The notes beneath the pieces are model-generated. The model saw nothing but the letters and a program-made list of their open reading frames with translations. It did not search any database and had not been told where the DNA came from. Below are positions 1 through 64,000 of a stretch of 64,000 bases of DNA, piece after piece. The stretch spans positions 23,954 to 87,953 of the forward strand of contig DASSSZ010000003.1 in the NCBI GenBank assembly GCA_035708165.1, written 5' to 3'. Positions within the stretch are counted from its first letter, which is position 1, and each line of letters starts with the position of its first letter. This stretch comes from Minisyncoccota bacterium (GTDB lineage: Bacteria; Patescibacteriota; Minisyncoccia; Phycocordibacterales; UBA2100). The position numbers and the translations under genes were made by a program.

Positions 1-96
1 AAACACTGCCGAGCAGCGGGTTGTACTAGTGGGGCGAGGGAATCGAGCGATTGAGTGGCCCCTCGGATGCTTAGCAGTAATCGATTCCACAGCGTT

Positions 97-816
97 ATGA
101 AATTACCACACGCGATCCCGCGGACCCTCTTTTCGGCCGGCATGGCCGTGGTTGCGGGGACAACGCTCGTCGGCGTCGCCAATGCGGCGACCCAGCTCTC
201 GCCTTCGAGCGTCGCACCGTCGGCATTCCATCAGGGGATGCGGGCGGGCAAGGGCGGATTCGGCACCGGGATCTTCGGGACGGTGCAGTCGGTGAACGGC
301 ACGACCATCATCGTCGCAGGGAAGGACGGCACGACGTATACGGTTGATGCCAGCGCGGCGACGGTCACCGCCTTCGATGCTGGCACGAAGCGCATGACCG
401 AGAGCACGCCAGGCTCGATCGCAGCCGGCGATATGGTCGCCGTGATGGGCACCGTCTCCGGTACGAGCGTCACGGCGAGCCGGATCATGGACGGCATGCC
501 GCCCGCCGGCATGGGCATGGCGATGCGCGGCAGCTTCGATCCGGCGATCACCGGCACTGTCTCGGCGATCAGCGGCACGACGATCACGCTGACCGGCAGG
601 AACGGCGGCACGTTCACCGTGAACGCGGCTTCGACGACGATCCGTTCGTTCAGCGCGGGCGGGAACGCTCCAGCCGCCGCCAGCCTCAGCGACATCGCGA
701 TCGGGGATACGATCAGCGTGCGCGGCCCGATCACGGAAGCATCGCTCACCGCTGACCGGCTCACGATCGGCACGCCATCGCGCGGCAACGGCGCGACGCC
801 GCCTGCCGGACGCTGA
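97..816 (+). CDS. secreted repeat protein (DUF5666-like beta-strand repeats), signal peptide
   Basis: ATG at 97 inside ORF 55..816. N-terminal hydrophobic signal MKLPHAIPRTLFSAGMAVVAG. Repeated G-T-V/T-x-T motifs typical of DUF5666. Confidence 0.55.
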   Translation: MKLPHAIPRTLFSAGMAVVAGTTLVGVANAATQLSPSSVAPSAFHQGMRAGKGGFGTGIFGTVQSVNGTTIIVAGKDGTTYTVDASAATVTAFDAGTKRMTESTPGSIAAGDMVAVMGTVSGTSVTASRIMDGMPPAGMGMAMRGSFDPAITGTVSAISGTTITLTGRNGGTFTVNAASTTIRSFSAGGNAPAAASLSDIAIGDTISVRGPITEASLTADRLTIGTPSRGNGATPPAGR

Positions 817-916
817 TGCCGGCGCGAGCCTCTTCGCGCATGAGCGGCAAGCCTCGCGAGCGCGAGGCTTGCGCGTATCGCGGAGGCGCTGAGAGCGGTA
901 TGATGCCAGGGCAGGT

Positions 917-1483
917 ATGACTGACGCACGGACGGACGAGGAGATCGCGCAGGCGGTGCAGGCAGGCGAGTCCGAGCTGTTCGGCGTCCTGATCGACCGG
1001 TTCGCGCCGAAGCTGCGGCGGTACGGGCAGCGCTTCCTCTCGATGCAGGAGGATGTCGAGGACGTCGTGCAGGACGCGTTCATCAAGGCATATCAGAACA
1101 TCCGCCGCTATGACCCGAAGCAGCCGTTCTCGCCCTGGATGTACCGCATCGCGCACAATACGTTCGTGAATGCCCTGCGCGCGAAGGCGCGGCGGCCCGT
1201 CCTGGTGTTCGATTTCGATACGCTGGTGTCGTTCAGCATGGCGCAGGAGGAAGCCGACGAGGGCGCGAAGCGCCGCGAGATGCGCGAGCTGATCGAGCGG
1301 GGATTGGGCGCGCTCAGTCCCAAGTACCGCGAAGTGCTCATCCTGTACTATCTCGAGGAGCAGAGCTATCAGGACATCGCGGACATCCTCCAGGTGCCGG
1401 TCGGCACGGTCGGCGTGCGCTTGCGGCGGGCGAAAGAGGCGCTCCTGCGGGCCTATGCGGATTCGGGGATAGATGCGATATAA
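917..1483 (+). CDS. ECF-type RNA polymerase sigma-70 factor
   Basis: Region 2 (DVVQDAFIKAYQNIRRYD) and region 4 (YREVLILYYLEEQSYQDIADILQVPVGTVGVRLRRAKEAL) motifs. Confidence 0.85.
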   Translation: MTDARTDEEIAQAVQAGESELFGVLIDRFAPKLRRYGQRFLSMQEDVEDVVQDAFIKAYQNIRRYDPKQPFSPWMYRIAHNTFVNALRAKARRPVLVFDFDTLVSFSMAQEEADEGAKRREMRELIERGLGALSPKYREVLILYYLEEQSYQDIADILQVPVGTVGVRLRRAKEALLRAYADSGIDAI

Positions 1484-1487
1484 GGAT

Positions 1488-2261
1488 ATGACCATGCAAG
1501 AGAACACGGACAGGCACGAGGATGCTGCGCAGCCGGCGGGCTCGACGCGCGAGCGCGTGCTCGCGAAGATCAGGACCGGGAAGGTGAAGGCGCAATCGCG
1601 CGCGCATATCGCGCTCTCGATCGCGGCCCTCATCATCACGGCGCTCGCGATCCTCGCCGTCTCGGCGCTCCTCATCAACTACATCGCCTTCGGGCTGCGC
1701 GTGACGCAGCGCGATGCCCTGCTCGGCTTCGGGCCGCGCGGGATCAGCGCGTTCCTCCGGCTCTTCCCGTGGCCGCTCGTGATCCTCGACCTCCTCCTCG
1801 TCGGGGTGGGCGAGTGGCTGCTCCGCTCGTTCAAGTTCGGCTACCGGATCCCGGTCCTGTACCTCTCGATCGGCATCCTCATCGTCGTCGCTGCGCTCGG
1901 CGTCTCGCTCGATCGCGCGACCCCGCTCAACGAGACACTCATGATGCAAGCGGACCGCCATGCGCTGCCGCAGCCGGTCGGCGCCGTGATCGAGCGGCTG
2001 CGCGCAGCGGATCGGCCGGCGCAGGGCGTGTGCCGCTGCGTCGCGCTCAGCGTAGGGACGACGACTATCACCGCGTACGATAGCGCCATGGGGACGACGA
2101 GCACCTACACGATCGTGCTCCCGCGTGACTCCCGCGCGACCACGAGCGTCCGCGCGGGCGACGTGCTCTTCGTCGCGGGCGACACTGACGATCAGGTATT
2201 CCGCGCCTACGGCATCCGCGTGATCCCGCGCGCACAGACGATCATCGAACCCCTGCGCTAG
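1488..2261 (+). CDS. putative anti-sigma factor / membrane protein with C-terminal DUF5666-like segment
   Basis: Immediately follows the ECF sigma gene (start 1473 or 1488). Multiple TM helices. C-terminus GTTTITAYDSAMGTTSTYTIVL resembles the repeats of the 97..816 protein. Confidence 0.55.
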   Translation: MTMQENTDRHEDAAQPAGSTRERVLAKIRTGKVKAQSRAHIALSIAALIITALAILAVSALLINYIAFGLRVTQRDALLGFGPRGISAFLRLFPWPLVILDLLLVGVGEWLLRSFKFGYRIPVLYLSIGILIVVAALGVSLDRATPLNETLMMQADRHALPQPVGAVIERLRAADRPAQGVCRCVALSVGTTTITAYDSAMGTTSTYTIVLPRDSRATTSVRAGDVLFVAGDTDDQVFRAYGIRVIPRAQTIIEPLR

Positions 2262-2323
2262 CGCAGCCCTGCGCAGAGCGGCTATACTGATGCCATAGCA
2301 CTAATTCCCATGCGTACCCGCAT

Positions 2324-2803
2324 ATGATGGATTCGCTCACGCGCTTCAGCAGGTTCTGCTACCGGCCGGATCTCGGTCTCCTCCTTATCAGGCTCGTCAT
2401 CGGCGGCATCTTCATCCACCACGGCTGGATGAAGCTCATGAGCATTCCGGGCACGGAGCACATGATGACCATGCTCGGCATGCCGGGCTTCATGGCGTAT
2501 GCGATCATGACGGTCGAGCTCGTCGGCGGCATCCTGCTCGTCCTCGGCGTCGTCGCGCGCGCGGCAGGCGTGGCGACTGGCATCGCGATGATCGTCGCGC
2601 TCGCGCTCGCCGTGGTGCCGTCGCGCGGGATCGCGGGCGGCGAGCTCGAGCTTACGCTCATGGTGTGCAGCTTCGCGCTCGCGCTGATCGGCGCGGGCAA
2701 GTACCGCCTCCTGCATCTCTTCGAGCATGACGCGCACGCGCAGGCGCGCGCCGTCATCATCGCGGCGGAAGCGACCGACGTCGCAGGCGAGATCGCCGGC
2801 TAG
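2324..2803 (+). CDS. DoxX family membrane protein
   Basis: LLLIRLVIGGIFIHHGWMKL motif and four TM helices, typical of DoxX. Confidence 0.7.
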   Translation: MMDSLTRFSRFCYRPDLGLLLIRLVIGGIFIHHGWMKLMSIPGTEHMMTMLGMPGFMAYAIMTVELVGGILLVLGVVARAAGVATGIAMIVALALAVVPSRGIAGGELELTLMVCSFALALIGAGKYRLLHLFEHDAHAQARAVIIAAEATDVAGEIAG

Positions 2804-2936
2804 CGCACCCTCCCGTGATCGGCGCTCTGAGCGCGGCATGCACTCGCATGCCGCGCTCTTCGCATGCGCGCCGCACAGCTGCATGGCGCGCAGCCGCATC
2901 CTCGCGGCGGGCAGCAGGAGGTGCTATCGTGGAGGC

Positions 2937-3275
2937 ATGTTCAGGACCAAGGCACAGCAGCGCGCGCACTGCGGCACCTGCCCGGTGGCGCGGGTCGCCG
3001 ACCTGGTCGGCGATTCGTGGTCCATCCTGATCCTGCGCGACCTTCTCGAAGGGCCGCGGCGCTTCGGGGATCTCGAGGAGTCGCTCCACGGGATCAGTTC
3101 CCGCACGCTCGCGAAGAAGCTGAAGTCGCTCGAGGAGCACAAGATGATCACGCGCACCGAGCACCGGGAGAAGCCGCCGCGCGTGGAGTACGAGCTCACG
3201 GACGCGGGGCACGCCTTCCATTCGATCATCGACGCGATGCGCGCGTTCGGGAGCCAGTACCTGCCGGCCGCTTAG
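2937..3275 (+). CDS. HxlR-family transcriptional regulator
   Basis: ATG at 2937 preceded by GGAGG. CGTCPVARVADLVGDSWSILILRDLLEGPRRFGDLEESLHGISSRTLAKKLKSLEE winged-helix HxlR signature. Rest of ORF 2727..3275 is upstream read-through. Confidence 0.85.
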   Translation: MFRTKAQQRAHCGTCPVARVADLVGDSWSILILRDLLEGPRRFGDLEESLHGISSRTLAKKLKSLEEHKMITRTEHREKPPRVEYELTDAGHAFHSIIDAMRAFGSQYLPAA

Positions 3276-4033
3276 GCCGTGAGCGCGCGGATGAGCGCGA
3301 GCGTCTCGCTCGGGTTCGCCACGGGCTGGCAGCGCGCCTCGGTGCGCGTCGCTGGGAAATCGTTGCCGCCTTCCGCAAGCTCGTCGCCCACGAAGAGCGC
3401 GTCGCGCTCGGGGATCCCGAGGTGCTGCGCGAGCTGCGTGATGCCGTAGGCCTTATCGATGCCGTCGGCGACCACGTCGATCGTGGTCGAGCCGCCGAAG
3501 GACGCGACGTACCCGGCCGGCAGGAGCTTCTGCATCGCGTCCGCCAGCCGGCGGCGCTTCTCCTTGCTCGGATCCCAGAGGCGCTTCTCGTCCGGCGGCG
3601 CGTGCTGGCCGAGCGCGGAGAAGCTGACCTGCGCGCCGCGGAACTCGATGCGCTCGCCGTGTGCGGGCGATGCGAGGTCGATGATGCCGGTCTCCTCGGC
3701 GGCGGCGCGCATCGCGGACTCGATTCGAGCGACATCCGCTTCGGGGATCTCGTGCGCATATACCGCGCGCCATGCGCCGTTTCCGTACTCATAGAGCGCG
3801 CCGCCCGAGGTCGGCAGGAGCGAGAGGTTGGGCAGGCTGGCATCGGCGGGAAGCGTGCCAACGACCTGCGAGAGGAACTGCGAGAGCGCGCCGCCCGAGA
3901 TGATGCCGGCGCGCGTCACCGATAGCAGCTGGGCGAACGCCACGGCCATCTCGGCAGAGAGCGGCTGCTTGCTCTCGGCAAGCGTGCCATCGAGATCGAA
4001 GATGACGAGCGGCGGGAGGTTCGGCGTTTCCAT
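3272..4033 (-). CDS. HAD-superfamily hydrolase (IIB/Cof-like)
   Basis: METPNLPPLVIFDLDGTLAE (DxDGT motif I) and C-terminal GDELAEGGNDFP motif IV. Start codon checked at 4031-4033. Only the 3' 762 nt of giant ORF 3272..6127 is real. Confidence 0.8.
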   Translation of the reverse strand: METPNLPPLVIFDLDGTLAESKQPLSAEMAVAFAQLLSVTRAGIISGGALSQFLSQVVGTLPADASLPNLSLLPTSGGALYEYGNGAWRAVYAHEIPEADVARIESAMRAAAEETGIIDLASPAHGERIEFRGAQVSFSALGQHAPPDEKRLWDPSKEKRRRLADAMQKLLPAGYVASFGGSTTIDVVADGIDKAYGITQLAQHLGIPERDALFVGDELAEGGNDFPATRTEARCQPVANPSETLALIRALTA

Positions 4034-4108
4034 ACTGGGGAGTGTACCACTTTCGCGCGGGGCGCCGTGGTATGCTGCCACTGCTTTACTACGGAACGCT
4101 TTTTGGCT

Positions 4109-4651
4109 ATGACAGCAGACGAGAAGACGATGACCCTGCATGCGGCGACGATCGCGCCTGTCGCGGCGATGCTTACCAATCTCGCGGAGATCCTCGCGAA
4201 GGCGCAGGCCCACCTCGACGCGCACGGCGGCGCGGAAAGCGCGCTCCTCGGCGAGCGGCTCATCTATGACATGCTCCCGCTCGTGCGGCAGGTGCAGATC
4301 GCGTGCGACACCGCCAAGGAGCTCGCGGCGCGCCTTGCCGGGATCGAGAACCCGGCGTACGAGGACACGGAGGCGACGATGGACGAGCTCGCGGCGCGCA
4401 TCGGGAAGACCGCGGCGTTCCTCGCGGGCGTGACGCCCGAGATGGTGAACGGCCGGGAGGCCGAGGTGATCGAGGTGCCGCATGCGGAGGGCGCGCGTCT
4501 CGCCGCGGCTGACTACGCGATGCGCCATGCGCTGCCGAATTTCTACTTCCACGTCGTGACCGCGTACGCGATCCTGCGCGAGAACGGCATCCCGCTCGGC
4601 AAGCGCGATTATCTCGCTCACTTGCCGCTCATCGAAAATGCGGCATACTAA
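4109..4651 (+). CDS. DUF1993 family protein
   Basis: NFYFHVVTAYAILRENGIPLGKRDY motif characteristic of DUF1993. Start at ATG 4109 (MTADEK). Confidence 0.65.
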   Translation: MTADEKTMTLHAATIAPVAAMLTNLAEILAKAQAHLDAHGGAESALLGERLIYDMLPLVRQVQIACDTAKELAARLAGIENPAYEDTEATMDELAARIGKTAAFLAGVTPEMVNGREAEVIEVPHAEGARLAAADYAMRHALPNFYFHVVTAYAILRENGIPLGKRDYLAHLPLIENAAY

Positions 4652-4657
4652 TCCGAC

Positions 4658-5581
4658 ATGGCGGATGATGCGCTCATCATCGAAAGCCTGCGTAAGACGT
4701 ACGCAGGAGGCACCGAGGCGCTGAAGGGCATCTCGCTGACGGTCCCGAGGGGCGATTTCTTCGCGCTCCTCGGCCCGAACGGCGCGGGCAAGTCCACGCT
4801 GATCGGCATCGCGACCGGGCTCGTGACGAAGAGCGGCGGCCGGCTCGTCGTGGACGGCATCGATGCGGACGATGCGCCCGAGCGTGCCAGGCGGCACGTG
4901 GGCGTGGTGCCGCAGGGCCTCAATATCGACTGGTTCGGCAAGGTGCTCGATACGGTCGTGAACCAGGCCGGCTACTACGGCATCTCCCGCGCGCAGGCGC
5001 TGCCGCGCGCGAAGAAGCTCCTCACCGATCTCGGCCTCGGCGATAAGATGCACGTGACCGCGCGCGAGCTCTCCGGCGGCATGCAGCGGCGGCTCATGAT
5101 CGCACGCGCGCTCATCCACGAGCCGACCATCCTCTTCCTCGATGAGCCGACCGCAGGCGTGGACGTCGAGCTGCGACGCGGCATGTGGGAGTACCTGCGC
5201 ACGCTCACCAAGGACGGCGTGACCATCCTCCTCACCACGCACTACCTCGAGGAAGCCGAACAGCTCGCCGGCCACGTGGCGATCATCAACAAGGGGACGA
5301 TCATCGAGCAGGGCCGCATGGCGGAGGTCCTCGCGAAGCTCTCCACGGAAGACCTCATCCTCGAGGTCGAGGCGCCCGCCGTCGGGGGCGCGATCGCCGC
5401 GCTCGCGGGATTCCGCCCGCTCGCCGCAGAAGGCGGCGTGCAGATCACGCTCGACGGCTCGCGCAACGTCACGGATGCCGTGAAGGCGCTCGATGCGAAG
5501 GGCATCGCCGTGCGCACGGCGCGCAGCAAGTCGGGCCGGCTCGAGGAGCTCTTCCTGCGGCTCACGCAGGATACGAAGTAA
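4658..5581 (+). CDS. ABC transporter ATP-binding protein (ABC-2 type)
   Basis: Walker A GPNGAGKST, signature LSGGMQRRL, Walker B ILFLDEPTAGVD. Confidence 0.9.
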   Translation: MADDALIIESLRKTYAGGTEALKGISLTVPRGDFFALLGPNGAGKSTLIGIATGLVTKSGGRLVVDGIDADDAPERARRHVGVVPQGLNIDWFGKVLDTVVNQAGYYGISRAQALPRAKKLLTDLGLGDKMHVTARELSGGMQRRLMIARALIHEPTILFLDEPTAGVDVELRRGMWEYLRTLTKDGVTILLTTHYLEEAEQLAGHVAIINKGTIIEQGRMAEVLAKLSTEDLILEVEAPAVGGAIAALAGFRPLAAEGGVQITLDGSRNVTDAVKALDAKGIAVRTARSKSGRLEELFLRLTQDTK

Positions 5582-5585
5582 CGCT

Positions 5586-6362
5586 ATGGACGCGAAAGGA
5601 ATACTCATCTCGTGGTACACGGTCGTCCGCAAGGACGTGGTGCGCATGCTGCGCATCTGGCCGCAGACCTTCCTGCCGGCAGCCGTCACCTCGGCGCTCA
5701 ACTTCGTCATCTTCGGCGCATTCATCGGCAGCAGGGTGGGGGAGATAGAGGGCGTGCCGTACATCATGTTCATCGTCCCGGGCATCGTGATGCTCTCGGT
5801 CGTCATGAATGCGTACTCGAACGCGGCGTTCGCGATGTTCTCCTCGAAGTTCTTCAATCGCAACATCGACGAGCTCCTGGTCTCGCCGACGCCGCCATGG
5901 GTGATCGTCGCCGGCTTCGTCACGGGCGGCGTGATCCGCGGCGTCCTCACGGGCATCATCGTGCTTCTGGTCGCGCTCTTCTTCACGCATATCCTCATCC
6001 ACAACCTCTTCGTGATCCTCGCGTTCCTGATCCTCACGAGCATCCTCTTCTCGCTCGCCGGGCTCGCGAACGGCGTGTATGCCAAATCGATCGACGGAAT
6101 CAACATCGTCCCGACGTTCATCCTCACGCCGCTCGTCTATCTTGGCGGCATCTTCTACAGCACGCAGGCGCTTCCTGGTGTCTGGGCGGCCGTGACCAAG
6201 GCCGACCCGATCTTCTACGTCATCAACGGATTCCGCTGGGGCTTCCTCGGCACGGCGGATATCCCGCTCTGGGAATCCTTCCTGGTGCTGGGCGCGCTTG
6301 CAGCCGTCTTCTTCGGCCTCACGTGGTACCTGCTCTCCACGGGCCTCGGGCTCAAGCAGTAG
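5586..6362 (+). CDS. ABC-2 type transporter permease
   Basis: ATG at 5586 five nt after ATPase stop. Six TM helices. ABC-2 permease-like. Confidence 0.85.
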   Translation: MDAKGILISWYTVVRKDVVRMLRIWPQTFLPAAVTSALNFVIFGAFIGSRVGEIEGVPYIMFIVPGIVMLSVVMNAYSNAAFAMFSSKFFNRNIDELLVSPTPPWVIVAGFVTGGVIRGVLTGIIVLLVALFFTHILIHNLFVILAFLILTSILFSLAGLANGVYAKSIDGINIVPTFILTPLVYLGGIFYSTQALPGVWAAVTKADPIFYVINGFRWGFLGTADIPLWESFLVLGALAAVFFGLTWYLLSTGLGLKQ

Positions 6363-6370
6363 GCGCAGGC

Positions 6371-7141
6371 ATGACAGGGCATGCTATCCTGACCCTATAC
6401 GCTATGAGCTACGGGACGCTCATCCTCATCGGCATCGCGGCGACGGCGGTAACCGCGCTCGGCGGCTGGCTTGCATTGCGGCTGCGCGACCGGCTGCATC
6501 TCATCATCGGCTTCTCCGCCGGTGCCGTCCTCGGCGTCGCGTTCTTCGACCTGCTGCCCGAGGCATTCAGCCTCGCGGGCGGGCGGGATCCGGCTGCGAC
6601 AGGCGCGCTCCTGGGCTGCGGCTTCCTCATCTACCTGCTCGTGGACCGCATGCTCTCGATGCATGCCGGGCACGGGCATGGGGATCCTGATGAGGCGCAT
6701 GCAGGCGCGCATCGCGGCACGCTCGGCGCTGCGGCGCTCTCGATCCACAGCTTCCTCGACGGCCTCGCCATCGGCTTCTCCTTCCAGGTATCCGCCGCCG
6801 TCGGCGCGATCGTCACGATCGCGGTCCTCACGCATGACTTCTCCGACGGGATCAACACCGTGAATCTCTCGCTCATGGGTGGCAGCGAGCGGCGCGCGCG
6901 CTGGTGGCTGCTCGCTGATGCGCTCGCGCCGCTCCTCGGCATCGGCGCGACCTTCCTCGTGCGCGTGCAGGAAACCGCGCTCGGCATCCTGATCGCGCTC
7001 TTCTGCGGCTTCTTCCTGTATATCGGCGCGGCCGAGCTCGTGCCGGAGAGCCACCATCGGCACCCGCACCTCTGGACGACCGCCATGACCGTCTTGGGAA
7101 TGGCCGTCCTCTTCGCGGCCATCCGCCTCGCATCCGCCTAG
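6371..7141 (+). CDS. ZIP family metal (zinc) transporter
   Basis: HGHGDPDEAH His-rich loop, HSFLDGLAIG and HDFSDG motifs. Start ATG at 6371 inside ORF 5612..7141. Confidence 0.85.
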   Translation: MTGHAILTLYAMSYGTLILIGIAATAVTALGGWLALRLRDRLHLIIGFSAGAVLGVAFFDLLPEAFSLAGGRDPAATGALLGCGFLIYLLVDRMLSMHAGHGHGDPDEAHAGAHRGTLGAAALSIHSFLDGLAIGFSFQVSAAVGAIVTIAVLTHDFSDGINTVNLSLMGGSERRARWWLLADALAPLLGIGATFLVRVQETALGILIALFCGFFLYIGAAELVPESHHRHPHLWTTAMTVLGMAVLFAAIRLASA

Positions 7142-7183
7142 GGGCGATAGCGCGCGGCCATGGCTGCGGTATACTTGCAGCAT

Positions 7184-7651
7184 ATGAAACTATCACGCAC
7201 TGCGATCATCTTGCTCGTCATTATCGGGATCGTGCTCATCGGGGTCGCCATATTCGGCGCCTACCAGGCCTCCAAGGGGTCGATGAACTTGGCCCTCGCG
7301 CAGTGCCTGAAGCAGAAGGGCGTGACCTTCTACGGCGCGTTCTGGTGCCCGCACTGCGCGCAGCAGGAAGCCAATTTCGGCCTTACGCGCGACCAGCTCT
7401 CCTCGATCGGGCTCTACACGGAGTGTTCGACGCCGGACGGACAGGGCCAGACGCAGGTCTGCAAGGATGCCGGCATCGTGAGCTACCCCACGTGGCAGTT
7501 CCCGGACGGCACCCGCGTCGAAGGTGTCCAGGATCTCGCAGCGCTCGCGAGCAAGGCGGGCTGCCCGTTGCCGGCAGGCGCGTCCTCCGGCAGCGCCCCG
7601 GGCGAGGGCGGTGCGTCGAGCGTGCCGGCCTCCACGGCGACCTCGTCCTAG
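7184..7651 (+). CDS. membrane-anchored thioredoxin-like protein (CPHC active site)
   Basis: N-terminal TM anchor. FYGAFWCPHCAQQ thioredoxin-fold CxxC. Confidence 0.7.
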   Translation: MKLSRTAIILLVIIGIVLIGVAIFGAYQASKGSMNLALAQCLKQKGVTFYGAFWCPHCAQQEANFGLTRDQLSSIGLYTECSTPDGQGQTQVCKDAGIVSYPTWQFPDGTRVEGVQDLAALASKAGCPLPAGASSGSAPGEGGASSVPASTATSS

Positions 7652-7652
7652 C

Positions 7653-8207
7653 ATGAGTCCTGCCGCCGAGACCTTGAGCTTCATCCTCGCGCTCGGCGCG
7701 GTTCTCTTGGAGCTCGGCACGCTCGGCATCATCGCGCTTGCGATCATCGAGCGCGGCGGGGCAGGGAAGACGCGCGCAGGCGATGCCATCGCCGCGCTCG
7801 CGATGCCCGCCGCCTTCGTGCTCGCGCTCGTCTCGAGCGCCGTCACGCTCGTGTACTCGGAGCATTTCGGCATCGTGCCGTGCGGCCTCTGCTGGCTGCA
7901 GCGGGCATTCCTTTACCCGCAGGCGTTCATCGCAGGGGCTGCGCTCGTGCTGAAGGACCGCCGCATGGCACCTTGGTACCTCATCGTGCTCTCCATCCCC
8001 GGCGCGCTCATCGCGCTCTATCAGTACTACCTGCAGATGGGCGGCTCTGAGCTCATCAGCTGCCCGGCATCGGCCGGCGACTGCGCGCGCCGCTATATCT
8101 TCGAGCTCGGCTACGTCACATTCCCGATGCTCGCGCTCTCCGTCTTCGCATTCATCATCGCGCTCGTCGCGTTCGCGCGCCTGCGCCCCGCCTCCCATGC
8201 TGCTTAA
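7653..8207 (+). CDS. disulfide bond formation protein DsbB/BdbC-like
   Basis: VPCGLCWLQRAFLYP motif (BdbC-type CxxCW), second Cys pair CPASAGDC, four TM. Starts 2 nt after the thioredoxin-like gene. Confidence 0.7.
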   Translation: MSPAAETLSFILALGAVLLELGTLGIIALAIIERGGAGKTRAGDAIAALAMPAAFVLALVSSAVTLVYSEHFGIVPCGLCWLQRAFLYPQAFIAGAALVLKDRRMAPWYLIVLSIPGALIALYQYYLQMGGSELISCPASAGDCARRYIFELGYVTFPMLALSVFAFIIALVAFARLRPASHAA

Positions 8208-8535
8208 GCTCCTCCACTGGGCGCTCTCGACGGCGGCCATCCTGCTCACGGCCTACCTCGTACCGGGGGTGCAGACGACCGTGCTCGGCGCCGTGCTGCT
8301 CGCCCTGGTGCTCGGCATCATCAATGTCACCATCAAGCCGGTCATCACCATCATCACGCTCCCGCTGACGATCCTCACGCTGGGACTCTTCTCGATCGTC
8401 GTGAACGTGGCGCTCGTCATCATCGCTGCCGCCATCGTGCCGGGATTCGTGCTCGCGAACCTCTGGGTAGCGATCGTCTTCGCGCTCGTCCTGTGGATCA
8501 TCAATCATCTCTTCCACTTCGGCCTGCCGAAATAG
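8197..8535 (+). CDS. DUF360/phage-holin-4-like small membrane protein
   Basis: 112 aa, four TM, LLTAYLVPGVQ ... LTLGLFSIVVNVALV pattern. Confidence 0.6.
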   Translation: MLLKLLHWALSTAAILLTAYLVPGVQTTVLGAVLLALVLGIINVTIKPVITIITLPLTILTLGLFSIVVNVALVIIAAAIVPGFVLANLWVAIVFALVLWIINHLFHFGLPK

Positions 8536-8634
8536 GCGGCCGCGGGCGCCTGCCGATCGCCGTGCGCGCGGGCCGTCCCTCGCGCGGAAGATATGCACTC
8601 GCGCCTCAGGGCTCAATCCCTATAATGGGCCGTA

Positions 8635-11001
8635 ATGGATATTTCTAACGAAGCGGGGCTCTCTGAGGCAGACGTCGCGGCAGCGCTCAAGCAATACGGT
8701 CCGAATACGTTACCCGAAAAGAAGAAGAACTGGTTCACGCGGCTGTGGGGGTGGGTCGCCTCGCCGATCACGGTCATGCTGCTCCTCGCGGCAGGCCTCT
8801 CCTGGTACGCCGGCAAGCATGCCGATGCCTGGATCATCCTCGCGCTCTTCGTGGTCAATATCACGATCAGCATCTGGCACGAATGGAAGACCGACGACTC
8901 CATCGCCAAGCTGCAGAAGCGCCTCGAGCTCTCCGTGCGCACCAAGCGCTCGGGGAAATGGGAATGGATCCCCTCGACGCAGCTGGTGCCGGGCGACATC
9001 ATCACCCTCTCGATCGGCGCCGTCGTGCCGGCCGACGCGACGATCCTCAAGGCAGAGAACCTCTCGATCAATGAGTCGGTGCTGACCGGCGAATCGCTCC
9101 CGAAGGAGAAGAAGGTCGACGAGACGGCATACTCCGGCTCGTTCGTCGCGACCGGCTCCGGCGTCGCGCGCGTGACGGCGACCGGCGGCAATACCAACTT
9201 CGGCAAGACGGTCGGGCTCGTGGAGCGCACGAAGCGCCGCAGCGCGCTCGAGACCGATATCCTCACCATCTCGACCGGCATCTCGATCGCGAGCATCGTC
9301 GTGGTCGTGCTGCTCTCCGGGGCGTTCATGTTCTGGCTGCATGCGCCGTGGATCGACCTCGTCACGCTCGATCTCTCGCTCCTCATCGCGGGCATCCCGG
9401 TCGCGCTGCCGACCGTGATGAGCCTCATCGTCTCCGTCGGCGTGGTGCAGCTCGCCAAGAAGCATGTCATCGTGCGGCGGCTCTCCTCGCTCGAGGACCT
9501 GGCCAACGTGGACCTGCTGCTCTCCGATAAGACCGGCACGCTCTCGGAGAACAAGCTGCACATCGAGCAGGTGATCCTCTTCAATGCCGCCTCCGATGAA
9601 GAGGTGATCCAGGAAGCGCTCGATGCGGCGTTCGATACGGAGCGCGACGACTACGGCGTCGCCGTCGCCGCGAAAGCCAAGGAGCTCGGGATCACGCAGC
9701 ACGCGCAGATCGAGGTCCTGCCGGGCGACTCCGAGCGCAAGCGCGGCACCGGCATCATCCAGGGCGAGAGCGGCGAATACGTCGTCTCCTACGGCTCGCC
9801 GCACACCATCCAGTCGCTGTGCGACATGGATGCGAAGGAGACGGAATCGTTCGGGCAGCATCTCACCGAGGCTGCGCAGCAAGGATTCCGCGTGATGGCG
9901 GTCGCCATCAACCGCGCGGGCAGGGATGAGGCGCATATGTCGCTCTCCGGGCTGATGCTCATCTCCGATCGGCTGCATCCGGATGCGCCGGCGGCGATCG
10001 CGTTCATGCGCGAGCACGGCATCGGAGTGAAGATGGTCACCGGCGACAACTTCGAGGTGAGCCGCCGCGCAGCATCCGAGCTCGCGCTCGAAGGGACGAT
10101 CTACCGCCGCGACGTGCTCGACCAGGGGAAGGAAGCGATCGCGTCGGTGCTGCCGGACGCAGCCGGCTTCGCGGAAGTCCTGCCGAAGGACAAGTTCGCT
10201 ATCGTGCAGGCGGCGCGGCTCGGGCACATCGTGGCCGTGACCGGCGACGGCATCAACGACCTGCCGGCCGTGCACGAGGCGGATGTGGGCTTCGCGGTCG
10301 CGAACGCGGTGGACGCCTTGAAGACCACGGCGGACATCGTCCTGCTCGAGAATGGCGTGTCGCGCATCCGGGACGCGATCATCGAGGCGCGCCAGATCTT
10401 CTTCCGGCTCGGCAATTATGCGCTCTACCGCATCTCGGAGAGCTTCCGCGTCATCATCACGATCGCGGTGCTCGGCATCCTCTACCGCACGTACCCGCTC
10501 GTGCCGGTGCAGCTGATCGTGCTCGCGTTCCTCAACGACGTGCCGATCATCACGCTCGCGTTCGATCGCGTGAAGCAGGCTGCGAAGCCGCAGCACGTGG
10601 ATATCATCGGGCGCTTCGCCCTGGGCGGCATGTTCGGGCTCGCGGGGATCGGCAACAGTCTCATCATGTTCTTCATCATGTTCAGCATGCTGCACCTGCC
10701 ATGGGGGCAGATCGAGACGCTGTTCTTCCTCAAGCTCGTCGTTTCCGGGCACATGCTCATCTACGTGGCGCATACGAGCGAGCGATGGTGGAAGTTCCTG
10801 CCGAGCTGGCAGGTGATCGCCGCAACGCTCACCACGCAGGCCGTCGCGACCGCCTTCGCGTACTTCGGCATCTTCACCGATCCGGTCCCGCTCTCGCTCA
10901 TTGCCCTCATCTGGGCGTGGTCGTTCCTCTGGATGCAGATCTCCGAGGGGATGAAGCCGCTCCGGCTCGCGATCATGGGACGCGCACACCCAGCGCATTA
11001 G
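8635..11001 (+). CDS. P-type ATPase (type IIIA, H+/Mg2+-ATPase-like)
   Basis: DKTGTLSEN phosphorylation motif, TGES actuator motif, VTGDGINDLPAVHEADVGFAV hinge motif, ten TM. Confidence 0.9.
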   Translation: MDISNEAGLSEADVAAALKQYGPNTLPEKKKNWFTRLWGWVASPITVMLLLAAGLSWYAGKHADAWIILALFVVNITISIWHEWKTDDSIAKLQKRLELSVRTKRSGKWEWIPSTQLVPGDIITLSIGAVVPADATILKAENLSINESVLTGESLPKEKKVDETAYSGSFVATGSGVARVTATGGNTNFGKTVGLVERTKRRSALETDILTISTGISIASIVVVVLLSGAFMFWLHAPWIDLVTLDLSLLIAGIPVALPTVMSLIVSVGVVQLAKKHVIVRRLSSLEDLANVDLLLSDKTGTLSENKLHIEQVILFNAASDEEVIQEALDAAFDTERDDYGVAVAAKAKELGITQHAQIEVLPGDSERKRGTGIIQGESGEYVVSYGSPHTIQSLCDMDAKETESFGQHLTEAAQQGFRVMAVAINRAGRDEAHMSLSGLMLISDRLHPDAPAAIAFMREHGIGVKMVTGDNFEVSRRAASELALEGTIYRRDVLDQGKEAIASVLPDAAGFAEVLPKDKFAIVQAARLGHIVAVTGDGINDLPAVHEADVGFAVANAVDALKTTADIVLLENGVSRIRDAIIEARQIFFRLGNYALYRISESFRVIITIAVLGILYRTYPLVPVQLIVLAFLNDVPIITLAFDRVKQAAKPQHVDIIGRFALGGMFGLAGIGNSLIMFFIMFSMLHLPWGQIETLFFLKLVVSGHMLIYVAHTSERWWKFLPSWQVIAATLTTQAVATAFAYFGIFTDPVPLSLIALIWAWSFLWMQISEGMKPLRLAIMGRAHPAH

Positions 11002-11031
11002 GATCCGTCCGCGCACGGTATACTTGCCGGT

Positions 11032-11322
11032 ATGGATCCCACCCGCGAATCTGAGCTCGAGCTGCGGCTCGCGCGCATGGAAGGCACGATCGACGATCTC
11101 TCGAAGGACGTCCGCCGGATGCGCATCTACTCGCAGATCACCTTCTGGGGCGGCTTGCTCCTGTTCCTCGGGCCGATGCTCATCCTGCCGTTCGCGCTCC
11201 CGTTCTTCCTCTCGAACTACCTCGGCACGCTGTCGCTCCCGGACGACTCGGGGAGCAGCGGCGCAAGCGGGCAGGTGAGCGCGCAGGACCTCGAGCAGGC
11301 CTTGGGACAGCTCGGCTTCTAG
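11032..11322 (+). CDS. hypothetical small membrane protein
   Basis: 96-aa ORF with one TM segment. No recognised domain. Confidence 0.4.
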   Translation: MDPTRESELELRLARMEGTIDDLSKDVRRMRIYSQITFWGGLLLFLGPMLILPFALPFFLSNYLGTLSLPDDSGSSGASGQVSAQDLEQALGQLGF

Positions 11323-11373
11323 TGTGGAGAGCGGCTGGCGCAGCGAGGGCGCCTGCGCTACGATAGACGCATC

Positions 11374-11880
11374 ATGAAACAGGCACTCGGCATCGCCGTA
11401 GCGCTGCTGCTCATCGGGCTCGGGTTCGTCATCTATGCGACGGGCCGCGACGTGCCTGCCGCGGACGCCTTGTCCGCGACCGCGACGCCGGAAGCATCGT
11501 TCGCGTACGCGAACGCGACTGCGGACGACATCGTCGTGGATGCGCCGCGCCCCGGCGCAGCGAGCGGCCGCACCGTCACGATCACCGGCGTGGCGCGGGG
11601 GACGTGGTACTTCGAGGCGAGCTTCCCGGCGAAGCTCGTGGCAGCCGATGGCACGACCACGCTCGCGCAGGCGGCGGCCCAGGCGCAGGGGGATTGGATG
11701 ACGACCGGCCTCGTCCCGTTCTCCGTGTCGCTCGATGCGGGAAGCTACCAGGGCCCCGCGACCATCGTGCTCTCGCGCGACAACCCGAGCGGGCTGCCGA
11801 CGTCCGATGCGAGCGTCTCGTTCCCCGTCACGATCGAAGGCGCTGCCACGGGCACCGCGACATCGAGCGCGCTGCGCTAG
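11374..11880 (+). CDS. Gmad2 immunoglobulin-like domain protein, membrane-anchored
   Basis: N-terminal TM anchor, GTWYFEASFPAKLVAADGTT pattern of the Gmad2 domain. Confidence 0.55.
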   Translation: MKQALGIAVALLLIGLGFVIYATGRDVPAADALSATATPEASFAYANATADDIVVDAPRPGAASGRTVTITGVARGTWYFEASFPAKLVAADGTTTLAQAAAQAQGDWMTTGLVPFSVSLDAGSYQGPATIVLSRDNPSGLPTSDASVSFPVTIEGAATGTATSSALR

Positions 11881-11909
11881 CTGCCTCCGGCATACGGTAT
11901 ACTAGGCCT

Positions 11910-12713
11910 ATGAGCCTGCTCGCACGCTTCTCCGCAATCGATTCGGAAGACAAGGCGCACGCGATCGAGTCGCTCGTCACGAGCTCAACGCCCGATTTCG
12001 ATTTCTTCTTCATGATGACGATGGCCGTCCTCATGACGACCCTCGGCCTCCTCGCGGATAGCGAGACGGTCGTCATCGGCAGCATGCTGATCGCTCCCTT
12101 GCTCTTCCCGCTGCTCGGCATCTCGCTCGGGCTCTCGATGGCCGACTACCGCCTCATCGCGCGCTCAGGCGTGACGCTCGTCAAGGCGGGCGTGCTCGCA
12201 ATCGCCGCGGCGGCCATCGCGACCCTGCTCTTCTCCTTCGCGTACACGGCCGACGGCGCGGGCGCGGAGAATGCGGTGGTGCTCGCGCGCACGCACCCCT
12301 CGCTTCTCTATCTCGCGGTGGGTATCATCGCGGGGCTCGCAGTCGCCTACGCGCAGGCGCGTCCGCGGCTCTCGGCGGCGCTGCCGGGGGTCGCGATCTC
12401 GGTCGCGCTCATCCCGCCCTTGGCCGTGGTCGGCGTGGGGCTCGCGCACCTCGACCTCGCGGTCGCGTTCGGCGCCCTGGTCATGTTCCTCATCAATGTG
12501 CTCGGGATCGTGGCTGCCTCGATGATCGTGTTCTCGCTCATGAACGTGCGCGAGGAGCAGCGCGCCGCGCAGAAGGCGATCGTGCGGGAAGACCGGCGCC
12601 TGGAGAAGGAAGAGGCGAAAGTCGCGGCCGCCGACGTCGAGCGCGCACTCGCGAGCGTCACCGAGGCGCCGGTGCTGCCGGCAGACGCGCCGCACGGGGA
12701 ATCCGCGGCATAG
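11910..12713 (+). CDS. DUF389 family membrane protein
   Basis: ATG at 11910 inside ORF 11604..12713. Multi-TM with VALIPPLAVVGVGLA segment typical of DUF389. Confidence 0.65.
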   Translation: MSLLARFSAIDSEDKAHAIESLVTSSTPDFDFFFMMTMAVLMTTLGLLADSETVVIGSMLIAPLLFPLLGISLGLSMADYRLIARSGVTLVKAGVLAIAAAAIATLLFSFAYTADGAGAENAVVLARTHPSLLYLAVGIIAGLAVAYAQARPRLSAALPGVAISVALIPPLAVVGVGLAHLDLAVAFGALVMFLINVLGIVAASMIVFSLMNVREEQRAAQKAIVREDRRLEKEEAKVAAADVERALASVTEAPVLPADAPHGESAA

Positions 12714-12737
12714 CCAGGGATCCCTGCCAGCACCCGC

Positions 12738-12762
12738 AGCCGCACGCCCGCAGCGTGCGGCT
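12738..12762 (+). terminator. hairpin after DUF389 gene
   Basis: AGCCGCACG-CCCGCAG-CGTGCGGCT. Confidence 0.5.
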
Positions 12763-12816
12763 TATGCCATACCGGACGTTGTGAGTCAATCAGCATGCAG
12801 GGAGTATGATGGAGGC

Positions 12817-13953
12817 ATGGAACCGCTTGCCGCGCGCATCCGCCCCGACTCGCTCGAGGCATTCGTGGGCCAGGAGCACCTCACGGGCCCGGGCAAGCCG
12901 CTGCGCGTCGCGATCGAGAAGAAGGAGCTCTTTTCGTTCATCCTCTGGGGACCGCCGGGCTGCGGCAAGACCACGCTCGCGCGCATCTACGCCAACGCCT
13001 TGGGCGCCGAGTTCCACGAGCTCTCGGCCGTGGACGCCGGCAAGGAGGACCTCAAGAAGCTCATCAAGGCCGGGCAGCTCAACTTCAGCGGCACGCCTTT
13101 GGTGATCTTCATCGATGAGATCCATCGCTTCAACAAGGCGCAGCAGGATTTCCTCCTGCCGTTCGTGGAGAACGGCACCATCACGCTGATCGGCGCGACG
13201 ACGGAGAACCCGTCCTTCGAGGTGATCTCGGCGCTCCTCTCGCGGTGCCGCGTGTTCGTGCTGCACGAGCTCACGGATGATGACATGAAGAAAGTGCTCG
13301 CGCGGGCGAACGCCCGGCTCTCGAAGGCGGCGGCCGATTGGCTGGTCGGCATGGCGCAGGGCGATGCGCGCGCGGCGCTCACGATCCTCGAGGCCGCGCA
13401 GAAGCTCTACGGGAAGGTCACGGTCGGGACGCTCACGGAAGCAGCGCAATCCGCGTACCTGCGCTACGACAAGAAAGGCGAGGAGCACTACAACGTGATC
13501 TCCGCGTTCATCAAGAGCATGCGCGCGAGCCAGGCGGATGCGGCCATCTACTACCTCGCGCGCATGGTCGAGGCAGGGGAGGATCCGAAGTTCATCGCGC
13601 GGCGGATGGTCATCTTCGCATCCGAGGATATCGGGCTCGCGGTGCCGACCGCGCTCGTGGTCGCGAACGAGGTCTTCCGCGCGGTCGAGACGATCGGCTA
13701 CCCGGAGTGTGCGATCAATCTCGCGCACGGCGTCGCGTACCTCTCGGAGTGCGCGAAGGACCGCCGCGCATACGATGCGCTGCGCGCCGCGCAAGCGGAC
13801 GTGAAGAAGCTCGGCGCCTTGCCGGTGCCGCTCAAGATCAGGAACGCGCCGACGAAGCTCATGAAGGAGCTCGAGTACGGGAAGGGATACGAGAAGTACG
13901 ATGCCGAGTCGTACCTGCCGGAGAAGCTGAAAGGGAAGAAGTACATGCCGTGA
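12817..13953 (+). CDS. rarA: replication-associated recombination protein A (AAA+ ATPase)
   Basis: Walker A GPPGCGKTT, FIDEIHRFNKAQQDFLLPFVE, C-terminal MgsA helical domains. ATG 12817 with GGAGG upstream. Confidence 0.9.
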   Translation: MEPLAARIRPDSLEAFVGQEHLTGPGKPLRVAIEKKELFSFILWGPPGCGKTTLARIYANALGAEFHELSAVDAGKEDLKKLIKAGQLNFSGTPLVIFIDEIHRFNKAQQDFLLPFVENGTITLIGATTENPSFEVISALLSRCRVFVLHELTDDDMKKVLARANARLSKAAADWLVGMAQGDARAALTILEAAQKLYGKVTVGTLTEAAQSAYLRYDKKGEEHYNVISAFIKSMRASQADAAIYYLARMVEAGEDPKFIARRMVIFASEDIGLAVPTALVVANEVFRAVETIGYPECAINLAHGVAYLSECAKDRRAYDALRAAQADVKKLGALPVPLKIRNAPTKLMKELEYGKGYEKYDAESYLPEKLKGKKYMP

Positions 13954-14202
13954 GGCGAACGAAGCCCGGCCAATGCCGTGCTTGCGGGCAGGGCGGCGCT
14001 CAGCGCCTCCCTGAGGAGGGTGTGCCTGAGAGCCGCGCGGAGCCGTCTGCCGTTCGAGCCAGACGGAGCGTCCCTTGCGCTCCATGCGCGCATTCCTGCG
14101 CTGCCGCGTGCGTGATCTGCGAGCCATCAGGTCTCTGTACCGGCGCGCAGTATGCCATGCCTCCCGCTCTGCCGGAAGCCTTCGCCGTGCTACGATGCCG
14201 GC

Positions 14203-14871
14203 ATGAAGGACCTCGAAGAGCGAGCGACGCGCGCGAAGCGGATCGTCGCCTACCTCAAGAAGGCATACCCGGAACCGAAGAGCGAGCTTGCCTTCAACGC
14301 GCGCTACCCGTTCCAGTTCCTCGTCGCGGTCATGCTTTCCGCCCAGTGCACCGATAAGGCGGTGAACAAGGTGACCGCGACGCTCTTCAAGAAATACAAG
14401 ACGCCGAAGGATTTCGCGTCTGCCGACCCGGCTGCCTTCGCCGCGGAGATCAGCGCGATCCCGTTCTACAACAACAAGGCGAAGGCAATCATCGGCGCGG
14501 CGAAGAAGATCGTGGCCGAGTACGGCGGGAAGGTCCCGGCCGATCGGGCGGCGCTCGAGAGCCTGCCCGGCGTCGCCTACAAGACCGCGAACGTCGTCAT
14601 GGGCGAGCTCTTCGATATATGGGAGGGCATCCCCACGGATACGCACGTGAAGCGCTTCGCCAAGCGCTTCGACCTCACAGACAACGATGACCTTACGAAG
14701 ATCTCGAAGGATCTCGAGAGCCTCATCCCCAAGAAGGACTGGAAGTACGTGAATAACGGCCTCGTGCTCTACGGACGCTACGTGTGCCCGGCGCGCCCGC
14801 ACCCGTGCGAAGCGCATCCCTTGACGAAGCTCTGGCCGCTGGCCGCGACGCGCTGGCCTAAGGCGAAGTAG
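14203..14871 (+). CDS. nth: endonuclease III-like DNA glycosylase (HhH-GPD)
   Basis: HhH motif LPGVAYKTANVVM, LSAQCTDKAVNKVT. Only two C-terminal Cys (CPARPHPC), so the FeS loop is atypical. Confidence 0.8.
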   Translation: MKDLEERATRAKRIVAYLKKAYPEPKSELAFNARYPFQFLVAVMLSAQCTDKAVNKVTATLFKKYKTPKDFASADPAAFAAEISAIPFYNNKAKAIIGAAKKIVAEYGGKVPADRAALESLPGVAYKTANVVMGELFDIWEGIPTDTHVKRFAKRFDLTDNDDLTKISKDLESLIPKKDWKYVNNGLVLYGRYVCPARPHPCEAHPLTKLWPLAATRWPKAK

Positions 14872-14939
14872 CCGCAGCTCATTCACGGTTCATCAGGGAA
14901 GGGTACCGTAGTGCGTATTACCCGCTCACTACACACGCT

Positions 14940-15431
14940 ATGGCGACGAAGAAGGAGACATACCTCGACTGGCTGCGCGATGCGCATGCCATGGAGGAGA
15001 CGCTCGTGAAGGTCCTCGAGAAGCAGGTCGAGGAAGTGCCGGCAGATATGGGTGCCGCGAAGCAGAAGATCGAGGAGCACCTCGAGGCGACGCGCGGGCA
15101 TGCCGAGAAGGTCGCGGCATGCCTCGAGCGCAACGGCGGCTCAGTCTCAGACGCGAAGGACCTGTTCGGGAAGCTCAATGCCGGCATCCAGGGCCTCGGG
15201 ATGAGCATGATGAGCGACAAGCTCGTGAAGAACGTGCACACCTCGTACGCTGCGGAGCACTTCGAGATCGCGACATATTCGATCATCAAGGCTGCGGCAG
15301 AAGAGGTGGGCGATGTCGAAGGCGCGGACATGTGCGATGCGATCATCGCGGATGAGGAAGATATGGCCGACTGGCTCCTCGATCAGCTGCCGGTCGTCTC
15401 GAGCGATTACATCGCGTCGCTCGAAAGCTAG
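14940..15431 (+). CDS. ferritin-like YciE/DUF892 family protein
   Basis: YAAEHFEIATYSIIKAAAEEVGD motif of DUF892. Confidence 0.7.
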   Translation: MATKKETYLDWLRDAHAMEETLVKVLEKQVEEVPADMGAAKQKIEEHLEATRGHAEKVAACLERNGGSVSDAKDLFGKLNAGIQGLGMSMMSDKLVKNVHTSYAAEHFEIATYSIIKAAAEEVGDVEGADMCDAIIADEEDMADWLLDQLPVVSSDYIASLES

Positions 15432-15459
15432 GCTGTGCCTGCGGGATCGGAATGGGAAC

Positions 15460-15481
15460 GGCCAGCACGCGCGTGCTGGCC
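15460..15481. terminator. 22-bp perfect palindrome downstream of yciE-like gene
   Basis: GGCCAGCACGC/GCGTGCTGGCC. Confidence 0.55.
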
Positions 15482-15778
15482 GTAGGGCTGGTGAGCCGTT
15501 TCATTGCGTGCCGCGGATGGCGCCTGTTTCGGCGATATCCCGGTCGCGATCGGTGTCGATCGAGCCTTGGGCGGCATCAGTGTCATGCCGTCTCGAGGCA
15601 GGCGTATCGTAGGAAAGACCTGCAGGGAACCCGTTGAGTGCCGTATGCGGGTCTTTCGGCATGTACGGCCGGCTTGCGCCCGGGCGGATACCGTCGTCGC
15701 TCGAAGTAGCCACATCATCCTCCTTCTTCCTGGATTCACTATAGGGGCTGCCGGGAGAGCCGGCAAGCGGATAGAGAC

Positions 15779-15802
15779 GGCCGCCTGCACGTGCAGGCGG
15801 CC
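15779..15802. terminator. 24-bp perfect palindrome downstream of minus-strand ORF 15817..16104
   Basis: GGCCGCCTGCAC/GTGCAGGCGGCC. Confidence 0.55.
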
Positions 15803-15816
15803 GATCTGGCGCAGGG

Positions 15817-16104
15817 CTAGGCAGTGATGCCGCGCTCCCGCAGGAAGGTGCGCCAGTACTGAGACGAACGCGCATCCTGCGAGCCGAAGGCGGCGAAGCC
15901 GATTTCCTTCATCTCGATAGTGATCACGCCGGATCTCTCAGAGAGGCTCGCGAAGGAATAGCGGCGCGGTGCGGCGAGCATCCGCCGGACGCGGCTGATC
16001 TCATCGGCATGCTGCGATTGCCAGAGGCGATTCCGGATACGGCGATCGTGGCTGTTCATCGGTACCCCCTTGTACGACTGCACATACGGTACGATGAAAC
16101 GCAT
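15817..16104 (-). CDS. hypothetical small protein
   Basis: 95-aa ORF (alternative start MNSHD at 16059), bounded by a palindromic terminator at 15779..15802. No domain recognised. Confidence 0.35.
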   Translation of the reverse strand: MRFIVPYVQSYKGVPMNSHDRRIRNRLWQSQHADEISRVRRMLAAPRRYSFASLSERSGVITIEMKEIGFAAFGSQDARSSQYWRTFLRERGITA

Positions 16105-16149
16105 GCCTGGTCAATGATGTGCCGATTCGCCGAGAGGTATCATGAACCC

Positions 16150-16839
16150 ATGGCCAAGCGGCGCGTCGCAGTGTTCGATGTGGACGGCACGATCTTCCGC
16201 TCGAGCTTCCTCGTCCAGATCGTCGAGGAGCTCATCGACGAGGGGCACTTCCCGATGGAAGCCGCATTCGAGTACGAGGAGGAGCGGCAGAAGTGGCTCG
16301 ATCGCGAGGGCGATTACGAAGCCTATATTGGCGCGATGGTGCAGACCTTCCGGACGCACCTCAAGGGCGTGCACTACAGCGCCTTCGCCGATGCGGCGAC
16401 GCACGTCACGGATGCGCAGTGGAAGCATACGTACCGCTACACGCGCGACCTCATCGCGGACCTGAAGAAGAACGGCTATTACCTGCTCGCGATCAGCCAC
16501 TCGCCGAAGACGATCCTCGACAAGTTCTGCCCCAGGCTCGGGTTCGATAAGACCTACGGCCTCATCTACGAGATCGGGCCGAACGACCGCTTCACCGGCG
16601 CCGTCGCGGATGAGCACCTCATCCTCAATAAGGCGGCCATCCTGCATCGTGCAGTCGAGAAGGAGGACCTCACGCTCGCGCACTCGGTCGGCGTGGGTGA
16701 CACGGAGAGCGATATCCCGTTCCTCGACGAGGTCGCGAAGCCGATCTGCTTCAACCCCAACGCGAAGCTCTATAAGTACGCGCGCAGGATGAAGTGGAAG
16801 GTGGTAGTGGAACGCAAGGACGTGGTCTACGAGCTCTGA
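16150..16839 (+). CDS. HAD-IB family hydrolase (phosphoserine-phosphatase-like)
   Basis: VAVFDVDGTIF motif I, SHSPK motif II, GVGDTESDIPFL motif IV. Start ATG 16150. Confidence 0.8.
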   Translation: MAKRRVAVFDVDGTIFRSSFLVQIVEELIDEGHFPMEAAFEYEEERQKWLDREGDYEAYIGAMVQTFRTHLKGVHYSAFADAATHVTDAQWKHTYRYTRDLIADLKKNGYYLLAISHSPKTILDKFCPRLGFDKTYGLIYEIGPNDRFTGAVADEHLILNKAAILHRAVEKEDLTLAHSVGVGDTESDIPFLDEVAKPICFNPNAKLYKYARRMKWKVVVERKDVVYEL

Positions 16840-16948
16840 GCGAGGGCAGCCGCACGTGTCTCGCTGCGGGCCCGAGCTGCCGCGGCGTTTGGGCTGAAGG
16901 GATCTGCGCATGTGGAAGCCCGCGCTCATTTCCCGTATACTTGCTGCC

Positions 16949-17185
16949 ATGAAGCAGCTCCGCCGTTCCCGCGACAATCGCGTCCTCGCCGGCGTCATGG
17001 GCGGCATCGGCCGGTATTTCGATATCGATCCTACGCTCGTCCGGCTCGCCTATCTCCTCATCGCGCTCGCGACAGGCCTTCTGCCGGCGATCATCGCATA
17101 CGTCGTCGCCATCTTCGTCATCCCGGACGATACGCCGACCTACCATGTCATCGACGAGGATCGCGACGACGCGCAGCGCAGCTAG
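16949..17185 (+). CDS. PspC domain-containing protein
   Basis: RSRDNRVLAGVMGGIGRYFDIDPTLVRLAYLL is the PspC N-terminal domain signature. Confidence 0.6.
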   Translation: MKQLRRSRDNRVLAGVMGGIGRYFDIDPTLVRLAYLLIALATGLLPAIIAYVVAIFVIPDDTPTYHVIDEDRDDAQRS

Positions 17186-17993
17186 CGCGGCTCGGATCCG
17201 CCGCCTGCGCGAGACGGTGCTCGCGTACTACCAGGCGCACGGCCGGCACGACCTGCCCTGGCGGCACACCGCCTCGGCGTACCGCATCATGGTCTCGGAG
17301 GTGATGCTCCAGCAGACGCAGGTGCCGCGCGTGATCGAGAAGTACCGTGCATTCACGAAGGCATTCCCGACGGTGCGCGCGCTCGCCGAGGCGCCGCTTG
17401 CGGACGTGCTGCGCGCCTGGAGCGGGCTCGGGTATAACCGGCGCGCAAAGTACCTGCACGAGGCGGCGAAGCGGGTCGTCGCCGAGCACGGCGGCAGGAT
17501 GCCCACGACGGCTGCGGCGCTCGAGGCGCTGCCCGGCATCGGCCCGTATACCGCGCGCGCAATCGCCGCGTTCGCGTACGACGCGCCCGGCACCTTCATC
17601 GAGACGAACATCCGCGCCGTCTTCATCCACCACTGCTTCCCGGGACGCGACGCGGTCGCCGACGCCGAGCTCCTGCCCTTGATCGAGCGGGCAGGGCAGG
17701 GGCTCTCGCCGCGCCTGTGGTACAGCGCCCTCATGGATTACGGCACGCACCTCAAGCAGACGAGCGGCAACGCCGCCCGCCGCAGCAAGCACCACGTGCG
17801 GCAGCAGCGGTTCGAAGGGTCGCTGCGTCAGGCGCGCGGTGCGATCCTGCGCGCGCTCGCGGACGGCCCCGTGCGCGAAGCGGCGCTCCTAGGAGCGCTC
17901 GGGCAGCCGCCGGAGCAGCTCGAGCGCGCGCTCGCGGGGCTTGCGAAAGACGGCCTCATCGCGAAGCAGGGTACCCGCTGGCAGCTCGCCTGA
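17145..17993 (+). CDS. MutY/Nth-like HhH-GPD DNA glycosylase (no FeS or NUDIX C-terminal domain seen)
   Basis: WRHTASAYRIMVSEVMLQQTQVPRV, GLGYNRRAKYLHEAAK and ALPGIGPYTARAI match MutY N-terminal catalytic domain motifs. Confidence 0.75.
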   Translation: MSSTRIATTRSAASAARIRRLRETVLAYYQAHGRHDLPWRHTASAYRIMVSEVMLQQTQVPRVIEKYRAFTKAFPTVRALAEAPLADVLRAWSGLGYNRRAKYLHEAAKRVVAEHGGRMPTTAAALEALPGIGPYTARAIAAFAYDAPGTFIETNIRAVFIHHCFPGRDAVADAELLPLIERAGQGLSPRLWYSALMDYGTHLKQTSGNAARRSKHHVRQQRFEGSLRQARGAILRALADGPVREAALLGALGQPPEQLERALAGLAKDGLIAKQGTRWQLA

Positions 17994-17996
17994 GCT

Positions 17997-18036
17997 GGTG
18001 CTCATGAGCATGCTACTGAGCATGCTCATGAGCACC
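17997..18036. terminator. 40-nt perfect hairpin between convergent mutY-like and MFS genes
   Basis: 18-bp stem GGTGCTCATGAGCATGCT/AGCATGCTCATGAGCACC, loop ACTG. Confidence 0.7.
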
Positions 18037-18044
18037 GCGCTTCA

Positions 18045-19220
18045 TCAGCGCGTGTCGTGCAGCGAGAGCGCGGCCGGGATGCCGATCAGCATGACGATGC
18101 CGAGCGCGAGGAAGACGTACTGCAGCGGGAGGAAGGCGATGAAGAGCGACCCGAGCGCCGGCGCGAGGATGCTCGCGGCCGGGTAGAGCATGCGGAACGC
18201 GCCGATCGCGCTCGTCTCCGAGCCGTCCACCTTCTTGAAGAAGTACGTCTCGCTCATGATGTCGATGAAGGATGCGCCCACGCGCGTCGCGAAGAGCGCG
18301 ATAGCCCAGAGCACGAGCGAGGCGGAGGTGACGAACGAGAGCGCGCCGGTCGCGAGCGCGACGATCACGAAGCCGAGCACGAGCATCTCCTGCTCCCCGA
18401 GCTTCAGATCCGCGATGCGGCCGGCAGGGATCTCGATGAAGATGTACGGGGAGAGCATGATCGTGAAGATGATGCCGGTCTCCTCGAGCGTGAATCCGAG
18501 GACCTGGTAGAGGTAGAGCGGCGTATAGACGGCCATGGCGGCGAAGAAGAAGCGCAGCAGGAACTGCGCGATGAAGACGCCGCGCAGGTCGCGATCCCTC
18601 GCGATCCGCGCGAGCACTCGCATCCAGCGGATCTCGCTCGGCGCCGGCGTCTCCATCTGCGCGAGCGACCCGAAGCCGATGGCAAGCAGCGGCAGGCAGA
18701 GGGCGGCCATCGTGAGGTAGAGCGAATGGAAGCCGCCCGTGGCGAGGATGAGCCCGGCGATGAATGGCGCGATCGCATTCGCGAGGTTGGCCATCGTGAG
18801 GAAGATCGAACGCACGCTGCCGGTCTTCTCCCGCTCCGGCGTCGCGTCCTCGAGGAAGAGGTCGAGGCAGTACCCGATGAGGTAGAGGACCGCGTTGCCG
18901 ATGATGAACGCGAGCACCAGGAGCCAGGGAAGCGCGACATACGCGAGCAGGAGCGACGCGATGCCGGAGACCACGACGCCCGCGATCCACGGGGCGAAGA
19001 CGCTGCGCTTCATGAGCCGGGGCGCGATGATGAAGATGAGCGCCGCGAGCGCCGCCGCTGCCGAGAACGTGAGGCCGATCTTCGCCTCGACGATGCCGCG
19101 CGAAAGCAGGAAATTCGCGTTGAAGTATGCGCCGAGCGCCCAGGAGAGGTTGAATACGAAATTGAGGAGGTAGAGCCCGCGCCGGGCATGGCTGTACGCG
19201 CGCGTCGTCATGCGCTCCAT
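18045..19220 (-). CDS. MFS transporter
   Basis: Twelve predicted TM helices. Start MERMTTRAY at 19220 (or 19211). Confidence 0.8.
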   Translation of the reverse strand: MERMTTRAYSHARRGLYLLNFVFNLSWALGAYFNANFLLSRGIVEAKIGLTFSAAAALAALIFIIAPRLMKRSVFAPWIAGVVVSGIASLLLAYVALPWLLVLAFIIGNAVLYLIGYCLDLFLEDATPEREKTGSVRSIFLTMANLANAIAPFIAGLILATGGFHSLYLTMAALCLPLLAIGFGSLAQMETPAPSEIRWMRVLARIARDRDLRGVFIAQFLLRFFFAAMAVYTPLYLYQVLGFTLEETGIIFTIMLSPYIFIEIPAGRIADLKLGEQEMLVLGFVIVALATGALSFVTSASLVLWAIALFATRVGASFIDIMSETYFFKKVDGSETSAIGAFRMLYPAASILAPALGSLFIAFLPLQYVFLALGIVMLIGIPAALSLHDTR

Positions 19221-19294
19221 CCTAGCACTCGCCGTGCGGGAGGGGAGTGGATAGAGATGCGGGCAGCACCGGTTCCGGTACTGTCCGCATGGTG

Positions 19295-19882
19295 TCACGC
19301 ATCGTTCGGGAAGAGGATATTGGAGTCAGAGGTCGTGCTGCCGTCCGGCAGGACGATCAGGTGCTCCTCGACCCAGCGGCGCTTCGCGCCGAGCGCAGCG
19401 CGATCCGCGGCGATCCGTTTCGCCACGTAGATGACGAGGTGGTCCGGCGCGCCGGGCGGCGGCTGTGTGTGGAGGAGTGTGAAGATCCCGAGCGCCGTCT
19501 TGAACAGCGCGGCGTCCACGTGCGACTCGGCGTCGATATTCTCGGGGCACCGGTCGGTCATGGCATCGCAGTAGCCTTCCGCCGACTGCTCCGTGGCGTG
19601 GTGGCGGACATAGAGCCAGCCGCTATCCACGCTGCGGTCGAACCCGCGTATCGGCTCGATGCGCGTGCGGGAGTATCCCGCGGTCGCCGTGCGATCGAGA
19701 GTATACAGGACGGGCGACGGGTGCTGGCGCGCGGCCGGCCCCGCATGCTCCGCTTCCCAGGAGAATCCCCGGAGGCGGTAGAGCTGCGGGAATCGCTGGC
19801 CGCTCGGCGCGATCACCGGCTCGGTCGGATCCGCCGCATGGATCGGGGCGGGCTCGTAGTCCAGATAGGCAAGAGTGCTCAC
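19295..19882 (-). CDS. hypothetical protein
   Basis: 195-aa ORF with AAGGAG RBS upstream. No recognised domain. Confidence 0.5.
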   Translation of the reverse strand: MSTLAYLDYEPAPIHAADPTEPVIAPSGQRFPQLYRLRGFSWEAEHAGPAARQHPSPVLYTLDRTATAGYSRTRIEPIRGFDRSVDSGWLYVRHHATEQSAEGYCDAMTDRCPENIDAESHVDAALFKTALGIFTLLHTQPPPGAPDHLVIYVAKRIAADRAALGAKRRWVEEHLIVLPDGSTTSDSNILFPNDA

Positions 19883-19957
19883 TCGAATCTCCTTGAGTCC
19901 CTAGAACATGCTCTTCTGCGAATATGCGGCATCGCTGCGATTCCGTCAATGCAGAAA

Positions 19958-19982
19958 GAAGGCTCCCCCAGGGGGAGCCTTC
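19958..19982. terminator. hairpin downstream of rnj
   Basis: GAAGGCTCCCCC-A-GGGGGAGCCTTC. Confidence 0.6.
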
Positions 19983-20007
19983 TGCCGAGCGTCTGCGGCG
20001 CAGCCTG

Positions 20008-21903
20008 CTAGACGCTCACGATGACCGGGATGACGATCGGGCGCTTCTGCGTCTTCTGCAGGAGGAAGTGCGAGACGGCCTCGGCGAGGTCCACGCGGGC
20101 GTCCTCGAGGTCTGCCGTACGCGGATTCTTCATCGAGTCCTCGACCGCCTTGCGCACGATGAGGCGCGTCTGGTCCATGAGGTCCTTGTTGTCGCGCAGG
20201 TACACGAAGCCGCGGGAGATCACGTCCGGGCTCTTGTGGAGCTTGCCGGTGCGCTTATCCACGGTGGCTACGACCACGCAGAAGCCTTCCTGCGCGAGCG
20301 CGAGGCGGTCCTTCATCAGGACGTCCTTGAGTTCGCCGATCGACTGGCCTTCGACGACGCGCAGCTCCGCCGGCGCCTTCTCCTTGCGCTTCACGATCTT
20401 GGCGCCGTCGATGATCTCGATCACCGAGCTGTTATCCGGCACGATGATGTTGTTGGCGTTGACGCCCATCGACTCGGCGAGATCCGCGTGCACGCGCAGC
20501 ATGTAGTGGTAGCCGTGCTGCGGGATGAAGAACTTCGGCTTGATCTGGCTGTGGATCCACTTGGCCTCCTCGCGGTTGCCGTGGCCCGAGGCGTGCACGT
20601 CGCTCGTCTGGTAGGTGATGATGTGCGCGCCCTGGCGGGAGAGGTTGTCCTTGAGGCGCTGGACCGCGCGCTCGTTGCCCGGGATGACCGAGCTCGAGAG
20701 CACGACCGTATCGGTCGGCTGGATGCGCACGAAGCGGTGCGTCTTGGTCGCGATGCGCATGAGGCTCGCGAACTCGTCGCCCTGCGCGCCCGTGGCGAGC
20801 AGGATGACCTTCTCCGGCGGGTAGTCGTTCACCTGGTCGACCGGGATGAGCGTGTCGTCCTTGAACTTGAGGATCCCGAGCTCGCGGGCGATCTCGATGT
20901 TCGTCTTCATGGAGCGGCCGTCGATCGCGATCTTGCGGTGGTACTTCTCCGCGAAGGAGACGATCCTGATCAGGCGCTCGAGGTGGCTCGCGAACATGCC
21001 GATGATGAGGCGTTTGCGCGAGTCCTTGATGATCTTCTCGAGCGTGTCATACACGGTGGACTCGGGGATGGACCATCCCGGGCGCTCGATGTTGGTCGAG
21101 TCCATCATGAGCAGGAGCACGTTGCGGTCCTTGAAGATGCCGTACTCGCGCTTCTCCTCCTCGGACGGGTCGCCGTTCTCGTGCGAGAGCTTGATATCGC
21201 CCGTGAAGACGACGTCGCCCCACTTCGTCTCGATGATGATGCCCATCGAGTCCGGCACGGTATGCGTCACCGAGAAGAAGCGGACGGTGAGCGCGCCCAG
21301 CTCGATGACGGTCTCCTTCTCCACGATGCGCATGTCGATCGCGGGCAGGTAGGGGAATTCCTCCTGGCGCTTCGCGATCATCGCCGCGGTGAGCTTGCGC
21401 GTATAGATCGGCGGATTGCCGATGCGGTCGATGATATACGGGATGCCGCCGATGTGGTCGAGGTGGCCATGCGTGATGACGAGGCCGCGGATCTTATCGC
21501 GACGCTCCTCGAGGTACTGCGTGTTGGGGAGGATGTAGTCGATGCCCGGGGTGTCGAGCTCGCGGAACTGGAAGCCGGCGTCCACGACGATGATGTCGTC
21601 GCCGATCTCGACGGCCGTCATGTTGCGGCCGATCTCCTCCACGCCGCCTAGGGGGATGATGCGGACAGCGTCCGCTGCCGGCTCGGGGATCGGGCGGCTC
21701 TTGGTCATCGGCGCGCTCCTAAGCGGCTTCTTGGTGCTCGTGGGGCGTGAGCGGCGCGCCTGGCCGATCTTCGGCCGGCGCTCGCGGTCTCCGTTGCGCG
21801 CGCCGCGCGAGCGGCTGCCCGCGCCGCGGCCGCGGCCGCCGCGGCTGCTGCGCGGCTCGTCCCCGCCCATGAGCGAGCGGGAGCTGTTCGGATTCTTTTC
21901 CAT
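20008..21903 (-). CDS. rnj: ribonuclease J (beta-CASP metallo-beta-lactamase RNase) with Arg/Gly-rich N-terminal extension
   Basis: HGHLDHIGG metallo-beta-lactamase motif, beta-CASP region, C-terminal RNase J domain. Start MEKNPNS verified at 21901-21903. Confidence 0.9.
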   Translation of the reverse strand: MEKNPNSSRSLMGGDEPRSSRGGRGRGAGSRSRGARNGDRERRPKIGQARRSRPTSTKKPLRSAPMTKSRPIPEPAADAVRIIPLGGVEEIGRNMTAVEIGDDIIVVDAGFQFRELDTPGIDYILPNTQYLEERRDKIRGLVITHGHLDHIGGIPYIIDRIGNPPIYTRKLTAAMIAKRQEEFPYLPAIDMRIVEKETVIELGALTVRFFSVTHTVPDSMGIIIETKWGDVVFTGDIKLSHENGDPSEEEKREYGIFKDRNVLLLMMDSTNIERPGWSIPESTVYDTLEKIIKDSRKRLIIGMFASHLERLIRIVSFAEKYHRKIAIDGRSMKTNIEIARELGILKFKDDTLIPVDQVNDYPPEKVILLATGAQGDEFASLMRIATKTHRFVRIQPTDTVVLSSSVIPGNERAVQRLKDNLSRQGAHIITYQTSDVHASGHGNREEAKWIHSQIKPKFFIPQHGYHYMLRVHADLAESMGVNANNIIVPDNSSVIEIIDGAKIVKRKEKAPAELRVVEGQSIGELKDVLMKDRLALAQEGFCVVVATVDKRTGKLHKSPDVISRGFVYLRDNKDLMDQTRLIVRKAVEDSMKNPRTADLEDARVDLAEAVSHFLLQKTQKRPIVIPVIVSV

Positions 21904-21917
21904 TGTTGTTCTGAGTG

Positions 21918-21933
21918 CGGCCGCATGCGGCCG
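21918..21933. promoter_or_regulatory. 16-bp perfect palindrome in rnj 5' leader
   Basis: CGGCCGCATGCGGCCG, 15 nt upstream of the RNase J start codon. Confidence 0.35.
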
Positions 21934-22078
21934 TATGCACATGAGTTAGTAATGCCTGGTAATGGATTCGAAAAGATGATTCTTACGAATGCCGTATGAA
22001 AATCGATTGCGGGTGCAAGAGAAGCTGCTGTCGCGCCGAGTATCCTCACGCAGGGTCCGCGATCCGTGCAGGCGGGTC

Positions 22079-23938
22079 CTAGCTGCTGAAGATATCCCAG
22101 ACGGACTTGCTCTCGATATACCAGCGGTACACGGTATCGAACCGATCCGCTGCGCTCGTGAGCGCGCCTAGCTGGACGCCCTTGAGATCCTGGGGGATGA
22201 CGTAGATGAAGTCGGGCGCGTAGAGGAACACTGCAGGATGATCTTCCTTGACCAGGCCCGCGAATTGCTCGTAGTCGGCTTCGCGGAGGGCGCGATCCGT
22301 CTGCCCGCGCGCTTCGGAGAGTAGCGTATCAGCTTTCGAGTTCGTATACAAGGCCAGGTTGAGGCCAGGGTCGTTGCGCTGCGCGGAGTCCCAGAAGGCG
22401 AACAGGTCGAGCGAACGGCCCACGACTTCGCCGAAGAGGAGCGCATCGTAGTTGCGTGAGCGGATCACGTTCACGTTGATCGAGCCGGCGGAGAAGACCT
22501 TCACCGTGACATCCGCGCCCATGGCCTTCCAGGCCGCTGCCACGGCATTCGCCGTCGCGACCAGCTCCGGCGTATCGGCCGTGGAGATCGAGAACGCGAG
22601 CGGCTGGCCCTTCTTCGCGTAGACGCTCGTGCTCGCAGTGAGCGTCCAGCCGTCCTTCTCGAGGATCTCCCGCGCTGCCAGGACCCCTGCGGAAAGGGCA
22701 GGCGAGCTCGTCGCGGCCGTGCTCGTCGCGCTGCCCATGGCGGCAGGCGAGCTCGTGGCCACGTCCGCGTAGCCGTCCTGCATCACGCCCGGCGGGATCG
22801 GGCCGTCGAGCGGCACGCCGTAGCCGGCGAGCGCCGTAGCAATCACCGATTGCTTGTCGAGCGCGACCGAGAGCGCCTCGCGCACCTTCCCGTCGAGGAA
22901 GATCGGCTGCTGGTTCTGGTTGAGGAAGACAGCGAAATCGCGCGGCAGGGTCGCCGTGAGGATGTCGTCGGCGGGCGCCTGCAGCACCGGGACCTTGGTC
23001 GCGGTGATGCCCGCGACCGCATCCACCGAGCCGGCCTGGTAGGCGCTGATCTGCGCATCCTCGCTCGCATAGAACTTGAGGTCGAGCGCGCGGATGTACG
23101 GCGCGCCCAACGCGAACGAGTCGAATGCCGTGAGCACGTACTCGGTCGGCGTGCCGCTCTGATCCGTCCGGATGCGCGAGACCGCGTACGGCCCGGAGCC
23201 GACGGGCTTCGTATTGAGCTGGTTGAAGGCGAATTCATCGGCGGTCACGTCGCCCCAGAGGTGCTTCGGAAGGATGCCGATCGTCGTATTCTCGAGGAAG
23301 GGCGCATACGCGGCCGGCAAGGTGAACTGGACGGTATGCTCATCGAGCGCCGTCACCGTGACGCCGTCCCAATTCGCGCGCTCAGGGCTCTTGATATCAG
23401 GGTCCTGCGCCTCGCTGATGGTGAAGACGACATCCTCGGCGGTCACCGGCGTGCCGTCCTGGAATACCGCATCCGGGCGGATCGTGAACGTGTACGTCTT
23501 GCCGTCATCGGAGACGGTGTAGCCGCTCGCGAGATCAGGGACATAGGAGCCGTCCGGCATGGCCCGCATGAGGCCCGAGTAGACGAGCGCCGTGAGGTCG
23601 CGGTCCGCATCCGAGCTCGCGAGGAGCGGATTGATGAAGCGCGGCGTGCCGACGATGCCCTCGGTGAGCGTGCCGCCCGGCGCCGGCTGCTCGCTCATGG
23701 CCGGCGCCGCGACGCCAGCGAGCATGCCGATCGCGCCTGCCGCGAGCAGGACTGTCAGGAACGCGAGCAGCAGGCGCTCGGCAGGGCTGAAGCGCGCTGC
23801 AGCGCGCTCGAGCTGCGCGATGCCGGGCACCGAGCGCATGTGGAGGACGCGCTGCGTGATGGAACGCACGTGCTGCGGGATAGACGCGAGGTCGTAGTAC
23901 TGCTCGCCATCCGGGGATGAAGGATCGGTTGATTCCAT
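22079..23938 (-). CDS. ABC transporter substrate-binding protein, family 5 (peptide/nickel type), membrane-anchored, orphan
   Basis: SBP_bac_5 architecture (FINPLLASSDADRDLTALVYSGL ...) with N-terminal TM anchor. No permease or ATPase genes adjacent. Confidence 0.8.
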   Translation of the reverse strand: MESTDPSSPDGEQYYDLASIPQHVRSITQRVLHMRSVPGIAQLERAAARFSPAERLLLAFLTVLLAAGAIGMLAGVAAPAMSEQPAPGGTLTEGIVGTPRFINPLLASSDADRDLTALVYSGLMRAMPDGSYVPDLASGYTVSDDGKTYTFTIRPDAVFQDGTPVTAEDVVFTISEAQDPDIKSPERANWDGVTVTALDEHTVQFTLPAAYAPFLENTTIGILPKHLWGDVTADEFAFNQLNTKPVGSGPYAVSRIRTDQSGTPTEYVLTAFDSFALGAPYIRALDLKFYASEDAQISAYQAGSVDAVAGITATKVPVLQAPADDILTATLPRDFAVFLNQNQQPIFLDGKVREALSVALDKQSVIATALAGYGVPLDGPIPPGVMQDGYADVATSSPAAMGSATSTAATSSPALSAGVLAAREILEKDGWTLTASTSVYAKKGQPLAFSISTADTPELVATANAVAAAWKAMGADVTVKVFSAGSINVNVIRSRNYDALLFGEVVGRSLDLFAFWDSAQRNDPGLNLALYTNSKADTLLSEARGQTDRALREADYEQFAGLVKEDHPAVFLYAPDFIYVIPQDLKGVQLGALTSAADRFDTVYRWYIESKSVWDIFSS

Positions 23939-23976
23939 TCGAAGGTGCGCGAAGCCGCACCAGCCGGCCGCGCGGG

Positions 23977-24189
23977 CTAGCCGATGAGCAGAGTGATGAG
24001 GGCCGAGAGCCCGAAGAGCACGCCGAGCACGATAGTCGCCCGGAAGAGCGTCTTCTCGAGACCGCGGCGCGTATGGAAGCCGGTGCTGAAGTTGTCAGCC
24101 CCGAACGCGCCGCCCAAGCTTGCGCCGGTCCGCTGCATCAGGATCGCGAGAATCAGGAGCACAGACAGGATGATCTGCGCGTACGGCAT
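23977..24189 (-). CDS. secG: preprotein translocase subunit SecG
   Basis: MPYAQIILSVLLILAILMQRTGASLGGAFGADNF matches the SecG TM1 and GGAFG loop. Alternative start at 24210. Confidence 0.7.
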   Translation of the reverse strand: MPYAQIILSVLLILAILMQRTGASLGGAFGADNFSTGFHTRRGLEKTLFRATIVLGVLFGLSALITLLIG

Positions 24190-24303
24190 GAATTGGACCA
24201 GGAAAAGCATGTGGCCCGCATGGTACCACGAGGCACGGGAAGCGGCAATGGCTTGCAGGCCGCTCCTCGCGTGATATCGTCCCCTCAGCAAAGGAGATCC
24301 GAT

Positions 24304-24888
24304 ATGAAAGCAGAGACGCAGCTGCAACTCATGCAGCGCCTCGTACGGTACGCGAATCGGCGCGAAGCGCGCTCGATCGCGATGGACCTCGTCCGCTGGG
24401 GCATCCCGCGGCCCTCGCGGACGCTCCTCGCGGTGGAGCAATCCGCCGCCTCGCTCGGACGGACGATCAAGGCGATGCCCGGGACGATCATGATCCGCCC
24501 GGGCCTCTCGCCGCAGCTCGTCGACAAGCTCTGGCGGATCCATGTATTCATGATCCACGAGCTCGCCGATCACGAGGTATCGGCCGTCCGCCGCGCGCTC
24601 GGCAGCTACCACCACCGGATGCTGCTGCGCTACCTCGCGACCCTGCCGGAAGCGCCGGAGTACCTGCGGCGGCTCGCGTTCATCCGGCGCGGCTTCCGCG
24701 AAGAGGTCGCACGCATGCTCTCGCCGGGCTTCCGTTCGCCCGAGGACCTGCTCGCGCGGCGCGAATGCGCGGATGCGCTCATCGCGCACGCGCGCAATCA
24801 GCGCGGAAGCGATTTCCATCGGACGATCGCGTTCTCGGCGCAGCTCCTGAGACGCGGCGTCTCGCGGGGCGAACTGCGGCGGCTCTGA
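24304..24888 (+). CDS. hypothetical protein
   Basis: ATG 24304 with AAAGGAG RBS. 194 aa, no recognised domain. Confidence 0.5.
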   Translation: MKAETQLQLMQRLVRYANRREARSIAMDLVRWGIPRPSRTLLAVEQSAASLGRTIKAMPGTIMIRPGLSPQLVDKLWRIHVFMIHELADHEVSAVRRALGSYHHRMLLRYLATLPEAPEYLRRLAFIRRGFREEVARMLSPGFRSPEDLLARRECADALIAHARNQRGSDFHRTIAFSAQLLRRGVSRGELRRL

Positions 24889-24909
24889 GCAGGAGCCGCC
24901 GCGTTTTTA

Positions 24910-24938
24910 TTGCGTGCGCATGGCGCGCGCTCTATAAT
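24910..24938 (+). promoter_or_regulatory. sigma-70-type promoter upstream of groES (TTGCGT-17-TATAAT)
   Basis: Exact -35/-10 hexamers with 17-nt spacer, 45 nt upstream of the groES ATG. Confidence 0.6.
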
Positions 24939-24983
24939 GCGGCCGAATTAGTAGTCATTGTAACGAGCGAGAGCTCAAACGAT

Positions 24984-25379
24984 ATGGCGAAAAAGGCGAA
25001 GAAAGCAGTGAAGAAGTCCCCGAAGAAGGCAGCGCGCAGCGCAGCGCCGAAGGCGGCGCGCGAGCGCGTGGCACCGAAGTCATCCATCGGCGTGGAGCCG
25101 TTGGGCGATCGCGTGCTGGTCCGGCCCATGGAGGCGGAGACGGTCACCGCCTCGGGCTTCGTCATCCCGGAGAACGCGAAGAAGGAGAAGCCGGAGCGCG
25201 GGGAAGTCGTCGCCGTCGGCGCAGGCCGCCGGGCGGATGACGGATCGCTCATCCCCATGCGCGTCGCGATCGGCGATATCGTCATGTTCAGCAAGTACGG
25301 CTTCGACGAGATAGAGGTCGGCGGCGTCACCTACGTGATCGTCAGCGAGCCGTCCATCCTCGCGATCCTTAGCAGCTAG
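24984..25379 (+). CDS. groES: co-chaperonin GroES with about 33-aa Lys/Ala-rich N-terminal extension
   Basis: IGVEPLGDRVLVRP...GEVVAVG GroES core. In-frame K/A-rich leader MAKKAKKAVKKSPKKAARSAAPKAA with high GC3. Confidence 0.85.
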   Translation: MAKKAKKAVKKSPKKAARSAAPKAARERVAPKSSIGVEPLGDRVLVRPMEAETVTASGFVIPENAKKEKPERGEVVAVGAGRRADDGSLIPMRVAIGDIVMFSKYGFDEIEVGGVTYVIVSEPSILAILSS

Positions 25380-25394
25380 CCTCACGAAAACCAT

Positions 25395-27032
25395 ATGGCA
25401 AAAGAAGTACGATTCGACGCGGATGTGCGCCAGGCGCTCGGCAGGGGCGTTGACACGGTAGCGAATGCCGTGCGCGTGACCCTCGGGCCGCGCGGCAGGA
25501 ACGTCGCCCTCGATAAGGGCTACGGCGGCCCCACGATCACGAATGACGGCGTCTCGATCGCCAAGGAGATCACGCTCGCCGACAAGTTCGAGAACATGGG
25601 CGCCTCGGTCATCAAGGAGGTGGCCACGAAGACGAACGACCGCGCGGGCGACGGCACCACGACGGCCGTCATCCTCACGCACGCGCTCGTCTCCGAAGGC
25701 CTCAAGCGCATCACCATGGGCGCGAATGCTACCATGGTGCGCCGCGGCATCGAGGCCGCAGCCCGGGACGCGGTCAGCGAGCTCCGGGCCATGGCGAAGC
25801 CGGTGAAGAGCAAGGAGGAGTACCGCCAGGTCGCGACCATCTCCGCGGAGTCCGAGGAGCTCGGCACCACGATCGCCGACACCATCGAGACGGTGGGGAA
25901 GGATGGCGTGGTCACCGTGGAGGAGAGCCAGTCGCTCGGGATCGAGAAGGAGGTGGTGGAAGGCATGCAGTTCGACAAGGGGTACGTCTCCGCCTACATG
26001 ATCACGAATGCGGAGCGCATGGAGGCGGAAGCCAAGGATGCGCCGATCCTCGTGACCGATAAGAAGATCTCCGCGATCGCGGACATCCTGCCTCTCCTCG
26101 AGAAGGTGGCGCAGACCGGCAAGAAGGAGCTCGTCATCATCGCAGACGACGTGGACGGCGAGGCGCTGACCGCCCTCGTGCTCAATAGGCTGAAGGGCGT
26201 CTTCGGCGTGCTTGCGATCAAGGCGCCGGGCTACGGCGACCGTAAGAAGGAGCTGCTCCAGGACATCGCGATCACGGTGGGGGCGGAGCTCATCTCCGAC
26301 GAGCTCGGCCGCTCGCTCGATACGGCGGATCTCTCGAGCCTCGGGCGCGCCGCGCGCGTCGTCGCTGCCAAGGATTCCACTGTCATCGTCGGCGGCAAGG
26401 GCGAGAAGAAGGCGATCGAGGAGCGCGCGGCGCAGCTTCGGGCGCAGCTCGCGCAGACCGACTCGAAGTTCGACAAGGAGAAGCTCGAGGAGCGCATCGC
26501 CAAGCTCACGGGCGGCGTCGCGGTCATCCGCGTCGGCGCCGCGACCGAGACGGAGATGAAGTACCTCAAGGACAAGATCGAGGATGCGGTGAACGCCACC
26601 AAGGCCGCGATCGAGGAGGGCATCGTCACGGGCGGCGGCTCGGCCCTCGCGAAGGTCGCCTCCGCGCTCTCGAAGAAGCACCTCAAGGAGAACGCGCACG
26701 ACGAGTTCTCGATCGGGTACCGCATCCTCGTCTCCGCGCTGACGGCGCCGCTCTCGCAGATCGCGATCAACGCGGGCCGTGAGGACGCGGCGGTGATCGT
26801 GCGCGACGTAACGGCGAAGGGCGGCGACTTCGGCTACGACGCCGCGTCCGATACGCTCGAGCCCACGATCGTGAACATGTACGAGGCAGGCATCATCGAC
26901 CCGGTGAAGGTCACCCGTTCCGGCGTCGAGAACGCCGCTTCGGCTGCGGCCGTCCTGCTCACCACCGAGGCCGCGATCGCCGAGATCCCGGAGGAGAAGC
27001 CGGCGCAGCAGATGCCGCCGATGGACTACTAG
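25395..27032 (+). CDS. groEL: chaperonin GroEL
   Basis: Canonical GroEL sequence (AVKAPGFGDRRK-like KAPGYGDRKK, GGGSALAKV). No C-terminal GGM tail. Confidence 0.95.
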   Translation: MAKEVRFDADVRQALGRGVDTVANAVRVTLGPRGRNVALDKGYGGPTITNDGVSIAKEITLADKFENMGASVIKEVATKTNDRAGDGTTTAVILTHALVSEGLKRITMGANATMVRRGIEAAARDAVSELRAMAKPVKSKEEYRQVATISAESEELGTTIADTIETVGKDGVVTVEESQSLGIEKEVVEGMQFDKGYVSAYMITNAERMEAEAKDAPILVTDKKISAIADILPLLEKVAQTGKKELVIIADDVDGEALTALVLNRLKGVFGVLAIKAPGYGDRKKELLQDIAITVGAELISDELGRSLDTADLSSLGRAARVVAAKDSTVIVGGKGEKKAIEERAAQLRAQLAQTDSKFDKEKLEERIAKLTGGVAVIRVGAATETEMKYLKDKIEDAVNATKAAIEEGIVTGGGSALAKVASALSKKHLKENAHDEFSIGYRILVSALTAPLSQIAINAGREDAAVIVRDVTAKGGDFGYDAASDTLEPTIVNMYEAGIIDPVKVTRSGVENAASAAAVLLTTEAAIAEIPEEKPAQQMPPMDY

Positions 27033-27049
27033 CACAGGGCTTCCTGCGC

Positions 27050-27080
27050 GCGAACGCCGCCTCCGGGCGGCGTTCGCTTT
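27050..27080 (+). terminator. Rho-independent terminator after groEL
   Basis: Perfect 12-bp stem GCGAACGCCGCC/GGCGGCGTTCGC, loop TCCG, followed by TTT. Confidence 0.75.
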
Positions 27081-27125
27081 GTGCTATACTGAGCGCACGG
27101 CATTACCGGATAACTACCGCACACC

Positions 27126-27686
27126 ATGATCCCGCTCATCATCGGCATCATCATCGCCCTCGCCATCATCTGGGCCATCTGGGAGTACAACCACTTCATC
27201 ACTCTCACGAACAGGGTGAAGGAGGCCTGGTCGGATATCACCGTCCAGCTGAAGCGCCGTTACGACCTCATCCCGAATCTCGTGGAGACGGTCAAGGGCT
27301 ACGCCGCGCACGAGGCCGGCACGCTCGAGCAGGTGACCGAGATGCGCACTCGCGCCATGAACGCTGAGGCCCCGGCGGAGAAGGCGCAGGCCGAGAATCA
27401 GCTCGCGGGCGCGCTCAAGTCCCTCTTCGCGGTCGCGGAGAACTATCCGAACCTCAAGGCCAACGAGAACTTCCTCGCGCTCCAGAACGAGCTCACCGAT
27501 ACGGAGAACAAGATCCAGGCGGCGCGCCGCTTCTACAACGGCGTCGTGATGGACCTCAACAACGGTCTGCAGTCCTTCCCGGGCAACCTGATCGGCGGCG
27601 CATTCCATTTCTCGCAGAAGGAATTCTTCCAGCTCGGCGACGCCGAGAACGCGGCCGTGCAGGAGCCGGTCAAGGTGCAGTTCTAG
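27126..27686 (+). CDS. lemA: LemA family protein
   Basis: N-terminal TM plus LemA domain (YNHFITLTNRVKEAWSDITVQLKRRYDLIPNLVETVKGYA). Confidence 0.85.
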   Translation: MIPLIIGIIIALAIIWAIWEYNHFITLTNRVKEAWSDITVQLKRRYDLIPNLVETVKGYAAHEAGTLEQVTEMRTRAMNAEAPAEKAQAENQLAGALKSLFAVAENYPNLKANENFLALQNELTDTENKIQAARRFYNGVVMDLNNGLQSFPGNLIGGAFHFSQKEFFQLGDAENAAVQEPVKVQF

Positions 27687-27690
27687 GCTT

Positions 27691-28197
27691 GTGGCGGCAG
27701 AACCGAAGTACCGGGACCTGCATCGCATCGCGGTTACCGGCATCATCTGGCGGAAGGATGACGATGGCGCTACGCGCTACCTCATCACCAAGCGCGCGCC
27801 GCATACGACGGCATGGCCGGGCAGATGGACGGTCCCTGGCGGCGGGCTGGAAGCGGACGACTACGTGCAGACCGAGGCGAGCTACGCCGATAGCGAGAGC
27901 CCGCAATGGTACAACGCCGTCGAGCAGGCCCTCCGGCGCGAGATCAGGGAGGAAACCGGCCTCGAGGTGTCCGACATCAGCTACCTCCTCGACCTCGCAT
28001 TCATCCGTCCTGACGGCATCCCGGCGATCGTGCTTTCCTTCTATTGCCGCTACGCAGGCGGCGAGGTCTCGCTCGATGAAGATGCGGTGGAGCATGCCTG
28101 GGTCACGGCCGAGGAGCTTTTGCAGTACGACCTCATCCCAGGGCTTGATCACGAGATCAGGCAGGCGGATGAGCGCATGCGCGTCGCGTACGCGTAA
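27691..28197 (+). CDS. NUDIX hydrolase
   Basis: Nudix box GGGLEADDY...ALRREIREETGLEV. Confidence 0.75.
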   Translation: MAAEPKYRDLHRIAVTGIIWRKDDDGATRYLITKRAPHTTAWPGRWTVPGGGLEADDYVQTEASYADSESPQWYNAVEQALRREIREETGLEVSDISYLLDLAFIRPDGIPAIVLSFYCRYAGGEVSLDEDAVEHAWVTAEELLQYDLIPGLDHEIRQADERMRVAYA

Positions 28198-28257
28198 GCG
28201 GATGGACAGCCAGGATCCGCGCGCGTAGAGTGGTGAGAGGAATCGAAGGAGGCGCAG

Positions 28258-28623
28258 ATGCGCGCGATACGGATCAAATACGGCAAGCTTGTACGCGACG
28301 GCGTCGTCGAGCGTATGAGGGAGCAGGGCCTCGAGCCCCGATGGCGCCTGCTCGAAGGAGGCGAGATGCGGCTCGCGATCCTCCGCAAGATCGCCGAGGA
28401 AGCCGCGGAAGCCGTCGCGGCGTTCGAATACGGCATCGATCGCGCGGCGTTCCTCTCCGAGCTCGCGGATATCAAGATCGCGCTCGATGCGGCGCTTGCG
28501 GCGCATGGGACGACGTACCGGGAGCTCCGGCTGGTCGAACGCCGGAAACGCGCCGAGAAGCGGGTGCGCGGCTTCACGAAGCGGGTCTTTCTCCTGAGCG
28601 CTCGCGCCAAGCGCTCAGAATGA
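28258..28623 (+). CDS. MazG-like / phosphoribosyl-ATP pyrophosphohydrolase-like all-alpha NTP pyrophosphatase
   Basis: KLVRDGVVERM motif and acidic helical pairs. GGAGG RBS. Confidence 0.5.
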   Translation: MRAIRIKYGKLVRDGVVERMREQGLEPRWRLLEGGEMRLAILRKIAEEAAEAVAAFEYGIDRAAFLSELADIKIALDAALAAHGTTYRELRLVERRKRAEKRVRGFTKRVFLLSARAKRSE

Positions 28624-28672
28624 GCGGCCGATCGGCCGCTCATTCCTTTTCCTGCCATTCCACGGCATACTG

Positions 28673-29578
28673 ATGGCTATGGCGACGCTCTACACGCTCC
28701 GTTCGCGCAATGTCGCCCGCACGTGGGGGCTGATGGCCGTATTCCTCGTCCTCGTCGTCGCGATCGGCTGGGCGGCATCCTACTATTACGACAGCACGGC
28801 GATCCTCTATGTCGCGCTGGCGTTCGCGCTCGTCACGAACGTCTTCGCGTACTGGAAATCGGATACGATCGCGCTCGCGTCGGCGCGGGCGCATCCCGTC
28901 TCCTTCGAGCAGGACCCGGAGCTGCACCGGATCGTGGAGAACCTGGCGATCACGGCAGGGCTCCCGAAGCCGCGGATCTACATGATCGATGACCCGTCGC
29001 CGAACGCGTTCGCGACCGGGCGCGACGCGAAGCACGCGGCGATCGCCGTCACGCGCGGCCTGCGGGCGATGCTCGCGAAGAGCGAGCTCGAAGGCGTGAT
29101 CGCGCACGAGCTCTCGCATATCGGCAACCGCGACATCCTCGTGATGACCATGGCCGTGGTCCTGGTCGGTTTCATCGCGATCCTCGCGGATATCGCGCTC
29201 AGAGTCTCATTCCTGGGCGGGGGCGGCCGCGAGCGGCAGAACGGCAATCCCGTACTGCTCGTCTTCGCGATCCTCGCGATCATCCTCGCGCCCATCGCGG
29301 CGCAGCTCATCCAGCTCGCCATCTCGCGCCGCCGCGAATTCCTGGCGGACGCATCAGGCGCTCTGCTCACGCGCTACCCGGAAGGGCTCGAGTCCGCGCT
29401 CGCGAAGATCGGGAGCTACCAGGCGCCGATGCGGCATGCGAATGCGGCCATAGCGCACCTCTTCATCGCGAACCCGTTCGGCGCGCATCCGCGCGGGCGC
29501 TTCATCCAGCGGCTCTTCTCCACGCACCCGCCGATCGAGGAGCGGATCAAGGCGCTCCAGGGGCTCGAGCTGCACTAG
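28673..29578 (+). CDS. htpX: zinc metalloprotease HtpX (M48)
   Basis: HELSHIGNRD zinc-binding motif, four TM, C-terminal FSTHPPIEERI. Confidence 0.9.
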   Translation: MAMATLYTLRSRNVARTWGLMAVFLVLVVAIGWAASYYYDSTAILYVALAFALVTNVFAYWKSDTIALASARAHPVSFEQDPELHRIVENLAITAGLPKPRIYMIDDPSPNAFATGRDAKHAAIAVTRGLRAMLAKSELEGVIAHELSHIGNRDILVMTMAVVLVGFIAILADIALRVSFLGGGGRERQNGNPVLLVFAILAIILAPIAAQLIQLAISRRREFLADASGALLTRYPEGLESALAKIGSYQAPMRHANAAIAHLFIANPFGAHPRGRFIQRLFSTHPPIEERIKALQGLELH

Positions 29579-29646
29579 CGCATGCGCTGCCGTGTGCGCA
29601 CTGGTGTGCCGCGAGGGGCCGCGAGGTGCGCTAGAATAGCGGTATC

Positions 29647-30132
29647 ATGCATTCCCATACGCCGTATGCCCGCGCGATCGCCGTCGTCACGATCTTCCTT
29701 GCCTGCGCGATCGGCTTCGGCTTCCTCATGACCTTTCTTGCCGCACAGGTGACTCCCGGGCTCGAGAATCGCGACGGCCTCACGCGCATCACGGTCGGCA
29801 GCACAGCTGTCTACGTGCGCGTCGCGACGACGAGCGCCGAATGGGCCCGCGGGCTCTCCGGCACGCTCCCGCTCCCGGCGGATCAGGGCATGCTCTTCGA
29901 GTTCGACCATGACGATTTCTGGCATATCTGGATGAAGGACATGACGTACCCGCTCGATATCCTCTGGCTCGCCGATGACGGCGCGATCATCCACATCGCG
30001 GCAGGCGTCGCGCCGGACACGTACCCGCAGCAGTTCACGTCTGAGCAGCCGGCGCGCATGGTTTTGGAGCTGCCGGCAGGCTTCGTTGAGAAGCACGGCG
30101 TCGCGGCGGGGCAGTTCGTGACAGTGTTCTAG
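29647..30132 (+). CDS. DUF192 domain protein
   Basis: MLFEFDHDDFWHIWMKDMTYPLDILWLADDGAI matches DUF192. Confidence 0.7.
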   Translation: MHSHTPYARAIAVVTIFLACAIGFGFLMTFLAAQVTPGLENRDGLTRITVGSTAVYVRVATTSAEWARGLSGTLPLPADQGMLFEFDHDDFWHIWMKDMTYPLDILWLADDGAIIHIAAGVAPDTYPQQFTSEQPARMVLELPAGFVEKHGVAAGQFVTVF

Positions 30133-30264
30133 CGCCGCGGCGCGCAGAGCGCCAAATGAGCGCACCAGGCCTCATCAGGGGGAATTATCCACTCCTGCGA
30201 GCGTGATTCGCGCGCGTGCCAGGGGGGTAGACTGTACTCATTACCTATAGACATTAGCGTGCGC

Positions 30265-32649
30265 ATGGCGACAAGAACTGCAGCGAAGAAGCCTTCGCGG
30301 AAGGATGCTTCCGCCTCAACGGCGGCCAAGACGGCCGCCCGCCCGACGGCTTCCGTACCGGCTCCGTACCGGAAATTCCTTACTAAGATCCAGAAGCGCG
30401 ACGGGCGCATCGCACCGTTCGATTTCGGCAAGATCGTGACCGCGATCGAGAAGGCGATGAAGGAGACGGGCGAAGGAGGCCCGGAGGACGCGCTCCTCGT
30501 GGCGCAGAAGGTCGCGGGCGAGACTGCCCGTATCGCGAAGACCTATAAGAATTTCATGCCGACCGTCGAGGGCCTGCAGGATGAGGTGGAGCGCCAGCTC
30601 ATCCTCAGCGACTACGTGAATACCGCCAAGTCGTACATCCTCTATCGCGCCGAGCACGCCAAGATGCGCGAGGAGCTGGGCGAAGTGCCGGCGCACGTCC
30701 AGAAGCTCGCAGAAGAGAGCGCTTCGTATTTCAAGAACAACCCCCTGGGCGAGTTCGTCTACCTGCGCACCTACTCGCGCTGGATCGAGAGCGAGCAGCG
30801 CCGCGAGACCTGGGTGGAGACGGTGCAGCGCTATATGGACTTCATGCGCGAGAACCTCGGCAAGAAGCTCACTGAGGCAGAATACGCGGAGATCCAGCAG
30901 GGCATCCTCAAGCAGGAGGCGATGCCTTCCATGCGTCTCATGCAGTTCTCGGGCGACGCCGCGCGCCGCTGCAACGTGTGCGCCTACAACTGCTCGTTCA
31001 TCGCGCCGACCAAGCTCCGCGATTTCGCCGAGATCATGTACATCTCCATGTCGGGTACCGGCGTCGGCTACTCGGCGGAGAGCCGCTTCGTCGAGCAGCT
31101 GCCGCAGATCGCGCTCCAGACCGGCGAGAAGCCGCTCGAGCATACGATCGAGGACTCGACGACGGGCTGGTGCGATGCGCTCACGGCAGGCCTCGAGGCC
31201 TGGTACGCCGGTCGCGACATCGCCTTCGATTTCTCCCTGATCCGCCCGGCCGGCGCGCGCCTCAAGACCAAGGGCGGCAAGGCCTCGGGCCCGGAGCCGC
31301 TGCGCAACCTCCTGCAGTTCACGAAGGCGAAGGTGCTCGCGCGCCAGGGCAGGCGCCTGCGCACGATCGACGTGCACGATATCATCTGCAAGATCGGCGA
31401 GAACGTGGTCGCTGGCGGCGTGCGCCGCTCCGCGCTCATCTCGCTCTCCGACCTCGATGACGAAGCCATCCGTCACGCCAAGGACGGCCAGTTCTACCTC
31501 AGCGAGCCGCAGCGCTCGCTCGCCAACAACTCGGCCGTGTACGAGCAGAAACCGACCGTCGAGGAGTTCATGGACGAGTGGTTCGCGCTCGTGAAGGGCA
31601 AGACGGGCGAGCGCGGCATCTTCAACCGCGGCGGCTTGGTGAATGCATTGCCGAAGCGCCGCATCGAGTTCTTCGAGAAGAAGGGCTATGTGGTGAACGG
31701 CCGCGTCGTCGGTCCTATCGGCACCAATCCGTGCGGCGAGATCATCCTCCAGAGCAAGCAGTTCTGCAACCTCACGGAAGTGGTCGCGCGCGCAGGGGAC
31801 ACCGAGAAGGACCTGCTGCGCAAGGCGCGCCTCGCAACCATCATCGGCACCTACCAGGCCTCGCTCACGAAGTTCGAGTACCTCTCGAAGGATTGGACCG
31901 AGAACTGCAAGGAGGAGGCGCTCCTCGGCACCTCGATCACGGGCCAGTGGGACTGCCCGACCGTGCAGAAGCCGGAGATGCTCCGCAAGATGCGCGCGGA
32001 GGCGATCAAGGTGAACAAGCAGTACGCGAAGCGCTTCGGCATCAACGAGTCTACCTGCGTGACCACCACGAAGCCCTCGGGCAACCTCTCGCAGACGGTG
32101 AACTGCGCTTCGGGCATGCACCCGCGCTACGCGCCGTACTACATCCGCCGCGTGCGCATCGCATCGACCGATTCGCTCTACAAGATGTTGCGCGACCAGG
32201 GCGTACCGTTCCAGCCGGAAGTGGGGCAGACCGAGGCAAATGCGACGACATGGGTCGCCGAATTCCCGGTCAAGGCGCCGGCCGGCACGAAGGTATTCGC
32301 CAACTCGCTCTCGGCGATCGAGCAGCTCGAGTACTGGAAGAACGTGAAGCTGAACTACACGGAGCACAATCCGTCCCAGACGATCCACGTGAGCAGCAAC
32401 GAGTGGCTCCTGGTGGCGAACTGGGTCTACGAGAACTGGGATATCGTGGGCGGCCTCTCGTTCCTGCCGCGCGATGACCATGTCTACCGGCTCGCTCCGT
32501 ACGAGGCGACCGATAAGGAGACGTACGAGCGCATGTGCAAGACCTTCGAGGGCATCGACTACTCGCGCATCATCCTCTACGAGAAGCGCGACGAGACGGA
32601 CGTGAAGAAGGAGCTGGCGTGCGCCTCTGGCGTCTGCGAGATATTGTAA
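30265..32649 (+). CDS. nrdJ: adenosylcobalamin-dependent (class II) ribonucleotide reductase with N-terminal ATP-cone
   Basis: ATP-cone IQKRDGRIAPFDFGKIVTAIEKA. YLRTYSRWIE and NPCGEIIL class II motifs. ORF-track start at 30259 is GTG. Confidence 0.85.
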   Translation: MATRTAAKKPSRKDASASTAAKTAARPTASVPAPYRKFLTKIQKRDGRIAPFDFGKIVTAIEKAMKETGEGGPEDALLVAQKVAGETARIAKTYKNFMPTVEGLQDEVERQLILSDYVNTAKSYILYRAEHAKMREELGEVPAHVQKLAEESASYFKNNPLGEFVYLRTYSRWIESEQRRETWVETVQRYMDFMRENLGKKLTEAEYAEIQQGILKQEAMPSMRLMQFSGDAARRCNVCAYNCSFIAPTKLRDFAEIMYISMSGTGVGYSAESRFVEQLPQIALQTGEKPLEHTIEDSTTGWCDALTAGLEAWYAGRDIAFDFSLIRPAGARLKTKGGKASGPEPLRNLLQFTKAKVLARQGRRLRTIDVHDIICKIGENVVAGGVRRSALISLSDLDDEAIRHAKDGQFYLSEPQRSLANNSAVYEQKPTVEEFMDEWFALVKGKTGERGIFNRGGLVNALPKRRIEFFEKKGYVVNGRVVGPIGTNPCGEIILQSKQFCNLTEVVARAGDTEKDLLRKARLATIIGTYQASLTKFEYLSKDWTENCKEEALLGTSITGQWDCPTVQKPEMLRKMRAEAIKVNKQYAKRFGINESTCVTTTKPSGNLSQTVNCASGMHPRYAPYYIRRVRIASTDSLYKMLRDQGVPFQPEVGQTEANATTWVAEFPVKAPAGTKVFANSLSAIEQLEYWKNVKLNYTEHNPSQTIHVSSNEWLLVANWVYENWDIVGGLSFLPRDDHVYRLAPYEATDKETYERMCKTFEGIDYSRIILYEKRDETDVKKELACASGVCEIL

Positions 32650-32680
32650 GAGCCGCATCCTCGACTGATAGCTGCAGGCA

Positions 32681-32702
32681 GAACCGCCCTCGGGCGGTTT
32701 TG
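32681..32702 (+). terminator. Rho-independent terminator after nrdJ
   Basis: AACCGCCC-TCG-GGCGGTT hairpin followed by TTT. Confidence 0.65.
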
Positions 32703-32728
32703 CCATTGCGGCGAAAGGATTGTATGAT
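32700..32728 (+). promoter_or_regulatory. candidate sigma-70 promoter for rnpB (TTGCCA-17-TATGAT)
   Basis: Hexamers with 17-nt spacer placed about 6 nt upstream of the predicted RNase P RNA 5' end. Confidence 0.5.
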
Positions 32729-32733
32729 GCGAA

Positions 32734-33072
32734 TGCGCTGCGCTGGGCGATCGCGCTGCAGCTTCCGCTGCGGTGAGGAAAGTCCGGACACGCGCGTCGA
32801 AAGACGCAGCAGGGTAGCGGGTAACGCCCGTCCGCCGCGAGGCGCGAGGTGCGAGCAGAGACGCCGGAGCAGAAATGCGAAGGATCCCTCCGGGGATAGC
32901 CGCTCTGGAAACAGAGCGGGTGAAACGGCTAAATCCTTACCTGCGTGCAAGGCCGTGCCCAGCCTGGCTGGGAGTGCCGCCCGAGGCGGCTGGCGACAGC
33001 CGTCCCAGACACATGGTCGCCCATCCTGCATCCGCAGGTGGACAGAATCCGGCTTACAGGCGCAGCGCGAAG
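32734..33072 (+). ncRNA. rnpB: RNase P RNA (bacterial type A)
   Basis: Conserved elements GAGGAAAGTCCGG (P4 5' strand), GGGTAACGCC, GGTGAAACGG, ACAGAATCCGGCTTA (P4 3' strand). P1 pairing GCGCTGCGCTG/CAGGCGCAGCGC. Confidence 0.8.
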
Positions 33073-33108
33073 AAATGGCTCAACCCCCGAAAGGGGGTTG
33101 AGCCATTT
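33073..33108 (+). terminator. Rho-independent terminator after rnpB
   Basis: Perfect 16-bp stem AAATGGCTCAACCCCC/GGGGGTTGAGCCATTT with GAAA loop. Confidence 0.75.
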
Positions 33109-33303
33109 CTCTATGCGTGCGCCTGGAATCCGGAGGCTTGCTCGCGAGCGAGTGAGCGGCAAGAGAGCGTGTTCGCTTGCCCGAGCGAGCTATCGGGCCG
33201 CTTGCGTGGCAGCGCGCGGGTGCAGGACCGGCGGGTTTGCACTGCGTCATGCGTGGTATCATGAAATCCATATAGTAGTAGCTCATTGTTCAGTCGTAGC
33301 CGT

Positions 33304-35664
33304 ATGAAACTCACCAGCACCTTCTTCGCTGCGCTCGCACAAGTCCTCCTCATCGCCCTTATCGCGCTCATTCCGATCCTCTTCGTGCCGATCCCGTGGA
33401 TCGCGCTCGCGCAAGCGAAGATGGTGCTGCTCTCGGCGGGCGTACTCCTGGTGGCAGCAAGCTGGATGATCGCGGCCTCGATCGCCGGGCGCGTCGTGCT
33501 CCCGAAGTCGCTCCTCATCGTTGTGGGCGCGCTCCTGCCGCTCGCGTATCTCGGGTCGGCGCTCTTCTCGCACGTACCGCTCGCGCTCGCGGGCTCAGGC
33601 ACCGAGACGGATACGGCCGCCGCGATGGCGCTGTGGTTCGGGCTCCTTGCCGGCTGCGCCGTACTGCTCTCCTCGGGCCGCGCGATCACGCGCGCGTACC
33701 GCGCCATCCTCGCTTCCGCTGCCGTGCTCGAGATCGCCGAACTCGGCAATTTCCTGCTCTCAGGGAAGCTCCTCTCGTTCTGGGCGCTCACCGGGCCGGC
33801 GGCAAGCCTCGTGGGCTCATGGCACGATTTCGGGATCTTCCTTGCGTTCGCGCTCCTGCTTGCCGTGGCCGCCCTCGAGACGCCGGTCGCTGCAGGGCGC
33901 TGGCGCTGGTGCGCCTGGGCAGTCGCCATCCTCGCGATCCCGCTCCTGTTCATCGTGAACGTACAGAGCGTGTGGATCGCCATCGCGATCCTCGGCGTGC
34001 TCGGCGCCGGGTACGCGTGGTACCTGGATTGGCAGCACCATCGTAATCGTGACGCGGCAGCGGAGCTCGGCGCCCTCGCGCACCGGCTCACGTTCGGCAT
34101 CTTCATCGCGATGCTCCTCTTGGCCGTCGCGGGATTCTTCGGCGGCTCGCCGCTTGCGAAGATGCTGCCTTCGAGCTGGCAGGTCTCGCAGACCGAGATC
34201 CGCCCGTCGTGGCAGGGGACCGCGCAGATCGCCTCGTCGGTGTATCGCGGCGGGGAGCTCCTCTTCGGCTCGGGTCCCAACACCTTCAACCGCCAGTGGG
34301 CGCTCTACAAGCCGTCCGGCGTGAATGAGACCGCGTTCTGGAACGTGGACTTCACGCAGGGCGTGGGATACATCCCGACCGCGTTCATCACGGTGGGCAT
34401 CGCGGGGGCAATCGTCTGGGTCGTCTTCCTGCTGCTCTATCTCGTGACGGCCCTGCGGCTGCTCTTCGTCCGCTCCGTCCATGACCGCGTCTGGCGCATG
34501 CCGCTCTTCGCGCTTGCGGCGTCATCCTGCTACCTGTGGGTCGTGCTCGCCATCTATGCGCCCGGGCAGGCGCTCATCGCCTTCGCATTCATGCTGACCG
34601 GCCTCCTCGTCGCCGGAGCGCGTGCCGCGGGCGCGCTCCCGACCCTCTCCTGGGAATTCGTCCGCTCGAGATTCGGCTTCGCCTATATCATCGTGCCGGC
34701 CATCGTGGTCATCGGCGTCGCGTCCGCATCTATCGGGCTGTCTCGCGCGCTTGCTGCGGATATGCTCGTGAACTACAGCATCAGCACGTATAACGCTTCC
34801 GGCGACATCACCGCCGCGCAGAGCGGCCTCACAGAGGCGCTCGCCATCGAGCCGGGGTACGACCGCGCGCTGCGCGGCGCGGTCGAGCTCAACCTGATCC
34901 GCTTTAATCAGCTCGCGCAGAGCGCCACCAGCAGCGATGCGGTGAAATCACAGCTCCAAGATGCGCTCGCAGCAGCCATCAAGAACGGCCTCTCGGCTGT
35001 CTCGGCGGATACGAGCAACTACCAGAACTGGCTCACGCTCGCAGGCGCCTACCAGCAGCTCGCAGGCGTCTCGGTGCAGGGCGCGTACGAGAACGCGAAG
35101 AAGGCCTACGAGAAGGCGATTGCGGCCGATCCTGCGGATCCGCAGCCGTACTTGGCGCTCGCACAGCTCGCAGCGCTCCAGAACGATGCGACTTCCACGC
35201 GCGCCTACCTCACCGAGGCGCTCAATAAGAAGAGCAACTACACGGACGCGCTTTACCTGCTCTCGCAGGTCGACGTATCCTCAGGCGACCTCGATAGCGC
35301 GTTCAAGGATGCTGTCTCCGCGGTGCAGTCGGATCAGACGCAGCCGCAGCTCTGGTTCCAGCTCGGTGCTGTCGCGTACGCGAAGCAGGACTATGCGGAC
35401 GCTGTCACGGCGCTCACCAGGGCGATCTCGCTCGACGCCAATTTCGCGAATGCGCTCTACGTCCTCGGGCTCGCGTACTACCAGGAGCAGGATGCCACGA
35501 ACGCGCTCGCCGCGTTCGAGAAGGTCGCAGCGCTCAATCCGGATAACCAGTCGGTGCGCACGATCGTCTCGCTGCTCTCCTCTGGCAAGCCGCTGCCGCT
35601 TTCCGGGAACGGTTCCGGCATGGAGCTAGCCTCTGGGACCTCGACTGCAGCGAGCGCGCGCTAG
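33304..35664 (+). CDS. O-antigen ligase/polymerase-like (Wzy_C) membrane protein with C-terminal TPR repeats
   Basis: About 12 TM helices. C-terminal half has repeated TPR-like units (AYQQLAGVSVQGAYENAKKAYEKAIAADP, ALYVLGLAYYQEQDATNALAAFEKVAALNP). ORF-track start at 33286 is TTG. Confidence 0.7.
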   Translation: MKLTSTFFAALAQVLLIALIALIPILFVPIPWIALAQAKMVLLSAGVLLVAASWMIAASIAGRVVLPKSLLIVVGALLPLAYLGSALFSHVPLALAGSGTETDTAAAMALWFGLLAGCAVLLSSGRAITRAYRAILASAAVLEIAELGNFLLSGKLLSFWALTGPAASLVGSWHDFGIFLAFALLLAVAALETPVAAGRWRWCAWAVAILAIPLLFIVNVQSVWIAIAILGVLGAGYAWYLDWQHHRNRDAAAELGALAHRLTFGIFIAMLLLAVAGFFGGSPLAKMLPSSWQVSQTEIRPSWQGTAQIASSVYRGGELLFGSGPNTFNRQWALYKPSGVNETAFWNVDFTQGVGYIPTAFITVGIAGAIVWVVFLLLYLVTALRLLFVRSVHDRVWRMPLFALAASSCYLWVVLAIYAPGQALIAFAFMLTGLLVAGARAAGALPTLSWEFVRSRFGFAYIIVPAIVVIGVASASIGLSRALAADMLVNYSISTYNASGDITAAQSGLTEALAIEPGYDRALRGAVELNLIRFNQLAQSATSSDAVKSQLQDALAAAIKNGLSAVSADTSNYQNWLTLAGAYQQLAGVSVQGAYENAKKAYEKAIAADPADPQPYLALAQLAALQNDATSTRAYLTEALNKKSNYTDALYLLSQVDVSSGDLDSAFKDAVSAVQSDQTQPQLWFQLGAVAYAKQDYADAVTALTRAISLDANFANALYVLGLAYYQEQDATNALAAFEKVAALNPDNQSVRTIVSLLSSGKPLPLSGNGSGMELASGTSTAASAR

Positions 35665-35678
35665 CGCTGAGGCGGCCT

Positions 35679-37358
35679 ATGATGCGCTCCGTGACGCGGC
35701 TGGTGACCGGTGAGATCCGCGGCATGCATGCGGCCGCCTATCTCCTTGCCGCGTTCACGATCCTCTCCTCGCTCCTCGGTTTCCTGCGCGATAGGCTGCT
35801 CGCGCATGCCTTCGGCGCCGGCCATGCGCTCGACCTCTACAACGCCGCATTCAGCATCCCTGATTTCATCTTCGTCACGGTCGCGTCGCTCGTCTCGGCC
35901 TACGTCCTCATCCCGGAATTCATGCGCCGGGCGGAAGGGGAGCGGACCGCCTACATCGAGACGATCATGCTCTGGTTCGCCGCCCTGATCGCGGCGGTGG
36001 GCATTGGTGCCTATATCGCCGCGCCGTTCCTGCTATCGCGCTTCTTCCCTGCGCTCTGGAACGGGCCGGACAGCGGCCTTCTGCTCGTCATGACGCGCAT
36101 CATGCTCCTGCAGCCGGTCTTTCTCGGCTGCTCGAACATCCTTGCCACGATCACGCAGTCCCGGAATCGCTACGTCATCTATGCGCTCTCGCCGCTCTTC
36201 TATAATTTCGGCATCATCCTCGGAGTCGTCGCGCTGTATCCCGTCTTCGGCCTTCCGGGGCTCGCATGGGGCGTGGTCCTCGGCGCCGTGCTGCATGTCT
36301 CGGTGCCTCTGCCGTCGATCCTCGCGGACGGCTTCTTCCTGCGGATGCGCAGGATCGGCCCGGCCCGCGAGTTCTTCCGGACCATCCTGATCTCGCTGCC
36401 GCGCACGCTCGCGCTCTCCGCGAACCAGATCGTCTACCTTGCGATGCTCTCGATCGCAAGCGGGCTCGCGGTCGGTTCCATCGCCGTCTTCCGCTTCGCG
36501 TTCAACCTGCAAGCCGCTGCCGCTTCCGTCGTCGGCGTCTCCTACTCCGTGGCCGCGTTCCCGGCGCTCGCCGGGCTCTTCTCCGCCGGCAAGCACGGCG
36601 AATTCGTACGGCAGGTGCGGCAGGCGACGCAGCACGTCATCTTCTGGACATTCCCTATGACCGCGCTCGTCATCGTGCTGCGCGCGCATGTAGTGCGCGT
36701 GATCCTCGGGTCAGGCGCGTTCGATTGGACCGCGACGCGCCTCACGGCCGCGGCGTTCGCGCTTTTCGCGCTTGCGCTCGCCGCGAATGCCTTGATGCCG
36801 CTCTTCGCCCGCGCGTACTATGCGGCCGGCCGGTCCTGGATGCCGTTTGCGGTGAATGCCGTCGCAGCGATCGGCAGCGTGGCTGCCGCGGTCTGGCTCT
36901 CGCATGCGCTCGCCTCCGGCGGCGCTGCGCGGGATGTGCTCGAGACCGTCCTGCGCGTCACAGGCGTGCCCGGCACCGAAGTGCTGGCGCTGCCGCTCTC
37001 GTACGCAGCAGGCTCGCTGGCGGCGACGATCGCCATGGCTGCCTTCATGGAGCGCGATTTCGGCGGATTCCTGCATGGGGTCGCACGGACGGCAGGGCAG
37101 GCGCTCGTGGCCTCCGCGGCGGGCGCTGCCGCCACGTACGGCATGCTTGACGCCTTAGGCGGCATCTCGGACCTCTCGACGCTCATCTCGGTGCTCGCGA
37201 CCGGCTTCATCGCGGGCCTCAGCGGCCTGCTCGTGACCGCGCTCGCTTACATGCTCCTGGGGAGCCAGGAGCTCGCCGAGGTATACCGCGCGCTCTCCAC
37301 GCGCGTCACGCCGCTGCGCTCCCGCGTGGTCGTCTCCGCCGAGGACGAGCTCGCCTAG
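35679..37358 (+). CDS. murJ: lipid II flippase MurJ
   Basis: MurJ/MviN N-terminal signature LLGFLRDRLLAHAFGAGHALDLYNAAFSIPDFIF. 14 TM. Confidence 0.85.
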   Translation: MMRSVTRLVTGEIRGMHAAAYLLAAFTILSSLLGFLRDRLLAHAFGAGHALDLYNAAFSIPDFIFVTVASLVSAYVLIPEFMRRAEGERTAYIETIMLWFAALIAAVGIGAYIAAPFLLSRFFPALWNGPDSGLLLVMTRIMLLQPVFLGCSNILATITQSRNRYVIYALSPLFYNFGIILGVVALYPVFGLPGLAWGVVLGAVLHVSVPLPSILADGFFLRMRRIGPAREFFRTILISLPRTLALSANQIVYLAMLSIASGLAVGSIAVFRFAFNLQAAAASVVGVSYSVAAFPALAGLFSAGKHGEFVRQVRQATQHVIFWTFPMTALVIVLRAHVVRVILGSGAFDWTATRLTAAAFALFALALAANALMPLFARAYYAAGRSWMPFAVNAVAAIGSVAAAVWLSHALASGGAARDVLETVLRVTGVPGTEVLALPLSYAAGSLAATIAMAAFMERDFGGFLHGVARTAGQALVASAAGAAATYGMLDALGGISDLSTLISVLATGFIAGLSGLLVTALAYMLLGSQELAEVYRALSTRVTPLRSRVVVSAEDELA

Positions 37359-37377
37359 CTTGATCGGCGCGGCCGGT

Positions 37378-37413
37378 ATCCCTCTATCTGCGCGGCCGCG
37401 CAGATAGAGGGAT
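37378..37413. terminator. 36-bp perfect palindrome after murJ
   Basis: ATCCCTCTATCTGCGCGG/CCGCGCAGATAGAGGGAT, no mismatches. Confidence 0.6.
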
Positions 37414-37471
37414 GGTTGCTGGCCGCCCGCTGGTTCATTCAGGGCGCGCACTATGCTATGCTTGCCGACGT

Positions 37472-39286
37472 ATGGCAAGCCGCATCCGCAACTTCTCCAT
37501 CATCGCGCATATCGACCATGGCAAGTCGACGCTCTCCGACCGCATGCTCGAGCGCACCGGCACGATCGAGGAGCGCCAGATGCGCGCGCAGGTCCTGGAT
37601 TCCATGGATCTCGAACGCGAGCGGGGGATCACGATCAAGATGCAGCCGGTCCGCATGCAGTACCGTCCTGCCGGCTCCGGCGACGAGTACATCCTCAACC
37701 TCATCGACACGCCGGGCCACGTGGACTTCTCGTATGAGGTCTCCCGCGCCTTGAAGGCAGTGGAGGGCGCCATCCTCCTCGTGGACGCTACGCAGGGCGT
37801 GGAAGCGCAGACGCTCTCCGTGCTCGATTCCGCCCGCAAGGCGGGCCTCGCCATCATCCCCGCGCTCTCGAAGGTGGACGCCCCGGCCGCGCGCGTGGAT
37901 GACGTACGCTTCGAGGTCGCCGAGCTCCTCGGCTGCGATATGGATGATGTGTATCTCACGTCCGGCAAGACGGGCGAGGGCGTGACCGAACTCCTTGATG
38001 CGATCATCGAGAAGGTCCCGGCTCCCGCCGACCATGCCGAGAAGCCGCTCTCCGCTCTCGTGTTCGATTTCGACTACTCCGACCACCGCGGCGTCATCGT
38101 CTACGCGCGCATCATGGAGGGGACGCTGAAGGCGCGGCAGGATCTCTCGTTCTGCTCGGCGAAGGCATCCTTCTCCGGGAATGAGATCGGCGTCCTGACG
38201 CCGAAGGAGACGCCGGCGCAGATGCTCTCGGCAGGCGAGATCGGTTACATCACGACCGGCATCAAGAAGCCGGGCGTCGTTTCCGTCGGCGATACGATCA
38301 TCCGCACGGGCAGCAATGCCGCTGCGCTTCCCGGCTATCAGAAGCCCGCGCCGGTCATCTGGGCCTCCATCTACCCTGAGGAGGCGACTTCATCGAAGAG
38401 CGGCGACGCATTCACCGATCTCAAGCAGGCGATCGAGCGGCTCGCCCTGACCGACTCCTCGCTCACATGGGAAGAGGAGCAGTCCGGCGTCCTGGGACGC
38501 GGCTTCCGCTGCGGCTTCCTCGGCATGCTGCACCTCGAGATCGTGACCGAGCGCTTGCGGCGCGAATTCGGCTTGAGCCTCATCACGACGACGCCGTCGG
38601 TCGCCTACACTGTCCGCGAGAACGGGCACGCGGATCGGCAGGTCTACACGCCCGCGCAATTCCCTGATGCGGATGCGCAGCGCTACACGGTGCTCGAGCC
38701 GTGGGTCGGGCTCGATATCCTCGTGCCGCCCGCCCTCGTAGGCGCCGTCTTGCCGCTCCTCGTCGCGCATGAGGCAGTCGTGGGCGATACGGAGCAGACG
38801 CTCGGCGAGCGCGTGAAGGTGCACGCCGAGATGCCCTTGCGCGAGCTCATGCGCAACTTCTTCGACAAGATGACGAGCGCGACTTCGGGCTACGCCTCGG
38901 TCTCCTATGAATTCATCGAGGAGCGGCCCGCGGACGTGGTGCGCCTCGATATCCTGGTAGCCGAAGAAGCGGTACCGGCGCTCACGCGCGTCGTCTCGGC
39001 CAGGCGGGCGGAAGAGGAAGGACGCGCTACGGTGGAGAAATTGAAGGAGATCCTTCCTGCGCAACTCATCGTGCTCAAGATCCAGGCACGCGCGAAGGGG
39101 CGTATCATCGCGAGCGAGCGCATCGCGGCGCGGCGCAAGGATGTGACCGGCTACCTCTACGGCGGCGATATCACGCGCAAGATGAAGCTCCTCGAGAAGC
39201 AGAAGAAAGGCAAGAAGAAGATGCAGGAGCGCGCGCAGGTGCACATCCCGCAGGAAGTGTTCCTCAAGATGATGCGGGAGCAGTAG
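37472..39286 (+). CDS. lepA: elongation factor 4 (LepA)
   Basis: IRNFSIIAHIDHGKSTLSDR G1 motif, DTPGHVDF, C-terminal LepA domain. Confidence 0.95.
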   Translation: MASRIRNFSIIAHIDHGKSTLSDRMLERTGTIEERQMRAQVLDSMDLERERGITIKMQPVRMQYRPAGSGDEYILNLIDTPGHVDFSYEVSRALKAVEGAILLVDATQGVEAQTLSVLDSARKAGLAIIPALSKVDAPAARVDDVRFEVAELLGCDMDDVYLTSGKTGEGVTELLDAIIEKVPAPADHAEKPLSALVFDFDYSDHRGVIVYARIMEGTLKARQDLSFCSAKASFSGNEIGVLTPKETPAQMLSAGEIGYITTGIKKPGVVSVGDTIIRTGSNAAALPGYQKPAPVIWASIYPEEATSSKSGDAFTDLKQAIERLALTDSSLTWEEEQSGVLGRGFRCGFLGMLHLEIVTERLRREFGLSLITTTPSVAYTVRENGHADRQVYTPAQFPDADAQRYTVLEPWVGLDILVPPALVGAVLPLLVAHEAVVGDTEQTLGERVKVHAEMPLRELMRNFFDKMTSATSGYASVSYEFIEERPADVVRLDILVAEEAVPALTRVVSARRAEEEGRATVEKLKEILPAQLIVLKIQARAKGRIIASERIAARRKDVTGYLYGGDITRKMKLLEKQKKGKKKMQERAQVHIPQEVFLKMMREQ

Positions 39287-39342
39287 AACCCTGCTTCGAG
39301 ACGAATGGAGGAGCGGCTATGCGCCGCATCACAATGAAAGAA

Positions 39343-39362
39343 GACCCGCCGGAAGGCGGGTC
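39343..39362. terminator. hairpin terminator after lepA (bidirectional)
   Basis: GACCCGCC-GGAA-GGCGGGTC. Confidence 0.6.
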
Positions 39363-39498
39363 GCGAGTCAGGGGATGCCGCGGTACCGCACGAGGAAGAT
39401 GCCGTACTGCGAATGCATGGAGCTGGGCAGGCTGCCGATCGTTCCGTCATCCGCGCCGAGGATAGCGTGGTCGCGGCGAGGGGCAAGCAGGCCGAGCG

Positions 39499-39624
39499 CT
39501 AGAACGAGCTCCAGAGGGTCGGCGGGACCAGGAGCAGGATCATGGAGAGGGCGATCAGGACCGCGAGGACGGCCCAGACCCACTTCATCACGCGCTTCGT
39601 ATTGCGATGGTAGAGGAAACTCAT
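39499..39624 (-). CDS. candidate 41-aa small membrane protein
   Basis: MSFLYHRNTKRVMKWVWAVLAVLIALSMILLLVPPTLWSSF. High GC3 codon bias, single TM. Below the ORF-track length cutoff. Confidence 0.4.
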   Translation of the reverse strand: MSFLYHRNTKRVMKWVWAVLAVLIALSMILLLVPPTLWSSF

Positions 39625-39689
39625 AGGAATTCAGGCGTTTTCTAGTGATACAATCGTACCATATGCACGACGCTCGGCAACAGCGGATC

Positions 39690-40040
39690 ATGAAGCTGTT
39701 CAGGAAACGGCTCGTGATGCTCCTCATCCTGATCGGCATCTGCCTGCTCATTCCTGCCGTCTGGAGCGCTTCGGCGAAGGACAGGGAAGCGGCTGCGGCG
39801 AAGGCCGAGTCGGAACGGCAGCTCGCCGCGCTTGAGAGCCAGCAGGCGACGCTTTCAGCCGAGGTCGCGCAATTGAAGACGCCTGAGGGTATGGAGGCCG
39901 CGCTGCGGCAGCGCTATGGCGTGGGGCATGAAGGAGAGGGGGTGATCTATATCGAGACGCCCGATGACGCCACGCAGACCCCTACCACGACGCCGCGCAG
40001 GGGGTTCTTCGGCTGGGTGCAAGGCGTGTGGCCGTTCTAG
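39690..40040 (+). CDS. FtsB/DivIC-like septum formation initiator
   Basis: N-terminal TM, coiled-coil (ERQLAALESQQATLSAEVAQL) then EAALRQRYG motif. Alternative upstream starts at 39645 (GTG) or 39660. Confidence 0.6.
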   Translation: MKLFRKRLVMLLILIGICLLIPAVWSASAKDREAAAAKAESERQLAALESQQATLSAEVAQLKTPEGMEAALRQRYGVGHEGEGVIYIETPDDATQTPTTTPRRGFFGWVQGVWPF

Positions 40041-40100
40041 CCGCAATGCGTGCATCAACGAATGCTGCCGGAAGCCGTCGCTTCCGGCCCGTTCGTTCTG

Positions 40101-40172
40101 TGCCCCGAGCAGGAATCGAACCCACATCAATCCCTTAGGACGGGACTGTTCTATCCATTGAACTATCGGGGC
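40101..40172 (-). tRNA. tRNA-Arg (anticodon CCT)
   Basis: Manual fold: acceptor GCCCCGA/TCGGGGC, D-arm GTTC/GAAC, anticodon loop GTCCTAA, T-loop TTCGATT. Confidence 0.75.
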
Positions 40173-40237
40173 GTGACGCCACTGTAGCATGAAAGCCGCC
40201 CGAGGGGCGGCTTTCATGCATGCGCACCGACGGGGGT

Positions 40238-40471
40238 CTAGAGGCCGAGCTTCTCGCGAAGCGCATCCTCATCGTAGCCGATGACCAGCTCGTCGCCGAT
40301 CGTAATGACCGGGACACCCATCTGACCGCTCTTCTGGATCATCTCCTGGCGCGCAGCGAGGTCGTCCTGCACGTTGTGATCCGTGAAGGCAACGTTGTTC
40401 TCGGTAAAGAATTCCTTCGCCGCGTGGCAGAAGTGGCAAGTCGGGGTGCTGTAGATGACGACGTCCTTCAT
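40238..40471 (-). CDS. glutaredoxin-like protein (CxxC, NrdH/YruB-like)
   Basis: VVIYSTPTCHFCHAAKEF ... GVPVITIGDELVIGYD glutaredoxin fold. Confidence 0.75.
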   Translation of the reverse strand: MKDVVIYSTPTCHFCHAAKEFFTENNVAFTDHNVQDDLAARQEMIQKSGQMGVPVITIGDELVIGYDEDALREKLGL

Positions 40472-40547
40472 ATCATGCTGCTGCTATAGGGTAATGAGTA
40501 CAGTATAGCATGCCGGTCAATGCGCCATAGTGAATCCCCGCCACACG

Positions 40548-40892
40548 CTAGCGCATGACGGGGAGAGTCGCGGCCCGTTCCGGAGAAGCGGCGGGCAAGG
40601 ATCGTATCGCGGCCAGAAGGCGCTCCAGATCAGCGATGGCGCGATCAGAGGCCAGGGCTGCATCCATGCCGCCAGTCCCGAGCGCGTCCGCTTGGATGAT
40701 CTCCTGTCGCGAGATATCCGCAAGGAGGATCGCGCGGTCATACGCGCTGAAGCACGGGAGATCGCGGCAGGCTGCTTGTCGTGCCAGAAGCGTCGCGGAG
40801 ACAGCCTTGAGGCGGAGCGGATTGGGGTCGGCAGCATGCGCCGACGAGAGTGCCAGGCCTGCCATGACGGCCGCCAGTGCAAGTACCTTCAT
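40548..40892 (-). CDS. hypothetical secreted protein
   Basis: Signal peptide MKVLALAAVMAGLALSSAHA. No domain recognised. Confidence 0.45.
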   Translation of the reverse strand: MKVLALAAVMAGLALSSAHAADPNPLRLKAVSATLLARQAACRDLPCFSAYDRAILLADISRQEIIQADALGTGGMDAALASDRAIADLERLLAAIRSLPAASPERAATLPVMR

Positions 40893-41010
40893 GAGTACCT
40901 CCAAAGAATGCTGCGGCGGATTATCTAATGACTCATGGAACTTGTCAAATCGAGCCCGACCGCACTATCCATGTGAGGAAGCCTTCTTCTCTGCTATAGT
41001 AGTGCCACTT

Positions 41011-41081
41011 GCGGGATTCGTTTAGTGGCAGGACGCGACCTTCCCAAGGTTGAGACAGGAGTTCGATTCTCCTATCCCGCA
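41011..41081 (+). tRNA. tRNA-Gly (anticodon CCC)
   Basis: Acceptor GCGGGAT/ATCCCGC, anticodon arm CGACC-TTCCCAA-GGTTG, T-arm AGGAG-TTCGATT-CTCCT. Confidence 0.8.
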
Positions 41082-41130
41082 CAAATCGGCCACTCATGAA
41101 AGCGACAGCTTTCATGAGAGCTGCCGTTCG

Positions 41131-41150
41131 TAGCGGGAGAGGAGAATCGA
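41131..41150. repeat. inverted partial copy of tRNA-Gly T-arm (GGAGAGGAGAATCGAAAGCC)
   Basis: Reverse complement CGGCTTTCGATTCTCCTCTCCC matches tRNA-Gly TTCGATTCTCCT. Confidence 0.5.
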
Positions 41151-41241
41151 AAGCCGCAGCACCGTGGAGCGGGGCGAGGCCGGGTCGGCGCGCTTGGTAT
41201 TTGAGGGCCCGCAGGGCACTCATATACGTAGCGACGGTGAC

Positions 41242-41288
41242 CGATTCTTCTATCCCGCACACATCGGCTACTCATGAAAGCGGCAGCT
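41242..41288 (+). repeat. about 47-bp imperfect direct repeat of tRNA-Gly 3' end plus 30 nt downstream flank
   Basis: CGATTCTTCTATCCCGCACACATCGGCTACTCATGAAAGCGGCAGCT versus 41064..41110 CGATTCTCCTATCCCGCACAAATCGGCCACTCATGAAAGCGACAGCT (4 mismatches). Confidence 0.6.
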
Positions 41289-41339
41289 TCCGGTGGATAG
41301 CCGTTCGCTGCCTGTGCGGGCGCACGGTATACTTCCTGC

Positions 41340-41663
41340 ATGGATCCTGAAGATCGCGACCTCCTCGAGCGCACCTTCAAGCTCGCACGCGACAACAACC
41401 GCATGCTGCAGGCGATGAACCGCGCCGCGCTCTTCAATGGCCTCTTCCGCGTGCTGGCATGGATCGCGGTGCTCGCGCTCGCGGCGTGGCTCTATTTCAA
41501 CTATCTCGGGCCGGTCCTCAATTCCGCGACGCACGCGCTCAATCAGGCGCAGACCGCGAGCAGCAACGCCAGCTCAGAGCTGCAGTCGATCCAGAATGCC
41601 ATTTCCGCCATCCAGCACGTCATCCCGAGCTTCAGCACGAGCACGGCGACGAGCACGCAGTAG
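41340..41663 (+). CDS. hypothetical membrane protein
   Basis: 107 aa, one TM. No domain recognised. Confidence 0.45.
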   Translation: MDPEDRDLLERTFKLARDNNRMLQAMNRAALFNGLFRVLAWIAVLALAAWLYFNYLGPVLNSATHALNQAQTASSNASSELQSIQNAISAIQHVIPSFSTSTATSTQ

Positions 41664-41702
41664 GCTGGAATATGGCTCCCGCTATGATAGAATGCGCCCA
41701 TC

Positions 41703-41775
41703 GCTTGGGTAGCTCAGTTGGTAGAGCATTCGCCTGAAGAGCGAAGGGTCGCCGGTTCGACCCCGGCCCCAAGCA
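41703..41775 (+). tRNA. tRNA-Phe (anticodon GAA)
   Basis: Acceptor GCTTGGG/CCCAAGC, D-arm GCTC-AGTTGGTA-GAGC, anticodon arm TTCGC-CTGAAGA-GCGAA, T-arm GCCGG-TTCGACC-CCGGC. Confidence 0.85.
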
Positions 41776-41862
41776 CCGGAAAGAGAAAACGCCGCACATG
41801 CGGCTTTTCTCATGAGCGGAATCATCGTATATTCACCCTAGGCATCAGAAAGGAGATCTTGG

Positions 41863-42321
41863 ATGCGCCCATTCATTACGTACGTCTCGATGATCCTCGT
41901 CGGCTACTACATGGTCCGGCTTGGCCAGTGGGATACGCACGATCCGCAGCATATCCTGCCCGTTGCCGCGCTCGGCGGATGGGTCGTGACCTACGCCATC
42001 GTGCTGGGGCGGACGATCAACAGCGAGCTCTCGCGCACGGCACTGCTCACGCGCGTGCTGTGGATCGCCATGGTCTCCGGCGCCACGTTCGGTGCCGTGC
42101 TCTTCGGCTGCCTGATCCCGGAGAAGGGGAGCAATCCGTTCTCATGGATCTCGAGCGATCCGGTCATGCTCATCGCGCTGGCTGCATTCAGCCCGCTGTT
42201 CTGGAGCATCATCGCCAGCCTCGGCGAGTGGATAGACGGCCTGACCTCCCTCGCGCATGCGAAGCGGCCGGCGAGGAGCGCTTCGGTGACGAATATGAGC
42301 GATTACCGAGGCAAGAACTGA
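41863..42321 (+). CDS. hypothetical membrane protein
   Basis: AAAGGAG RBS, four TM. No domain recognised. Confidence 0.5.
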   Translation: MRPFITYVSMILVGYYMVRLGQWDTHDPQHILPVAALGGWVVTYAIVLGRTINSELSRTALLTRVLWIAMVSGATFGAVLFGCLIPEKGSNPFSWISSDPVMLIALAAFSPLFWSIIASLGEWIDGLTSLAHAKRPARSASVTNMSDYRGKN

Positions 42322-42381
42322 CCATGATCGAAACGGCCCGCGAAGGATCGCGGGCCGTTCTCATTCTGTTTCTGCGGGGGC

Positions 42382-42942
42382 TCACTTGCTCCGCACTTTC
42401 AGCTTTGCCTGGCGTGCCTTGTTGATCTTCGGCAGGCGGATGATAAGGATGCCATGGCGCTCCGATGCATCCGCCATGTCCACGTCCACCTCCTCAGGAA
42501 GGAGGATGGTGCGCGAGAAGCTCCCCCAGTACAGCTCGCGCTGGAAGTAGCCGTCATCCTCCACTTCGCGCTCGTCCTCGCGCGTGCCGGAGATGGTGAG
42601 CATGTCGCGAGAGACGGAAATGTCGATATTGTTGGGCAGCACGCCGGCGACGAGCGCTTTCACGACGATCGCGTCAGGCGTCTGGTAGACGTCGACCGCG
42701 AGCTCGCCTTCGTTCTCCGTCTCAAGCTCCTGCCAGGAATGCGGCGAGGACTCATGGAACGGCTGCGGCTGCGGAGCGCGCTGCGCCGAAACCTGCGGGC
42801 GCAGCGGCTGCTCCGCATGCATGGCCGGGATCGGCTGCTCATCGAAGCTATGGACCGGCGCCTCGTCCTCGAAATAGTCATCGTATTCCTGGTCGGAACC
42901 GACGATGCCGGTAAGCCTATCGATAAGCGAAGGTTTCTTCAT
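42382..42942 (-). CDS. Hsp20/alpha-crystallin family small heat-shock protein
   Basis: ACD core VDVYQTPDAIVVKALVAGV...GILIIRLPK. Confidence 0.85.
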   Translation of the reverse strand: MKKPSLIDRLTGIVGSDQEYDDYFEDEAPVHSFDEQPIPAMHAEQPLRPQVSAQRAPQPQPFHESSPHSWQELETENEGELAVDVYQTPDAIVVKALVAGVLPNNIDISVSRDMLTISGTREDEREVEDDGYFQRELYWGSFSRTILLPEEVDVDMADASERHGILIIRLPKINKARQAKLKVRSK

Positions 42943-42960
42943 GAGAGATGGGTTGGGGGA

Positions 42961-43659
42961 TTAGCGCCTGCGGACCGGCCGTCGCATCCGCTTTACGTAT
43001 TCGAGCGCGGCCAAGAGGACGACGATGCCGATCCACACGAAGACGAACGTATGGAAGAGGTATGCATCCTTCGTGTTGATTATAAGGATGTTGAAGCCGG
43101 CGTGCAAAACGGATGCGAGGATAACTCCCGAAATGGCCCACAGCACGCGTTCGCGGCGGGGCCGGTAGAAGGATGCCGCGAGCGCGAGGCCCACGATCGA
43201 GGAGGAGAGGACGTGCAGCAGGGTCGCGCCGATCGCGCGCAGGTCGCCCGTAAGGACGGTGGCGCCTAATTGCCCCGCAACGTCAGGATTGAGAAGGAAC
43301 AGGGCGTTCTCGACAGAGGAGAAGCCGAGCGCCGCGACGACCATGTAGATCACGGAATCGACGGGCTCATCGTTCTCGCGCCTCCCGAGGACCGTGAGGC
43401 GCGCCGCCAGGTACTTGCCCGTCTCCTCGATCACGGCCCAGGCGCTGAACATGGCCGCGCCTGCAAGCGCGAAGTAGCCTGCCACGAACTTCTCGGTCGG
43501 GATCACGATCGCGATCGAAAGGGCGCCCGCAAGGAACGCGAGTGCGATCAGGCGCCGCGGCTCAGGGTGCGTGCTGTCCTCGCGCAGCCAGAACCAGAGC
43601 CAGAGGAGCGCGGGCAGGATGCCGCCGAGGATGGCGATCGCGATAGGCGGTACCGGCAT
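42961..43659 (-). CDS. PrsW-family intramembrane protease
   Basis: IEETGKY, FSSVENALF, LHAGFN motifs in TM context. Confidence 0.7.
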   Translation of the reverse strand: MPVPPIAIAILGGILPALLWLWFWLREDSTHPEPRRLIALAFLAGALSIAIVIPTEKFVAGYFALAGAAMFSAWAVIEETGKYLAARLTVLGRRENDEPVDSVIYMVVAALGFSSVENALFLLNPDVAGQLGATVLTGDLRAIGATLLHVLSSSIVGLALAASFYRPRRERVLWAISGVILASVLHAGFNILIINTKDAYLFHTFVFVWIGIVVLLAALEYVKRMRRPVRRR

Positions 43660-43686
43660 GGTACCAGTATAGCAGCGCCATGCCGC

Positions 43687-45891
43687 TTAGGCGGCGCGCA
43701 CCGGCCACGGGGCGATCATGAGGAGCTCGGCATCCTTCTGCGGCAGCGCCTGCCAGATGGCTTCCGTGACGAACGGCATGAAGGGGTGCAGGAGCTTGAG
43801 GAAGCCGGCGAGGATCGCGTAGAGCGCCTGCTGGCGGGAGCGGATCGCCTCGGCATCATCATCGGCGAGGATCGGCTTGCTCGCCTCGATGATCTCATCC
43901 GCGAAGCGGTGCCAGATATAGTGGTAGAGCATATCGCTCGCGAGGTCGATCCGGTAGCGCTCGATGTGGTCGGTCACGTCCCGTGCGAGCGCATCGAATT
44001 CGGCGATGAGCGCTCCATCATCTGCCGTATATGCCGGTGCAGCAGCGAGATCCGCGCCGGCGACCGACGTGAGCACGAAGCGCGTGATATTCCAGATCTT
44101 GTTCGCGAAATTCTTGTAGCCTTTGACGCGGGCCTCCGCGAGCTTCAGATCGGTGCCAGGCGTGTTCTGGATGAGGAGCGAGAGCCGCGTCGCGTCCGCC
44201 CCGTACTTCTCGATCATAGTGAGGGGATCGATGATGTTCCCGAGCGATTTGCTCATCTTGCGGCCCTTCTCGTCGCGCACGAGCCCGTGCAGGTACACGG
44301 TCCGGAACGGCACCGTGCCGAGATGGAAGGCGCTCATGAGGATCATGCGCGCCACCCAGAAGAAGAGGATGTCGTACCCGGTCTCGAGCATGCTCGTGGG
44401 GTGGAACGCCTCGAGGTCCGGCGTCGCATCCGGCCAGCCGAGCGTGCTGAAGGTCCAGAGGCCCGAGGAGAACCAGGTATCGAGCGTGTCGGGATCCTGC
44501 TCCCAGCCATCGCCCTCCGGCGCCTCTGTGCCGCAATAGCGCTCCTCGCCCCGGTACCATACGGGGATGCGATGGCCGAACCAGATCTGCCGGCTGATGC
44601 ACCACGGGCGCAGGTTGTCGATCCAGTGATAGTAGGTCGTATCGAAATTGTCCGGGAAGATGCGTACCGCCTTGCTCTCGACGGCGGCGCGCATCAGCTG
44701 CTTCAGCGTCACCGTGGCGCCGCTCTCGATGCCGGGGATCGCCGAGTGCGGGATCACGAAGGGCTTGGTCACGTCGATGAACCACTGGAGCTTGGGCATC
44801 GGCTCGATGATGCCGCCGGTGCGCTCCGCAGTGGCCACGTTCTGCGCGATGTCCTCCTGCTTCTCGAGCAGGCCTTCCTCCGCGAGCCACGCGACGACTG
44901 CTTCGCGCGCCGCACCCACCTTGAGGCCGCTGAGCCGGCCTTCGACCGTCATCTTCGCGTACTCATTGATGACGGACGGGCGCGGCAGGCCGTTCTTCTC
45001 GGCGATCTCCCAGTCGATATGGCTGTGCGCAGGCGTGACGCCCAAGGCGCCGGTGCCGAATGCCGGGTCCACGCCGGCATCGGCGACCACCTTGATATGG
45101 AGCGGCACGTCGCAGAAGGTGAGGTCGAATTCCTGCCCGATGTAGCGCTGATAGCGCTCATCATCAGGATTGACCGCCACGGCCGTATCGCCGACCTTCG
45201 TCTCCGGACGCGTGGTCGAGATCGGGATGGGGAAGTCCTTGGCGTAGCGGAAGGTGTAGAGCGTCGCCGTGCGCTCCTCGTGCACGATCTCATCATCCGA
45301 GATCACGGTCTGGCCCTTCGGGTCCCAGTTCACGATGCGGTCGCCGCGGTAGATGAGGCCGGCCTCGTACATGCGCACGAACGCGGTCGAGACGGCCCTC
45401 GTGCGTGCGTCATCGAGCGTGTAGGCGAGCCGGCTCCAGTCGAGCGAGCTGCCCATCGCCTTGGTCTGGCCGAGGATGGTGGCTTGGCTCTCGTGCGCGA
45501 AGGCATTCACGCGCGTGAGGAAGGCCTCGCGGCCGAGTTCGCCCCGGTTCGTGCCCTCCTTCTCGAGCTGTTTCTCCACCTTCGCCTGCGTCGCGATGGC
45601 GGCGGAATCGGTGCCGGGCAGCCAGAGCGTCTTCTTGCCGCGCATGCGCTCGAAGCGGACGAACGCATCCTCGATGGCGAGCATCGAGGCGTGGCCCATG
45701 TGGAGCGTGCCGGTCACATTGGGCGGCGGCAGCACCATCGAGAAGGTCTCGGGCCGCTCGCCCGGGAGGTTGTCAGGATCGAAGTAGCCGCTCTCTTCCC
45801 ATGCCTGGTAGATGGCAGCTTCATGCTCCTGCGGGGCGTATGCCTTCAGGAACTGCTCGGGGATCTTCGACTCGTCGGCGTTTTCAGCCAT
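43687..45891 (-). CDS. valS: valine--tRNA ligase (short form, no C-terminal coiled-coil)
   Basis: HMGHA (HIGH) and KMSKS motifs, editing domain. Start MAENADE verified at 45889-45891. Confidence 0.95.
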   Translation of the reverse strand: MAENADESKIPEQFLKAYAPQEHEAAIYQAWEESGYFDPDNLPGERPETFSMVLPPPNVTGTLHMGHASMLAIEDAFVRFERMRGKKTLWLPGTDSAAIATQAKVEKQLEKEGTNRGELGREAFLTRVNAFAHESQATILGQTKAMGSSLDWSRLAYTLDDARTRAVSTAFVRMYEAGLIYRGDRIVNWDPKGQTVISDDEIVHEERTATLYTFRYAKDFPIPISTTRPETKVGDTAVAVNPDDERYQRYIGQEFDLTFCDVPLHIKVVADAGVDPAFGTGALGVTPAHSHIDWEIAEKNGLPRPSVINEYAKMTVEGRLSGLKVGAAREAVVAWLAEEGLLEKQEDIAQNVATAERTGGIIEPMPKLQWFIDVTKPFVIPHSAIPGIESGATVTLKQLMRAAVESKAVRIFPDNFDTTYYHWIDNLRPWCISRQIWFGHRIPVWYRGEERYCGTEAPEGDGWEQDPDTLDTWFSSGLWTFSTLGWPDATPDLEAFHPTSMLETGYDILFFWVARMILMSAFHLGTVPFRTVYLHGLVRDEKGRKMSKSLGNIIDPLTMIEKYGADATRLSLLIQNTPGTDLKLAEARVKGYKNFANKIWNITRFVLTSVAGADLAAAPAYTADDGALIAEFDALARDVTDHIERYRIDLASDMLYHYIWHRFADEIIEASKPILADDDAEAIRSRQQALYAILAGFLKLLHPFMPFVTEAIWQALPQKDAELLMIAPWPVRAA

Positions 45892-46018
45892 TGCCTCGAA
45901 TAGTACCGATTTTGCGGCATTGCGGCAATCAGCGGAGGCGGGTGTCGGGCACATGATACTTTCATGCCGCCCGGGCTACCGTACAAAGAGATTGCACGCA
46001 GAGCGTTTGGAGGTACGA

Positions 46019-46657
46019 ATGCCATCACGGTCGGATACCCTTCGTCCGGGCCGGGCCGTCAGGTTCCCATCAGCCGATATCACGCTGGGCGAGATACAGT
46101 CCGTCATCAGGCGTGTCGGCGGCGCGGAAGGATTCCGCCGGCTCTCCCGCGGGCTCACGGTCCCATGCGTAGTGCCGCTCTGGCCGGCTTGGCGCACGAT
46201 CACGCACGATCATGCGGATGCAGCCGGATACTGCTCCGCGATCGAGGAGGCGGGGCTCCGCATTACGCCGGAGGCCGCGGAGCTGCTCGAAGAGGCCGGC
46301 GGCTCGTTCACTGTCGAGCCGCTCGGCATGCCGCTCGTGCGGGTTTCCGCGTACGAGCTGCTCCTGCACCTCGAGGGCGTATCGAGCTGCGGGTATACGC
46401 ACTTCTTCGAACGCGCACTCGAGTTCGGCCTCGGGGCATGCCTCTGGGAAGACGCCCCGGCGCTGCGGCTCGCATATCGGGATCAGCCGTGGATGGAGCA
46501 GTGCGTGGTCGCGACCGATCCCTCGCTGGGTGAGCGGCGGTTCGAGCTCACCGTCGGATCGTCCGATGACGTGCCTGAGCTGCGGATCAGCGCGTGGGAG
46601 AGCTGCCGCATCGCGCATGATGCGGTCTACGTCTTCCGGAAGCTCTGGGACGAATGA
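46019..46657 (+). CDS. hypothetical protein
   Basis: ATG 46019 six nt after GGAGG. Upstream part of ORF 45812..46657 overlaps the valS start. No domain recognised. Confidence 0.45.
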   Translation: MPSRSDTLRPGRAVRFPSADITLGEIQSVIRRVGGAEGFRRLSRGLTVPCVVPLWPAWRTITHDHADAAGYCSAIEEAGLRITPEAAELLEEAGGSFTVEPLGMPLVRVSAYELLLHLEGVSSCGYTHFFERALEFGLGACLWEDAPALRLAYRDQPWMEQCVVATDPSLGERRFELTVGSSDDVPELRISAWESCRIAHDAVYVFRKLWDE

Positions 46658-46687
46658 TCAGCACCCCGCGCTCGCGCGGGGTGCGTG

Positions 46688-47842
46688 CTAGAGCTGACGC
46701 GTCCCTTCGGCGCGGATCGCAGCCGGATCGGCATATTCGTGCCGCACGGCCCGGAAGTAGCCGGCGAGCGCGATCATGAGCGCGTTATCGGTCGCGCGGG
46801 AAGGCGGCGGCAGGAGGAGCGCCGTCTGCGGGAATTCGGCCCCGAGCATGCGGGCCAGCCGGTCGCGCAGGTAGGTATTGGCCGAGACGCCGCCGCCAAT
46901 GATGAGCGTCTGCGCGCCCGTCTCTTCGAGCGCGGTGCGCGTCTTCGCGGCCAGGATATCGCCCACGGCATCCTCGAAGGCGCGGGCGATGGCCGCATCC
47001 TCTGTTTCCGGATGCTTCTCCTTGTAGACGCGCACGGCAGTCTTGAGGCCCGAGAATGAGAAATCGAGGTCGCCGGAGTGCACCATCGAGCGCGGGAACG
47101 CGATCGCATCTTCCGCTCCGCGTGCGCGATGCTCTGCTGCGAGCCGGGAGAGCTCAGGGCCGCCCGGGTACGGCAGGCCGAGGAGGCGCGCCGTCTTGTC
47201 GAATGCTTCGCCGACGGCATCGTCCCGCGTCTCGCCGATCTTCTCGTACGCCATCCATGCATCCATGCGGATGAACTCGGTGTGGCCGCCTGAGACGAGA
47301 AGCGCGAGCGCGGGGAAGGCGAGCGCGGGCGCGAAGCCACCCTCGCTCATCGCGCTCACCGCGATGTGCCCTTCCATGTGGTTCGCGGAGACGAGCGGGA
47401 TGCCCCACGCCTTCCCGAGCGCGCGGGCGGCATTGATGCCGACCCAGAGCGCGGGCTCGAGGCCGGGGCCGGCTGTCACCGCGATCGCGTCGATCTCCGG
47501 CTTGCCGTGCGTCTCGAAGAATCGCGCGAGCTGCTCGAAGAGCGCGGGCTCGCGCGCGAGGAGCTCCTCCAGCTCACGCGCCTGTGCAGCCGCGAGCGGC
47601 GCCGGTTCTTCAGAGGGAAGGTTCGCTTCGGCGAGGACCGCTTCGAGGATCGGGACGAAGTTCGCGGCATGCTCGCGCTTGGCGAGGCTCGGATAGACGC
47701 CGCCGTACTGCGCATGGATCGCCTGCGTGCGGGTGAGATCGCCCAGGATGCGGAACCGGAAGCGGGCATCGAAATCGCCCTCGGCCTCGATCAGGCTGAC
47801 GGCTGTCTCGTCGCACGATGTCTCGATGCCGAGAATACGCAT
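46688..47842 (-). CDS. tsaD: tRNA N6-adenosine threonylcarbamoyltransferase TsaD (Kae1/Gcp)
   Basis: MRILGIETSCDETAVSL, HMEGHI, SGGVSAN motifs. Confidence 0.9.
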   Translation of the reverse strand: MRILGIETSCDETAVSLIEAEGDFDARFRFRILGDLTRTQAIHAQYGGVYPSLAKREHAANFVPILEAVLAEANLPSEEPAPLAAAQARELEELLAREPALFEQLARFFETHGKPEIDAIAVTAGPGLEPALWVGINAARALGKAWGIPLVSANHMEGHIAVSAMSEGGFAPALAFPALALLVSGGHTEFIRMDAWMAYEKIGETRDDAVGEAFDKTARLLGLPYPGGPELSRLAAEHRARGAEDAIAFPRSMVHSGDLDFSFSGLKTAVRVYKEKHPETEDAAIARAFEDAVGDILAAKTRTALEETGAQTLIIGGGVSANTYLRDRLARMLGAEFPQTALLLPPPSRATDNALMIALAGYFRAVRHEYADPAAIRAEGTRQL

Positions 47843-47917
47843 AGGATGATTATAGTCGGGCCCTCGGCCGCTGACGACCGCCGAGCCCCGAGCGGGATCC
47901 GGCGCGATGCAATCGGG

Positions 47918-47991
47918 TGGGCGATACAGGACTCGAACCTGTGACCCCTTTCACGTCAAGAAAGTGCTCTAGCCAACTGAGCTAATCGCCC
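47918..47991 (-). tRNA. tRNA-Val (anticodon GAC)
   Basis: Reverse complement folds: acceptor GGGCGAT/ATCGCCC, D-arm GCTC-AGTTGGCTA-GAGC, anticodon arm CTTTC-TTGACGT-GAAAG, T-arm ACAGG-TTCGAGT-CCTGT. Confidence 0.85.
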
Positions 47992-48069
47992 GACGATGCG
48001 CACTATACCAGAATCCGGGAACATGGAAAAGAAAACAGCGCTCAAATGAGCGCTGCAGTTCGGGAGTAA

Positions 48070-48249
48070 CTACCGATAGGGGGAGAAGGTGTGCCGCATG
48101 AAGGAGGCGGCGATCGGCTGCAGGCTTTCGCCGTGGCGCAGGTGATCGATGGCGCCGATCAGGTAGGGCCACAGGAAGAAGAGGGCTACTGCCGTGAGGA
48201 CGAACGCGATACCCAGTACCAATTCGCGGGCTGCCTCAGAGGTATGCAT
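48070..48249 (-). CDS. candidate 59-aa small membrane protein
   Basis: MHTSEAARELVLGIAFVLTAVALFFLWPYLIGAIDHLRHGESLQPIAASFMRHTFSPYR. GGAG RBS, high GC3. Not in ORF track (under 60 aa). Confidence 0.4.
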   Translation of the reverse strand: MHTSEAARELVLGIAFVLTAVALFFLWPYLIGAIDHLRHGESLQPIAASFMRHTFSPYR

Positions 48250-48310
48250 GACTACTCCAATCCACCAGTACGAAGGAACACTAAGAATATAATACCATAC
48301 TGGAAAAAAA

Positions 48311-48339
48311 TGTCAATATCCCTGCAGATGGGGTAGAAT
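48311..48339 (+). promoter_or_regulatory. candidate promoter TGTCAA-17-TAGAAT driving leaderless kinase-like gene
   Basis: -10 ends 7 nt before ATG 48346. AT-rich context. Confidence 0.4.
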
Positions 48340-48345
48340 AGGGGC

Positions 48346-49227
48346 ATGGGATTCGAGACTGTGCCGCATGCGCCGGAGCCAGCGCCTCGCGATTACGAGC
48401 GCGAGATCGACGCGCTGCTCGAGAGCCTTCCGGAGGAAGTGGCGGACCGGTTCTACGCCAGCCATCAGGATGACGAGCCCGAGGCGGAGTTCAAGGCGCT
48501 CTTCGAGCTCGCGCATAAGCGCAAGACGGCCCTCAGCCGATCGCCAGATTCGCGCGCGACGCCAGAGCACATCCTGCTCGATGAGACGCGGCCGCTCGCC
48601 GTCGTGCGCCTCCTCGAGCAGATCGAGCGCGGCGAGCATGAGAAGCTCGGCCAAGGCGGTGCCGGGCGTGTCATTGCCTCAATCCGCTACCCGAACCTGT
48701 GCTACAAAGTCATGTTCCCGCAAGAGCAAGTACCGCTCGGGACGAACGATATCTCGGACGAAGCCGAGATCCAGGGTGCGATCGCATCGATGGGCGAGCG
48801 CTTCGGGGTACGCGCCCCGCGCGTATTCTCGTTCGTGAGCGAGAACGGGAATCGTGCCATCCGCATGGAGCGCCTGTTCGCTGTCTCGCTGCGCGATGTC
48901 CTGCGCGGAGCGCCGCTCCCGAAGGCGTTCGAGCCAAAGCGGTTCTTCGACTCGCTCCGCAAATTCGTGAGATACATGCACGAGCAGGGATACTACCACC
49001 GCGACCTCCAGGACGGGAATATCTTGATCGACAACGAGACCGGGCAGCCGTATCTCATCGATTTCGGGCTGAGCGCGTATTCGGCCTTCCCCGAAGATGT
49101 GTATCGCGTGTCCGTCGTGAGAGGTGGACGAGAAGTCAAAAATATGTTACAAGATGATGAGGTCGGCATCGATGCGGCGGAACGCCAGCTCCTGAATCAC
49201 CTGAACAAGAATACGAAGGAGGTATGA
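48346..49227 (+). CDS. eukaryotic-like protein kinase-fold protein
   Basis: Gly-rich loop LGQGGAGRV, catalytic HRDLQDGNILID, DFGLS. Confidence 0.7.
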   Translation: MGFETVPHAPEPAPRDYEREIDALLESLPEEVADRFYASHQDDEPEAEFKALFELAHKRKTALSRSPDSRATPEHILLDETRPLAVVRLLEQIERGEHEKLGQGGAGRVIASIRYPNLCYKVMFPQEQVPLGTNDISDEAEIQGAIASMGERFGVRAPRVFSFVSENGNRAIRMERLFAVSLRDVLRGAPLPKAFEPKRFFDSLRKFVRYMHEQGYYHRDLQDGNILIDNETGQPYLIDFGLSAYSAFPEDVYRVSVVRGGREVKNMLQDDEVGIDAAERQLLNHLNKNTKEV

Positions 49228-49454
49228 TGCGCATCACATGGGATTACCGGCAGAGCGCGCTTGCTGCGGCGAAGAAGCTGCAGGCAGATGCACGCGATGG
49301 GATACCGATCCCGGAGATGGATGGCCTGTATGTGATACAGAAAGGCCGTGCGCCGGATCGCGATGCAGTCGAGGCCATCCTGCGGGATGATGACGGCATC
49401 GAATACGAAGTGTACAGCAACGGCAACGGGCATGATGAGCCCGATGCATCCTGA
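49224..49454 (+). CDS. hypothetical small acidic protein, translationally coupled to kinase-like gene
   Basis: ATGATG overlap with the kinase stop (ATGA coupling). 76 aa. Confidence 0.45.
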   Translation: MMRITWDYRQSALAAAKKLQADARDGIPIPEMDGLYVIQKGRAPDRDAVEAILRDDDGIEYEVYSNGNGHDEPDAS

Positions 49455-49487
49455 GGACGGACGGGCCAATGCGGCGCCCGCCCGTCC

Positions 49488-50153
49488 TTACTTTTTCGCT
49501 GCCGCGTTCCCTGGCAGCGTCATATCGAACTGGTCCCAGAGGTAGCGGCATGCGACCGTGCGGTAGGGCTGCCACGGGCGGGCGAGTGCTTCCATGCGCG
49601 CCGGCGATGGCGGCGTTCGCATGCCGAAGAGCACCTGGAAGCCTTTCCGGATGGCGAGGTCGCCCGTCGGGAGCACGTCCGGCCGGTGCAGGTAGAACAT
49701 AAGGAACATGTCGGCGCTCCATCGCCCGATCCCTTTGACGGCGATGAGGTGCTGGCGCACGGTCTCGTCGTCCCATTCCGCGAGGCCTTTCGCATTGATC
49801 GTGCCGTCGAGGAACTTCTCGGCGAGATCGCGCAGGTAGGCGGCTTTCGCGTGCGAGAGGCCTGCGGCGCGCAGCTCTTCCTCGGGTAACGCGAGCATCG
49901 CTTTCGGCGTCGGATGCTTCCTGGGGAAGCTCGAAAGCAGGCGCCCGAGGATGGTATCGGCCGCCTTGCCGGAAAGCTGCTGGAAGACGATGGATTCGAC
50001 GAGCGCGTAGAACGGATCGCGCGGCGTGCCGTGGCTCGTCGCGCGCGAGAAGACCGGCTTCGGGTACCGCTTGATCAATGGCGCGAGGTGCGGATCCTTG
50101 CGCAGGTGCCGCAGCGCGCTCGCAAGATCGATTTCCGTGATAAGGGCGGCCAT
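49488..50153 (-). CDS. DNA-3-methyladenine glycosylase II-like (AlkA, HhH-GPD)
   Basis: HhH-GPD core VKGIGRWSADMFLMFYLHRPDVLPTGDLAIRKG with catalytic Asp. Start MAALITE at 50153. Confidence 0.8.
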   Translation of the reverse strand: MAALITEIDLASALRHLRKDPHLAPLIKRYPKPVFSRATSHGTPRDPFYALVESIVFQQLSGKAADTILGRLLSSFPRKHPTPKAMLALPEEELRAAGLSHAKAAYLRDLAEKFLDGTINAKGLAEWDDETVRQHLIAVKGIGRWSADMFLMFYLHRPDVLPTGDLAIRKGFQVLFGMRTPPSPARMEALARPWQPYRTVACRYLWDQFDMTLPGNAAAKK

Positions 50154-50157
50154 CGTG

Positions 50158-50460
50158 CTACCGCTTGTCGGCGATAAAGACGATGATGACGATCGCGAGC
50201 ATGATGCCGATGAACCACGCGAGCGTGGTGAGGAAGAACCGCAGCGCCTCATCCGCCTTCCCGCCGAGGAGCATGCGTACCGGTTGGTAGAAGAAGAGCA
50301 TTCCCATGACCGACACCGAGCAGACGAGGAGCGACAGCACGATGATCGCGCCGAGGAGCCCGTTATCGAGCTCGAGGCCCGAGGTAAGGCCGATCAGGAG
50401 CACGATCCCGCAGATGTACGCTGCGGCGATACCGGCACTGGAGAACGGCGTAAGCTTCAT
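50158..50460 (-). CDS. hypothetical small membrane protein
   Basis: 100 aa, three TM. GGAGG RBS before ATG 50460. Confidence 0.5.
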   Translation of the reverse strand: MKLTPFSSAGIAAAYICGIVLLIGLTSGLELDNGLLGAIIVLSLLVCSVSVMGMLFFYQPVRMLLGGKADEALRFFLTTLAWFIGIMLAIVIIVFIADKR

Positions 50461-50491
50461 CCTCCCAGTATACAGGGTCGTCAGGATGATG

Positions 50492-51175
50492 CTACTGCGC
50501 CGGGACAGGGTTCTCGGTCGAGGTGGCACTCTCAGACGGCGTCTCCGGGAGGACGGGCGAGGTGCTCGCGCTCGCAGCGGCATCCGGAAGGGGAGTGGCG
50601 GCTTCGGCCGGCGCCTCGCTGGAAGTATCAGCGGACGCGGCAGCGGCTGGCGGCACGGCCGAGCTATCATGCGGGGCTGCCTGCGACGCAGTGCCTGACG
50701 CCATCTGTTCGAGCTGCGTCACGCTGAGCATGCCATGCAGCCCGAAGAGATAGTACGCGACGCCTGCGATGATCGCGGTCTCGATGAGCACGATCACGAG
50801 AAGGAGGATGATCAGCCCGCCGTGGCCCTTCGGCTGCCGCGCGCCTTCTGCGCCGCGGCGGCGTGCCCCGTGCATGCCGCGCATCGTCGTCTGATCGAAA
50901 TCCGGAAGCTCGTGCTGCCCTATGGGCGATTGCATACCTGCGAATGCTTCCGCCTGGGAATCGCGCGCAGGCATCGCGGAGATCATCGGCTGCGCGGGCT
51001 GCGCAGGGGCGGCAGGCTTCGATGCCGGAGTGGCAGGCGCCTGCGCTTCCTGGAGCGCCTCGTTGATCTTCGCCGTGTCCCAGCCGGCGCTCGTGAGGGC
51101 ACGGACCACGCCATCCTGGGAGACGCCAGCCGCGAGCTGCTGCTTGATGTATGAGACCACATTCGAATCAGCCAT
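50492..51175 (-). CDS. hypothetical membrane protein with low-complexity Ala/Pro-rich linkers
   Basis: ATG at 51175 (ORF-track start 51223 is GTG). One TM. Confidence 0.45.
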   Translation of the reverse strand: MADSNVVSYIKQQLAAGVSQDGVVRALTSAGWDTAKINEALQEAQAPATPASKPAAPAQPAQPMISAMPARDSQAEAFAGMQSPIGQHELPDFDQTTMRGMHGARRRGAEGARQPKGHGGLIILLLVIVLIETAIIAGVAYYLFGLHGMLSVTQLEQMASGTASQAAPHDSSAVPPAAAASADTSSEAPAEAATPLPDAAASASTSPVLPETPSESATSTENPVPAQ

Positions 51176-51251
51176 ATGCCTATAGTCTCTCACGGATCTG
51201 CCTCGGGGCGGCACGCTATCCACAGGAAGCGGCTCTCGCTATACTGCGCGC

Positions 51252-51881
51252 ATGCGGCGCGTACTCGGCATGGCATTCTTCGATCGCGATACCGTGACGG
51301 TCGCGCGGGAGCTCCTGGGGATGCACCTCGTGCGGCGCTTTCCTGACGGCGAAGAGCGCGCGCTCATGATCACCGAGACAGAGGCGTACGACGGCCCGCA
51401 CGATCTCGCAGCGCATTCCGCGCACGGCCGGACAGCGCGCACCGACGTGCTCTTCGGTCCGGCCGGGAACTGGTACGTCTATTTCATCTACGGGATGCAC
51501 GAGATGCTCAACATCGTGACGGGAGGCGAGGGCGCGGCCGTGCTCATCCGCGGCGCAGGCGAGATCAGCGGTCCGGGCCGGCTCACCAAGGCGCTTGCCA
51601 TCACGCGTGCGCTCAACAAGGAGGCGGCAGCGCCTGAAAGCGGGCTTTGGATCGAGGATCGCGGCGACGCCGTGCCGGATGCGTGGATCGCGGCGACGCC
51701 GAGAATCGGCGTCGCATATGCGAAGGAGTGGGCGGCGAAGCCGTGGCGCTTCGTGCGCACGCCGCCTCTCAGCGCGGATCCGCTGCTGCGGCGAGATTCG
51801 CGACGCACCAGCGATAGAGCGGCGCGTCATCCCGCGCGAACGCGAAATAGAAAGAGTAGTAGAGGCGATAGCACTCGATGA
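51252..51881 (+). CDS. mpg: DNA-3-methyladenine glycosylase (Mpg/AAG family)
   Basis: FFDRDTVTVARELLG, ITETEAYDGPHD, GPAGNWYVYFIYGMHEMLNIV motifs. Confidence 0.85.
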   Translation: MRRVLGMAFFDRDTVTVARELLGMHLVRRFPDGEERALMITETEAYDGPHDLAAHSAHGRTARTDVLFGPAGNWYVYFIYGMHEMLNIVTGGEGAAVLIRGAGEISGPGRLTKALAITRALNKEAAAPESGLWIEDRGDAVPDAWIAATPRIGVAYAKEWAAKPWRFVRTPPLSADPLLRRDSRRTSDRAARHPARTRNRKSSRGDSTR

Positions 51882-52668
51882 CGGGGAGGATCGCTTCGCC
51901 CGCACGCGCGACGATCAGCTCGCGCATGAACGCGCTATCCGCCGCCGTGGCGCCTGGCGTCACCTCGAGGAAGAGGAACGCGCCGGCGATATCCATCTGC
52001 GGGTCGCCGATGAGCGTCATGGGGCTGAAGTCGATGACGCCGGCGACGGCGAGCGACTCGTCCATGAGGACGTTGCCGGGGAAGTAATCGCCATGCACGA
52101 GCGCGTGCTCGGGCTCGGCGAGCATGGCGATCCGCTCCTGCGCCTCGCGTGCCGAGTGCGCGAGCTGCGGCACGTCTGCCCTGAGGACGGGGTCCTCGGC
52201 AGCAGTCCGGACTTTCATGGCGAGATACTCACGCCACGTGGTCGCGGTCACGGGGCGATCAGCGAGGAGCTCGCCATACGGCAGGTCCGGCCGCGTGACC
52301 GCCCGCAAGGCCAGAGCGGCATCGAGGAAGCTCCCGAAGGCGTGCCGCTTCTCTCCTGGCGAGAGCGCGGGCAGAACAGCAAGGAGCGGCGACCCGTGGA
52401 TCCGTTCCTCGATCGAGACGACCGCGCCCGCATGCTCCTCGATCGCCTGCACGCGCGGGATGGCGAACGGCAGGGCGGCACGAGGCAGGGATTCGTAGAA
52501 ATGCATGCGGTCCTCGAAATGCGGGCGCCGCGCGCTATCCTTCGCGATGCGCAGCACGCGCGCATCATCGAGCGCGTACACCCATGACTCGCTGCCTTCG
52601 CCGAGGAGCGCGCCTTGAGCGATGCCGAAGCGATCAAGGACAGCCTGCGGCGGCTCCGTCATTTTCAT
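51769..52668 (-). CDS. phosphotransferase (APH/choline-kinase-like) family protein
   Basis: HGDYFPGNVLMD and VIDFS (DFG-like) motifs. 3' end overlaps the mpg 3' end by about 113 nt. Confidence 0.7.
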   Translation of the reverse strand: MKMTEPPQAVLDRFGIAQGALLGEGSESWVYALDDARVLRIAKDSARRPHFEDRMHFYESLPRAALPFAIPRVQAIEEHAGAVVSIEERIHGSPLLAVLPALSPGEKRHAFGSFLDAALALRAVTRPDLPYGELLADRPVTATTWREYLAMKVRTAAEDPVLRADVPQLAHSAREAQERIAMLAEPEHALVHGDYFPGNVLMDESLAVAGVIDFSPMTLIGDPQMDIAGAFLFLEVTPGATAADSAFMRELIVARAGEAILPVIECYRLYYSFYFAFARDDAPLYRWCVANLAAAADPR

Positions 52669-52715
52669 GCGGGAACTGTAGCACGAAGAGCCGGGCAGCA
52701 CTGCCCGGCTCGTGC

Positions 52716-53768
52716 TCAGCGCGTAGCGCCGAGCGCATCGAGGATCTGCGGATCCATCCCGCCCACGTGCCAGAGCGCGACATTCGAGACGCCGAGATCT
52801 GCGAGCGCGAGGCGGATGCGCATGACGCTCGCCGCGTTCGGCAGCCACAGCGCAGCGGAGCCGGTATCGTAGCGCGTCGCGCCCGTTACGGGATCTTGCG
52901 TTGAGGCGAGCTTCTCTGCGCTTGCGCGTGCCGCGTATTCCTGCCAGGTGCCGGTCCCGACGCGCGCACCATCCTGCCATGCCACCCCATACACAGCGAT
53001 GCCAGCTTCGAGCTTTTCCGCAGAAATTGCTGCCGCGGCTTCTGCCATAAGGGAGTGCGCCTTCGCCGGCGTGATGAGCGGGCCAGGCGCCGTCGTCCCC
53101 GGGCCGTAGAGCATGATCTGCACCGTATCGGCAGCGGCCCCGATGCGCGCAAGCGCTCCGGTATCCGTCCCCAGCGCGGATGCTTCGAGCGCGACCGAGA
53201 GCCGCTTGCCTGATTCGTGCAGATCGCGCGCGAGCGTCTCGATGAACGAAGCGTACGCATCGAGATCTTCCGGCGAGCGGATGCCCTCGTAGTCGAGGTC
53301 GAGGCCATCGTACCCGTGCGCGACGGCGAGCGTAGCGAGCGCGTGCGCGCTCTGCGCTCGCAAGGCGGGGTCGCGAAGCGTCGCGAGGACCCGCTGCGGC
53401 TGCGAACCCGATGCGGTGACATCGGAGACGAGCGGCACGAGCGCGATCCCGTGCGCCGCGGCGATCGCGCGCAGCGCGGGATCGTCCGCGTGCGCACCCG
53501 GCACCTGCCGGGTGCCGCCGTCCTCGCCGGCTTCCCACCACAGCGGGCTCACGGTGCCGATGCGATCGGCATAGCGCTCGACAAGCGCCACCCCGGCATC
53601 CCAATCATGCTTCTGCAGCCACGCCGTGACCGGCGTACCGGGCGCGGGAGCTGCGGCATGCGCTGCGGGGACTGCCTCCGGGATGATCGCGATCAGCATG
53701 ACTGCGAGAACGAGCCCGGCTGCGGCGATGCAGGCGAGCAGGTGATTCTGATTCGTACGAATGTGCAT
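52716..53768 (-). CDS. secreted glycoside hydrolase family 18-like protein
   Basis: Signal/TM anchor, GH18 catalytic motif GYDGLDLDYE. Confidence 0.7.
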   Translation of the reverse strand: MHIRTNQNHLLACIAAAGLVLAVMLIAIIPEAVPAAHAAAPAPGTPVTAWLQKHDWDAGVALVERYADRIGTVSPLWWEAGEDGGTRQVPGAHADDPALRAIAAAHGIALVPLVSDVTASGSQPQRVLATLRDPALRAQSAHALATLAVAHGYDGLDLDYEGIRSPEDLDAYASFIETLARDLHESGKRLSVALEASALGTDTGALARIGAAADTVQIMLYGPGTTAPGPLITPAKAHSLMAEAAAAISAEKLEAGIAVYGVAWQDGARVGTGTWQEYAARASAEKLASTQDPVTGATRYDTGSAALWLPNAASVMRIRLALADLGVSNVALWHVGGMDPQILDALGATR

Positions 53769-53901
53769 GACGTGCCTCGTATCCTATGCTTCCGGCGCGG
53801 CGAGCGCCACGTCTTCCGCCAAGCATCAGGCTTCGCGCATGAAGAGCGCAGGAATGCGCTGCGCGCGCCCGCCGCGCATCCGCAGTGGTACTATTGAGCG
53901 T

Positions 53902-54423
53902 ATGGAGAAACCGATCATCAATATCGAAGAGCTGGAGCCGATGGAGAGTCCTGCACCCATGCCTGAGGAGAAGAAGGCGACCTATGGCGGCGCGACCATG
54001 GCGTTCGCGAGCCGCAGGATCGGCGCGGAGAAGCTCGGCTACAGCGTCGTGACCATCCCGGCAGGGAAGGGCAAGGCAGCGTTCCCGTACCACAATCACC
54101 GCGTGAACGAGGAAGCGTTCTTCATCCTCGAGGGCGATGGCGAGGTGCGGATCGGCGAAGGGCGTTATCCCATCCGGAAAGGCGACTTCATCGCGCATCC
54201 GGCCGGCGGCCCCGCGAGCGCGCACCAGATCACGAACGCCTCGGATGAGCACCCGCTCGTCTATCTCGGCATCAGCACGCAGCTCTCGCCGGAGATCGCG
54301 GAGTACCCCGATGCGGGAGACAAGTTCGGCGTCCTCGGGCAGTTCCCGGGAGCGGACGGCGCACCCGAGCGGTTCATGTTCCTCGGCCGCAAGGGCGATC
54401 AATCGGTCGGGTATTGGGACTAG
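53902..54423 (+). CDS. cupin domain protein
   Basis: PYHNHRVNEEAFFILEGDGEVRIG ... HPAGGPASAHQ cupin motifs. Confidence 0.7.
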   Translation: MEKPIINIEELEPMESPAPMPEEKKATYGGATMAFASRRIGAEKLGYSVVTIPAGKGKAAFPYHNHRVNEEAFFILEGDGEVRIGEGRYPIRKGDFIAHPAGGPASAHQITNASDEHPLVYLGISTQLSPEIAEYPDAGDKFGVLGQFPGADGAPERFMFLGRKGDQSVGYWD

Positions 54424-54432
54424 CCGCGAGGG

Positions 54433-54813
54433 CTATCCGGCACGCGACCGGAGCGCGGCCCGATCGTTCCAGCTCCACCATGCGAGCGCTGCTGCGGCAA
54501 GCGCGATCGCGAGGTCGCGGAAGACGATCTCGAACTGCGGGAGGTTGAAGGCGACGATGAGCACGAGCAGCACCGTCGCGATCGCGGACGGGATGAAGAT
54601 GCGCTTCCCTGAGAGGATCCAGAGCCCGATCACGGCCTCAGCGATGCCCCAGGCGGAGAGGAGCAGCTGATCGGAGACAATCCCGCGCATGAAATGCGGG
54701 AAATAGCCGATCCAATCGTACGGTGCGAAGTACGCGCTCACAGGCGGATAGAGGAACGCGAGCGCGAGCGCGAGACGCAAGAGGACCCGGACGACGTGCG
54801 GGGCATCCATCAT
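54433..54813 (-). CDS. hypothetical membrane protein (DoxX-like)
   Basis: 126 aa, four TM. Confidence 0.45.
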   Translation of the reverse strand: MMDAPHVVRVLLRLALALAFLYPPVSAYFAPYDWIGYFPHFMRGIVSDQLLLSAWGIAEAVIGLWILSGKRIFIPSAIATVLLVLIVAFNLPQFEIVFRDLAIALAAAALAWWSWNDRAALRSRAG

Positions 54814-54817
54814 GCGC

Positions 54818-55339
54818 CTATCGGACGATGACCTGGCCTGTAGCGCTCGGGTTCACGTGGTTATGGAAGGGCCACGTGCCGGCCTTGGTGAAAGTGAAGG
54901 AGTAGTTGCTGGTCGCTGCTTTGCATTCATCGAACGGCGTAGGGCCGGTATAGCCCGCGGCGCAATGCTCGGCACGGTCCGTGCCGTCATACACCGTGTG
55001 CGTGGGGTGCACGCCGGTAGCTACCCACATCGGGTCGCCGGACGCGTCCACGAACGTGACCGTATCGCCCGCGTTGATCGTGACCGTAGATGGGCTGAAC
55101 GATGAGCCGTTATACGTGATCGTCACCGTCTGCGCAGCTGGGGCAGCGGGGGTGGCAGTTGCAGCCTGCTGCTGCCCGGCTCCGGGCGTAGTGGTCGTCC
55201 CGATCGTGCCGTCCTGCACGGAGGCGGGCTGGCCGCCTGCCGCAGGCATGTTCGCATCCGGGTGCGCAGTGAAGTACCAGATGAGCCCGGCGATGATAAG
55301 GATGGCAACGATGATGCCGATGATGCTTGAGGATCGCAT
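54818..55339 (-). CDS. membrane-anchored cupredoxin-like protein
   Basis: TM anchor, Thr/Ala/Pro/Gln-rich linker (GTTTTPGAGQQQAATATPAAPAAQT), beta-sandwich region with GDTVTFV ... HPTHT ... C ... FHNH. Start MRSSS verified at 55337-55339. Confidence 0.5.
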   Translation of the reverse strand: MRSSSIIGIIVAILIIAGLIWYFTAHPDANMPAAGGQPASVQDGTIGTTTTPGAGQQQAATATPAAPAAQTVTITYNGSSFSPSTVTINAGDTVTFVDASGDPMWVATGVHPTHTVYDGTDRAEHCAAGYTGPTPFDECKAATSNYSFTFTKAGTWPFHNHVNPSATGQVIVR

Positions 55340-55590
55340 ACTACTAGATGAGTGGGGTGAGATAATTAACGCTATTCCCGATGATACCACCATTAAGGGA
55401 GCTGCACGGAGCGGCAGCGAAGCCCTGTGGATACGGGGGGTGGCCGGCGCGGCTCTGTCCGAGTCCGAAGTTTCTATCTGCGGGCTACTCGGGATTCAGA
55501 CTTTGCAGGTCAAGCCCTGTAAGGGTATTTTGGCACCTTCTCGCGGAGTTATTTGAGGTGTTCAGGTCGCAAGCATAAAATCAGTCCATC

Positions 55591-56268
55591 ATGAGTATCA
55601 TACGTTTTGCAGTGGGAACCCGAGATGATCTACGCTCTTCCGTATGGCGCTTATGGGCTAACAAGAACGACTTATATCTAGCAGCCCGTTCGCATGCAAT
55701 GATTTCAAAATTTAGTTTTCACGAGTCTGGGAAGTATCGATTCGCAGTGAATAGCGCGGTTGAACGAGAAAACGATGCGAGTGATCGGGCGTTGTATAAA
55801 TGGACACGCCCATCCGAATTCGCCCCCGGTTGGACTCGTTGTTTCGGAATACTCGTTCCACAAAGAGTTACTCGATCACCTTTCGGAATCAGCTTCGATG
55901 AGAATAAAGCAGTTGAGCTTGTTAGCCCCCCTGCCAAGGGTAAGAAGGTTATTTTCAACATCATCCTTTCCCACAAAGCGGCTAAGCCCGAGCATGTAAT
56001 CCGCGGCTCAGCTCACAAAATAAAGATTTTGGGGCGGATCGAGATGCTGCGAGAGATTGCATGGCTAGTCACTTTTGAGGATGATTTTGGTCCCACGGAG
56101 GAGGCAGTGATTCAGGACCATTTCGACAAGCTAAAAATCCATCTCAAACCAGGGAGCACTGGAGAAGGGATGCGGTACACCTTCCTTCATGCTATTGAAC
56201 AGGGCGAGACACCCTTTCTAATTGACATAGAGCTCGGCAGGGAAAATCTAGATATCTCCGCTGTCTAA
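55591..56268 (+). CDS. hypothetical protein (island orphan)
   Basis: 225-aa ORF with island codon usage. No recognised domain. Confidence 0.5.
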   Translation: MSIIRFAVGTRDDLRSSVWRLWANKNDLYLAARSHAMISKFSFHESGKYRFAVNSAVERENDASDRALYKWTRPSEFAPGWTRCFGILVPQRVTRSPFGISFDENKAVELVSPPAKGKKVIFNIILSHKAAKPEHVIRGSAHKIKILGRIEMLREIAWLVTFEDDFGPTEEAVIQDHFDKLKIHLKPGSTGEGMRYTFLHAIEQGETPFLIDIELGRENLDISAV

Positions 56269-56300
56269 GTGCCCGGGTCTGTCCGATCAAAAGTACTGAC

Positions 56301-56314
56301 TGCGGAGAGGGAGG
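56301..56314 (-). repeat. direct partial copy of tRNA-Ser 3' acceptor end (TGCGGAGAGGGAGG)
   Basis: Identical to 56485..56498, the 3' terminus of tRNA-Ser. Confidence 0.5.
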
Positions 56315-56410
56315 ATCCGTCCTGACGGTCACTAAGCTCGCTGCGCTCGCTAAGTGCCGCGGGACACGGCTCGCCGGCAAGCAGCCTCCCTACAGTCGGC
56401 TCTTGTATAC

Positions 56411-56434
56411 CGGCTCCGCCGTTCGAATCCCTCC
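56411..56434 (+). repeat. inverted partial copy of tRNA-Ser T-loop plus acceptor 3' strand
   Basis: GTTCGAATCCCTCCCTCTCTCGCA versus tRNA-Ser GTTCGAATCCCTCCCTCTCCGCA (one inserted T). Lacks 5' T-stem, so not a functional tRNA. Confidence 0.55.
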
Positions 56435-56486
56435 CTCTCTCGCAACATGCAACAAACCCGAAGCTTCGCTTCGAGTTTGGCAGTTG

Positions 56487-56573
56487 CGGAGAGGGAGGGA
56501 TTCGAACCCTCGAGACCGTTACCAGCCTGCCGCATTTCGAGTGCGGTGCCTTCGACCACTCAGCCACCTCTCC
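56487..56573 (-). tRNA. tRNA-Ser (anticodon CGA), type II long variable arm
   Basis: Reverse complement: acceptor GGAGAGG/CCTCTCC, anticodon arm CCGCA-CTCGAAA-TGCGG, long variable arm, T-arm GAGGG-TTCGAAT-CCCTC. Confidence 0.8.
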
Positions 56574-56672
56574 GTGGTATGTCGCCATCGGGGTCGAATC
56601 CGACGTGCCTCGTACGATACCATATTTATAAAAGTTTATAAAAGCCAGAAAATACGCTACTATTCGCACGGC

Positions 56673-56744
56673 GGCCCTATCGTCTAATGGTTAGGACAGC
56701 GCCCTTTCACGGCGTAAATCCGGGTTCGATTCCCGGTAGGGTCA
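56673..56744 (+). tRNA. tRNA-Glu (anticodon TTC)
   Basis: Acceptor GGCCCTA/TAGGGTC (one G-U), anticodon arm GCGCC-CTTTCAC-GGCGT, T-arm CCGGG-TTCGATT-CCCGG. Confidence 0.7.
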
Positions 56745-58129
56745 CAAGAAGCAACAAAACGGCTTTGCAGAGCTGCAAATCCTTTTTTGCACTTATAATC
56801 CAACGTATTTTCTGTCAGGGTGAGTTCGGAAAAAATCACACGAAGTATTTTGTCTTTCTCATGCGGTTCGGCCTCTGAGTAAACAACTGCGGCGTTTTTT
56901 AACAGTTCGGAAAGCAAAATTACATCTTTGATGGTTTCGCGCATCGCCACGTCCGAGGCGTTTTCATTATCTTTGAGTTGATTGAGTTCGTTTGTGAGCC
57001 GAGCTTCTTCTGCGACGTATCCTTCGGGTGTGTACACGCCAGTTTTCAGAAGCACGAGACGATTGCCGTTGAGATACGCCAGCTCCTCGCGGATTTGCTT
57101 CTTCTTGCGCTCGGCCGCATCGAGCTGACTCATACGCTTTGCCTCCAACAATGCAATGTCGGTATTCGCCCGCGCGTCAATTTCCGCAAGCTCCTCCTCG
57201 GTAAACGAAAGCTTGGTAATCAATTCCTCGGTCTTCGCTGTCAGGTAGTCGAAGTTGAAGCTCTTGAGCGAGTTGGTGCACTCGCGGGAGCAACGAGCGC
57301 CGTAGTACAAAATCCCTTTCTTTACATATGGAGTGTAGACGCGACCACAAACGGCACAGAAAGCGAATCCTCGCAGCGGATGCTCTAGCACCTCGATGTA
57401 GTGAACACTCTTGTTGCGCTTCGCAAGCCGCTCCTGCACACGATTGAAAAGCTCCTCGGGAATAATTGCCTCGTGGCTGGTGCTCGGTATCCACTCACGA
57501 TTCTCATCGAGTACCTTGCCTGTGTAATAGCGGTTCGTCAGGATTTTGTGGATGGTGTTGTACGTCGGTAGGCGGCTTATCGCTTCAATATCAACTCGTA
57601 CATCGTCTTCCTCCTCAAGCAACATCTCCTCTTTTGTTCGACGACGGCGCATCGGTGGCATAGTAAATCCCTGCTCGATAGCCCATCGCGCAAGGTCGTG
57701 CAGGCTCCATTCGCCAGTATCGGCAAGCTTCGCAAGCTGCAAAATAATAGAAGCGCGAACAGGGTCTTTAGGCTTCCAGTCCATATTGCCCTCGTTGAGG
57801 TAGCCAACAGGCGCTTTGTTAGTGGAGAGTCCGCGCGAACGGGCGTTTTGAATGGTAAGGGTGACTTTCTCGCGGGTCACGCGAGAGTGGTGCTCCGAGA
57901 ACATACCGTCTATGTCCATATGCAGTTCGCCAGAGCTGGTCTTGTCGTACTGTGCGAACGCGAAGCGGATATCCGCTCCCGACTTCATTAGTTTACGCAG
58001 AATAGTATCGTCGCCCTTGTTGCGGCTCGCTCTATCCCAGCAGAGAAATATCGCGCCCCTGAAGTAGCCCTTGCTTACAAACTCCGCGAGGCGATAAAAC
58101 TTTGGGCGCTCGACTCGGTACTGCACCAT
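56684..58129 (-). CDS. large serine recombinase, 5'-truncated (catalytic Ser-containing N-terminus absent)
   Basis: Matches distal resolvase catalytic domain (LCWDRASRNKGD, MFSEHHSRVTREKV, PVGYL), recombinase domain, zinc-ribbon (CAVCGRVY...CSRECT), coiled-coil. About 60 N-terminal aa including YxRVSTxxQ not encoded upstream in any frame. 3' end runs antisense through tRNA-Glu. Confidence 0.75.
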   Translation of the reverse strand: MVQYRVERPKFYRLAEFVSKGYFRGAIFLCWDRASRNKGDDTILRKLMKSGADIRFAFAQYDKTSSGELHMDIDGMFSEHHSRVTREKVTLTIQNARSRGLSTNKAPVGYLNEGNMDWKPKDPVRASIILQLAKLADTGEWSLHDLARWAIEQGFTMPPMRRRRTKEEMLLEEEDDVRVDIEAISRLPTYNTIHKILTNRYYTGKVLDENREWIPSTSHEAIIPEELFNRVQERLAKRNKSVHYIEVLEHPLRGFAFCAVCGRVYTPYVKKGILYYGARCSRECTNSLKSFNFDYLTAKTEELITKLSFTEEELAEIDARANTDIALLEAKRMSQLDAAERKKKQIREELAYLNGNRLVLLKTGVYTPEGYVAEEARLTNELNQLKDNENASDVAMRETIKDVILLSELLKNAAVVYSEAEPHEKDKILRVIFSELTLTENTLDYKCKKGFAALQSRFVASCDPTGNRTRIYAVKGRCPNH

Positions 58130-58197
58130 ACCTTCCTCGAAAGTGAGGGCAGTATCGGGTTATTTCAATTGTCCGCTCGGGGCTGTAAAGTTGAGCG

Positions 58198-59121
58198 ATG
58201 GCACGCCCGCTCGGTAGCATTTCCACAAACATCGAACCAAAGAGACTCAAGCGGCTTCTGGCTCTTGAAAAAGAAAGGCGCGGTGTAGCAGAGGATAAGC
58301 TAGTATTCGTGGGCATAGCGAATCTCGCCAGCTATTACTGGTGCGCCATGCACTCGGTTCTAAAAAGTAGAGCGGATGAGGCGATGTTTTTCGGCGCGTA
58401 TCTCGCAGACCGCATCCGCTACAGCAAGGAGCTTGGCCTGATTCGGTCGCTGCCAAGGACGGACGCGGAGCTGCTACGTGTCGGCGAAGAAATAACTTTC
58501 GAGGATGTTGAGAAGTTGCTCGCAAAAAGGCCTGTCGCGTCTAGCGACGTCAGTCTGGACGCGTACAGTTTCGGTGACAGCAACGGAGGGATGCAGATGG
58601 TGATAAATCCGAACGTCTCTGCCGAACGCAGAAAGTCGCTGGAGAGCGATGCGCGACGCAATAAATTGAAGATTACCGACCTGGAGAAAGTGCCCATCGT
58701 CCGCGGCAACATGATGCACTGGAATAATCCCGAGAAGTACCGCTCTATACGCTGGAACTTCCAAGCAGGTGTGTATGTCATCGTCGGCGTACCTGATGGC
58801 ATAACGGACGATAGCGTATATGAGTACAAAACAACCAAAAGCGACTTCCTCGCGGGATTCGTGAAGCCAGTCGCTTTCGCACAAGCAGACCTGTACGGGC
58901 ACTTCTTCAGACGGTCAAAAAAACGTGTGCAGATACAGGTCATCGAAACGAGCAAAACCCAAACGTGGGAAGAACCGATAGACGAGACGCGGGTAGGAAC
59001 GTTGGTACACGACTTTGCACAGGTGGATGCAGGAAAGCTTTTCCCGCACCCTCCGAAAAGCTGGAAATGCGCCAGGTGCGAGATATGCGGCTTCGGAAAA
59101 CTCTGTCAAAAACAACAATGA
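58198..59121 (+). CDS. Cas4-like PD-(D/E)XK nuclease with 4Fe-4S Cys cluster (DUF83/RecB-nuclease family)
   Basis: N-terminal Cys (YYWCAMH), motif II D (VPDGITDD), motif III EYK (VYEYKTTK), QxxxY (QADLYGHFF), C-terminal CARCEICGFGKLC. Confidence 0.65.
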   Translation: MARPLGSISTNIEPKRLKRLLALEKERRGVAEDKLVFVGIANLASYYWCAMHSVLKSRADEAMFFGAYLADRIRYSKELGLIRSLPRTDAELLRVGEEITFEDVEKLLAKRPVASSDVSLDAYSFGDSNGGMQMVINPNVSAERRKSLESDARRNKLKITDLEKVPIVRGNMMHWNNPEKYRSIRWNFQAGVYVIVGVPDGITDDSVYEYKTTKSDFLAGFVKPVAFAQADLYGHFFRRSKKRVQIQVIETSKTQTWEEPIDETRVGTLVHDFAQVDAGKLFPHPPKSWKCARCEICGFGKLCQKQQ

Positions 59122-59732
59122 GCAAGATAAAATCCCATCTCACCATCGGCAACAAGTTCCTCGGCTCGCTTCTGTACTTCAAGGATGCGAATGGGCGGGG
59201 TCATCTCAAACTGTCGTTCAAAAACAAAATTGCGGGCTTCAACAAGGGCACGGACGTGCCGACCACGTTGCCTGTGCCCGTACAGTCGCCCGACCCCGTA
59301 AGCTTGGATGTTTCCTACAAGTTTCCCGATAGCTTGCTGGAGGTGAAGAAAGTTGCGGGCGGCAAAACCGAGCGCGAGTTCTATAACGTGCCACTACCTG
59401 TCTCCAATCTTTTATTTATGATTCGCATCAAGGACTGGCATCTCCTCGACGATGACCAACCTGCGCCAAATCCGCTGGTGCTCGCGCCTCCCGATGGGAG
59501 CAAGAGCGTCGCGGTCATCTTTTCGTTTCTCGGTGCAAATGGGCTGCCATTCGTACCTACTGGATACGTCTGCCCGCAAGGGATGGGTACGATATCTGTC
59601 CCCGAAAGTCCGCTCAATACTTTTTGCATCGGCATTGCGGCTGACCCCTCGAACCAGAGCGCCAACGGCTTCCAAGTGCAAATCCCGTTTCCTAAAGCAG
59701 AACAAGACGGGTTTTTAGGTTTGAAGCAATAA
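59118..59732 (+). CDS. hypothetical protein, translationally coupled to Cas4-like gene
   Basis: ATG 59118 overlaps the upstream stop (ATGA). 204 aa. No domain recognised. Confidence 0.55.
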   Translation: MSKIKSHLTIGNKFLGSLLYFKDANGRGHLKLSFKNKIAGFNKGTDVPTTLPVPVQSPDPVSLDVSYKFPDSLLEVKKVAGGKTEREFYNVPLPVSNLLFMIRIKDWHLLDDDQPAPNPLVLAPPDGSKSVAVIFSFLGANGLPFVPTGYVCPQGMGTISVPESPLNTFCIGIAADPSNQSANGFQVQIPFPKAEQDGFLGLKQ

Positions 59733-59750
59733 AGAATCTATAATAATTAT

Positions 59751-60209
59751 ATGGACGCATTTTTCATATTCTCGGCTCAATACTTCTTTGTCTTGTCATT
59801 GATTATTCTCGGTGCGTACTTCCTCACGCGAAAATGGCCTGCACAAAAACGGATGACGTTTTTTGCAGTGCCCGCAGGCCTGCTCGCCTATGTGCTCGGG
59901 CTGCTCGGCAATTACCTCTACTATGACCCGCGTCCCTTTGTTGCAGGACACTTCATGCCGCTCATCGCACACGCGGCCGATAACGGGTTCCCCTCCGACC
60001 ATACCTTGCTCGTTTCAACGCTCGCTGCGGTGGGCATGTACTGGAACAAATGGCTTGGAGTAATACTTTGGATTATTGCTGTTCTCGTCGCGTTTTCCCG
60101 CATATATGTCGGCCTGCATCATCCGATTGATGTCCTCGGAAGCATGGCGATTGCCCTAGTCGCGGTTTCTGCATGGCGTATAGCAATGAACTATGTTTGG
60201 AAAGCATAA
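59751..60209 (+). CDS. PAP2 family phosphatase
   Basis: Motifs KxxxxxxRP-like, PSDH, SRIYVGLHHPIDV. Confidence 0.8.
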   Translation: MDAFFIFSAQYFFVLSLIILGAYFLTRKWPAQKRMTFFAVPAGLLAYVLGLLGNYLYYDPRPFVAGHFMPLIAHAADNGFPSDHTLLVSTLAAVGMYWNKWLGVILWIIAVLVAFSRIYVGLHHPIDVLGSMAIALVAVSAWRIAMNYVWKA

Positions 60210-60864
60210 GTTTTTGAAGATTGCTTCCCTCGTTGCCGTCCTTCTTGCTTTGGGTGTAATCACTTTTTTTATACTGCTTCGGCCAGGCCCGCTTTTCTCT
60301 ACACTTCCTGCTACCACAACCGCCTCTTTCGGGCATACTGGCGACCCTATCAACATCGCCGTCGTGGGAGACAAGGGTACCATCGTGTCCGCGTTTCTCG
60401 CCGCCCATTGGCTCGTACCAGACCCGATTACTGCCTCAAGCACCGTGCGGATTGCAGAAACGAGCATCGCCAATTCCGCATACCCAACCGCTCCAGTAAG
60501 CAGCCTGTATCTATTCGGTAGAGCGCAGGATTTGGCATTTGAACTGCCCACCGACTCTGTACGACAGCGACACCACGTGCGGCTATGGCAAACTACAATA
60601 ACAATCTCTGGTAAGCCACTCTGGGTAGGTTCGGCAACGTACGATTCGGACATTGAGTTGAGCGGAACAACCGCCTTGCCGACACATCATATTTCTCCGA
60701 ACGTAGACAGTGAGCGCGACTTTGTGGCGCAATCATTTATGGACGCTGGACTCATGCAGAGCGAGACATCCAACCGCATCAGTTATCCGACGCTCTGGGG
60801 ATTCAATGGCGGCGGCGATTGGTATTTTGATGATGGACTCGTGCGTATGCTCGTATTGCGATAA
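60193..60864 (+). CDS. LssY C-terminal domain-like protein (usually fused to PAP2)
   Basis: N-terminal TM, INIAVVGDKGTIVSAFLAAHWLVPDP ... HHVRLWQT ... similar to LssY_C. Overlaps the PAP2 ORF by 17 nt in another frame. Confidence 0.55.
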   Translation: MFGKHKFLKIASLVAVLLALGVITFFILLRPGPLFSTLPATTTASFGHTGDPINIAVVGDKGTIVSAFLAAHWLVPDPITASSTVRIAETSIANSAYPTAPVSSLYLFGRAQDLAFELPTDSVRQRHHVRLWQTTITISGKPLWVGSATYDSDIELSGTTALPTHHISPNVDSERDFVAQSFMDAGLMQSETSNRISYPTLWGFNGGGDWYFDDGLVRMLVLR

Positions 60865-60873
60865 TGTGAAGTT

Positions 60874-61377
60874 ATGACCCTTGCGTCTCTCAAAAACTAC
60901 CTGCTTGAAGAAAAACACATGCACCTGTTCTTCGTGGTGAGTCTCTGGGCGAAGGGTCTATTCGCCCTGTCGGAAATAATCGGAGGCATCGCCGCGTTCT
61001 TCATAACCAAGCAGTTCCTCGTAGACATCGCACTATGGATTACCAAGCACGAGTTCGCTGAAGACCCGCACGATGTTATTGCCAACTATTTCCTACATTC
61101 GGTACAGAATCTATCAATCGGTGCACAGGACTTTGCGGCCATATATCTGCTTGGGCACGGCGTCATCAAGCTCTGGCTCATCATTGGACTTCTGCGGGAG
61201 CGGCTCTGGTACTATCCAACAGCCCTCGTCGTATTCGGACTTTTCATTGTCTACCAGCTTTACCGATATACATTCACTCACTCTATCTGGCTTTTGCTCA
61301 TCACGGTCATAGACCTCATTGTCATCGGCCTCACCTGGCACGAGTGGGGATACTTACGAAAGCACAGAATCCAATAG
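60874..61377 (+). CDS. hypothetical membrane protein (DUF2127-like)
   Basis: 167 aa, four TM. Last gene before the GC rise. Confidence 0.45.
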   Translation: MTLASLKNYLLEEKHMHLFFVVSLWAKGLFALSEIIGGIAAFFITKQFLVDIALWITKHEFAEDPHDVIANYFLHSVQNLSIGAQDFAAIYLLGHGVIKLWLIIGLLRERLWYYPTALVVFGLFIVYQLYRYTFTHSIWLLLITVIDLIVIGLTWHEWGYLRKHRIQ

Positions 61378-61500
61378 CTAGACGACCACCAGCTCTCGCA
61401 ACTCTTGGATGCTCAAGCCGATGGCGGCTCGGTATTGTCCGAGTTCGGAAAGCCACGTAAACTGGTCACAAACGGCTCGCTGTGCGTCCGCGCTGGGCAG

Positions 61501-62103
61501 CTAGGCCCCGACCGTTCCAGTCTGCACGCCGCCTGCACGCGTGTAGCTTGCGAAATAGACGCCGTTGGCAGCGACGTGATGCTCGCCGAGCGTGAAGGCT
61601 GCGGGGAGCGTGCCTTCCGCGAAAAGTCGCTTGCCGGTGCCGAGCGTGATCGGGAAGGTCATGAGCCTCAGCTCGTCCACCCAATCATGCTTGAAGAGCG
61701 TCTGCGCCAGATTGCCGCTGCCGATGCTGATGAGGTCGCCGCCATCGGATTCCTTCAGCTTCCGGATGTCGTCATCGCCTTTCAGGAACACCGAATGCTG
61801 CCAGTCAGATTCGGCAAGGGTCGTGCTCGCGCAGTATTTCGTGACGTCATTGATGCTCGGCTACGGATCCGCATGGCTCGACCAGAAAGCCGCGAAGATC
61901 TCGAACGTCTTCCTGCCGAGGAGGATGTCCGCAGGCTGCATCCACTTCTGCATCAGCGCATCGGCTTCCCGATCAGCGTCCGCGAAATACGGCGCGGTCC
62001 ATCTGCCGTATGCAAAGCCGCTCGATGCGTCTTCGTCCGGTCTGCCCGGCGCCTGCACGACGCCGTCGAGGGTGATGAACTCCTGGACGATCAGCCTTCT
62101 CAT
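61501..62103 (-). pseudogene. dihydrofolate reductase family protein (RibD_C-like), frameshifted
   Basis: N-terminal half (MRRLIVQEFITLDGVVQAPG ... ADILLGRKTFEIFAAFW) in ORF 61861..62103. C-terminal half (GDDDIRKLKESDGGDLISIGSGNLAQTLFKHDWVDELRLMTFPITLGTGKRLF) in ORF 61501..61791, different frame. Confidence 0.6.
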
Positions 62104-62183
62104 GACTAATCGTGCTCCCGGTGGCGGCGGTGTCTAGCCCGATCAGGTGCTATCGAGGGCTCGTCCGCGCTTCGATGATCGGA

Positions 62184-62483
62184 TCATGAACGCTTGCGCG
62201 CAAGGATCCCGCGCACGGAGCGGCTGATCGGCTTATCGGTGCGATGAATGCAGCCGATCCAGCAGCATGGCCGGCGCATGCCATCCTTGAGCTCGGAGAC
62301 GACGCGCCGCACATGATCCTTCCTGGTCTCGGCTTTCTTCACTGAGATCGTCCAGCAGATCCACTCATTGCGGGAAAGCGGCGTGAGGTCGTTCCAGAGG
62401 TCGCGCGCCGCGGCGTCCTTCATGAGCGCCGCGCGGAGGTCGGCGGGAATCGCATGCACGACACCGCTTCCGAGTGCTGCCAT
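62184..62483 (-). CDS. YdeI/OmpD-associated family protein
   Basis: DLRAALMKDAAARDLWNDLTPLSRNEWICWTISVKKAETRKDHVRRVVSEL signature. Confidence 0.65.
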   Translation of the reverse strand: MAALGSGVVHAIPADLRAALMKDAAARDLWNDLTPLSRNEWICWTISVKKAETRKDHVRRVVSELKDGMRRPCCWIGCIHRTDKPISRSVRGILARKRS

Positions 62484-62487
62484 GGCA

Positions 62488-62961
62488 TTACGCCGCGAGG
62501 TGCGCGGCGAGCTTATCGAACTGCTGGTTGAAGCCGTACTGCATGCCTTCGATCGCAGCGCCGGCCTTCGGGCCGATCGAGGTGACCGTGATGACGAGCG
62601 TCATCTTCGTCATGCCGCCTTCCTCGGCGAGCGTGAGGAGGGCTTCCTGCTCGATCATGGTCGCATCCTCATCGCCTTCGGTCCATGCCTTCGATGAATA
62701 GCCGAGCTTCTCGTTCGGCTCGATCGCCGTGTAGGTGGCGTCCATAGGCCAGCGCGTGCCGGCATACGGGCCCATCGCTTCGGTCGCTTCCATCACGATG
62801 TAGAAGCGGCCGCCGACGCGCAGATCCACCTCGCACTCGGGAATGCGGACATTATCCGGTCCCCACCAGCGCGCAAGCTCGCCAGGATCGGTCCATGCCT
62901 GCCAGATGCGCTCTGCGGGCGCTTCGTACGTGCGCTCGAATGTGACTTCTTTCGGTTCCAT
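62488..62961 (-). CDS. SRPBCC family protein (AHSA1/activator of Hsp90 ATPase homolog-like)
   Basis: FERTYEAPAERIWQAWTDPGELARWWGP motif. Start verified at 62959-62961. Confidence 0.8.
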   Translation of the reverse strand: MEPKEVTFERTYEAPAERIWQAWTDPGELARWWGPDNVRIPECEVDLRVGGRFYIVMEATEAMGPYAGTRWPMDATYTAIEPNEKLGYSSKAWTEGDEDATMIEQEALLTLAEEGGMTKMTLVITVTSIGPKAGAAIEGMQYGFNQQFDKLAAHLAA

Positions 62962-62992
62962 ACCCTTATGTTCCGTTAGTAGCCGTACCTGC

Positions 62993-63295
62993 TCATAACC
63001 GGACCTCGAGGCGATCGAGCCTGCGCTCCCACGCCCTGCGGCAGCTCGCGAGATACGTGTCCGCATCGGCGAGCGCCTCGGGGACGAGCGACACGAGCTG
63101 CTCCTTGCCATGCCTGGTCTTCGCGACCAGGCCCGCGCGGGCGAGTACCGAAACGTGCTTCGCTACATCCGCATACGAGAGCGGATAGGGAAGCGCGATC
63201 GCGCGGATGCTCAGGTCCTCGCGCCGCAGGCGCCGGATGATATCGCGGCGCGTCTCGTCGGCGAGCGAGCGGAAGACCGTATCCAGGTCCTGCAT
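62993..63295 (-). CDS. ArsR/SmtB-family transcriptional regulator
   Basis: LADETRRDIIRRL ... LSYADVAKHVSVLARAGLV HTH. Alternative start at 63307. Classic ArsR-AHSA1 pair. Confidence 0.8.
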   Translation of the reverse strand: MQDLDTVFRSLADETRRDIIRRLRREDLSIRAIALPYPLSYADVAKHVSVLARAGLVAKTRHGKEQLVSLVPEALADADTYLASCRRAWERRLDRLEVRL

Positions 63296-63371
63296 ACATT
63301 CTACCATATAGTTGAATGATATCCGATACCGCATGCATGCGCAAGCGATGCGGACGAGGTATGCTTGATGC

Positions 63372-63725
63372 ATGAGCACGCGCCTGGCAACGCTCGTGGC
63401 AGCCGTCCTCGGGATCGGGACCGGATTCCTCACGATCCATTCGCCCTTGGCGGCCCGTTGGGAGAGCATCTTCGTGTGGGGCGCGATCGGGCTCGTATAC
63501 GGTGCCTTGATCGCGCCTCTCGCGAAGCCTATATGGCCAGGCGCCGCATACGGCTTCTTCATGTCCATGGCATTCTTCATCGCCGGGTTCGCAGGAGCAC
63601 CGGATCGGTTCTTGGCATTCCTGCTGATCGCGCTCGCGTTCAGCATCGCGGGCGCGATCGGAGGGATCGTCGTCGTATGGCTCGGCAGCTGGCTGCGGCG
63701 GAAGCTCGCGAGGCCGAGTGCCTGA
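63372..63725 (+). CDS. hypothetical membrane protein
   Basis: 117 aa, four TM. Confidence 0.45.
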   Translation: MSTRLATLVAAVLGIGTGFLTIHSPLAARWESIFVWGAIGLVYGALIAPLAKPIWPGAAYGFFMSMAFFIAGFAGAPDRFLAFLLIALAFSIAGAIGGIVVVWLGSWLRRKLARPSA

Positions 63726-63768
63726 CCCTTCATGGTACCTTCTATACGCTAAGCGATACTTTGATCAT

Positions 63769-64000
63769 ATGAATACGTACTTCGTAGTCTTCTGCATCCC
63801 GGCGGACCTGATGGCGGATTGGGTGGAACATACGCCTGAGGATGAGCGCGCTGCGCAGAGCGATCAGATGATGCAGGCATGGGCTGCGTGGCGGGATGCG
63901 CACGCTGCCATGATCAAGGATGACGGGCAGCCCTTGGGAAAGACCAAGCGCGTGACGGCGAACGGGATCGAGGATGCGCGCAACGACCTCAATTACTACC
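63769..64000 (+). CDS. hypothetical protein (3'-partial at window edge)
   Basis: ATG at 63769. ORF runs off the window. Confidence 0.3.
   Translation, partial: MNTYFVVFCIPADLMADWVEHTPEDERAAQSDQMMQAWAAWRDAHAAMIKDDGQPLGKTKRVTANGIEDARNDLNYY

Follow-up and report, generated by a model that had tools for sequence, protein, structure and literature searches.

Introduction

To our knowledge, recombination that depends on the structure of a single DNA strand is so far known from Vibrio phages and from integrons. The attC sites of integrons carry R'' and R' boxes (RYYYAAC and GTTRRRY) and a pattern of extrahelical bases. In the ends of IS200/IS605 elements and in group I and group II introns, an internal guide is complementary to the insertion flank and co-varies with the target. 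Among tRNA-targeting integrative elements, a class with a T-loop sublocation was reportedly distinguished by Williams in 2002. In CTXphi, two inverted dif-like sites of attP(+), located 90 bp apart, pair with each other in the plus strand and thereby make up the recombination substrate (PMC4246890). Once CTXphi is integrated, a hybrid att stands at each of its two ends, one of them preceded by an inverted att and a spacer; the integration is irreversible and tandem arrays are found (PMC4246890). Copies of the Rickettsia palindromic elements (RPEs) lie in frame within protein genes (reviewed in PMC10969869).

The stretch of DNA analyzed here (the window, 64,000 nucleotides) contains six tRNA genes, and its housekeeping genes include those for LepA, LeuRS, TsaD, GroEL, RNase J and RNase P RNA. 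It belongs to a MAG of Candidatus Paceibacterota (Parcubacteria, CPR), the product of ORF 41340-41663 being 100% identical to the NCBI protein VFL98_02140. At two of the tRNA genes, tRNA-Gly(CCC) and tRNA-Ser(CGA), partial copies of the tRNA 3' end form the closing stem (P1) of a conserved folded element of 115-130 bases. The two loci are likely to be copies of a conserved, mobile, structured element associated with tRNA 3' ends, and the family is widespread in Paceibacteria, the ultra-small Parcubacteria of the CPR. We found no paper that describes this element, and a structured element in this position behind tRNA genes is apparently undescribed. It lacks defining features of the T-loop integrative elements (integrase and cargo), of MITEs (conserved terminal repeats and fixed target-site duplications) and of attC (the R''/R' boxes), and its target differs from the dif site of CTXphi.

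Results

Partial copies of the 3' ends of tRNA-Gly and tRNA-Ser

The initial annotation had reported inverted and direct partial copies of the tRNA 3' end at both genes. We compared the last 26 nt of each tRNA of the window with the 320 nt downstream in a shuffle test. For tRNA-Gly, the direct and inverted scores were both 16 as compared with a null maximum of 11 (p<0.0005). For tRNA-Ser, the direct score was 13 (p=0.0005) and the inverted score was 19 (p<0.0005). Both kinds of copy are therefore present at both genes with p<=0.0005, and the scores of the Arg, Phe, Val and Glu tRNAs of the window were at the null level. The two loci had been described as mirror images. The pattern is indeed common to both, while the mirroring merely results from the position of tRNA-Ser on the minus strand. 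Read in the sense of the tRNA, both loci have the order of tRNA, hairpin, inverted copy, a structured core of ~100 nt and direct copy (Table 1).

Table 1. Positions of the tRNA genes, partial copies and structural parts at the two loci of the window
Feature	Position	Strand	Basis
tRNA-Gly(CCC), intact	41011..41082	+	ARAGORN; Rfam tRNA, 58 bits
Gly direct repeat copy 1 (T-loop to tRNA 3' end, with trailer)	41064..41111	+	Repeat search; local alignment
Gly hairpin CTCATGAAAGC-GACA-GCTTTCATGAG	41093..41118	+	Sequence; fold z = -6.7
Gly inverted copy (guide), P1 5' strand	41133..41151	+	Repeat search; covariance-model alignment
Gly module P2 hairpin	41153..41180	+	RNA fold, DNA fold, covariance-model alignment
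Gly module P3 long hairpin, conserved base GUCG...GGUGAC	41184..41241	+	RNA and DNA folds, covariance-model alignment
Gly direct repeat copy 2; P1 3' strand = 41242-41258	41242..41289	+	Repeat search, alignments
tRNA-Ser(CGA), intact	56486..56573	-	ARAGORN; Rfam
Hairpin immediately 3' of tRNA-Ser	56454..56478	-	Sequence; fold z = -8.2
Ser inverted copy (guide), P1 5' strand	56421..56443	-	Repeat search, covariance-model alignment
Ser core: P2 ~56366-56420, P3 ~56319-56364	56315..56420	-	Covariance models; DNA fold
Ser direct copy 2 (CCTCCCTCTCCGCA), P1 3' strand	56301..56314	-	Repeat search, local alignment

At tRNA-Gly, the direct repeat covers 48 nt with 92% identity at a spacing of 178, close to the 47 bp first noted at 41242..41288. 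It is composed of the last 19 nt of the tRNA, starting from C56 of the T-loop at 41064, and 29 nt of the flank, and the trailer of copy 1 includes the left arm and the loop of the adjacent hairpin. Copy 2 differs by a C-to-T change that preserves a G.U pair with the guide. Most simply, copy 2 is the displaced original 3' end of the tRNA together with its trailer. The inverted T-arm copy, previously placed at 41131..41150, has a core that matches tRNA-Gly at 18 of 19 positions; this guide is the complement of the T-loop, the T-stem 3' strand and the acceptor 3' strand. When extended, the inverted arms (41062-41095 and 41118-41151) span 34 nt with 76% identity and are symmetric about the hairpin, so that the quasi-palindrome of 41062-41151 folds as an RNA hairpin of ~90 nt centered on it. 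No T-run follows the hairpin and the terminator scan was negative, which means that it is not a canonical intrinsic terminator. In the P2 hairpin of the Gly module, the outer pairs are GCC/GGC, the internal loop is GCA/GA (GGA/GA in the family consensus) and the inner stem is GCACCG/CGGGGC. The P3 hairpin abuts copy 2 without a linker.

At tRNA-Ser, the direct copy of 14 nt was confirmed as an exact match to the tRNA 3' end (14/14) with a spacing of 184, and it starts at the T-stem 3' strand, i.e. after the T-loop. The inverted copy is real as well, although the position first given (56411-56434) was ~10 nt off. The correct segment, 56421-56439, matches at 19 of 19 positions and is extended by a 1-nt bulge or indel and three more pairs to 56443, making the guide complementary to the T-loop, the T-stem 3' strand and the acceptor 3' strand of tRNA-Ser. 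The hairpin next to the tRNA is the center of a ~90-nt palindrome (fold z as for the hairpin in Table 1), and the terminator scan found no intrinsic terminator there. The core contains the P2 motif GGC-GGA-...-GA-GCC. From the guide to copy 2 the distance is 90 nt in the Gly locus and 106 nt in the Ser locus. The GC content of the modules (0.63-0.65; 0.62-0.65 for the Ser core) is host-like, that of the window being 65%. Outside the tRNA-derived parts, the pairwise similarity of the inter-repeat DNA between the Gly and Ser loci of the window is not significant. The only links between these two copies are the family model with its fold and a copy found at the tRNA-Phe gene of a relative (L099).

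A conserved three-way junction

The partial copies, for which a 12-bp pairing with each other had first been noted at tRNA-Ser, form helix P1 of a three-way junction on the tRNA-sense strand, with the inverted copy paired to the direct copy. P1 is followed by J1/2 with the sequence (A)AAG, by P2 with its GGA/GA internal loop, by J2/3 with the sequence GG(G) and by the long P3 hairpin, whose conserved base GUCGNG...YGUGAC directly abuts the direct copy. Minimum free energy folds were computed for 13 elements of different genomes, and each gave the same three-way junction.

Eight copies, seven of other genomes and the window Gly copy, went into a covariance model (R1) that left out the window Ser copy. 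This model found 25 copies, including window Gly with 55.5 bits and window Ser with 24.5 bits (E=0.005 over 1.7 Mb). Run over ~0.86 Mb of Paceibacteria DNA, the R2 model yielded 36 matches at E<=1, of which 34 are confident, and raised the score of window Ser to 41 bits. Besides the Gly and Ser copies, no significant covariance-model score was obtained in the rest of the window, even with the filters off. In the alignment of 25 sequences, 90.9% of the cells pair as compared with 63.6% in shuffles, double changes occur at 27 of 28 pairs and slid controls reach at most 50.5%; since the alignment is model-fitted, these counts lean toward the structure of the model, yet the independent single-sequence folds agree with that structure. 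A G.U pair is conserved in 17 of the 25 copies, which assigns the structure to the tRNA-sense strand. Folding with DNA parameters reproduced the junction on the sense strand with z = -7.9 for Gly and -4.2 for Ser, and the antisense strand of Gly gave -3.5 versus the -7.9 of its sense strand.

The family has no match in Rfam 15. Only tRNA and RNase P reached the gathering threshold, and the search at E<=10 added nothing except spurious miRNA-hairpin matches at three modules. The hammerhead ribozyme is also a three-way junction, with tandem G.A pairs and the core CUGANGA ... GAAA. It was rejected on account of the junctions (A)AAG, GG(G) and 0-1 nt, the absence of CUGANGA from the alignment and the absence of an Rfam match. 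A tRNA-primer binding site was rejected because there is no complement to CCA and copy 2 has the trailer of the gene, not CCA. The hairpin ribozyme, HDV-like ribozymes, group II intron domain V, the K-turn, retron ncRNA, IS110 bridge RNA and a pseudo-tRNA on the opposite strand were rejected on sequence inspection.

Occurrence at tRNA genes of related genomes

We fetched 52 syntenic Parcubacteria loci carrying 131 tRNAs. As these loci were picked around TsaD, near tRNAs, the absolute frequencies are biased, while the tRNA enrichment is not. With this bias in the counts, an inverted T-loop copy at +50 to +70 was found in ~25 of the 131 tRNAs and a perfect direct copy of 14-26 nt (70 nt in L004) at at least 12. 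The direct copies start at T-loop position 54-58 and finish at or just past the tRNA end, except for the tRNA-Ser genes of the window and of L120, where the repeat begins at the T-stem 3' strand. The spacing of the repeats is 113-279 with a mode near 175-185, and the 130-170 nt between the direct repeats are non-coding structured DNA. Motifs recur in the DNA between the copies. Upstream of the 131 tRNAs there were zero direct copies, and among 137 tRNAs none had the tRNA end, hairpin, inverted copy and direct copy without the core. Of the 34 confident R2 matches, 17 lie within 110 nt downstream of a tRNA on the same strand, the expected number being 0.4 (P=4e-24).

The initial annotation had proposed a comparison of related genomes for occupied and empty sites, and both kinds are present. 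In L099, where the neighboring protein is 78% identical, no unit stands behind tRNA-Gly, and other sequence follows this gene directly. The tRNA-Phe gene of L099 is occupied by a full unit whose direct repeat measures 22 nt, and the tRNA-Phe gene of the window is empty. The P3 of this Phe copy is 80% identical to that of window Gly over 64 nt, and its core is 79% identical to that of window Ser over 95 nt, with ~92% in P2. The P1 stems of the Phe copy and the window copies are entirely different, each matched to the local tRNA. Modules were also found at orthologous positions. In L101-L106 (neighboring protein 61% identical) the module occupies the orthologous tRNA-Gly site, and the tRNA-Ser(CGA)/ORF225 locus of L120 has the same layout with a 16/16 direct copy of its own tRNA end. 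The Gly modules (window versus L101) and the Ser modules (window versus L120) look orthologous, with tRNA-derived parts that track their own tRNA. This retention with tRNA-tracking stems could equally result from gene conversion or from a function for the host. In L043, copy 2 is a better pairing partner for the guide than the tRNA is, suggesting that P1 itself is maintained. Homologues of ORF225 occur in varied contexts, so that this gene is not diagnostic of an island.

A short sub-type is devoid of the GGGGUC/GUGAC base and has its own long stem. Its copies are located after housekeeping genes and in frame inside TsaD on either strand. Five copies lie inside TsaD ORFs of relatives and are translated through; one of them amounts to an insert of ~30 amino acids relative to the orthologues. 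The window has no intragenic copy. The TsaD and intergenic copies have no direct repeat of the tRNA type, and no target-site duplication is evident at the TsaD insertion. As these copies have their own stems and lack the tRNA-type repeat, a second mode of spread must exist.

A second core (type B), unrelated to the first, was found in other genomes at tRNA-Glu, Gly, Ser and Arg, where it is flanked by an inverted copy of the T-loop and by a direct copy. The same layout around an unrelated core implies that the layout reflects a mechanism and not one particular RNA. In L001 a tandem array consists of tRNA-Glu, a module, a cargo ORF, displaced pseudo-3' ends and a second module, with units delimited by CGATTC cores. 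In AT-rich relatives, the hairpins equivalent to that between tRNA and module carry T-runs and are strong intrinsic terminators. GTDB genomes contained no close relative, the best TsaD matches being Parcubacteria MAGs at <=52% identity. Exact-protein look-ups with ORFs of the window gave no record. A gapped pattern of the core gave 46 matches in viral contigs, all by chance and none with a covariance-model match. One metagenome scan with a 20-mer from P3 gave nine chance matches, with no tRNA, module or close relative.

Discussion

Possible mechanism of insertion

The reading that we favor, as somewhat more likely than not, is that each locus carries a single small structured element, non-coding and non-autonomous, inserted in the T-loop of the tRNA gene. 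The insertion would be a Campbell-type, site-specific event. The incoming DNA would bring a replacement for the segment from the T-loop to the 3' end plus the hairpin, so that the tRNA would stay functional, and the original 3' end would be displaced and persist as the direct repeat. A T-loop insertion with an element-borne 3' end would explain the extent of the repeats, the tandem arrays and the coexistence of occupied and empty sites. The initial annotation had taken the repeats as a signature of site-specific integration. Its tie to insertion at tRNA genes and the T-loop extent still hold, whereas scars of ordinary islands do not account for the loci. Of the two explanations it offered, repeated integration and excision or deletion is contradicted by the 113-280-bp layout and the covarying core at more than 20 tRNA loci of unrelated Paceibacteria assemblies, and a tRNA-targeting miniature element is the one that the evidence favors.

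How such an insertion would proceed is a matter for more tentative proposals. Specifically, a folded-att mechanism is possible, if on the doubtful side. The order of att, short body, inverted att, structured spacer of ~100 nt and att could be the footprint of integration through a folded single-strand att. P1 would mimic the duplex T-loop/T-stem 3' half-site. P3 and P1, stacked coaxially without a linker, would form one pseudo-duplex, with the conserved P3 base replacing the T-stem 5' half-site and serving as the element's own half-site for a putative recombinase supplied in trans. This role in a pseudo-duplex would explain the presence of that base in the tRNA-adjacent sub-type. No recombinase or transposase gene was found in or next to the elements, and the only recombinase in the window is a truncated, degraded large serine recombinase at tRNA-Glu. 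Pfam searches of the cargo ORFs (ORF486 and ORF128 of L001, ORF225 and ORF307 of the window) revealed no recombinase. Two observations stand against the simplest forms of the proposal. The hairpin and trailer between tRNA and guide are locus-specific and do not travel with the core, which is not what a simple model of one circle moving as a unit would predict, and the segment from copy 1 to the guide has, in several loci, a branched fold instead of a simple palindrome. A fold-back template switch at the hairpin, with synthesis taken up again at the palindromic TCGA of the T-loop, may also play a part in the insertion. It is also conceivable, but rather unlikely, that the module is a programmable guide-bearing RNA or single-stranded DNA that inserts or processes itself, either as a ribozyme class or as a structure-guided recombination substrate. 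Both would be new, and the target would be set by P1 pairing and rewritten on each move.

Alternative explanations

The module might instead be a structured RNA of benefit to the host, transcribed with the tRNA or just after it and acting in cis or in trans, an explanation that we consider unlikely. By pairing with the 3' half of the tRNA, such an RNA could serve in processing or as a decoy; it could also be a small ribozyme that carries its own guide, or an attenuator alternating between the A-A' hairpin and P1. The guide can pair with either copy 1, in the 90-nt hairpin, or copy 2. The strong covariation, the conserved sense-strand G.U pair and the preference for the sense-strand fold at the Gly locus are all consistent with an RNA, as are the retention of the module at the orthologous tRNA-Gly (L101-L106) and tRNA-Ser/ORF225 (L120) loci and the fact that guide and copy 2 follow the tRNA sequence of each genome. 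It is difficult, however, to reconcile a host RNA with copies that lie on either strand within TsaD reading frames and are read through in translation, with others scattered after housekeeping genes, and with an occupancy that varies between relatives. In addition, a strong intrinsic terminator separates tRNA and module in AT-rich relatives, the modules of the window have no promoter-like site, and the layout is common to two unrelated cores.

That the loci are ordinary scars, left when tRNA-integrating islands or prophages of kilobase size lost their interior and brought attL and attR to ~180 bp of each other, would fit the classic extent of the direct repeats from T-loop to tRNA 3' end, the low-GC foreign DNA beside tRNA-Ser (55,480-56,290) and tRNA-Glu (56,750-61,400), the degraded large serine recombinase of the tRNA-Glu island and the tandem accretion with cargo genes in L001. 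Independent deletions, on the other hand, would not yield the same unit of 113-280 bp with a conserved and covarying core at more than 20 loci in different genomes, the GC content of the modules is host-like, every unit is free of an integrase remnant and the inverted copy is left unexplained, which makes this origin quite improbable. Still less credible is a pure replication error in which no mobile element took part. A fold-back template switch at the hairpin, with synthesis resuming at the palindromic T-loop (TTCGAA or TCGA), would then have produced the series of tRNA end, hairpin, inverted copy and direct copy. Both palindromes of the window have the hairpin loop as their axis of symmetry and T54 as their end, the Gly direct repeat extends 4 nt beyond the hairpin loop (AAGC-GACA-GCTT) as snap-back priming predicts, and the junctions fall within the self-complementary TCGA of the T-loop. 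A template switch cannot, however, make a core of 90-110 nt that is homologous between loci and genomes, and it leaves the TsaD and intergenic copies unexplained. Chance similarity would be helped by the 65% GC of the window and by a T-arm that is partly self-complementary. Given the shuffle results for all four repeats against the null level of the other four tRNAs, and the same architecture in dozens of independent assemblies, chance or an assembly artefact has a negligible probability.

Significance

CPR (Patescibacteria) genomes are tiny and had been considered poor in repeats. A covariation-supported element that colonizes the 3' side of many tRNA genes, and even the essential TsaD, adds an unreported component to the dynamics of these genomes, and the modules account for "partial tRNA" matches and odd insertions in Paceibacteria annotations. 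If the folded-att reading is true, structure-dependent single-strand recombination would extend to tRNA genes, beyond Vibrio phages and integrons, and the module would be a minimal cis element of ~100 nt with a specificity stem matching its target, testable in vitro and potentially engineerable. If instead the module is a functional RNA, it would represent a new tRNA-linked RNA class. A guide-bearing module, if it is one, would be a natural retargetable integration system of ~100 nt in CPR bacteria.

Comparison with known systems

As in CTXphi-type IMEX, the window loci show the same order of sites, a spacer of 90-110 nt and folding favored on one strand. Unlike CTXphi, the element has the tRNA T-loop and not dif as its target, its unit measures ~115-280 bp without phage genes, and its spacer is a conserved three-way junction instead of an arbitrary loop. 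The T-loop-class elements and their deleted cis-mobilizable derivatives (CIMEs) share with it a repeat that runs from the T-loop to or past the tRNA 3' end and an element-borne 3' end that reconstitutes the tRNA, and tRNA-targeting integrative elements resemble it in tandem accretion with displaced pseudo-3' ends, as in L001. The element differs from them in having neither integrase nor cargo between the repeats, in being 10-100 times smaller, in its internal inverted copy of the att core and its covarying core, and in an attR duplex without the usual inverted core-binding repeat.

Similar to MITEs and RPEs, the copies are small, non-autonomous, multi-copy stable stem-loops that have no transposase of their own and occur in frame in TsaD. 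In contrast to MITEs, the arms of P1 vary between copies (Gly-, Ser-, Phe-, Val- or Glu-specific, or of the GCTTTTG type) and the direct repeats are tRNA-derived and variable (14-70 nt) and not short, fixed target-site duplications. The part conserved is a branched core with a stem matched to the neighboring tRNA, unlike in either MITEs or RPEs, and no parent IS was found in ~0.9 Mb.

With integron attC the element shares a site defined by its single-strand fold, central parts that vary in length and cassette-like arrays (L001). It differs from attC in having no R''/R' consensus or extrahelical-base pattern, its ends being ...TCGAAAG and GTGAC|CGATTC, and in a reversed conservation, where the core is conserved and the stem variable. 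The window has no IntI gene. The guide is reminiscent of IS200/IS605 and of introns in that an element sequence is complementary to the insertion flank and co-varies with the target; it differs from theirs in its length of 9-24 nt and in pairing with the 3' flank only. TnpA, reverse transcriptase and a recognizable ribozyme core are absent, and no Rfam intron or ribozyme model matched. By analogy, the element would work most like a folded site of the CTXphi or attC type combined with tRNA integration of the T-loop class, and it would spread like an RPE or a MITE.

Modules within TsaD genes

Modules of the short type, which lack the GGGGUC/GUGAC base and carry a long stem of their own, were found within the TsaD coding sequence at five loci from related Parcubacteria assemblies (table). 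They lie on either strand, the reading frame stays open through them, and the module-bearing TsaD proteins are 405-432 aa long. The TsaD protein of L035 has a 30-aa insert relative to the orthologues of the window, L003 and L024. The TsaD gene of the window itself has no short-type copy inside.

Coordinates of modules, cores and genes (L-numbered loci are in their own coordinates)
Feature	Locus	Position	Strand	Remark
Short-type module in TsaD	L035	4560-4638
Short-type module in TsaD	L031	2756-2838
Short-type module in TsaD	L039	10873-10951
Short-type module in TsaD	L036	1861-1939
Short-type module in TsaD	L051	4015-4087
Module upstream of tRNA-Phe	L033	16640-16724	-
Module upstream of tRNA-Phe	L040	17688-17775	+
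Module upstream of tRNA-Phe	L007	about 8800
Type B core	L008	9197
Type B core	L010	6050
Type B cores	L014	173, 9253
Type B core	L018	9568
Type B core	L025	9379
Type B core	L031	1835
Type B core	L039	8792
Large serine recombinase ORF	window	56684-58129	-	Resolvase + Recombinase domains
ORF of 225-aa protein	window	55591-56268	+	in low-GC segment
RNase P RNA, bacterial class A	window	32735-33072	+	120 bits
HhH-GPD glycosylase gene	window	14152-14871
HhH-GPD glycosylase gene	window	17145-17993
HhH-GPD glycosylase gene	window	49488-50252

Variant arrangements at tRNA genes

At L033, L040 and L007 the module lies upstream of tRNA-Phe; further upstream, 10-11 nt of the tRNA 5' end are duplicated (GCCGAGATAG), and an inverted tRNA copy is absent. 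Together, these features suggest a mode of insertion on the 5' side, which would place the module in the pre-tRNA leader. At L101, a P3 fragment of another module (ATTTTTCAGCAGGGAAATATCCGTGA; 3926-3960) comes straight after the direct copy in the tRNA-Gly module, which suggests nested or successive insertions. The duplication at L050 (18013-18131) is of a different, simpler kind: only 43 nt downstream of tRNA-Gly(CCC), its T-loop-to-3' end recurs in direct orientation without mismatch over 25 nt, with neither inverted copy nor core.

Type B, a second family of cores (...GCCCGATTGAG...CCAATTGGG GTACTGAAACTGTAAG|TTCGA), is placed as in the module family: it is flanked by an inverted T-loop copy and by a direct copy of the tRNA 3' end beginning at G53 or T54. 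It went undetected by R1 and R2, the covariance models of the module family.

Behind tRNA-Glu of L001 lies a cassette-like tandem array (5100-7930, minus strand), in the order module, 486-aa ORF, displaced tRNA 3' end, 128-aa ORF, degenerate 3' end, second module and again a tRNA 3' end, the last carrying a duplicate of the same downstream flank. HTH-like units are repeated in the 486-aa product, which has a zinc ribbon at its C terminus.

Low-GC segments and other genes of the window

A low-GC island (~56,750-61,400; GC 0.43-0.55 versus 0.65 for the host) is located directly 3' of tRNA-Glu(UUC). The large serine recombinase ORF, which belongs to this island, lacks the N-terminal catalytic part and has stop codons upstream; its final ~20 codons are formed by the tRNA-Glu 3' end read in antisense, and PAP2 and DUF2127 genes come after it. 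At the far boundary of the island, no duplicate of that tRNA end was found.

The window, part of a small genome, also carries an RNase P RNA gene and, within its 64 kb, three separate HhH-GPD base-excision glycosylase genes.

Between the direct copy of the Ser module and host DNA lies an 800-bp low-GC stretch (55,480-56,290), with the 7-nt GAATCCC in minus sense at the GC boundary near 55,491. The 225-aa protein encoded there matches no Pfam family and has 83%-identical homologues in other Patescibacteria. At L120 a homologue likewise adjoins tRNA-Ser(CGA), with the inverted and direct repeats laid out as in the window and a core much shorter than that of the window Ser module.

Follow-up and report, generated by a model that had tools for sequence, protein, structure and literature searches.

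What is the block of low-GC DNA that surrounds a divergent pair of tRNA genes in a Candidatus Paceibacterota (CPR) MAG, and did it arrive as a single unit? Within the window, namely the whole 64,000-nt stretch of DNA analyzed here, GC falls from 0.65 to 0.52 across about 55.4-61.47 kb. Measured in 1-kb steps, GC is 0.514-0.549 within 55-61 kb versus 0.651 ± 0.025 in the rest of the window, and the block differs from the rest of the window by a tetranucleotide L1 distance of 0.49-0.59, versus 0.21 ± 0.03 (maximum 0.32) elsewhere. The tetranucleotide profile places the block far outside the range of the window, and both profiles agree with the abrupt compositional drop described in the original prediction, although its figure of 45-50% was slightly too low; values of 0.45-0.49 occur in single 400-nt windows only. 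The GC3 of the host genes is about 0.75-0.9 and that of the island genes 0.48-0.64. The block thus has the foreign composition and sharp boundaries of a genomic island.

ARAGORN and Rfam both recovered the predicted tRNA pair, a tRNA-Ser(CGA) gene on the minus strand (56486-56573; Rfam tRNA, 58.3 bits) and a tRNA-Glu(UUC) gene on the plus strand (56673-56745; Rfam tRNA, 65.5 bits). The latter, the apparent integration target and attB side of a candidate attL, remains intact after insertion.

Ends of the integrated element

Both flanking att sites of the window element can be matched to those of a related element inserted independently in another genome (L046). There, an intact 571-aa integrase, 88% identical to that of the window, sits at the margin of a low-GC island of 9 kb and ends antisense in a tRNA-Glu(ctc) gene. 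Identity between the window and L046 amounts to 79.7% over 56655-58156 and 92.9% over 61387-61470, and it terminates exactly at GGTCACA at both ends; at attL the matching sequence crosses from the end of the tRNA into the integrase gene (int), which it enters at the 3' end. GGTCACA occurs only twice within 56200-61600, at 56740-56746 (the final bases of tRNA-Glu plus 1-2 nt), where we place the attL core, and at 61464-61470, the attR core and right element boundary, with host DNA from 61471. Earlier, a short match had been placed near 61440 and discounted; GGTCACA(A) in fact lies at 61464-61471, and the halt of L046 identity at this point marks it as the true att core. Serine integrases typically use short cores and would not be expected to leave a long direct repeat. 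The core common to the candidate attL and attR sites measures 7 bp in the window element and 6-9 bp at the other loci.

Read from these junctions, an integrated element occupies the right-hand 4.73 kb (56740-61470) between putative 7-bp GGTCACA cores, and the attL and attR sequences suggest that the integrase recombined attP with attB at short sites. The reconstructed attP was inspected for dyad symmetry and none was clear. An empty attB, in which tRNA-Glu would be followed directly by AACGGCTCG and the RibD_C gene, was not found in species-representative genomes, the nearest being ~63% identical in a flanking protein and non-syntenic. The flanking RibD_C (dfr-family) gene (61501-62103, minus strand) carries one in-frame TAG at 61861-61863.

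The integrase gene and its displaced 3' end

Adjoining attL is a 5'-truncated large serine recombinase (LSR) gene (56684-58156, minus strand). Its open reading frame (56684-58129; ATG at 58129; 481 aa) overlaps tRNA-Glu by 62 nt, such that the final 20 codons are antisense tRNA-Glu. The product matches Pfam Recombinase (E=7e-10) and positions 48-143, the C-terminal two thirds, of the Resolvase profile, as expected from the predicted LSR overlapping tRNA-Glu. It retains the Recombinase domain and a zinc ribbon in which a coiled coil is embedded: C258, C261, C280 and C284 are invariant and precede a long helical stretch. The Zn_ribbon_recom match of P0001, a 571-aa relative to which the window LSR is 88% identical, is weak (E=0.0018, below the cut-off).

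The N-terminal Resolvase catalytic domain is incomplete and has lost the putative nucleophilic serine. About 90 N-terminal residues are lacking, including the RKST serine motif, whose serine is taken to be the nucleophile by motif resemblance, and DNA homology to L046 breaks off at 58156. The motif R[KR]ST[DE] is absent from the window LSR and present in 103 of the best 120 of 833 homologues. Even in full-length members of the family, the Pfam Resolvase match begins only at profile position ~42. Because the Resolvase match starts at position 48, the homology stops at 58156 and the motif is absent, we read the gene as a truncated LSR pseudogene, and the loss of these ~90 residues with the RKST motif would leave the element immobilized. 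The proposal of a decaying element whose recombinase is devoid of its catalytic N-terminus thus stands, as does that of an acquired and immobilized tRNA-int-cargo element, though at 4.73 kb rather than ~6 kb, with 55.4-56.5 kb outside it.

A search for integrase homologues gave 833 matches at E<1e-5, the best 120 of which were analyzed; these are 58-88% identical to the query and mostly 560-600 aa long. Antisense-tRNA tails terminate 76 of these 120, and a WLSEL-type tail forms the C-terminus of 38, those not adjoining a tRNA. Among 23 antisense-tRNA loci examined (L046 and 22 metagenome loci), the target is tRNA-Glu in 21, tRNA-Trp in one and tRNA-Leu in one. A small gene overlaps int upstream in all intact relatives examined. 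No free circular form of a family element was found among the fetched contigs, and neither the window element nor L046 encodes the relaxase, coupling protein or T4SS genes that would mark an ICE or IME. More distant relatives with unsplit tails do lie near Replic_Relax, TrwB-like and ArdC genes.

At its right-hand end the window element carries what appears to be the displaced int 3' end. Read on the reverse strand, 61378-61470 continues the integrase frame (CDQFTWLSEL...), encodes CDQFTWLSELGQYRAAIGLSIQELRELVVV up to a stop codon and matches the C-termini of the 38 homologues that do not adjoin a tRNA; this fragment, the putative P arm of attR, is 92.9% identical to L046:2583-2666. In 9 of the 23 antisense-tRNA loci, namely L046 and 8 others, a WLSEL fragment with GTGACC in front of it has likewise been displaced to the distal end of the integrated element, 5.4-10.5 kb upstream. 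These arrangements point to an attP within the last ~30 codons of int in this element family. Given such a position, integration would split the int gene, and the overlap between int and tRNA would not be incidental but would follow, throughout the family, from the location of attP within the int reading frame. Several relatives with unsplit WLSEL tails reside on long, apparently chromosomal contigs, so an attP inside int may hold for only part of the family.

Genes of the block and rival origins

The first cargo gene (58198-59121, plus strand; VFL98_02260 at NCBI, identical) encodes a 307-aa Cas4/Exo5-like PD-(D/E)XK nuclease with a 4-Cys cluster. PADLOC Cas4 profiles match residues 165-304 (E=1e-5); the Pfam search with the protein itself gave no match, and its N-terminal ~160 residues fit no profile. 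Among 32 family members, PDDEXK_1 matches 12 and Cas_Cas4 matches 7. C49, D200, E209, K211, Q229, Y233, C291, C294 and C303 are invariant or almost invariant, and the sequence motifs thus include both the PD-(D/E)XK residues and a predicted 4-Cys Fe-S cluster. No cas genes or CRISPR arrays occur in the island or in four contexts of nuclease homologues; the nuclease is solitary and not CRISPR-linked. The label "Cas4-like" holds at the superfamily level only, through the PADLOC and the PDDEXK_1/Cas_Cas4 family matches.

The nuclease stop codon overlaps by 4 nt the start of a gene for an uncharacterized 204-aa protein (59118-59732, plus strand; also called as a gene in L129). Profile searches with this protein found no family matches, a library of 1.84 billion proteins contains 47 related cluster representatives, and the gene is not a conserved neighbor of Cas4-like homologues. 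Next on the plus strand come a PAP2 family membrane phosphatase (59751-60209; 152 aa; PF01569, E=4.8e-14), an LssY_C domain protein (60193-60864; 223 aa; PF14067, E=6.5e-52) whose gene overlaps that of PAP2 by 17 nt, and a DUF2127 membrane protein (60874-61377; 167 aa; PF09900, E=2.1e-31), Pfam bearing out all three original assignments. The cargo set of the window element is idiosyncratic.

Outside the LSR element lies the gene for a 225-aa protein (55591-56268, plus strand; VFL98_02245 at NCBI, there 189 aa), with a GC of 0.478 and a GC3 of 0.48, foreign to the host. Previously called an orphan, the protein has 39 homologues, up to 84% identical, and belongs to an uncharacterized, Patescibacteria-restricted family. 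Its AF2 model (pLDDT 90.7) found no match in a fold search, and Pfam, PADLOC and PHROG searches with the protein gave none. DNA homology to a locus in another genome (L139) covers 55566-56287 only. Between this gene and tRNA-Ser, the spacer 56269-56485 has a GC of 0.61, near the 0.65 of the host, and holds two copies of the tRNA-Ser 3' end: a partial direct copy (13/14 nt) at 56302-56316, 170 nt downstream of the tRNA, and a perfect 19-nt inverted copy of the T-loop/acceptor 3' end at 56421-56439, which pairs with 56489-56507 at 100% (inverted repeat I2). The plus strand of 56295-56460 has a predicted fold of -75.5 kcal/mol (z = -5.2).

Could the left part be what remains of another site-specific element, one aimed at the tRNA-Ser 3' end? 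The foreign GC3 of the 225-aa gene and the two tRNA-Ser copies fit such an origin, as do homologues convergent with tRNA-Ser in two Patescibacteria genomes (at 126 nt in L141 and 1.15 kb in L139) and perfect 18-nt direct copies at both tRNA-Ser genes of L141. However, the 225-aa gene does not fall within the stretch delimited by the tRNA-Ser end and the direct copy, neither an integrase nor a distal repeat lies near 55.4 kb, the L139 homologue has native GC, and that in L144 sits amid housekeeping genes without a tRNA-Ser. Moreover, tRNA-Gly (41011-41082) displays the same repeat layout with no foreign gene attached. We consider a tRNA-Ser element possible but somewhat unlikely. Of the earlier suggestion of two acquisitions, the placement of the left part outside the element survives; a second integrase or att pair could not be demonstrated there.

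The opposite proposal, that a single event brought in the entire 55.4-61.5 kb block as one island, the 225-aa gene and both tRNAs included, draws on the similarly low GC on either side of the tRNA pair (0.52 and 0.517) and on the want of a boundary repeat at the left edge near 55.4 kb. It is improbable, given that the precise ends of the LSR element at 56740 and 61470 leave out the tRNA-Ser side, that related tRNA-Glu elements elsewhere have neither the 225-aa gene nor a neighboring tRNA-Ser, that homologues of the 225-aa gene exist without any LSR, and that the intervening spacer is close to host GC. A degraded prophage is more improbable still. Cas4-like nucleases are present in some phages and the integrase matches PHROG 95 'integrase', yet this is the sole PHROGs match among the island proteins; IMG/VR holds no relatives of the integrase or the 225-aa gene, the best INPHARED matches are <=25% identical, and intact relatives span just 5-10 kb without recognizable virion genes. 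Virion, packaging or lysis genes were not found in the element, nor were relatives among the viral contigs searched. Finally, native DNA of odd composition, such as a tRNA-rich, weakly expressed region without horizontal acquisition, is scarcely credible: other tRNA regions of the window are mildly GC-poor (0.60 at 40-42 kb), but the shift in the block (element GC 0.517, host 0.652) is much stronger, its two exact att junctions recur for an element in a different genome at a different tRNA-Glu isoacceptor, and the int relatives live in hosts of GC 0.39 to 0.65.

Proposed history and relation to known systems

Very probably, then, 56740-61470 is the remnant of an LSR element with attP inside int that was later truncated, and 55.4-56.3 kb a separate one-gene acquisition. 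In the history suggested by these sequences, the LSR would have inserted the element into the 3' end of the host tRNA-Glu(UUC) by attP x attB exchange within GGTCACA. The int body would have stayed beside the tRNA, reading out through antisense tRNA (...ASCDPT|GNRT...), while the original tail (...WLSEL...SIQEL...*) ended up at the opposite end of the element, at 61378-61470. A later deletion or replacement with a breakpoint at 58156 would have taken the first ~90 int codons, presumably with the RKST serine motif and the motif that follows it, together with the small gene that overlapped int upstream and any further sequence at that place. The element would now be unable to excise on its own, its cargo (nuclease, 204-aa protein, PAP2, LssY_C and DUF2127) probably fixed in the Candidatus Paceibacterota chromosome. 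A dead mobile element that fixed five accessory genes beside an essential tRNA would explain the island.

The family resembles LSR integrative elements and prophages such as phiC31, Bxb1, A118, TP901-1 and SCCmec Ccr in its Resolvase and Recombinase domains, Cys-rich zinc ribbon and long coiled coil, in its short attL/attR identity core (7 bp) and in having int at the element edge. Unlike known LSRs, its integrases are <=25% identical to any INPHARED or PLSDB integrase (a PDB sequence search gave no match), they target a tRNA gene 3' end, and attP lies inside the int ORF, such that integration would change the protein C-terminus. The original prediction called the tRNA-int-cargo layout classic; the layout is present, but it is classic for tyrosine integrases. 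A 2020 survey of 297 serine-integrase elements counted just 14 that used a t(m)RNA gene, and termed the use of tRNA targets by serine integrases previously unreported (PMC7192596). The present family suggests that serine integrases can specialize on tRNA genes, a point left open by earlier survey work.

With tyrosine-integrase islands (P4-like, pSAM2/AICE) the element shares the order tRNA 3' end, int and cargo, a foreign composition and a preserved tRNA; it differs from them in recombinase family and in its 7-bp core in place of a tRNA 3' repeat of tens of bp. In SSV1-type archaeal tyrosine integrases (fuselloviruses and pT26-2-family plasmids), attP also lies inside int, and tRNA integration cuts the gene into large N and C parts, inactivating it. 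The likeness, integration in a tRNA gene that partitions int through an attP within its coding sequence, is one of function only: the window family is of the serine type (Resolvase and Recombinase), with no tyrosine catalytic domain, and only the last ~30 int codons are exchanged, the integrated-form ORFs of 76 of the 120 best homologues being still full length. The family may thus represent a bacterial serine-recombinase counterpart of archaeal integrase genes split by their own att site. Among the cargo, the nuclease shares D...ExK, QxxxY and four cysteines with stand-alone Cas4/Exonuclease V (Exo5), with weak Cas4, PDDEXK_1 and Exo5 profile matches, and departs from Cas4/Exo5 in its unmatched N-terminus and in having no CRISPR-cas neighborhood.

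A further and unlikely reading is that widespread, undescribed elements of 5-10 kb in Patescibacteria and other bacteria, each with a divergent serine integrase, use the C-terminal swap at tRNA-Glu as a functional switch. The exchange of the conserved C-terminal WLSEL helix for a peptide encoded by antisense tRNA would then make the free and the integrated element differ in the activity or directionality of Int, and the small protein conserved upstream would act as a directionality factor. If so, the family would offer ready-made tRNA-Glu landing-pad integrases for CPR genetics. To our knowledge, few genetic tools exist for Patescibacteria, and the predicted att sites (about 50 bp on each side of GGTCACA) together with full-length enzymes such as P0001 are candidate integration tools for this group.

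Boundaries of the element at tRNA-Glu

The block between 55 and 61 kb departs sharply in composition from its surroundings. GC content in 1-kb windows averages 0.651 (sd 0.025) outside 55-61 kb, compared with 0.514-0.549 inside, and in tetranucleotide usage the block lies at an L1 distance of 0.49-0.59 from the remainder of the window, versus 0.21 ± 0.03 (maximum 0.32) elsewhere. The block deviates on both sliding-window measures, in keeping with the abrupt, large fall in GC put forward in the original prediction, whose value of 45-50% was a little low. GC3 is 0.48-0.64 in island ORFs versus about 0.75-0.9 in flanking genes. ARAGORN and Rfam both recover the two tRNA genes originally predicted, tRNA-Ser(cga) (56486-56573, minus strand) and tRNA-Glu(ttc) (56673-56745, plus strand). 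Pfam likewise upholds most of the predicted protein assignments (Recombinase with partial Resolvase, PAP2, LssY_C and DUF2127), and it identifies cupredoxin-like, DoxX-like and cupin proteins in the left flank and RibD_C (in two pieces), YdeI/OmdA and AHSA1 proteins in the right.

The limits of the element emerged from alignment with L046, the locus of another genome that carries an intact relative. The intact 571-aa integrase of that locus, P0001, is the closest relative of the window integrase (88% identical). Its gene marks one edge of a 9-kb island with a GC content of ~0.50 and terminates, in antisense orientation, within a tRNA-Glu(ctc) gene; the 201-kb contig that carries it comes from a genome of roughly 60% GC with ordinary bacterial housekeeping genes (MraZ, Mur ligase, transpeptidase). 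On the tRNA side, identity between the two loci is continuous from the tRNA via GGTCACA into the 3′ end of the integrase gene (int). On the far side, window positions 61387-61470 match L046:2583-2666 at 92.9% identity; this identity stops exactly after GGTCACA, beyond which the host DNA of the two genomes is unrelated. Between 56.2 and 61.6 kb there are just two copies of GGTCACA, one at 56740-56746 and the other at 61464-61470. They mark attL and attR, which gives the element a span of 56740-61470 (4.73 kb).

Serine integrases use short cores, and the 8-bp match at the tRNA-Glu end that had initially been set aside proves, in the alignment with L046, to be the true core. A 15-mer similarity search with the tRNA-Glu end found no att site; the core is only 7 bp long, and it was the cross-genome alignment that supplied it. 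A dyad-symmetry test of the reconstructed attP gave no clear signal, and none of the contigs tested for a circular form of the element was circular. The closest species-level genomes in a genome-contig scan with the flanking Mpg-like glycosylase are Parcubacteria/Paceibacterota MAGs, in which this protein is at most 63% identical; the tRNA-Ser/tRNA-Glu pair and the synteny around it are absent from these glycosylase-matched relatives, and the scan yielded no empty site for comparison.

Adjoining attR, the RibD_C/dfr-family gene (61501-62103, minus strand; gene end ...GGTCACAAACGGCTCGCTG) is full length but for one in-frame TAG at 61861-61863. This codon may reflect a recent pseudogene, a sequencing error or read-through.

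The integrase family and its truncated window member

The large serine recombinase (LSR) ORF (56684-58129, minus strand; 481 aa; Pfam Recombinase with partial Resolvase) is a member of a large and tightly conserved integrase family, with 833 matches at E<1e-5 in a homology search. Identities among the best 120 range from 58 to 88%, and most of these proteins have 560-600 aa. Relative to all aligned relatives, the window integrase lacks about 90-107 N-terminal positions, including the motif ..Y-N-R-K-S-T-D-D..Q and the next block, D-G-x-x-S-E-R-H-S-G; the catalytic N-terminus is indeed missing, as originally proposed. Of the 120 closest homologues, 103 have an R[KR]ST[DE] motif, whose serine is, by analogy with the canonical serine-recombinase motif, the presumptive nucleophile. 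The Pfam Resolvase model aligns only from position ~42, full-length members included. DNA homology to L046 ends at 58156, 40 nt short of the divergent Cas4-like gene, and the window copy has lost a small upstream gene as well as the int 5′ end. The window gene is a truncated pseudogene of the LSR family with an incomplete catalytic domain. Since the remainder of the ORF is free of stops and frameshifts, the truncation is suggested to be recent.

No relatives of the integrase were found in a scan of IMG/VR viral contigs, and the plasmid (PLSDB) and phage (INPHARED) collections yielded only remote LSRs, at most 25% identical. No PDB chain matched the integrase in sequence, and a single-sequence AlphaFold model of P0002, a full-length integrase in the attP form, was not usable (pLDDT 36.6). 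Our literature search found no description of the family. The 13 integrated loci compared all share only int and, overlapping the int start, the small gene missing from the window copy (60-80 aa; about 68 aa at L046:9798-10004), whose product might, speculatively, serve as a directionality factor. A ~450-aa protein occurs in four of these loci and a DUF5659-like protein of ~90 aa in five, and nearly all other proteins of the integrated elements have no family assignment.

attP and the integrase reading frame

Minus-strand positions 61470-61378, at the far end of the element, prolong the int frame as CDQFTWLSELGQYRAAIGLSIQELRELVVV* in translation. C-terminal tails of the type ...(C/G)DP-x-x-W-L-S-E-L...S-I-x-E-L... 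are carried by 38 of the 120 closest homologues; 76 end instead in ...CDPT-G-N-R-T-P..., the translated antisense strand of the tRNA T-arm, and six have other ends. We examined the target tRNA at 23 loci (L046 and 22 of 80 metagenome loci) in which the int ORF runs into an antisense tRNA, and found tRNA-Glu (UUC or CUC) at 21, tRNA-Trp at one and tRNA-Leu at one. A displaced WLSEL-coding fragment is present in nine of the 23, L046 included, these being the loci with enough upstream sequence; there it follows GTGACC, 5.4-10.5 kb upstream of the tRNA. These junctions argue that integration cuts int about 30 codons before its end, which would place attP inside the gene. On integration the int tail would be exchanged for 6-22 codons from the tRNA antisense strand, and the tRNA itself would be left unchanged because the exchange falls in its last bases.

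In its working the element resembles serine-integrase islands, truncated though the window gene is. It is unusual among serine integrases in having a tRNA target and in placing attP within the integrase ORF. For the latter, the nearest analogue to our knowledge is found in the SSV-type tyrosine integrases of archaea, which are unrelated enzymes. In a survey of 2,168 genomes, t(m)RNA genes were the site of only 14 of the 297 serine-integrase elements; its authors stated that such use 'has not been reported previously' and that proof is needed (PMC7192596). The original interpretation of a decayed tRNA-int-cargo island was essentially right. The locus is an ordinary, dead genomic island; what makes it interesting is the att architecture of an integrase family that is both abundant and uncharacterised, and that family itself.

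A number of relatives whose tails are unsplit lie on long chromosome-like contigs, some in ICE-like surroundings (Replic_Relax, TrwB-like, ArdC), and an attP within the ORF may characterise a single clade rather than the whole family. At L047:1-21800 (JGI 3300044812 Ga0467065_0000070), in a high-GC genome that bears NRPS genes, the integrase is 59% identical and its WLSEL tail is unsplit; with its neighbours (Replic_Relax, a TrwB-like ATPase, a LexA-like repressor, a SymE toxin and a Prok-E2/ThiF/JAB gene) it forms an ICE-like island that possibly includes a ubiquitin-like defence module. At the distal ends of two integrated elements we observed an unsplit int 3′ end (L049, 1-8754) and two successive displaced tails (L051, 100-1000), patterns suggesting that one tRNA-Glu received more than one insertion, in tandem or nested.

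Cargo, the left part and tRNA 3′-end repeats

The cargo, as predicted, contains no housekeeping genes, and none of it is present in other elements of the integrase family. Its PAP2, LssY_C and DUF2127 products are membrane proteins. The Cas4/Exo5-type PD-(D/E)XK nuclease (58198-59121; PADLOC Cas4 profiles, E=1e-5, residues 165-304) is 100% identical to NCBI VFL98_02260 [Candidatus Paceibacterota bacterium] and has 148 homologues in bacteria and archaea, 41-53% identical save two close relatives. Among 32 aligned homologues, 12 match PDDEXK_1 and seven match Cas_Cas4; the alignment shows conservation of D/ExK, QxxxY and four Cys positions, and the ~160-aa N-terminal region of the family gave no profile match. 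The nuclease is solitary, and the neighbours of its homologues are variable and often transposases. Homologues (L130:6001-8468 and L134:2692-10894 among them; Chloroflexus, Methanosuratincola, Bathyarchaeia, Micrarchaeota) occur singly and frequently have an IS200-type or other transposase gene for a neighbour. A 204-aa gene overlaps the nuclease stop by 4 nt and belongs to a small, unannotated family (47 cluster representatives). We rejected a conserved two-gene system, the neighbours of the Cas4-like homologues being unrelated to the 204-aa gene and to each other.

The LSR element does not extend into the left part (55.4-56.5 kb), whose only gene (55591-56268) encodes 225 aa (NCBI VFL98_02245). 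Exact-sequence look-ups of this ORF and of the int ORF returned no match, the source genome having different calls for both genes. The 225-aa gene, originally taken for an orphan, has 39 homologues of up to 84% identity, and those with a named source are all from Patescibacteria; none was found in the viral-contig scan. DNA similarity to the best homologue (L139) is confined to the gene itself. A homologue is again convergent with tRNA-Ser in two other genomes (L141, L139) and stands among housekeeping genes in a third (L144). The AlphaFold model is confident and mostly beta (pLDDT 90.7, pTM 0.88) with no convincing structural neighbour in the PDB, and the protein may exemplify a new fold family confined to Patescibacteria. 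In the Patescibacteria genome at L141:5921-8690, the homologue comes immediately after a 672-aa VirB4/TraG-like ATPase and adjoins tRNA-Ser(cga), an arrangement that hints at a connection with a conjugation-like or DNA-uptake module.

The original prediction allowed for two independently acquired elements, one on either side of the tRNA pair. The 3′ end of tRNA-Ser is repeated twice in the stretch that separates this tRNA from the 225-aa gene, once as a perfect inverted copy of 19 nt and once as a direct copy matching at 13/14 nt. The gene falls outside the segment bracketed by these copies and the left part contains no integrase; a second, independent acquisition is therefore likely, but a second 'element' is unproven.

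A 17-nt stretch after the inverted tRNA-Ser copy (56440-56456, TCGCAACATGCAACAAA) is 82% identical to 56742-56758 (TCACAAGAAGCAACAAA), the attL core and P′ arm after tRNA-Glu, and in antisense it encodes ..FVACC.., where the int C-terminus has ..FVASC... The stretch may be what is left of an older LSR junction, or a chance match; as a second junction we set it aside, the similarity being too short to trust.

A downstream module is common to two of the window's six tRNA genes, tRNA-Gly and tRNA-Ser (56302-56573): a hairpin comes first, followed by an inverted copy (19 nt, near-perfect) of the gene's own 3′ end, about 100 nt of further sequence and a direct copy of that end. In the tRNA-Gly(ccc) module (41011-41260; tRNA 41011-41082), the inverted copy lies at 41133-41151 and the direct copy at 41246-41260, the latter continuing as a copy of the hairpin downstream. 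The two inner segments have similar-looking ends, and in L141 perfect direct copies follow both tRNA-Ser genes. Across all fetched DNA, a direct 3′-end copy lies downstream of five of 92 tRNAs, compared with none in the upstream control; such modules could be scars of tRNA-targeting elements or structured RNA.

Follow-up and report, generated by a model that had tools for sequence, protein, structure and literature searches.

A tRNA-Glu island of Candidatus Paceibacterota as a probable remnant of an integrative element whose serine recombinase family carries its attachment site in the recombinase gene

The island and its boundaries

The segment 56740-61471 of the 64-kb stretch of DNA analysed here (64,000 nucleotides, referred to as the window, from a Candidatus Paceibacterota metagenome-assembled genome, MAG) is very probably what decay has left of a small integrative element, the recombinase gene of which has lost its 5' end through an internal deletion. 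The truncation as such is ordinary decay. The unusual point is not the truncation but the family to which the gene belongs, in which the integrase gene itself contains the attachment site.

The element (4,724 bp; Table 1) shows what is expected of an island at a tRNA gene: an intact tRNA-Glu, a foreign GC content and a recombinase gene abutting the tRNA, the 3' end of tRNA-Glu(UUC) overlapping the 3' end of the opposite-strand recombinase ORF. The GC content of the element is 0.517 (0.514 in the recombinase part and 0.517 in the cargo) versus 0.653 and 0.626 in the host flanks, with sharp steps (for instance from about 0.50 to 0.64 at the far junction). In line with the att sites of large serine recombinases (LSRs), the two ends are attL/attR hybrids that share only a short core of 8 bp, GGTCACAA. 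The same core bounds the junctions of the related loci L001 and L060, and the predicted crossover falls within it. The empty site is predicted to read …CCCGGTAGGGTCACAAACGGCTCGCTG… and the circle junction …GTTGCTTCTTGTGACCAGTTTACGTGGCTTTCC…. The host side is marked by the neighbouring tRNA-Ser(CGA), and the same Glu-Ser-Val-Phe tRNA neighbourhood was found in three related Patescibacteria loci (L002, L003 and L021).

Table 1. Features of the island and its surroundings (window coordinates)
Feature	Coordinates	Strand	Basis
Host tRNA-Ser(CGA), neighbour of the target tRNA	56486..56573	-	tRNA search
Host tRNA-Glu(UUC), integration target	56673..56745	+	ARAGORN; Rfam tRNA 65.5 bits
LSR remnant, 481 aa, open frame	56684..58129	-	ORF listing, Pfam, alignment with relatives
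Proximal 8-bp core, element/tRNA junction	56740..56747		read from sequence
Nine leftover recombinase codons (DTALTFEEG) upstream of the ATG	58130..58156	-	tblastn, blastn end-point, translation
Cargo 1: solo Cas4-like PD-(D/E)xK nuclease with C-terminal Cys cluster, 307 aa	58198..59121	+	sub-threshold Cas4 matches
Cargo 2: hypothetical protein, 204 aa	59118..59732	+	gene call on Logan contig L082
Cargo 3: PAP2-family phosphatase	59751..60209	+	Pfam PF01569, E = 4.8e-14
Cargo 4: LssY C-terminal domain protein	60193..60864	+	Pfam PF14067, E = 6.5e-52
Cargo 5: DUF2127 membrane protein	60874..61377	+	Pfam PF09900, E = 2.1e-31
Detached recombinase C-terminal tail (CDQFTWLSELGQYRAAIGLSIQELRELVVV*), P' side of attP	61378..61470	-	blastn, translation, tail HMM
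Distal 8-bp core, far junction; host DNA to its right	61464..61471		sequence; GC step

The truncated recombinase gene

The protein closest to the window ORF is P0001 (571 aa, 88% identity), and among the 120 best homologs, which range from 448 to 605 aa, nearly all measure 558-605 aa. At the DNA level the homology to the nearest full-length gene (locus L001) covers 56655-58156 with 79.7% identity (blastn) and ends at codon 82 of the full-length relative. This puts the breakpoint at 58156/58157, with 41 bp separating it from the Cas4-like start, and an in-frame TAA (58160-58162) precedes the residual codons. Counted on the relatives, 81 codons are lost and 90 residues precede the first usable Met, more than the approximately 60 residues estimated in a first-pass annotation of this DNA.

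Full-length relatives, of 563-605 aa, have an extra ~90 N-terminal residues that contain the motif Y-x-R-[KR]-S-T-D. A regular expression recovered this motif from 78 of the 80 genome loci compared, and R27 and S29 are invariant in an alignment of 47 sequences. The R-x-S nucleophile motif that LSRs carry at the end of beta1 is absent from the ORF and from the whole window, so that the family alignment bears out the first-pass view of a recombinase without its catalytic N-terminus and nucleophilic Ser. That annotation had also seen nothing resolvase-like upstream of the ORF, where an opposite-strand ORF begins at 58198, and both the ORF listing and our searches agree: tblastn with seven N-terminal segments found no match to the missing part on either strand of the 64-kb window beyond the nine residual codons, and local alignments upstream of 58156 scored like shuffled sequence. 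MAFFT added about 35 nt of similarity upstream of the breakpoint, which a shuffle test placed at chance level. It is therefore exceedingly improbable that the catalytic segment is supplied in trans from elsewhere, whether by a gene split in two, by an inverted segment or as a subunit of its own; no split arrangement at this position was seen among the 81 related loci either.

The D-R-x-x-R motif, the long E helix and the recombinase domain are still present in the remnant ORF, as are a probable 4-Cys zinc ribbon and its coiled coil. The final 18 codons of the ORF are the antisense of tRNA-Glu. Pfam agrees with the earlier description of an ORF that starts in the middle of the resolvase domain and runs through the recombinase domain, with a partial match to Resolvase (PF00239, profile positions 48-143 of 145, residues 7-100) and a match to Recombinase (PF07508, E = 7e-10, 39.5 bits, cut-off 21.1). 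The zinc ribbon (PF13408) scored 15.6 bits, under the cut-off of 25.3; in the family alignment its four cysteines (C258, C261, C280 and C284) are invariant, as is the second catalytic cluster W-D-R-A-S-R-N (residues 31-37). The Pfam alignment that the first-pass annotation had proposed as a check on the missing span does not discriminate: full-length relatives too align only from profile position 42-46 to 143, and their first 90 residues alone gave no Pfam match.

The truncation rests on the family alignment, an AlphaFold2 model of P0001 and fold matches, and not on Pfam. In the model, beta1 (22-29) ends at S29 and is followed by helix A (40-53) and beta2 (71-76), whereas the Met of the window ORF corresponds to residue 91; further on the model has a helix (163-188) and a helical hairpin (401-509). 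Foldseek related it to full-length serine integrase structures (9y66, 9dxd, Bxb1 9iu2 and PhiC31 9tep, E = 1e-16 to 1e-12). The family profile aligns to the C-terminal domain of the A118 integrase, zinc ribbon included, and the best named match in NCBIfam is XisF (E = 1e-13, far under its cut-off). As judged from the model, the catalytic domain of the remnant probably does not fold, since the core of its sheet is gone with beta1, helix A and beta2. The window gene is a truncated derivative of an LSR family member and not a functional member, and the element cannot excise by itself, because a protein that lacks R27/S29 together with the three leading secondary-structure elements of the catalytic domain cannot cut DNA.

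No decay is visible in the remnant ORF. Its 481-codon frame is fully open (no internal stops) and starts at a family-native Met with GAGGAAGG 1-9 nt upstream, dN/dS is 0.05 versus both L001 and L002, only 4 private changes occur at otherwise invariant sites, and the four zinc-ribbon cysteines and D-R-x-x-R are all kept. This would suit a truncated ORF that is retained as a catalytically dead, att-binding and dimerising protein, which blocks excision, excludes relatives from the tRNA-Glu site or regulates its neighbours. Nevertheless, we consider such retention unlikely: most of the low dN/dS stems from the time before the deletion and gives no date for that event, a crude scan found no promoter-like site upstream on the minus strand, the catalytic domain is probably unfolded in any case, and a further copy truncated independently at this point was not seen among the 81 loci. 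The clean ORF by itself fits a recent deletion and retention of the truncated protein equally well.

An attachment site inside the recombinase gene

The far end of the element carries the piece that the ORF at the tRNA lacks at its C-terminus. An 84-bp stretch (61387-61470) is 93% identical to positions 2583-2666 of L001, the detached tail scores 32.6 bits with the tail HMM, and its first 25 codons differ from L001 by 4 synonymous and 0 non-synonymous changes. This arrangement is found throughout the family: the recombinase ORF ends in an antisense tRNA in 47 of the 81 loci (tRNA-Glu in 39 of the 81), and detached tails were found in approximately 20 loci, 5.6-11.4 kb upstream and on the same strand.

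The free form of a relative is represented by a circular contig (L088, 11.7 kb, with a 127-bp terminal repeat and no tRNA), which contains g93, g445, g68 and a 584-aa recombinase with an unsplit junction. Compared with the integrated locus L021, the left arm of its attP resembles the proximal junction (34/39 positions versus 18/38 for the distal one) and the right arm the distal junction (32/45 versus 14/38 for the proximal one). The exact predicted attP of the window lineage had no match in metagenome contigs, and a degenerate form of it recovered L088 and a second contig, L089. These comparisons place the attP of the family inside the last ~28-30 codons of the recombinase gene, and the structural part of this reading (attP in the ORF, exchange of the tail) is well supported. 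With attP inside the ORF, integration swaps the conserved C-terminal WLSEL tail for 17-18 residues of antisense tRNA.

It is conceivable, although we regard it as rather doubtful, that the two tail forms differ in activity (e.g. a free form that is competent for integration and an integrated form that is restricted in excision or autoinhibited), by which the enzyme would sense the state of the element. If true, the archaeal SSV-type integrases would have a counterpart among the serine recombinases, and directionality would be controlled by a new route; the C-terminal swap is in any case a testable idea on directionality control in serine integrases. In a literature search of incomplete coverage we found no description of the family, or of a serine integrase that spans its own attP.

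The relatives of the window element measure 5.6-11.4 kb and have a full-length integrase with a small partner gene directly upstream. This conserved gene of ~68 aa (g68) overlaps the recombinase start in 60 of the 81 loci and is a candidate recombination directionality factor; g445 is found in 28 of the 81, and neither g68 nor g445 is present in the window. The two closest relatives carry a seven-gene upstream module of 4.6 kb with a P-loop NTPase, and the 445-aa protein of the relatives has Walker A and B motifs, read by eye. The core genes of the relatives gave nothing useful in sequence searches against Pfam, PHROGs, NCBIfam and PDB. No relatives were found in IMG/VR, so that nothing supports a viral label for the element.

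The family consists of hundreds of small (~6-11 kb) integrative elements and is centred on the Patescibacteria. Genes other than the recombinase mostly match no known family, and the cargo is often of the defence type (Mrr, type III R-M, Cas4-like). To our knowledge, little has been described of the mobile elements in CPR bacteria, and genetic manipulation of these bacteria is currently impossible; tRNA-specific serine integrases with defined attP/attB pairs could become genetic tools for them.

Origin of the truncation

The present arrangement is best explained by the following course of events. A small Patescibacteria element was inserted by its own LSR at the 3' end of host tRNA-Glu(UUC). 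The recombinase ORF thereby came to continue into antisense tRNA sequence (attR side), and its native WLSEL tail ended up at the opposite end of the element (attL side). A later internal deletion, from the breakpoint in codon 82 to a point 41 bp before the Cas4-like gene, then removed recombinase codons 1-81, which encode beta1 with its R-x-S nucleophile, helix A and beta2, together with upstream content, which in nearly all relatives includes the ~68-aa partner gene and in the two closest the 4.6-kb module. The outcome is a 4.7-kb island with both junctions, five intact cargo genes and no active recombinase of its own.

We infer a single and recent deletion of about 0.5 to 5 kb, which made the element immobile unless it is served in trans. 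The loss could be less than 1 kb, because some intact relatives (L036, L050, L051 and L060, 5.6-6.7 kb) lack the g445 module and because locus L008 has a PAP2 homolog just upstream of its intact recombinase and a DUF2127 homolog next to that recombinase. Among relatives with an intact core, L008 is the only one that has PAP2 and DUF2127 in common with the window.

The first-pass annotation had left the choice between a deletion and an insertion, of which the deletion stands. An insertion or inversion does not explain the loss, because no copy of the missing piece was found anywhere in the window; beyond the cargo block there is the detached tail followed by host DNA, and no 5' part of a recombinase. 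The same annotation had called the island frozen in place. An island it is, with two ends that can be placed. The reading that it is frozen is likewise supported, but with a reservation: both junctions look intact, and an intact relative could still excise it in trans.

The breakpoint could in principle be a chimera of assembly or binning, with an intact recombinase in the true genome. The sequence comes from a MAG, and a Logan contig that covers the region (L082, run SRR25158513) ends at 57604 and 61447, inside the conserved recombinase and the tail, which suggests graph branching from related elements in the sample. This unitig-based assembly of the same sample is independent, however, and equals window 57604-61447 at 100% identity, with 3,844 bp across the junction and zero mismatch. 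In addition, both sides of the breakpoint share the atypical GC content, the tail at the far end is oriented as expected for one element, and NCBI lists four neighbouring cargo proteins and no protein for the recombinase ORF. The junction is no assembler artefact of the MAG; L082 perhaps stems from the same reads as the MAG, and a chimeric read population could still be involved. Overall, we consider a chimera very unlikely and an internal deletion in a single element the better explanation.

Comparison with known systems

We compared the family with the LSRs PhiC31, Bxb1, A118/LI, TP901-1 and XisF of the Anabaena fdxN element. In both, the resolvase catalytic domain is followed by a long E helix, the recombinase domain and, in the family probably, a zinc ribbon into which a coiled coil is inserted, and the element junctions in the window likewise share a short core and no long direct repeat. 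Unlike these enzymes, the window copy has no nucleophile and lacks its first 81 codons. The family as a whole differs from them in that its first 90 residues, which contain insertions, are too divergent for Pfam, that it integrates at the 3' ends of tRNA genes, mostly those for tRNA-Glu, and that the recombinase coding sequence itself contains attP. Such a tRNA target is a habit of tyrosine integrases.

An att site within the integrase ORF combined with a tRNA target is also found in the SSV-family ('suicidal') tyrosine integrases, in which integration into a tRNA gene divides the integrase gene over the two ends of the inserted element (PMC7253208; review PMC8371274). In the SSV family, however, the gene is split into two large parts and inactivated, whereas in the window family only the last ~28 codons are exchanged and a nearly full-length ORF is left, with its end in antisense tRNA. 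The window protein moreover has no tyrosine catalytic domain, being a serine recombinase.

Another case in which integration alters the C-terminus of an element-encoded protein, with attP in its gene, concerns mycobacteriophages: Broussard et al. (2013) reportedly described an attP inside the repressor gene, resulting in integration-dependent immunity. There, the affected gene is the repressor, the integrase is of the tyrosine type and the consequence was shown by experiment.

The window feature itself belongs to the degraded islands with a truncated integrase, and nothing essential differs. Like degraded prophages and islands, it is compositionally foreign, located at a tRNA gene and disabled by a deletion in the integrase gene, with the cargo kept. 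Integrase loss by deletion is the usual route to fixation of islands. The five cargo genes are now effectively fixed beside tRNA-Glu in a Paceibacterota chromosome, and the island, unremarkable in itself, is a snapshot of the domestication of foreign DNA in small-genome CPR bacteria.

Cargo genes

The first cargo gene had been annotated as Cas4-like, a label that holds in a loose sense: only sub-threshold matches to Cas4 models were obtained (E = 1e-5 to 5e-4), namely with the PADLOC Cas4 model (E = 1e-5, C-terminal half only) and TIGR00372 (E = 5e-4, 20 bits versus a cut-off of 65). No Pfam match was found for this protein and no CRISPR array in the 64-kb window. The protein is a Cas4-like solo nuclease and no true Cas4. 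Homologs of ~300 aa occur widely among both bacteria and archaea; the closest (79% identity) is located on a 1.3-kb contig, and the others, with at most 53% identity, are scattered over the two domains. The ORF that overlaps cargo 2 (58965-59732) had no match in Pfam, PHROGs, NCBIfam or PADLOC.

We also observed, outside the evidence used above, that the same small gene lies less than 1 kb from the far junction in the window and in two related loci, L014 and L036; in L014 it is turned the other way with respect to the recombinase.

Truncation of the recombinase

In a search of 5.8 billion proteins, 841 relatives were found of the protein encoded by the recombinase ORF at the tRNA-proximal end of the element, and the best 120 of these nearly always have a length of 558-605 residues. 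The closest one, the full-length P0001 (571 residues), is 88% identical to the remnant. The relatives reach about 90 residues N-terminal of the remnant's first Met, and this extension contains the serine-recombinase nucleophile motif Y-x-R-[KR]-S-T-D-D…Q…S…Q. Window 56655-58156 and the P0001 gene share 79.7% DNA identity, and the match ends at P0001 codon 82; with tblastn, nine homologous codons were identified upstream of the ATG (encoding DTALTFEEG), beyond which lies an in-frame TAA. Upstream of 58156 local alignment scores were at the level of shuffled sequence, and the missing N-terminal segment is absent from the entire 64 kb on both strands, so that 81 codons were lost. The breakpoint lies 41 bp from the start of the opposite-strand ORF. 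The first-pass annotation had described an N-terminal truncation, nothing resolvase-like upstream and an opposite-strand ORF starting at 58198; these observations were correct and the interpretation is supported, but the loss exceeds the about 60 residues it had estimated.

The remnant is missing the nucleophile, the defining feature of a functional large serine recombinase, together with three elements from the core of the catalytic domain. It has kept the D-R-x-x-R cluster and E helix, the recombinase domain, and the four cysteines of the zinc ribbon as well as the coiled coil. In Pfam it matched the Recombinase domain (E = 7e-10) and, weakly, the recombinase zinc ribbon, and its alignment to the Resolvase catalytic domain was confined to profile positions 48-143 of 145. 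The latter profile had been proposed for quantifying the missing span, but it fails in this family: in the full-length P0001 and P0003 (another relative) the alignment also begins only at position 42 or 46, their nucleophile-bearing N-terminus is missed, and residues 1-90 searched alone gave zero Pfam matches. Because intact members align only partially, the profile is unusable as a measure of truncation; automated annotation could call intact members truncated, or truncated ones intact.

The N-terminus was therefore examined by alignment, AlphaFold2 modelling and Foldseek. R27 and S29 are invariant in a 47-sequence alignment, and in the model of P0001 (mean pLDDT 78.7) beta1 (22-29, with S29 at its end), helix A (40-53) and beta2 (71-76) precede the remnant's Met, which corresponds to residue 91, within a hairpin that is peculiar to this family and inserted ahead of helix B. 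Over ~600 columns the model aligned to structures of complete serine integrases, among them complexes of Bxb1 and PhiC31 (E = 1e-16 to 1e-12), and it also matched isolated catalytic domains (e.g. TP901-1). Within the large serine recombinases the family forms a divergent branch.

The window derives from a MAG of Candidatus Paceibacterota, for which the NCBI protein listing includes four cargo genes (HET8581267 and HET8581269-71) and has no entry for the remnant ORF. A Logan contig (run SRR25158513), obtained with a different assembler, covers the breakpoint and is 100% identical to window 57604-61447.

Boundaries of the element

The 3' end of the remnant overlaps tRNA-Glu(UUC), and its last 18 codons are therefore antisense of this tRNA. 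A second short match to L001, the contig of P0001, was found at window 61387-61470, 93% identical to a stretch 7.4 kb upstream of the L001 recombinase. That stretch looks non-coding; its minus-strand reading encodes CDQFTWLSELGQYRAAIGLSIQELRELVVV followed by a stop. The 8-bp core GGTCACAA is common to both junctions, the GC content steps sharply from 0.517 within the element (the same for recombinase part and cargo) to 0.653 and 0.626 in the flanks, and on the left the host tRNA genes follow each other as in related Patescibacteria genomes (Glu, Ser, Val, Phe…), which together give an element length of 4,724 bp. Over the detached tail's first 25 codons, window and L001 differ by four synonymous and zero non-synonymous changes; small as these numbers are, they suggest that the tail remains under selection as coding sequence.

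Features of the element and its surroundings (window coordinates)
Feature	Position	Strand	Remark
Low-GC patch	55450-56300		GC 0.486 (host 0.65)
ORF in low-GC patch	55591-56268	+	225 aa
tRNA-Ser 3' end and its inverted copy	56421-56456 and 56489-56507		copy perfect, 19 nt
tRNA-Glu(UUC)	56673-56745	+	
Recombinase remnant ORF	56684-58129	-	481 codons
8-bp core	56740-56747 and 61464-61471		both junctions
Nine homologous codons	58130-58156	-	upstream of ATG
Cargo block	58198-61377	+	Cas4-like nuclease, 204-aa protein, PAP2, LssY_C, DUF2127
Detached recombinase tail	61378-61470	-	far end of element; native WLSEL tail
ORF	61501-61791	-	96 aa
ORF	61861-62103	-	80 aa
Small conserved gene	62184-62483	-	…LTPL[SA]RNEWICW…

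The attachment site of the recombinase family

We scanned one genome per species (80 loci; 81 with L001 added). The recombinase ORF ends inside an antisense tRNA in 47 of the 81 loci, in 39 cases tRNA-Glu and in the remainder Ala, Trp, Val, Leu or Ser, and the WLSEL tail, the native C-terminal end, is present in 19. About a third of the relatives end in …CDPTGWLSEL… (584-605 aa) and the others in …CDPTGNRTPIxxxKxRxPNR, a sequence read from antisense tRNA. Patescibacteria account for nearly all tRNA-ending forms, and the WLSEL forms seen came mostly from non-Patescibacteria MAGs (Bacteroidota, Proteobacteria, Acidobacteriota). A tail HMM located a detached tail in about 20 tRNA-ending loci, on the recombinase strand and 5.6-11.4 kb upstream. 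In our model, attP lies within the 3' end (last ~30 codons) of the recombinase gene, and integration leaves the recombinase ending in antisense tRNA and the native tail at the far end of the element.

To test this model, we ran a degenerate pattern of the unsplit junction that it predicts against metagenome contigs. The pattern matched L088, a contig of 11,834 bp that has no tRNA and bears a direct repeat of 127 bp at its ends (a circle signature, giving ~11.7 kb circular). L088 has homologs of the core genes of L001 and an unsplit 584-aa recombinase ending …CDPIAWLSELLSNREEIRKCILKMEMVVNCV. Compared with L021, an integrated relative, the left arm of its attP matches the recombinase-proximal junction at 34/39 positions and the distal one at 18/38, and the right arm the distal junction at 32/45 (first 24 nt identical) and the proximal one at 14/38. 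Such a pattern is expected when an attP gives rise to attR and attL.

Two papers (PMC7253208, PMC8371274) describe tRNA 3'-end targets and an attachment site inside the integrase ORF for archaeal SSV-family integrases. Both properties are shared with the family described here, but the SSV-family enzymes belong to a different class (tyrosine) and are split mid-gene, whereas the present ones are split near the end. A literature search of incomplete coverage returned no account of this recombinase family or of any serine integrase with attP inside its own gene. The C-terminal tail swap upon integration is an unusual and testable family-level property, any function being putative. The feature in the window is itself ordinary: a deletion has disabled the integrase of a tRNA island that is decaying.

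Consecutive detached tails were observed at L036 (3106, 3711, 4687, 5881) and L042 (1040, 1891), and among loci L036, L042, L003 (2493-2636) and L089 (8666-8752) some have a far end in which the final ~29 codons of the recombinase are joined to the tail, a relic of an unsplit attP. Such arrangements suggest that elements integrated and decayed more than once at the same tRNA-Glu. The WLSEL-tailed relatives at L083 and L084-L086 (contigs of P0026 and P0036) border defence islands (type I and type IIG restriction-modification, GmrSD, SIR2, HerA-like) or lie beside an ArdC-like gene, and defence cargo appears to be spread widely by this family.

Nature and timing of the deletion

In the free form, L001 and L002 the order is tail, opposite-strand variable cargo (in L001 an Mrr-type endonuclease, in L088 a pair of type III restriction-modification genes), a same-strand module, a ~68-aa gene and the recombinase last. 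The module genes could not be annotated; one of them encodes a protein of 445 aa that has Walker A and B motifs. The ~68-aa gene, which overlaps the recombinase start codon (L001 9798-10004) and occurs in Patescibacteria and other phyla, encodes a candidate directionality factor or regulator. Of the 81 loci, 60 have a detectable copy of it and 28 have one of the 445-aa gene; both genes are absent from the window, where the cargo block directly abuts recombinase codon 82.

The first-pass annotation had left the cause as a deletion or an insertion. After an insertion the 5' part should lie on the far side of the cargo, and after an inversion it should be present in reverse orientation; the window shows neither. 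The simplest account is a deletion that runs from the intergenic region between the divergent genes into that of the recombinase. Its size is uncertain: about 5 kb if the ancestor was L001-like, but it could be <1 kb if the ancestor was more like the smaller intact elements (5.6-6.7 kb, without the 445-aa gene) or like L008, a locus with PAP2 and DUF2127 near an intact recombinase.

The remnant has zero stops across 490 aligned codons, a dN/dS of 0.05 versus L001 and L002 and, at sites that are invariant elsewhere, only four changes of its own. The open frame, the low dN/dS and the unameliorated GC of the element would point either to a recent deletion or to a retained truncated protein, and fit both alike. 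Since the nucleophile was lost the element is unable to excise itself, in line with the earlier description of a frozen island, but excision in trans by an intact relative is possible because both junctions look intact. No intact relative able to act in this way was found in the window.

Neighbouring features

Outside the element, past the 3' end of tRNA-Ser, lies a second low-GC patch that may be a remnant of another integration; its ORF had no match in Pfam, PHROGs, NCBIfam or PADLOC. The inverted copy of the tRNA-Ser 3' end, 49 nt downstream of this tRNA, could be an old integration scar or a mere hairpin, and after it come 17 nt of which 14 match the recombinase/tRNA-Glu junction (56742-56758). 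The 96-aa and 80-aa ORFs adjoining the far junction resemble halves of one gene, possibly frameshifted. Three genomes have the small conserved gene no more than 1 kb beyond the far junction (besides the window, L014 1683-1967 and L036 about 1521-1739), and its orientation relative to the recombinase in the window is opposite to that in L014.
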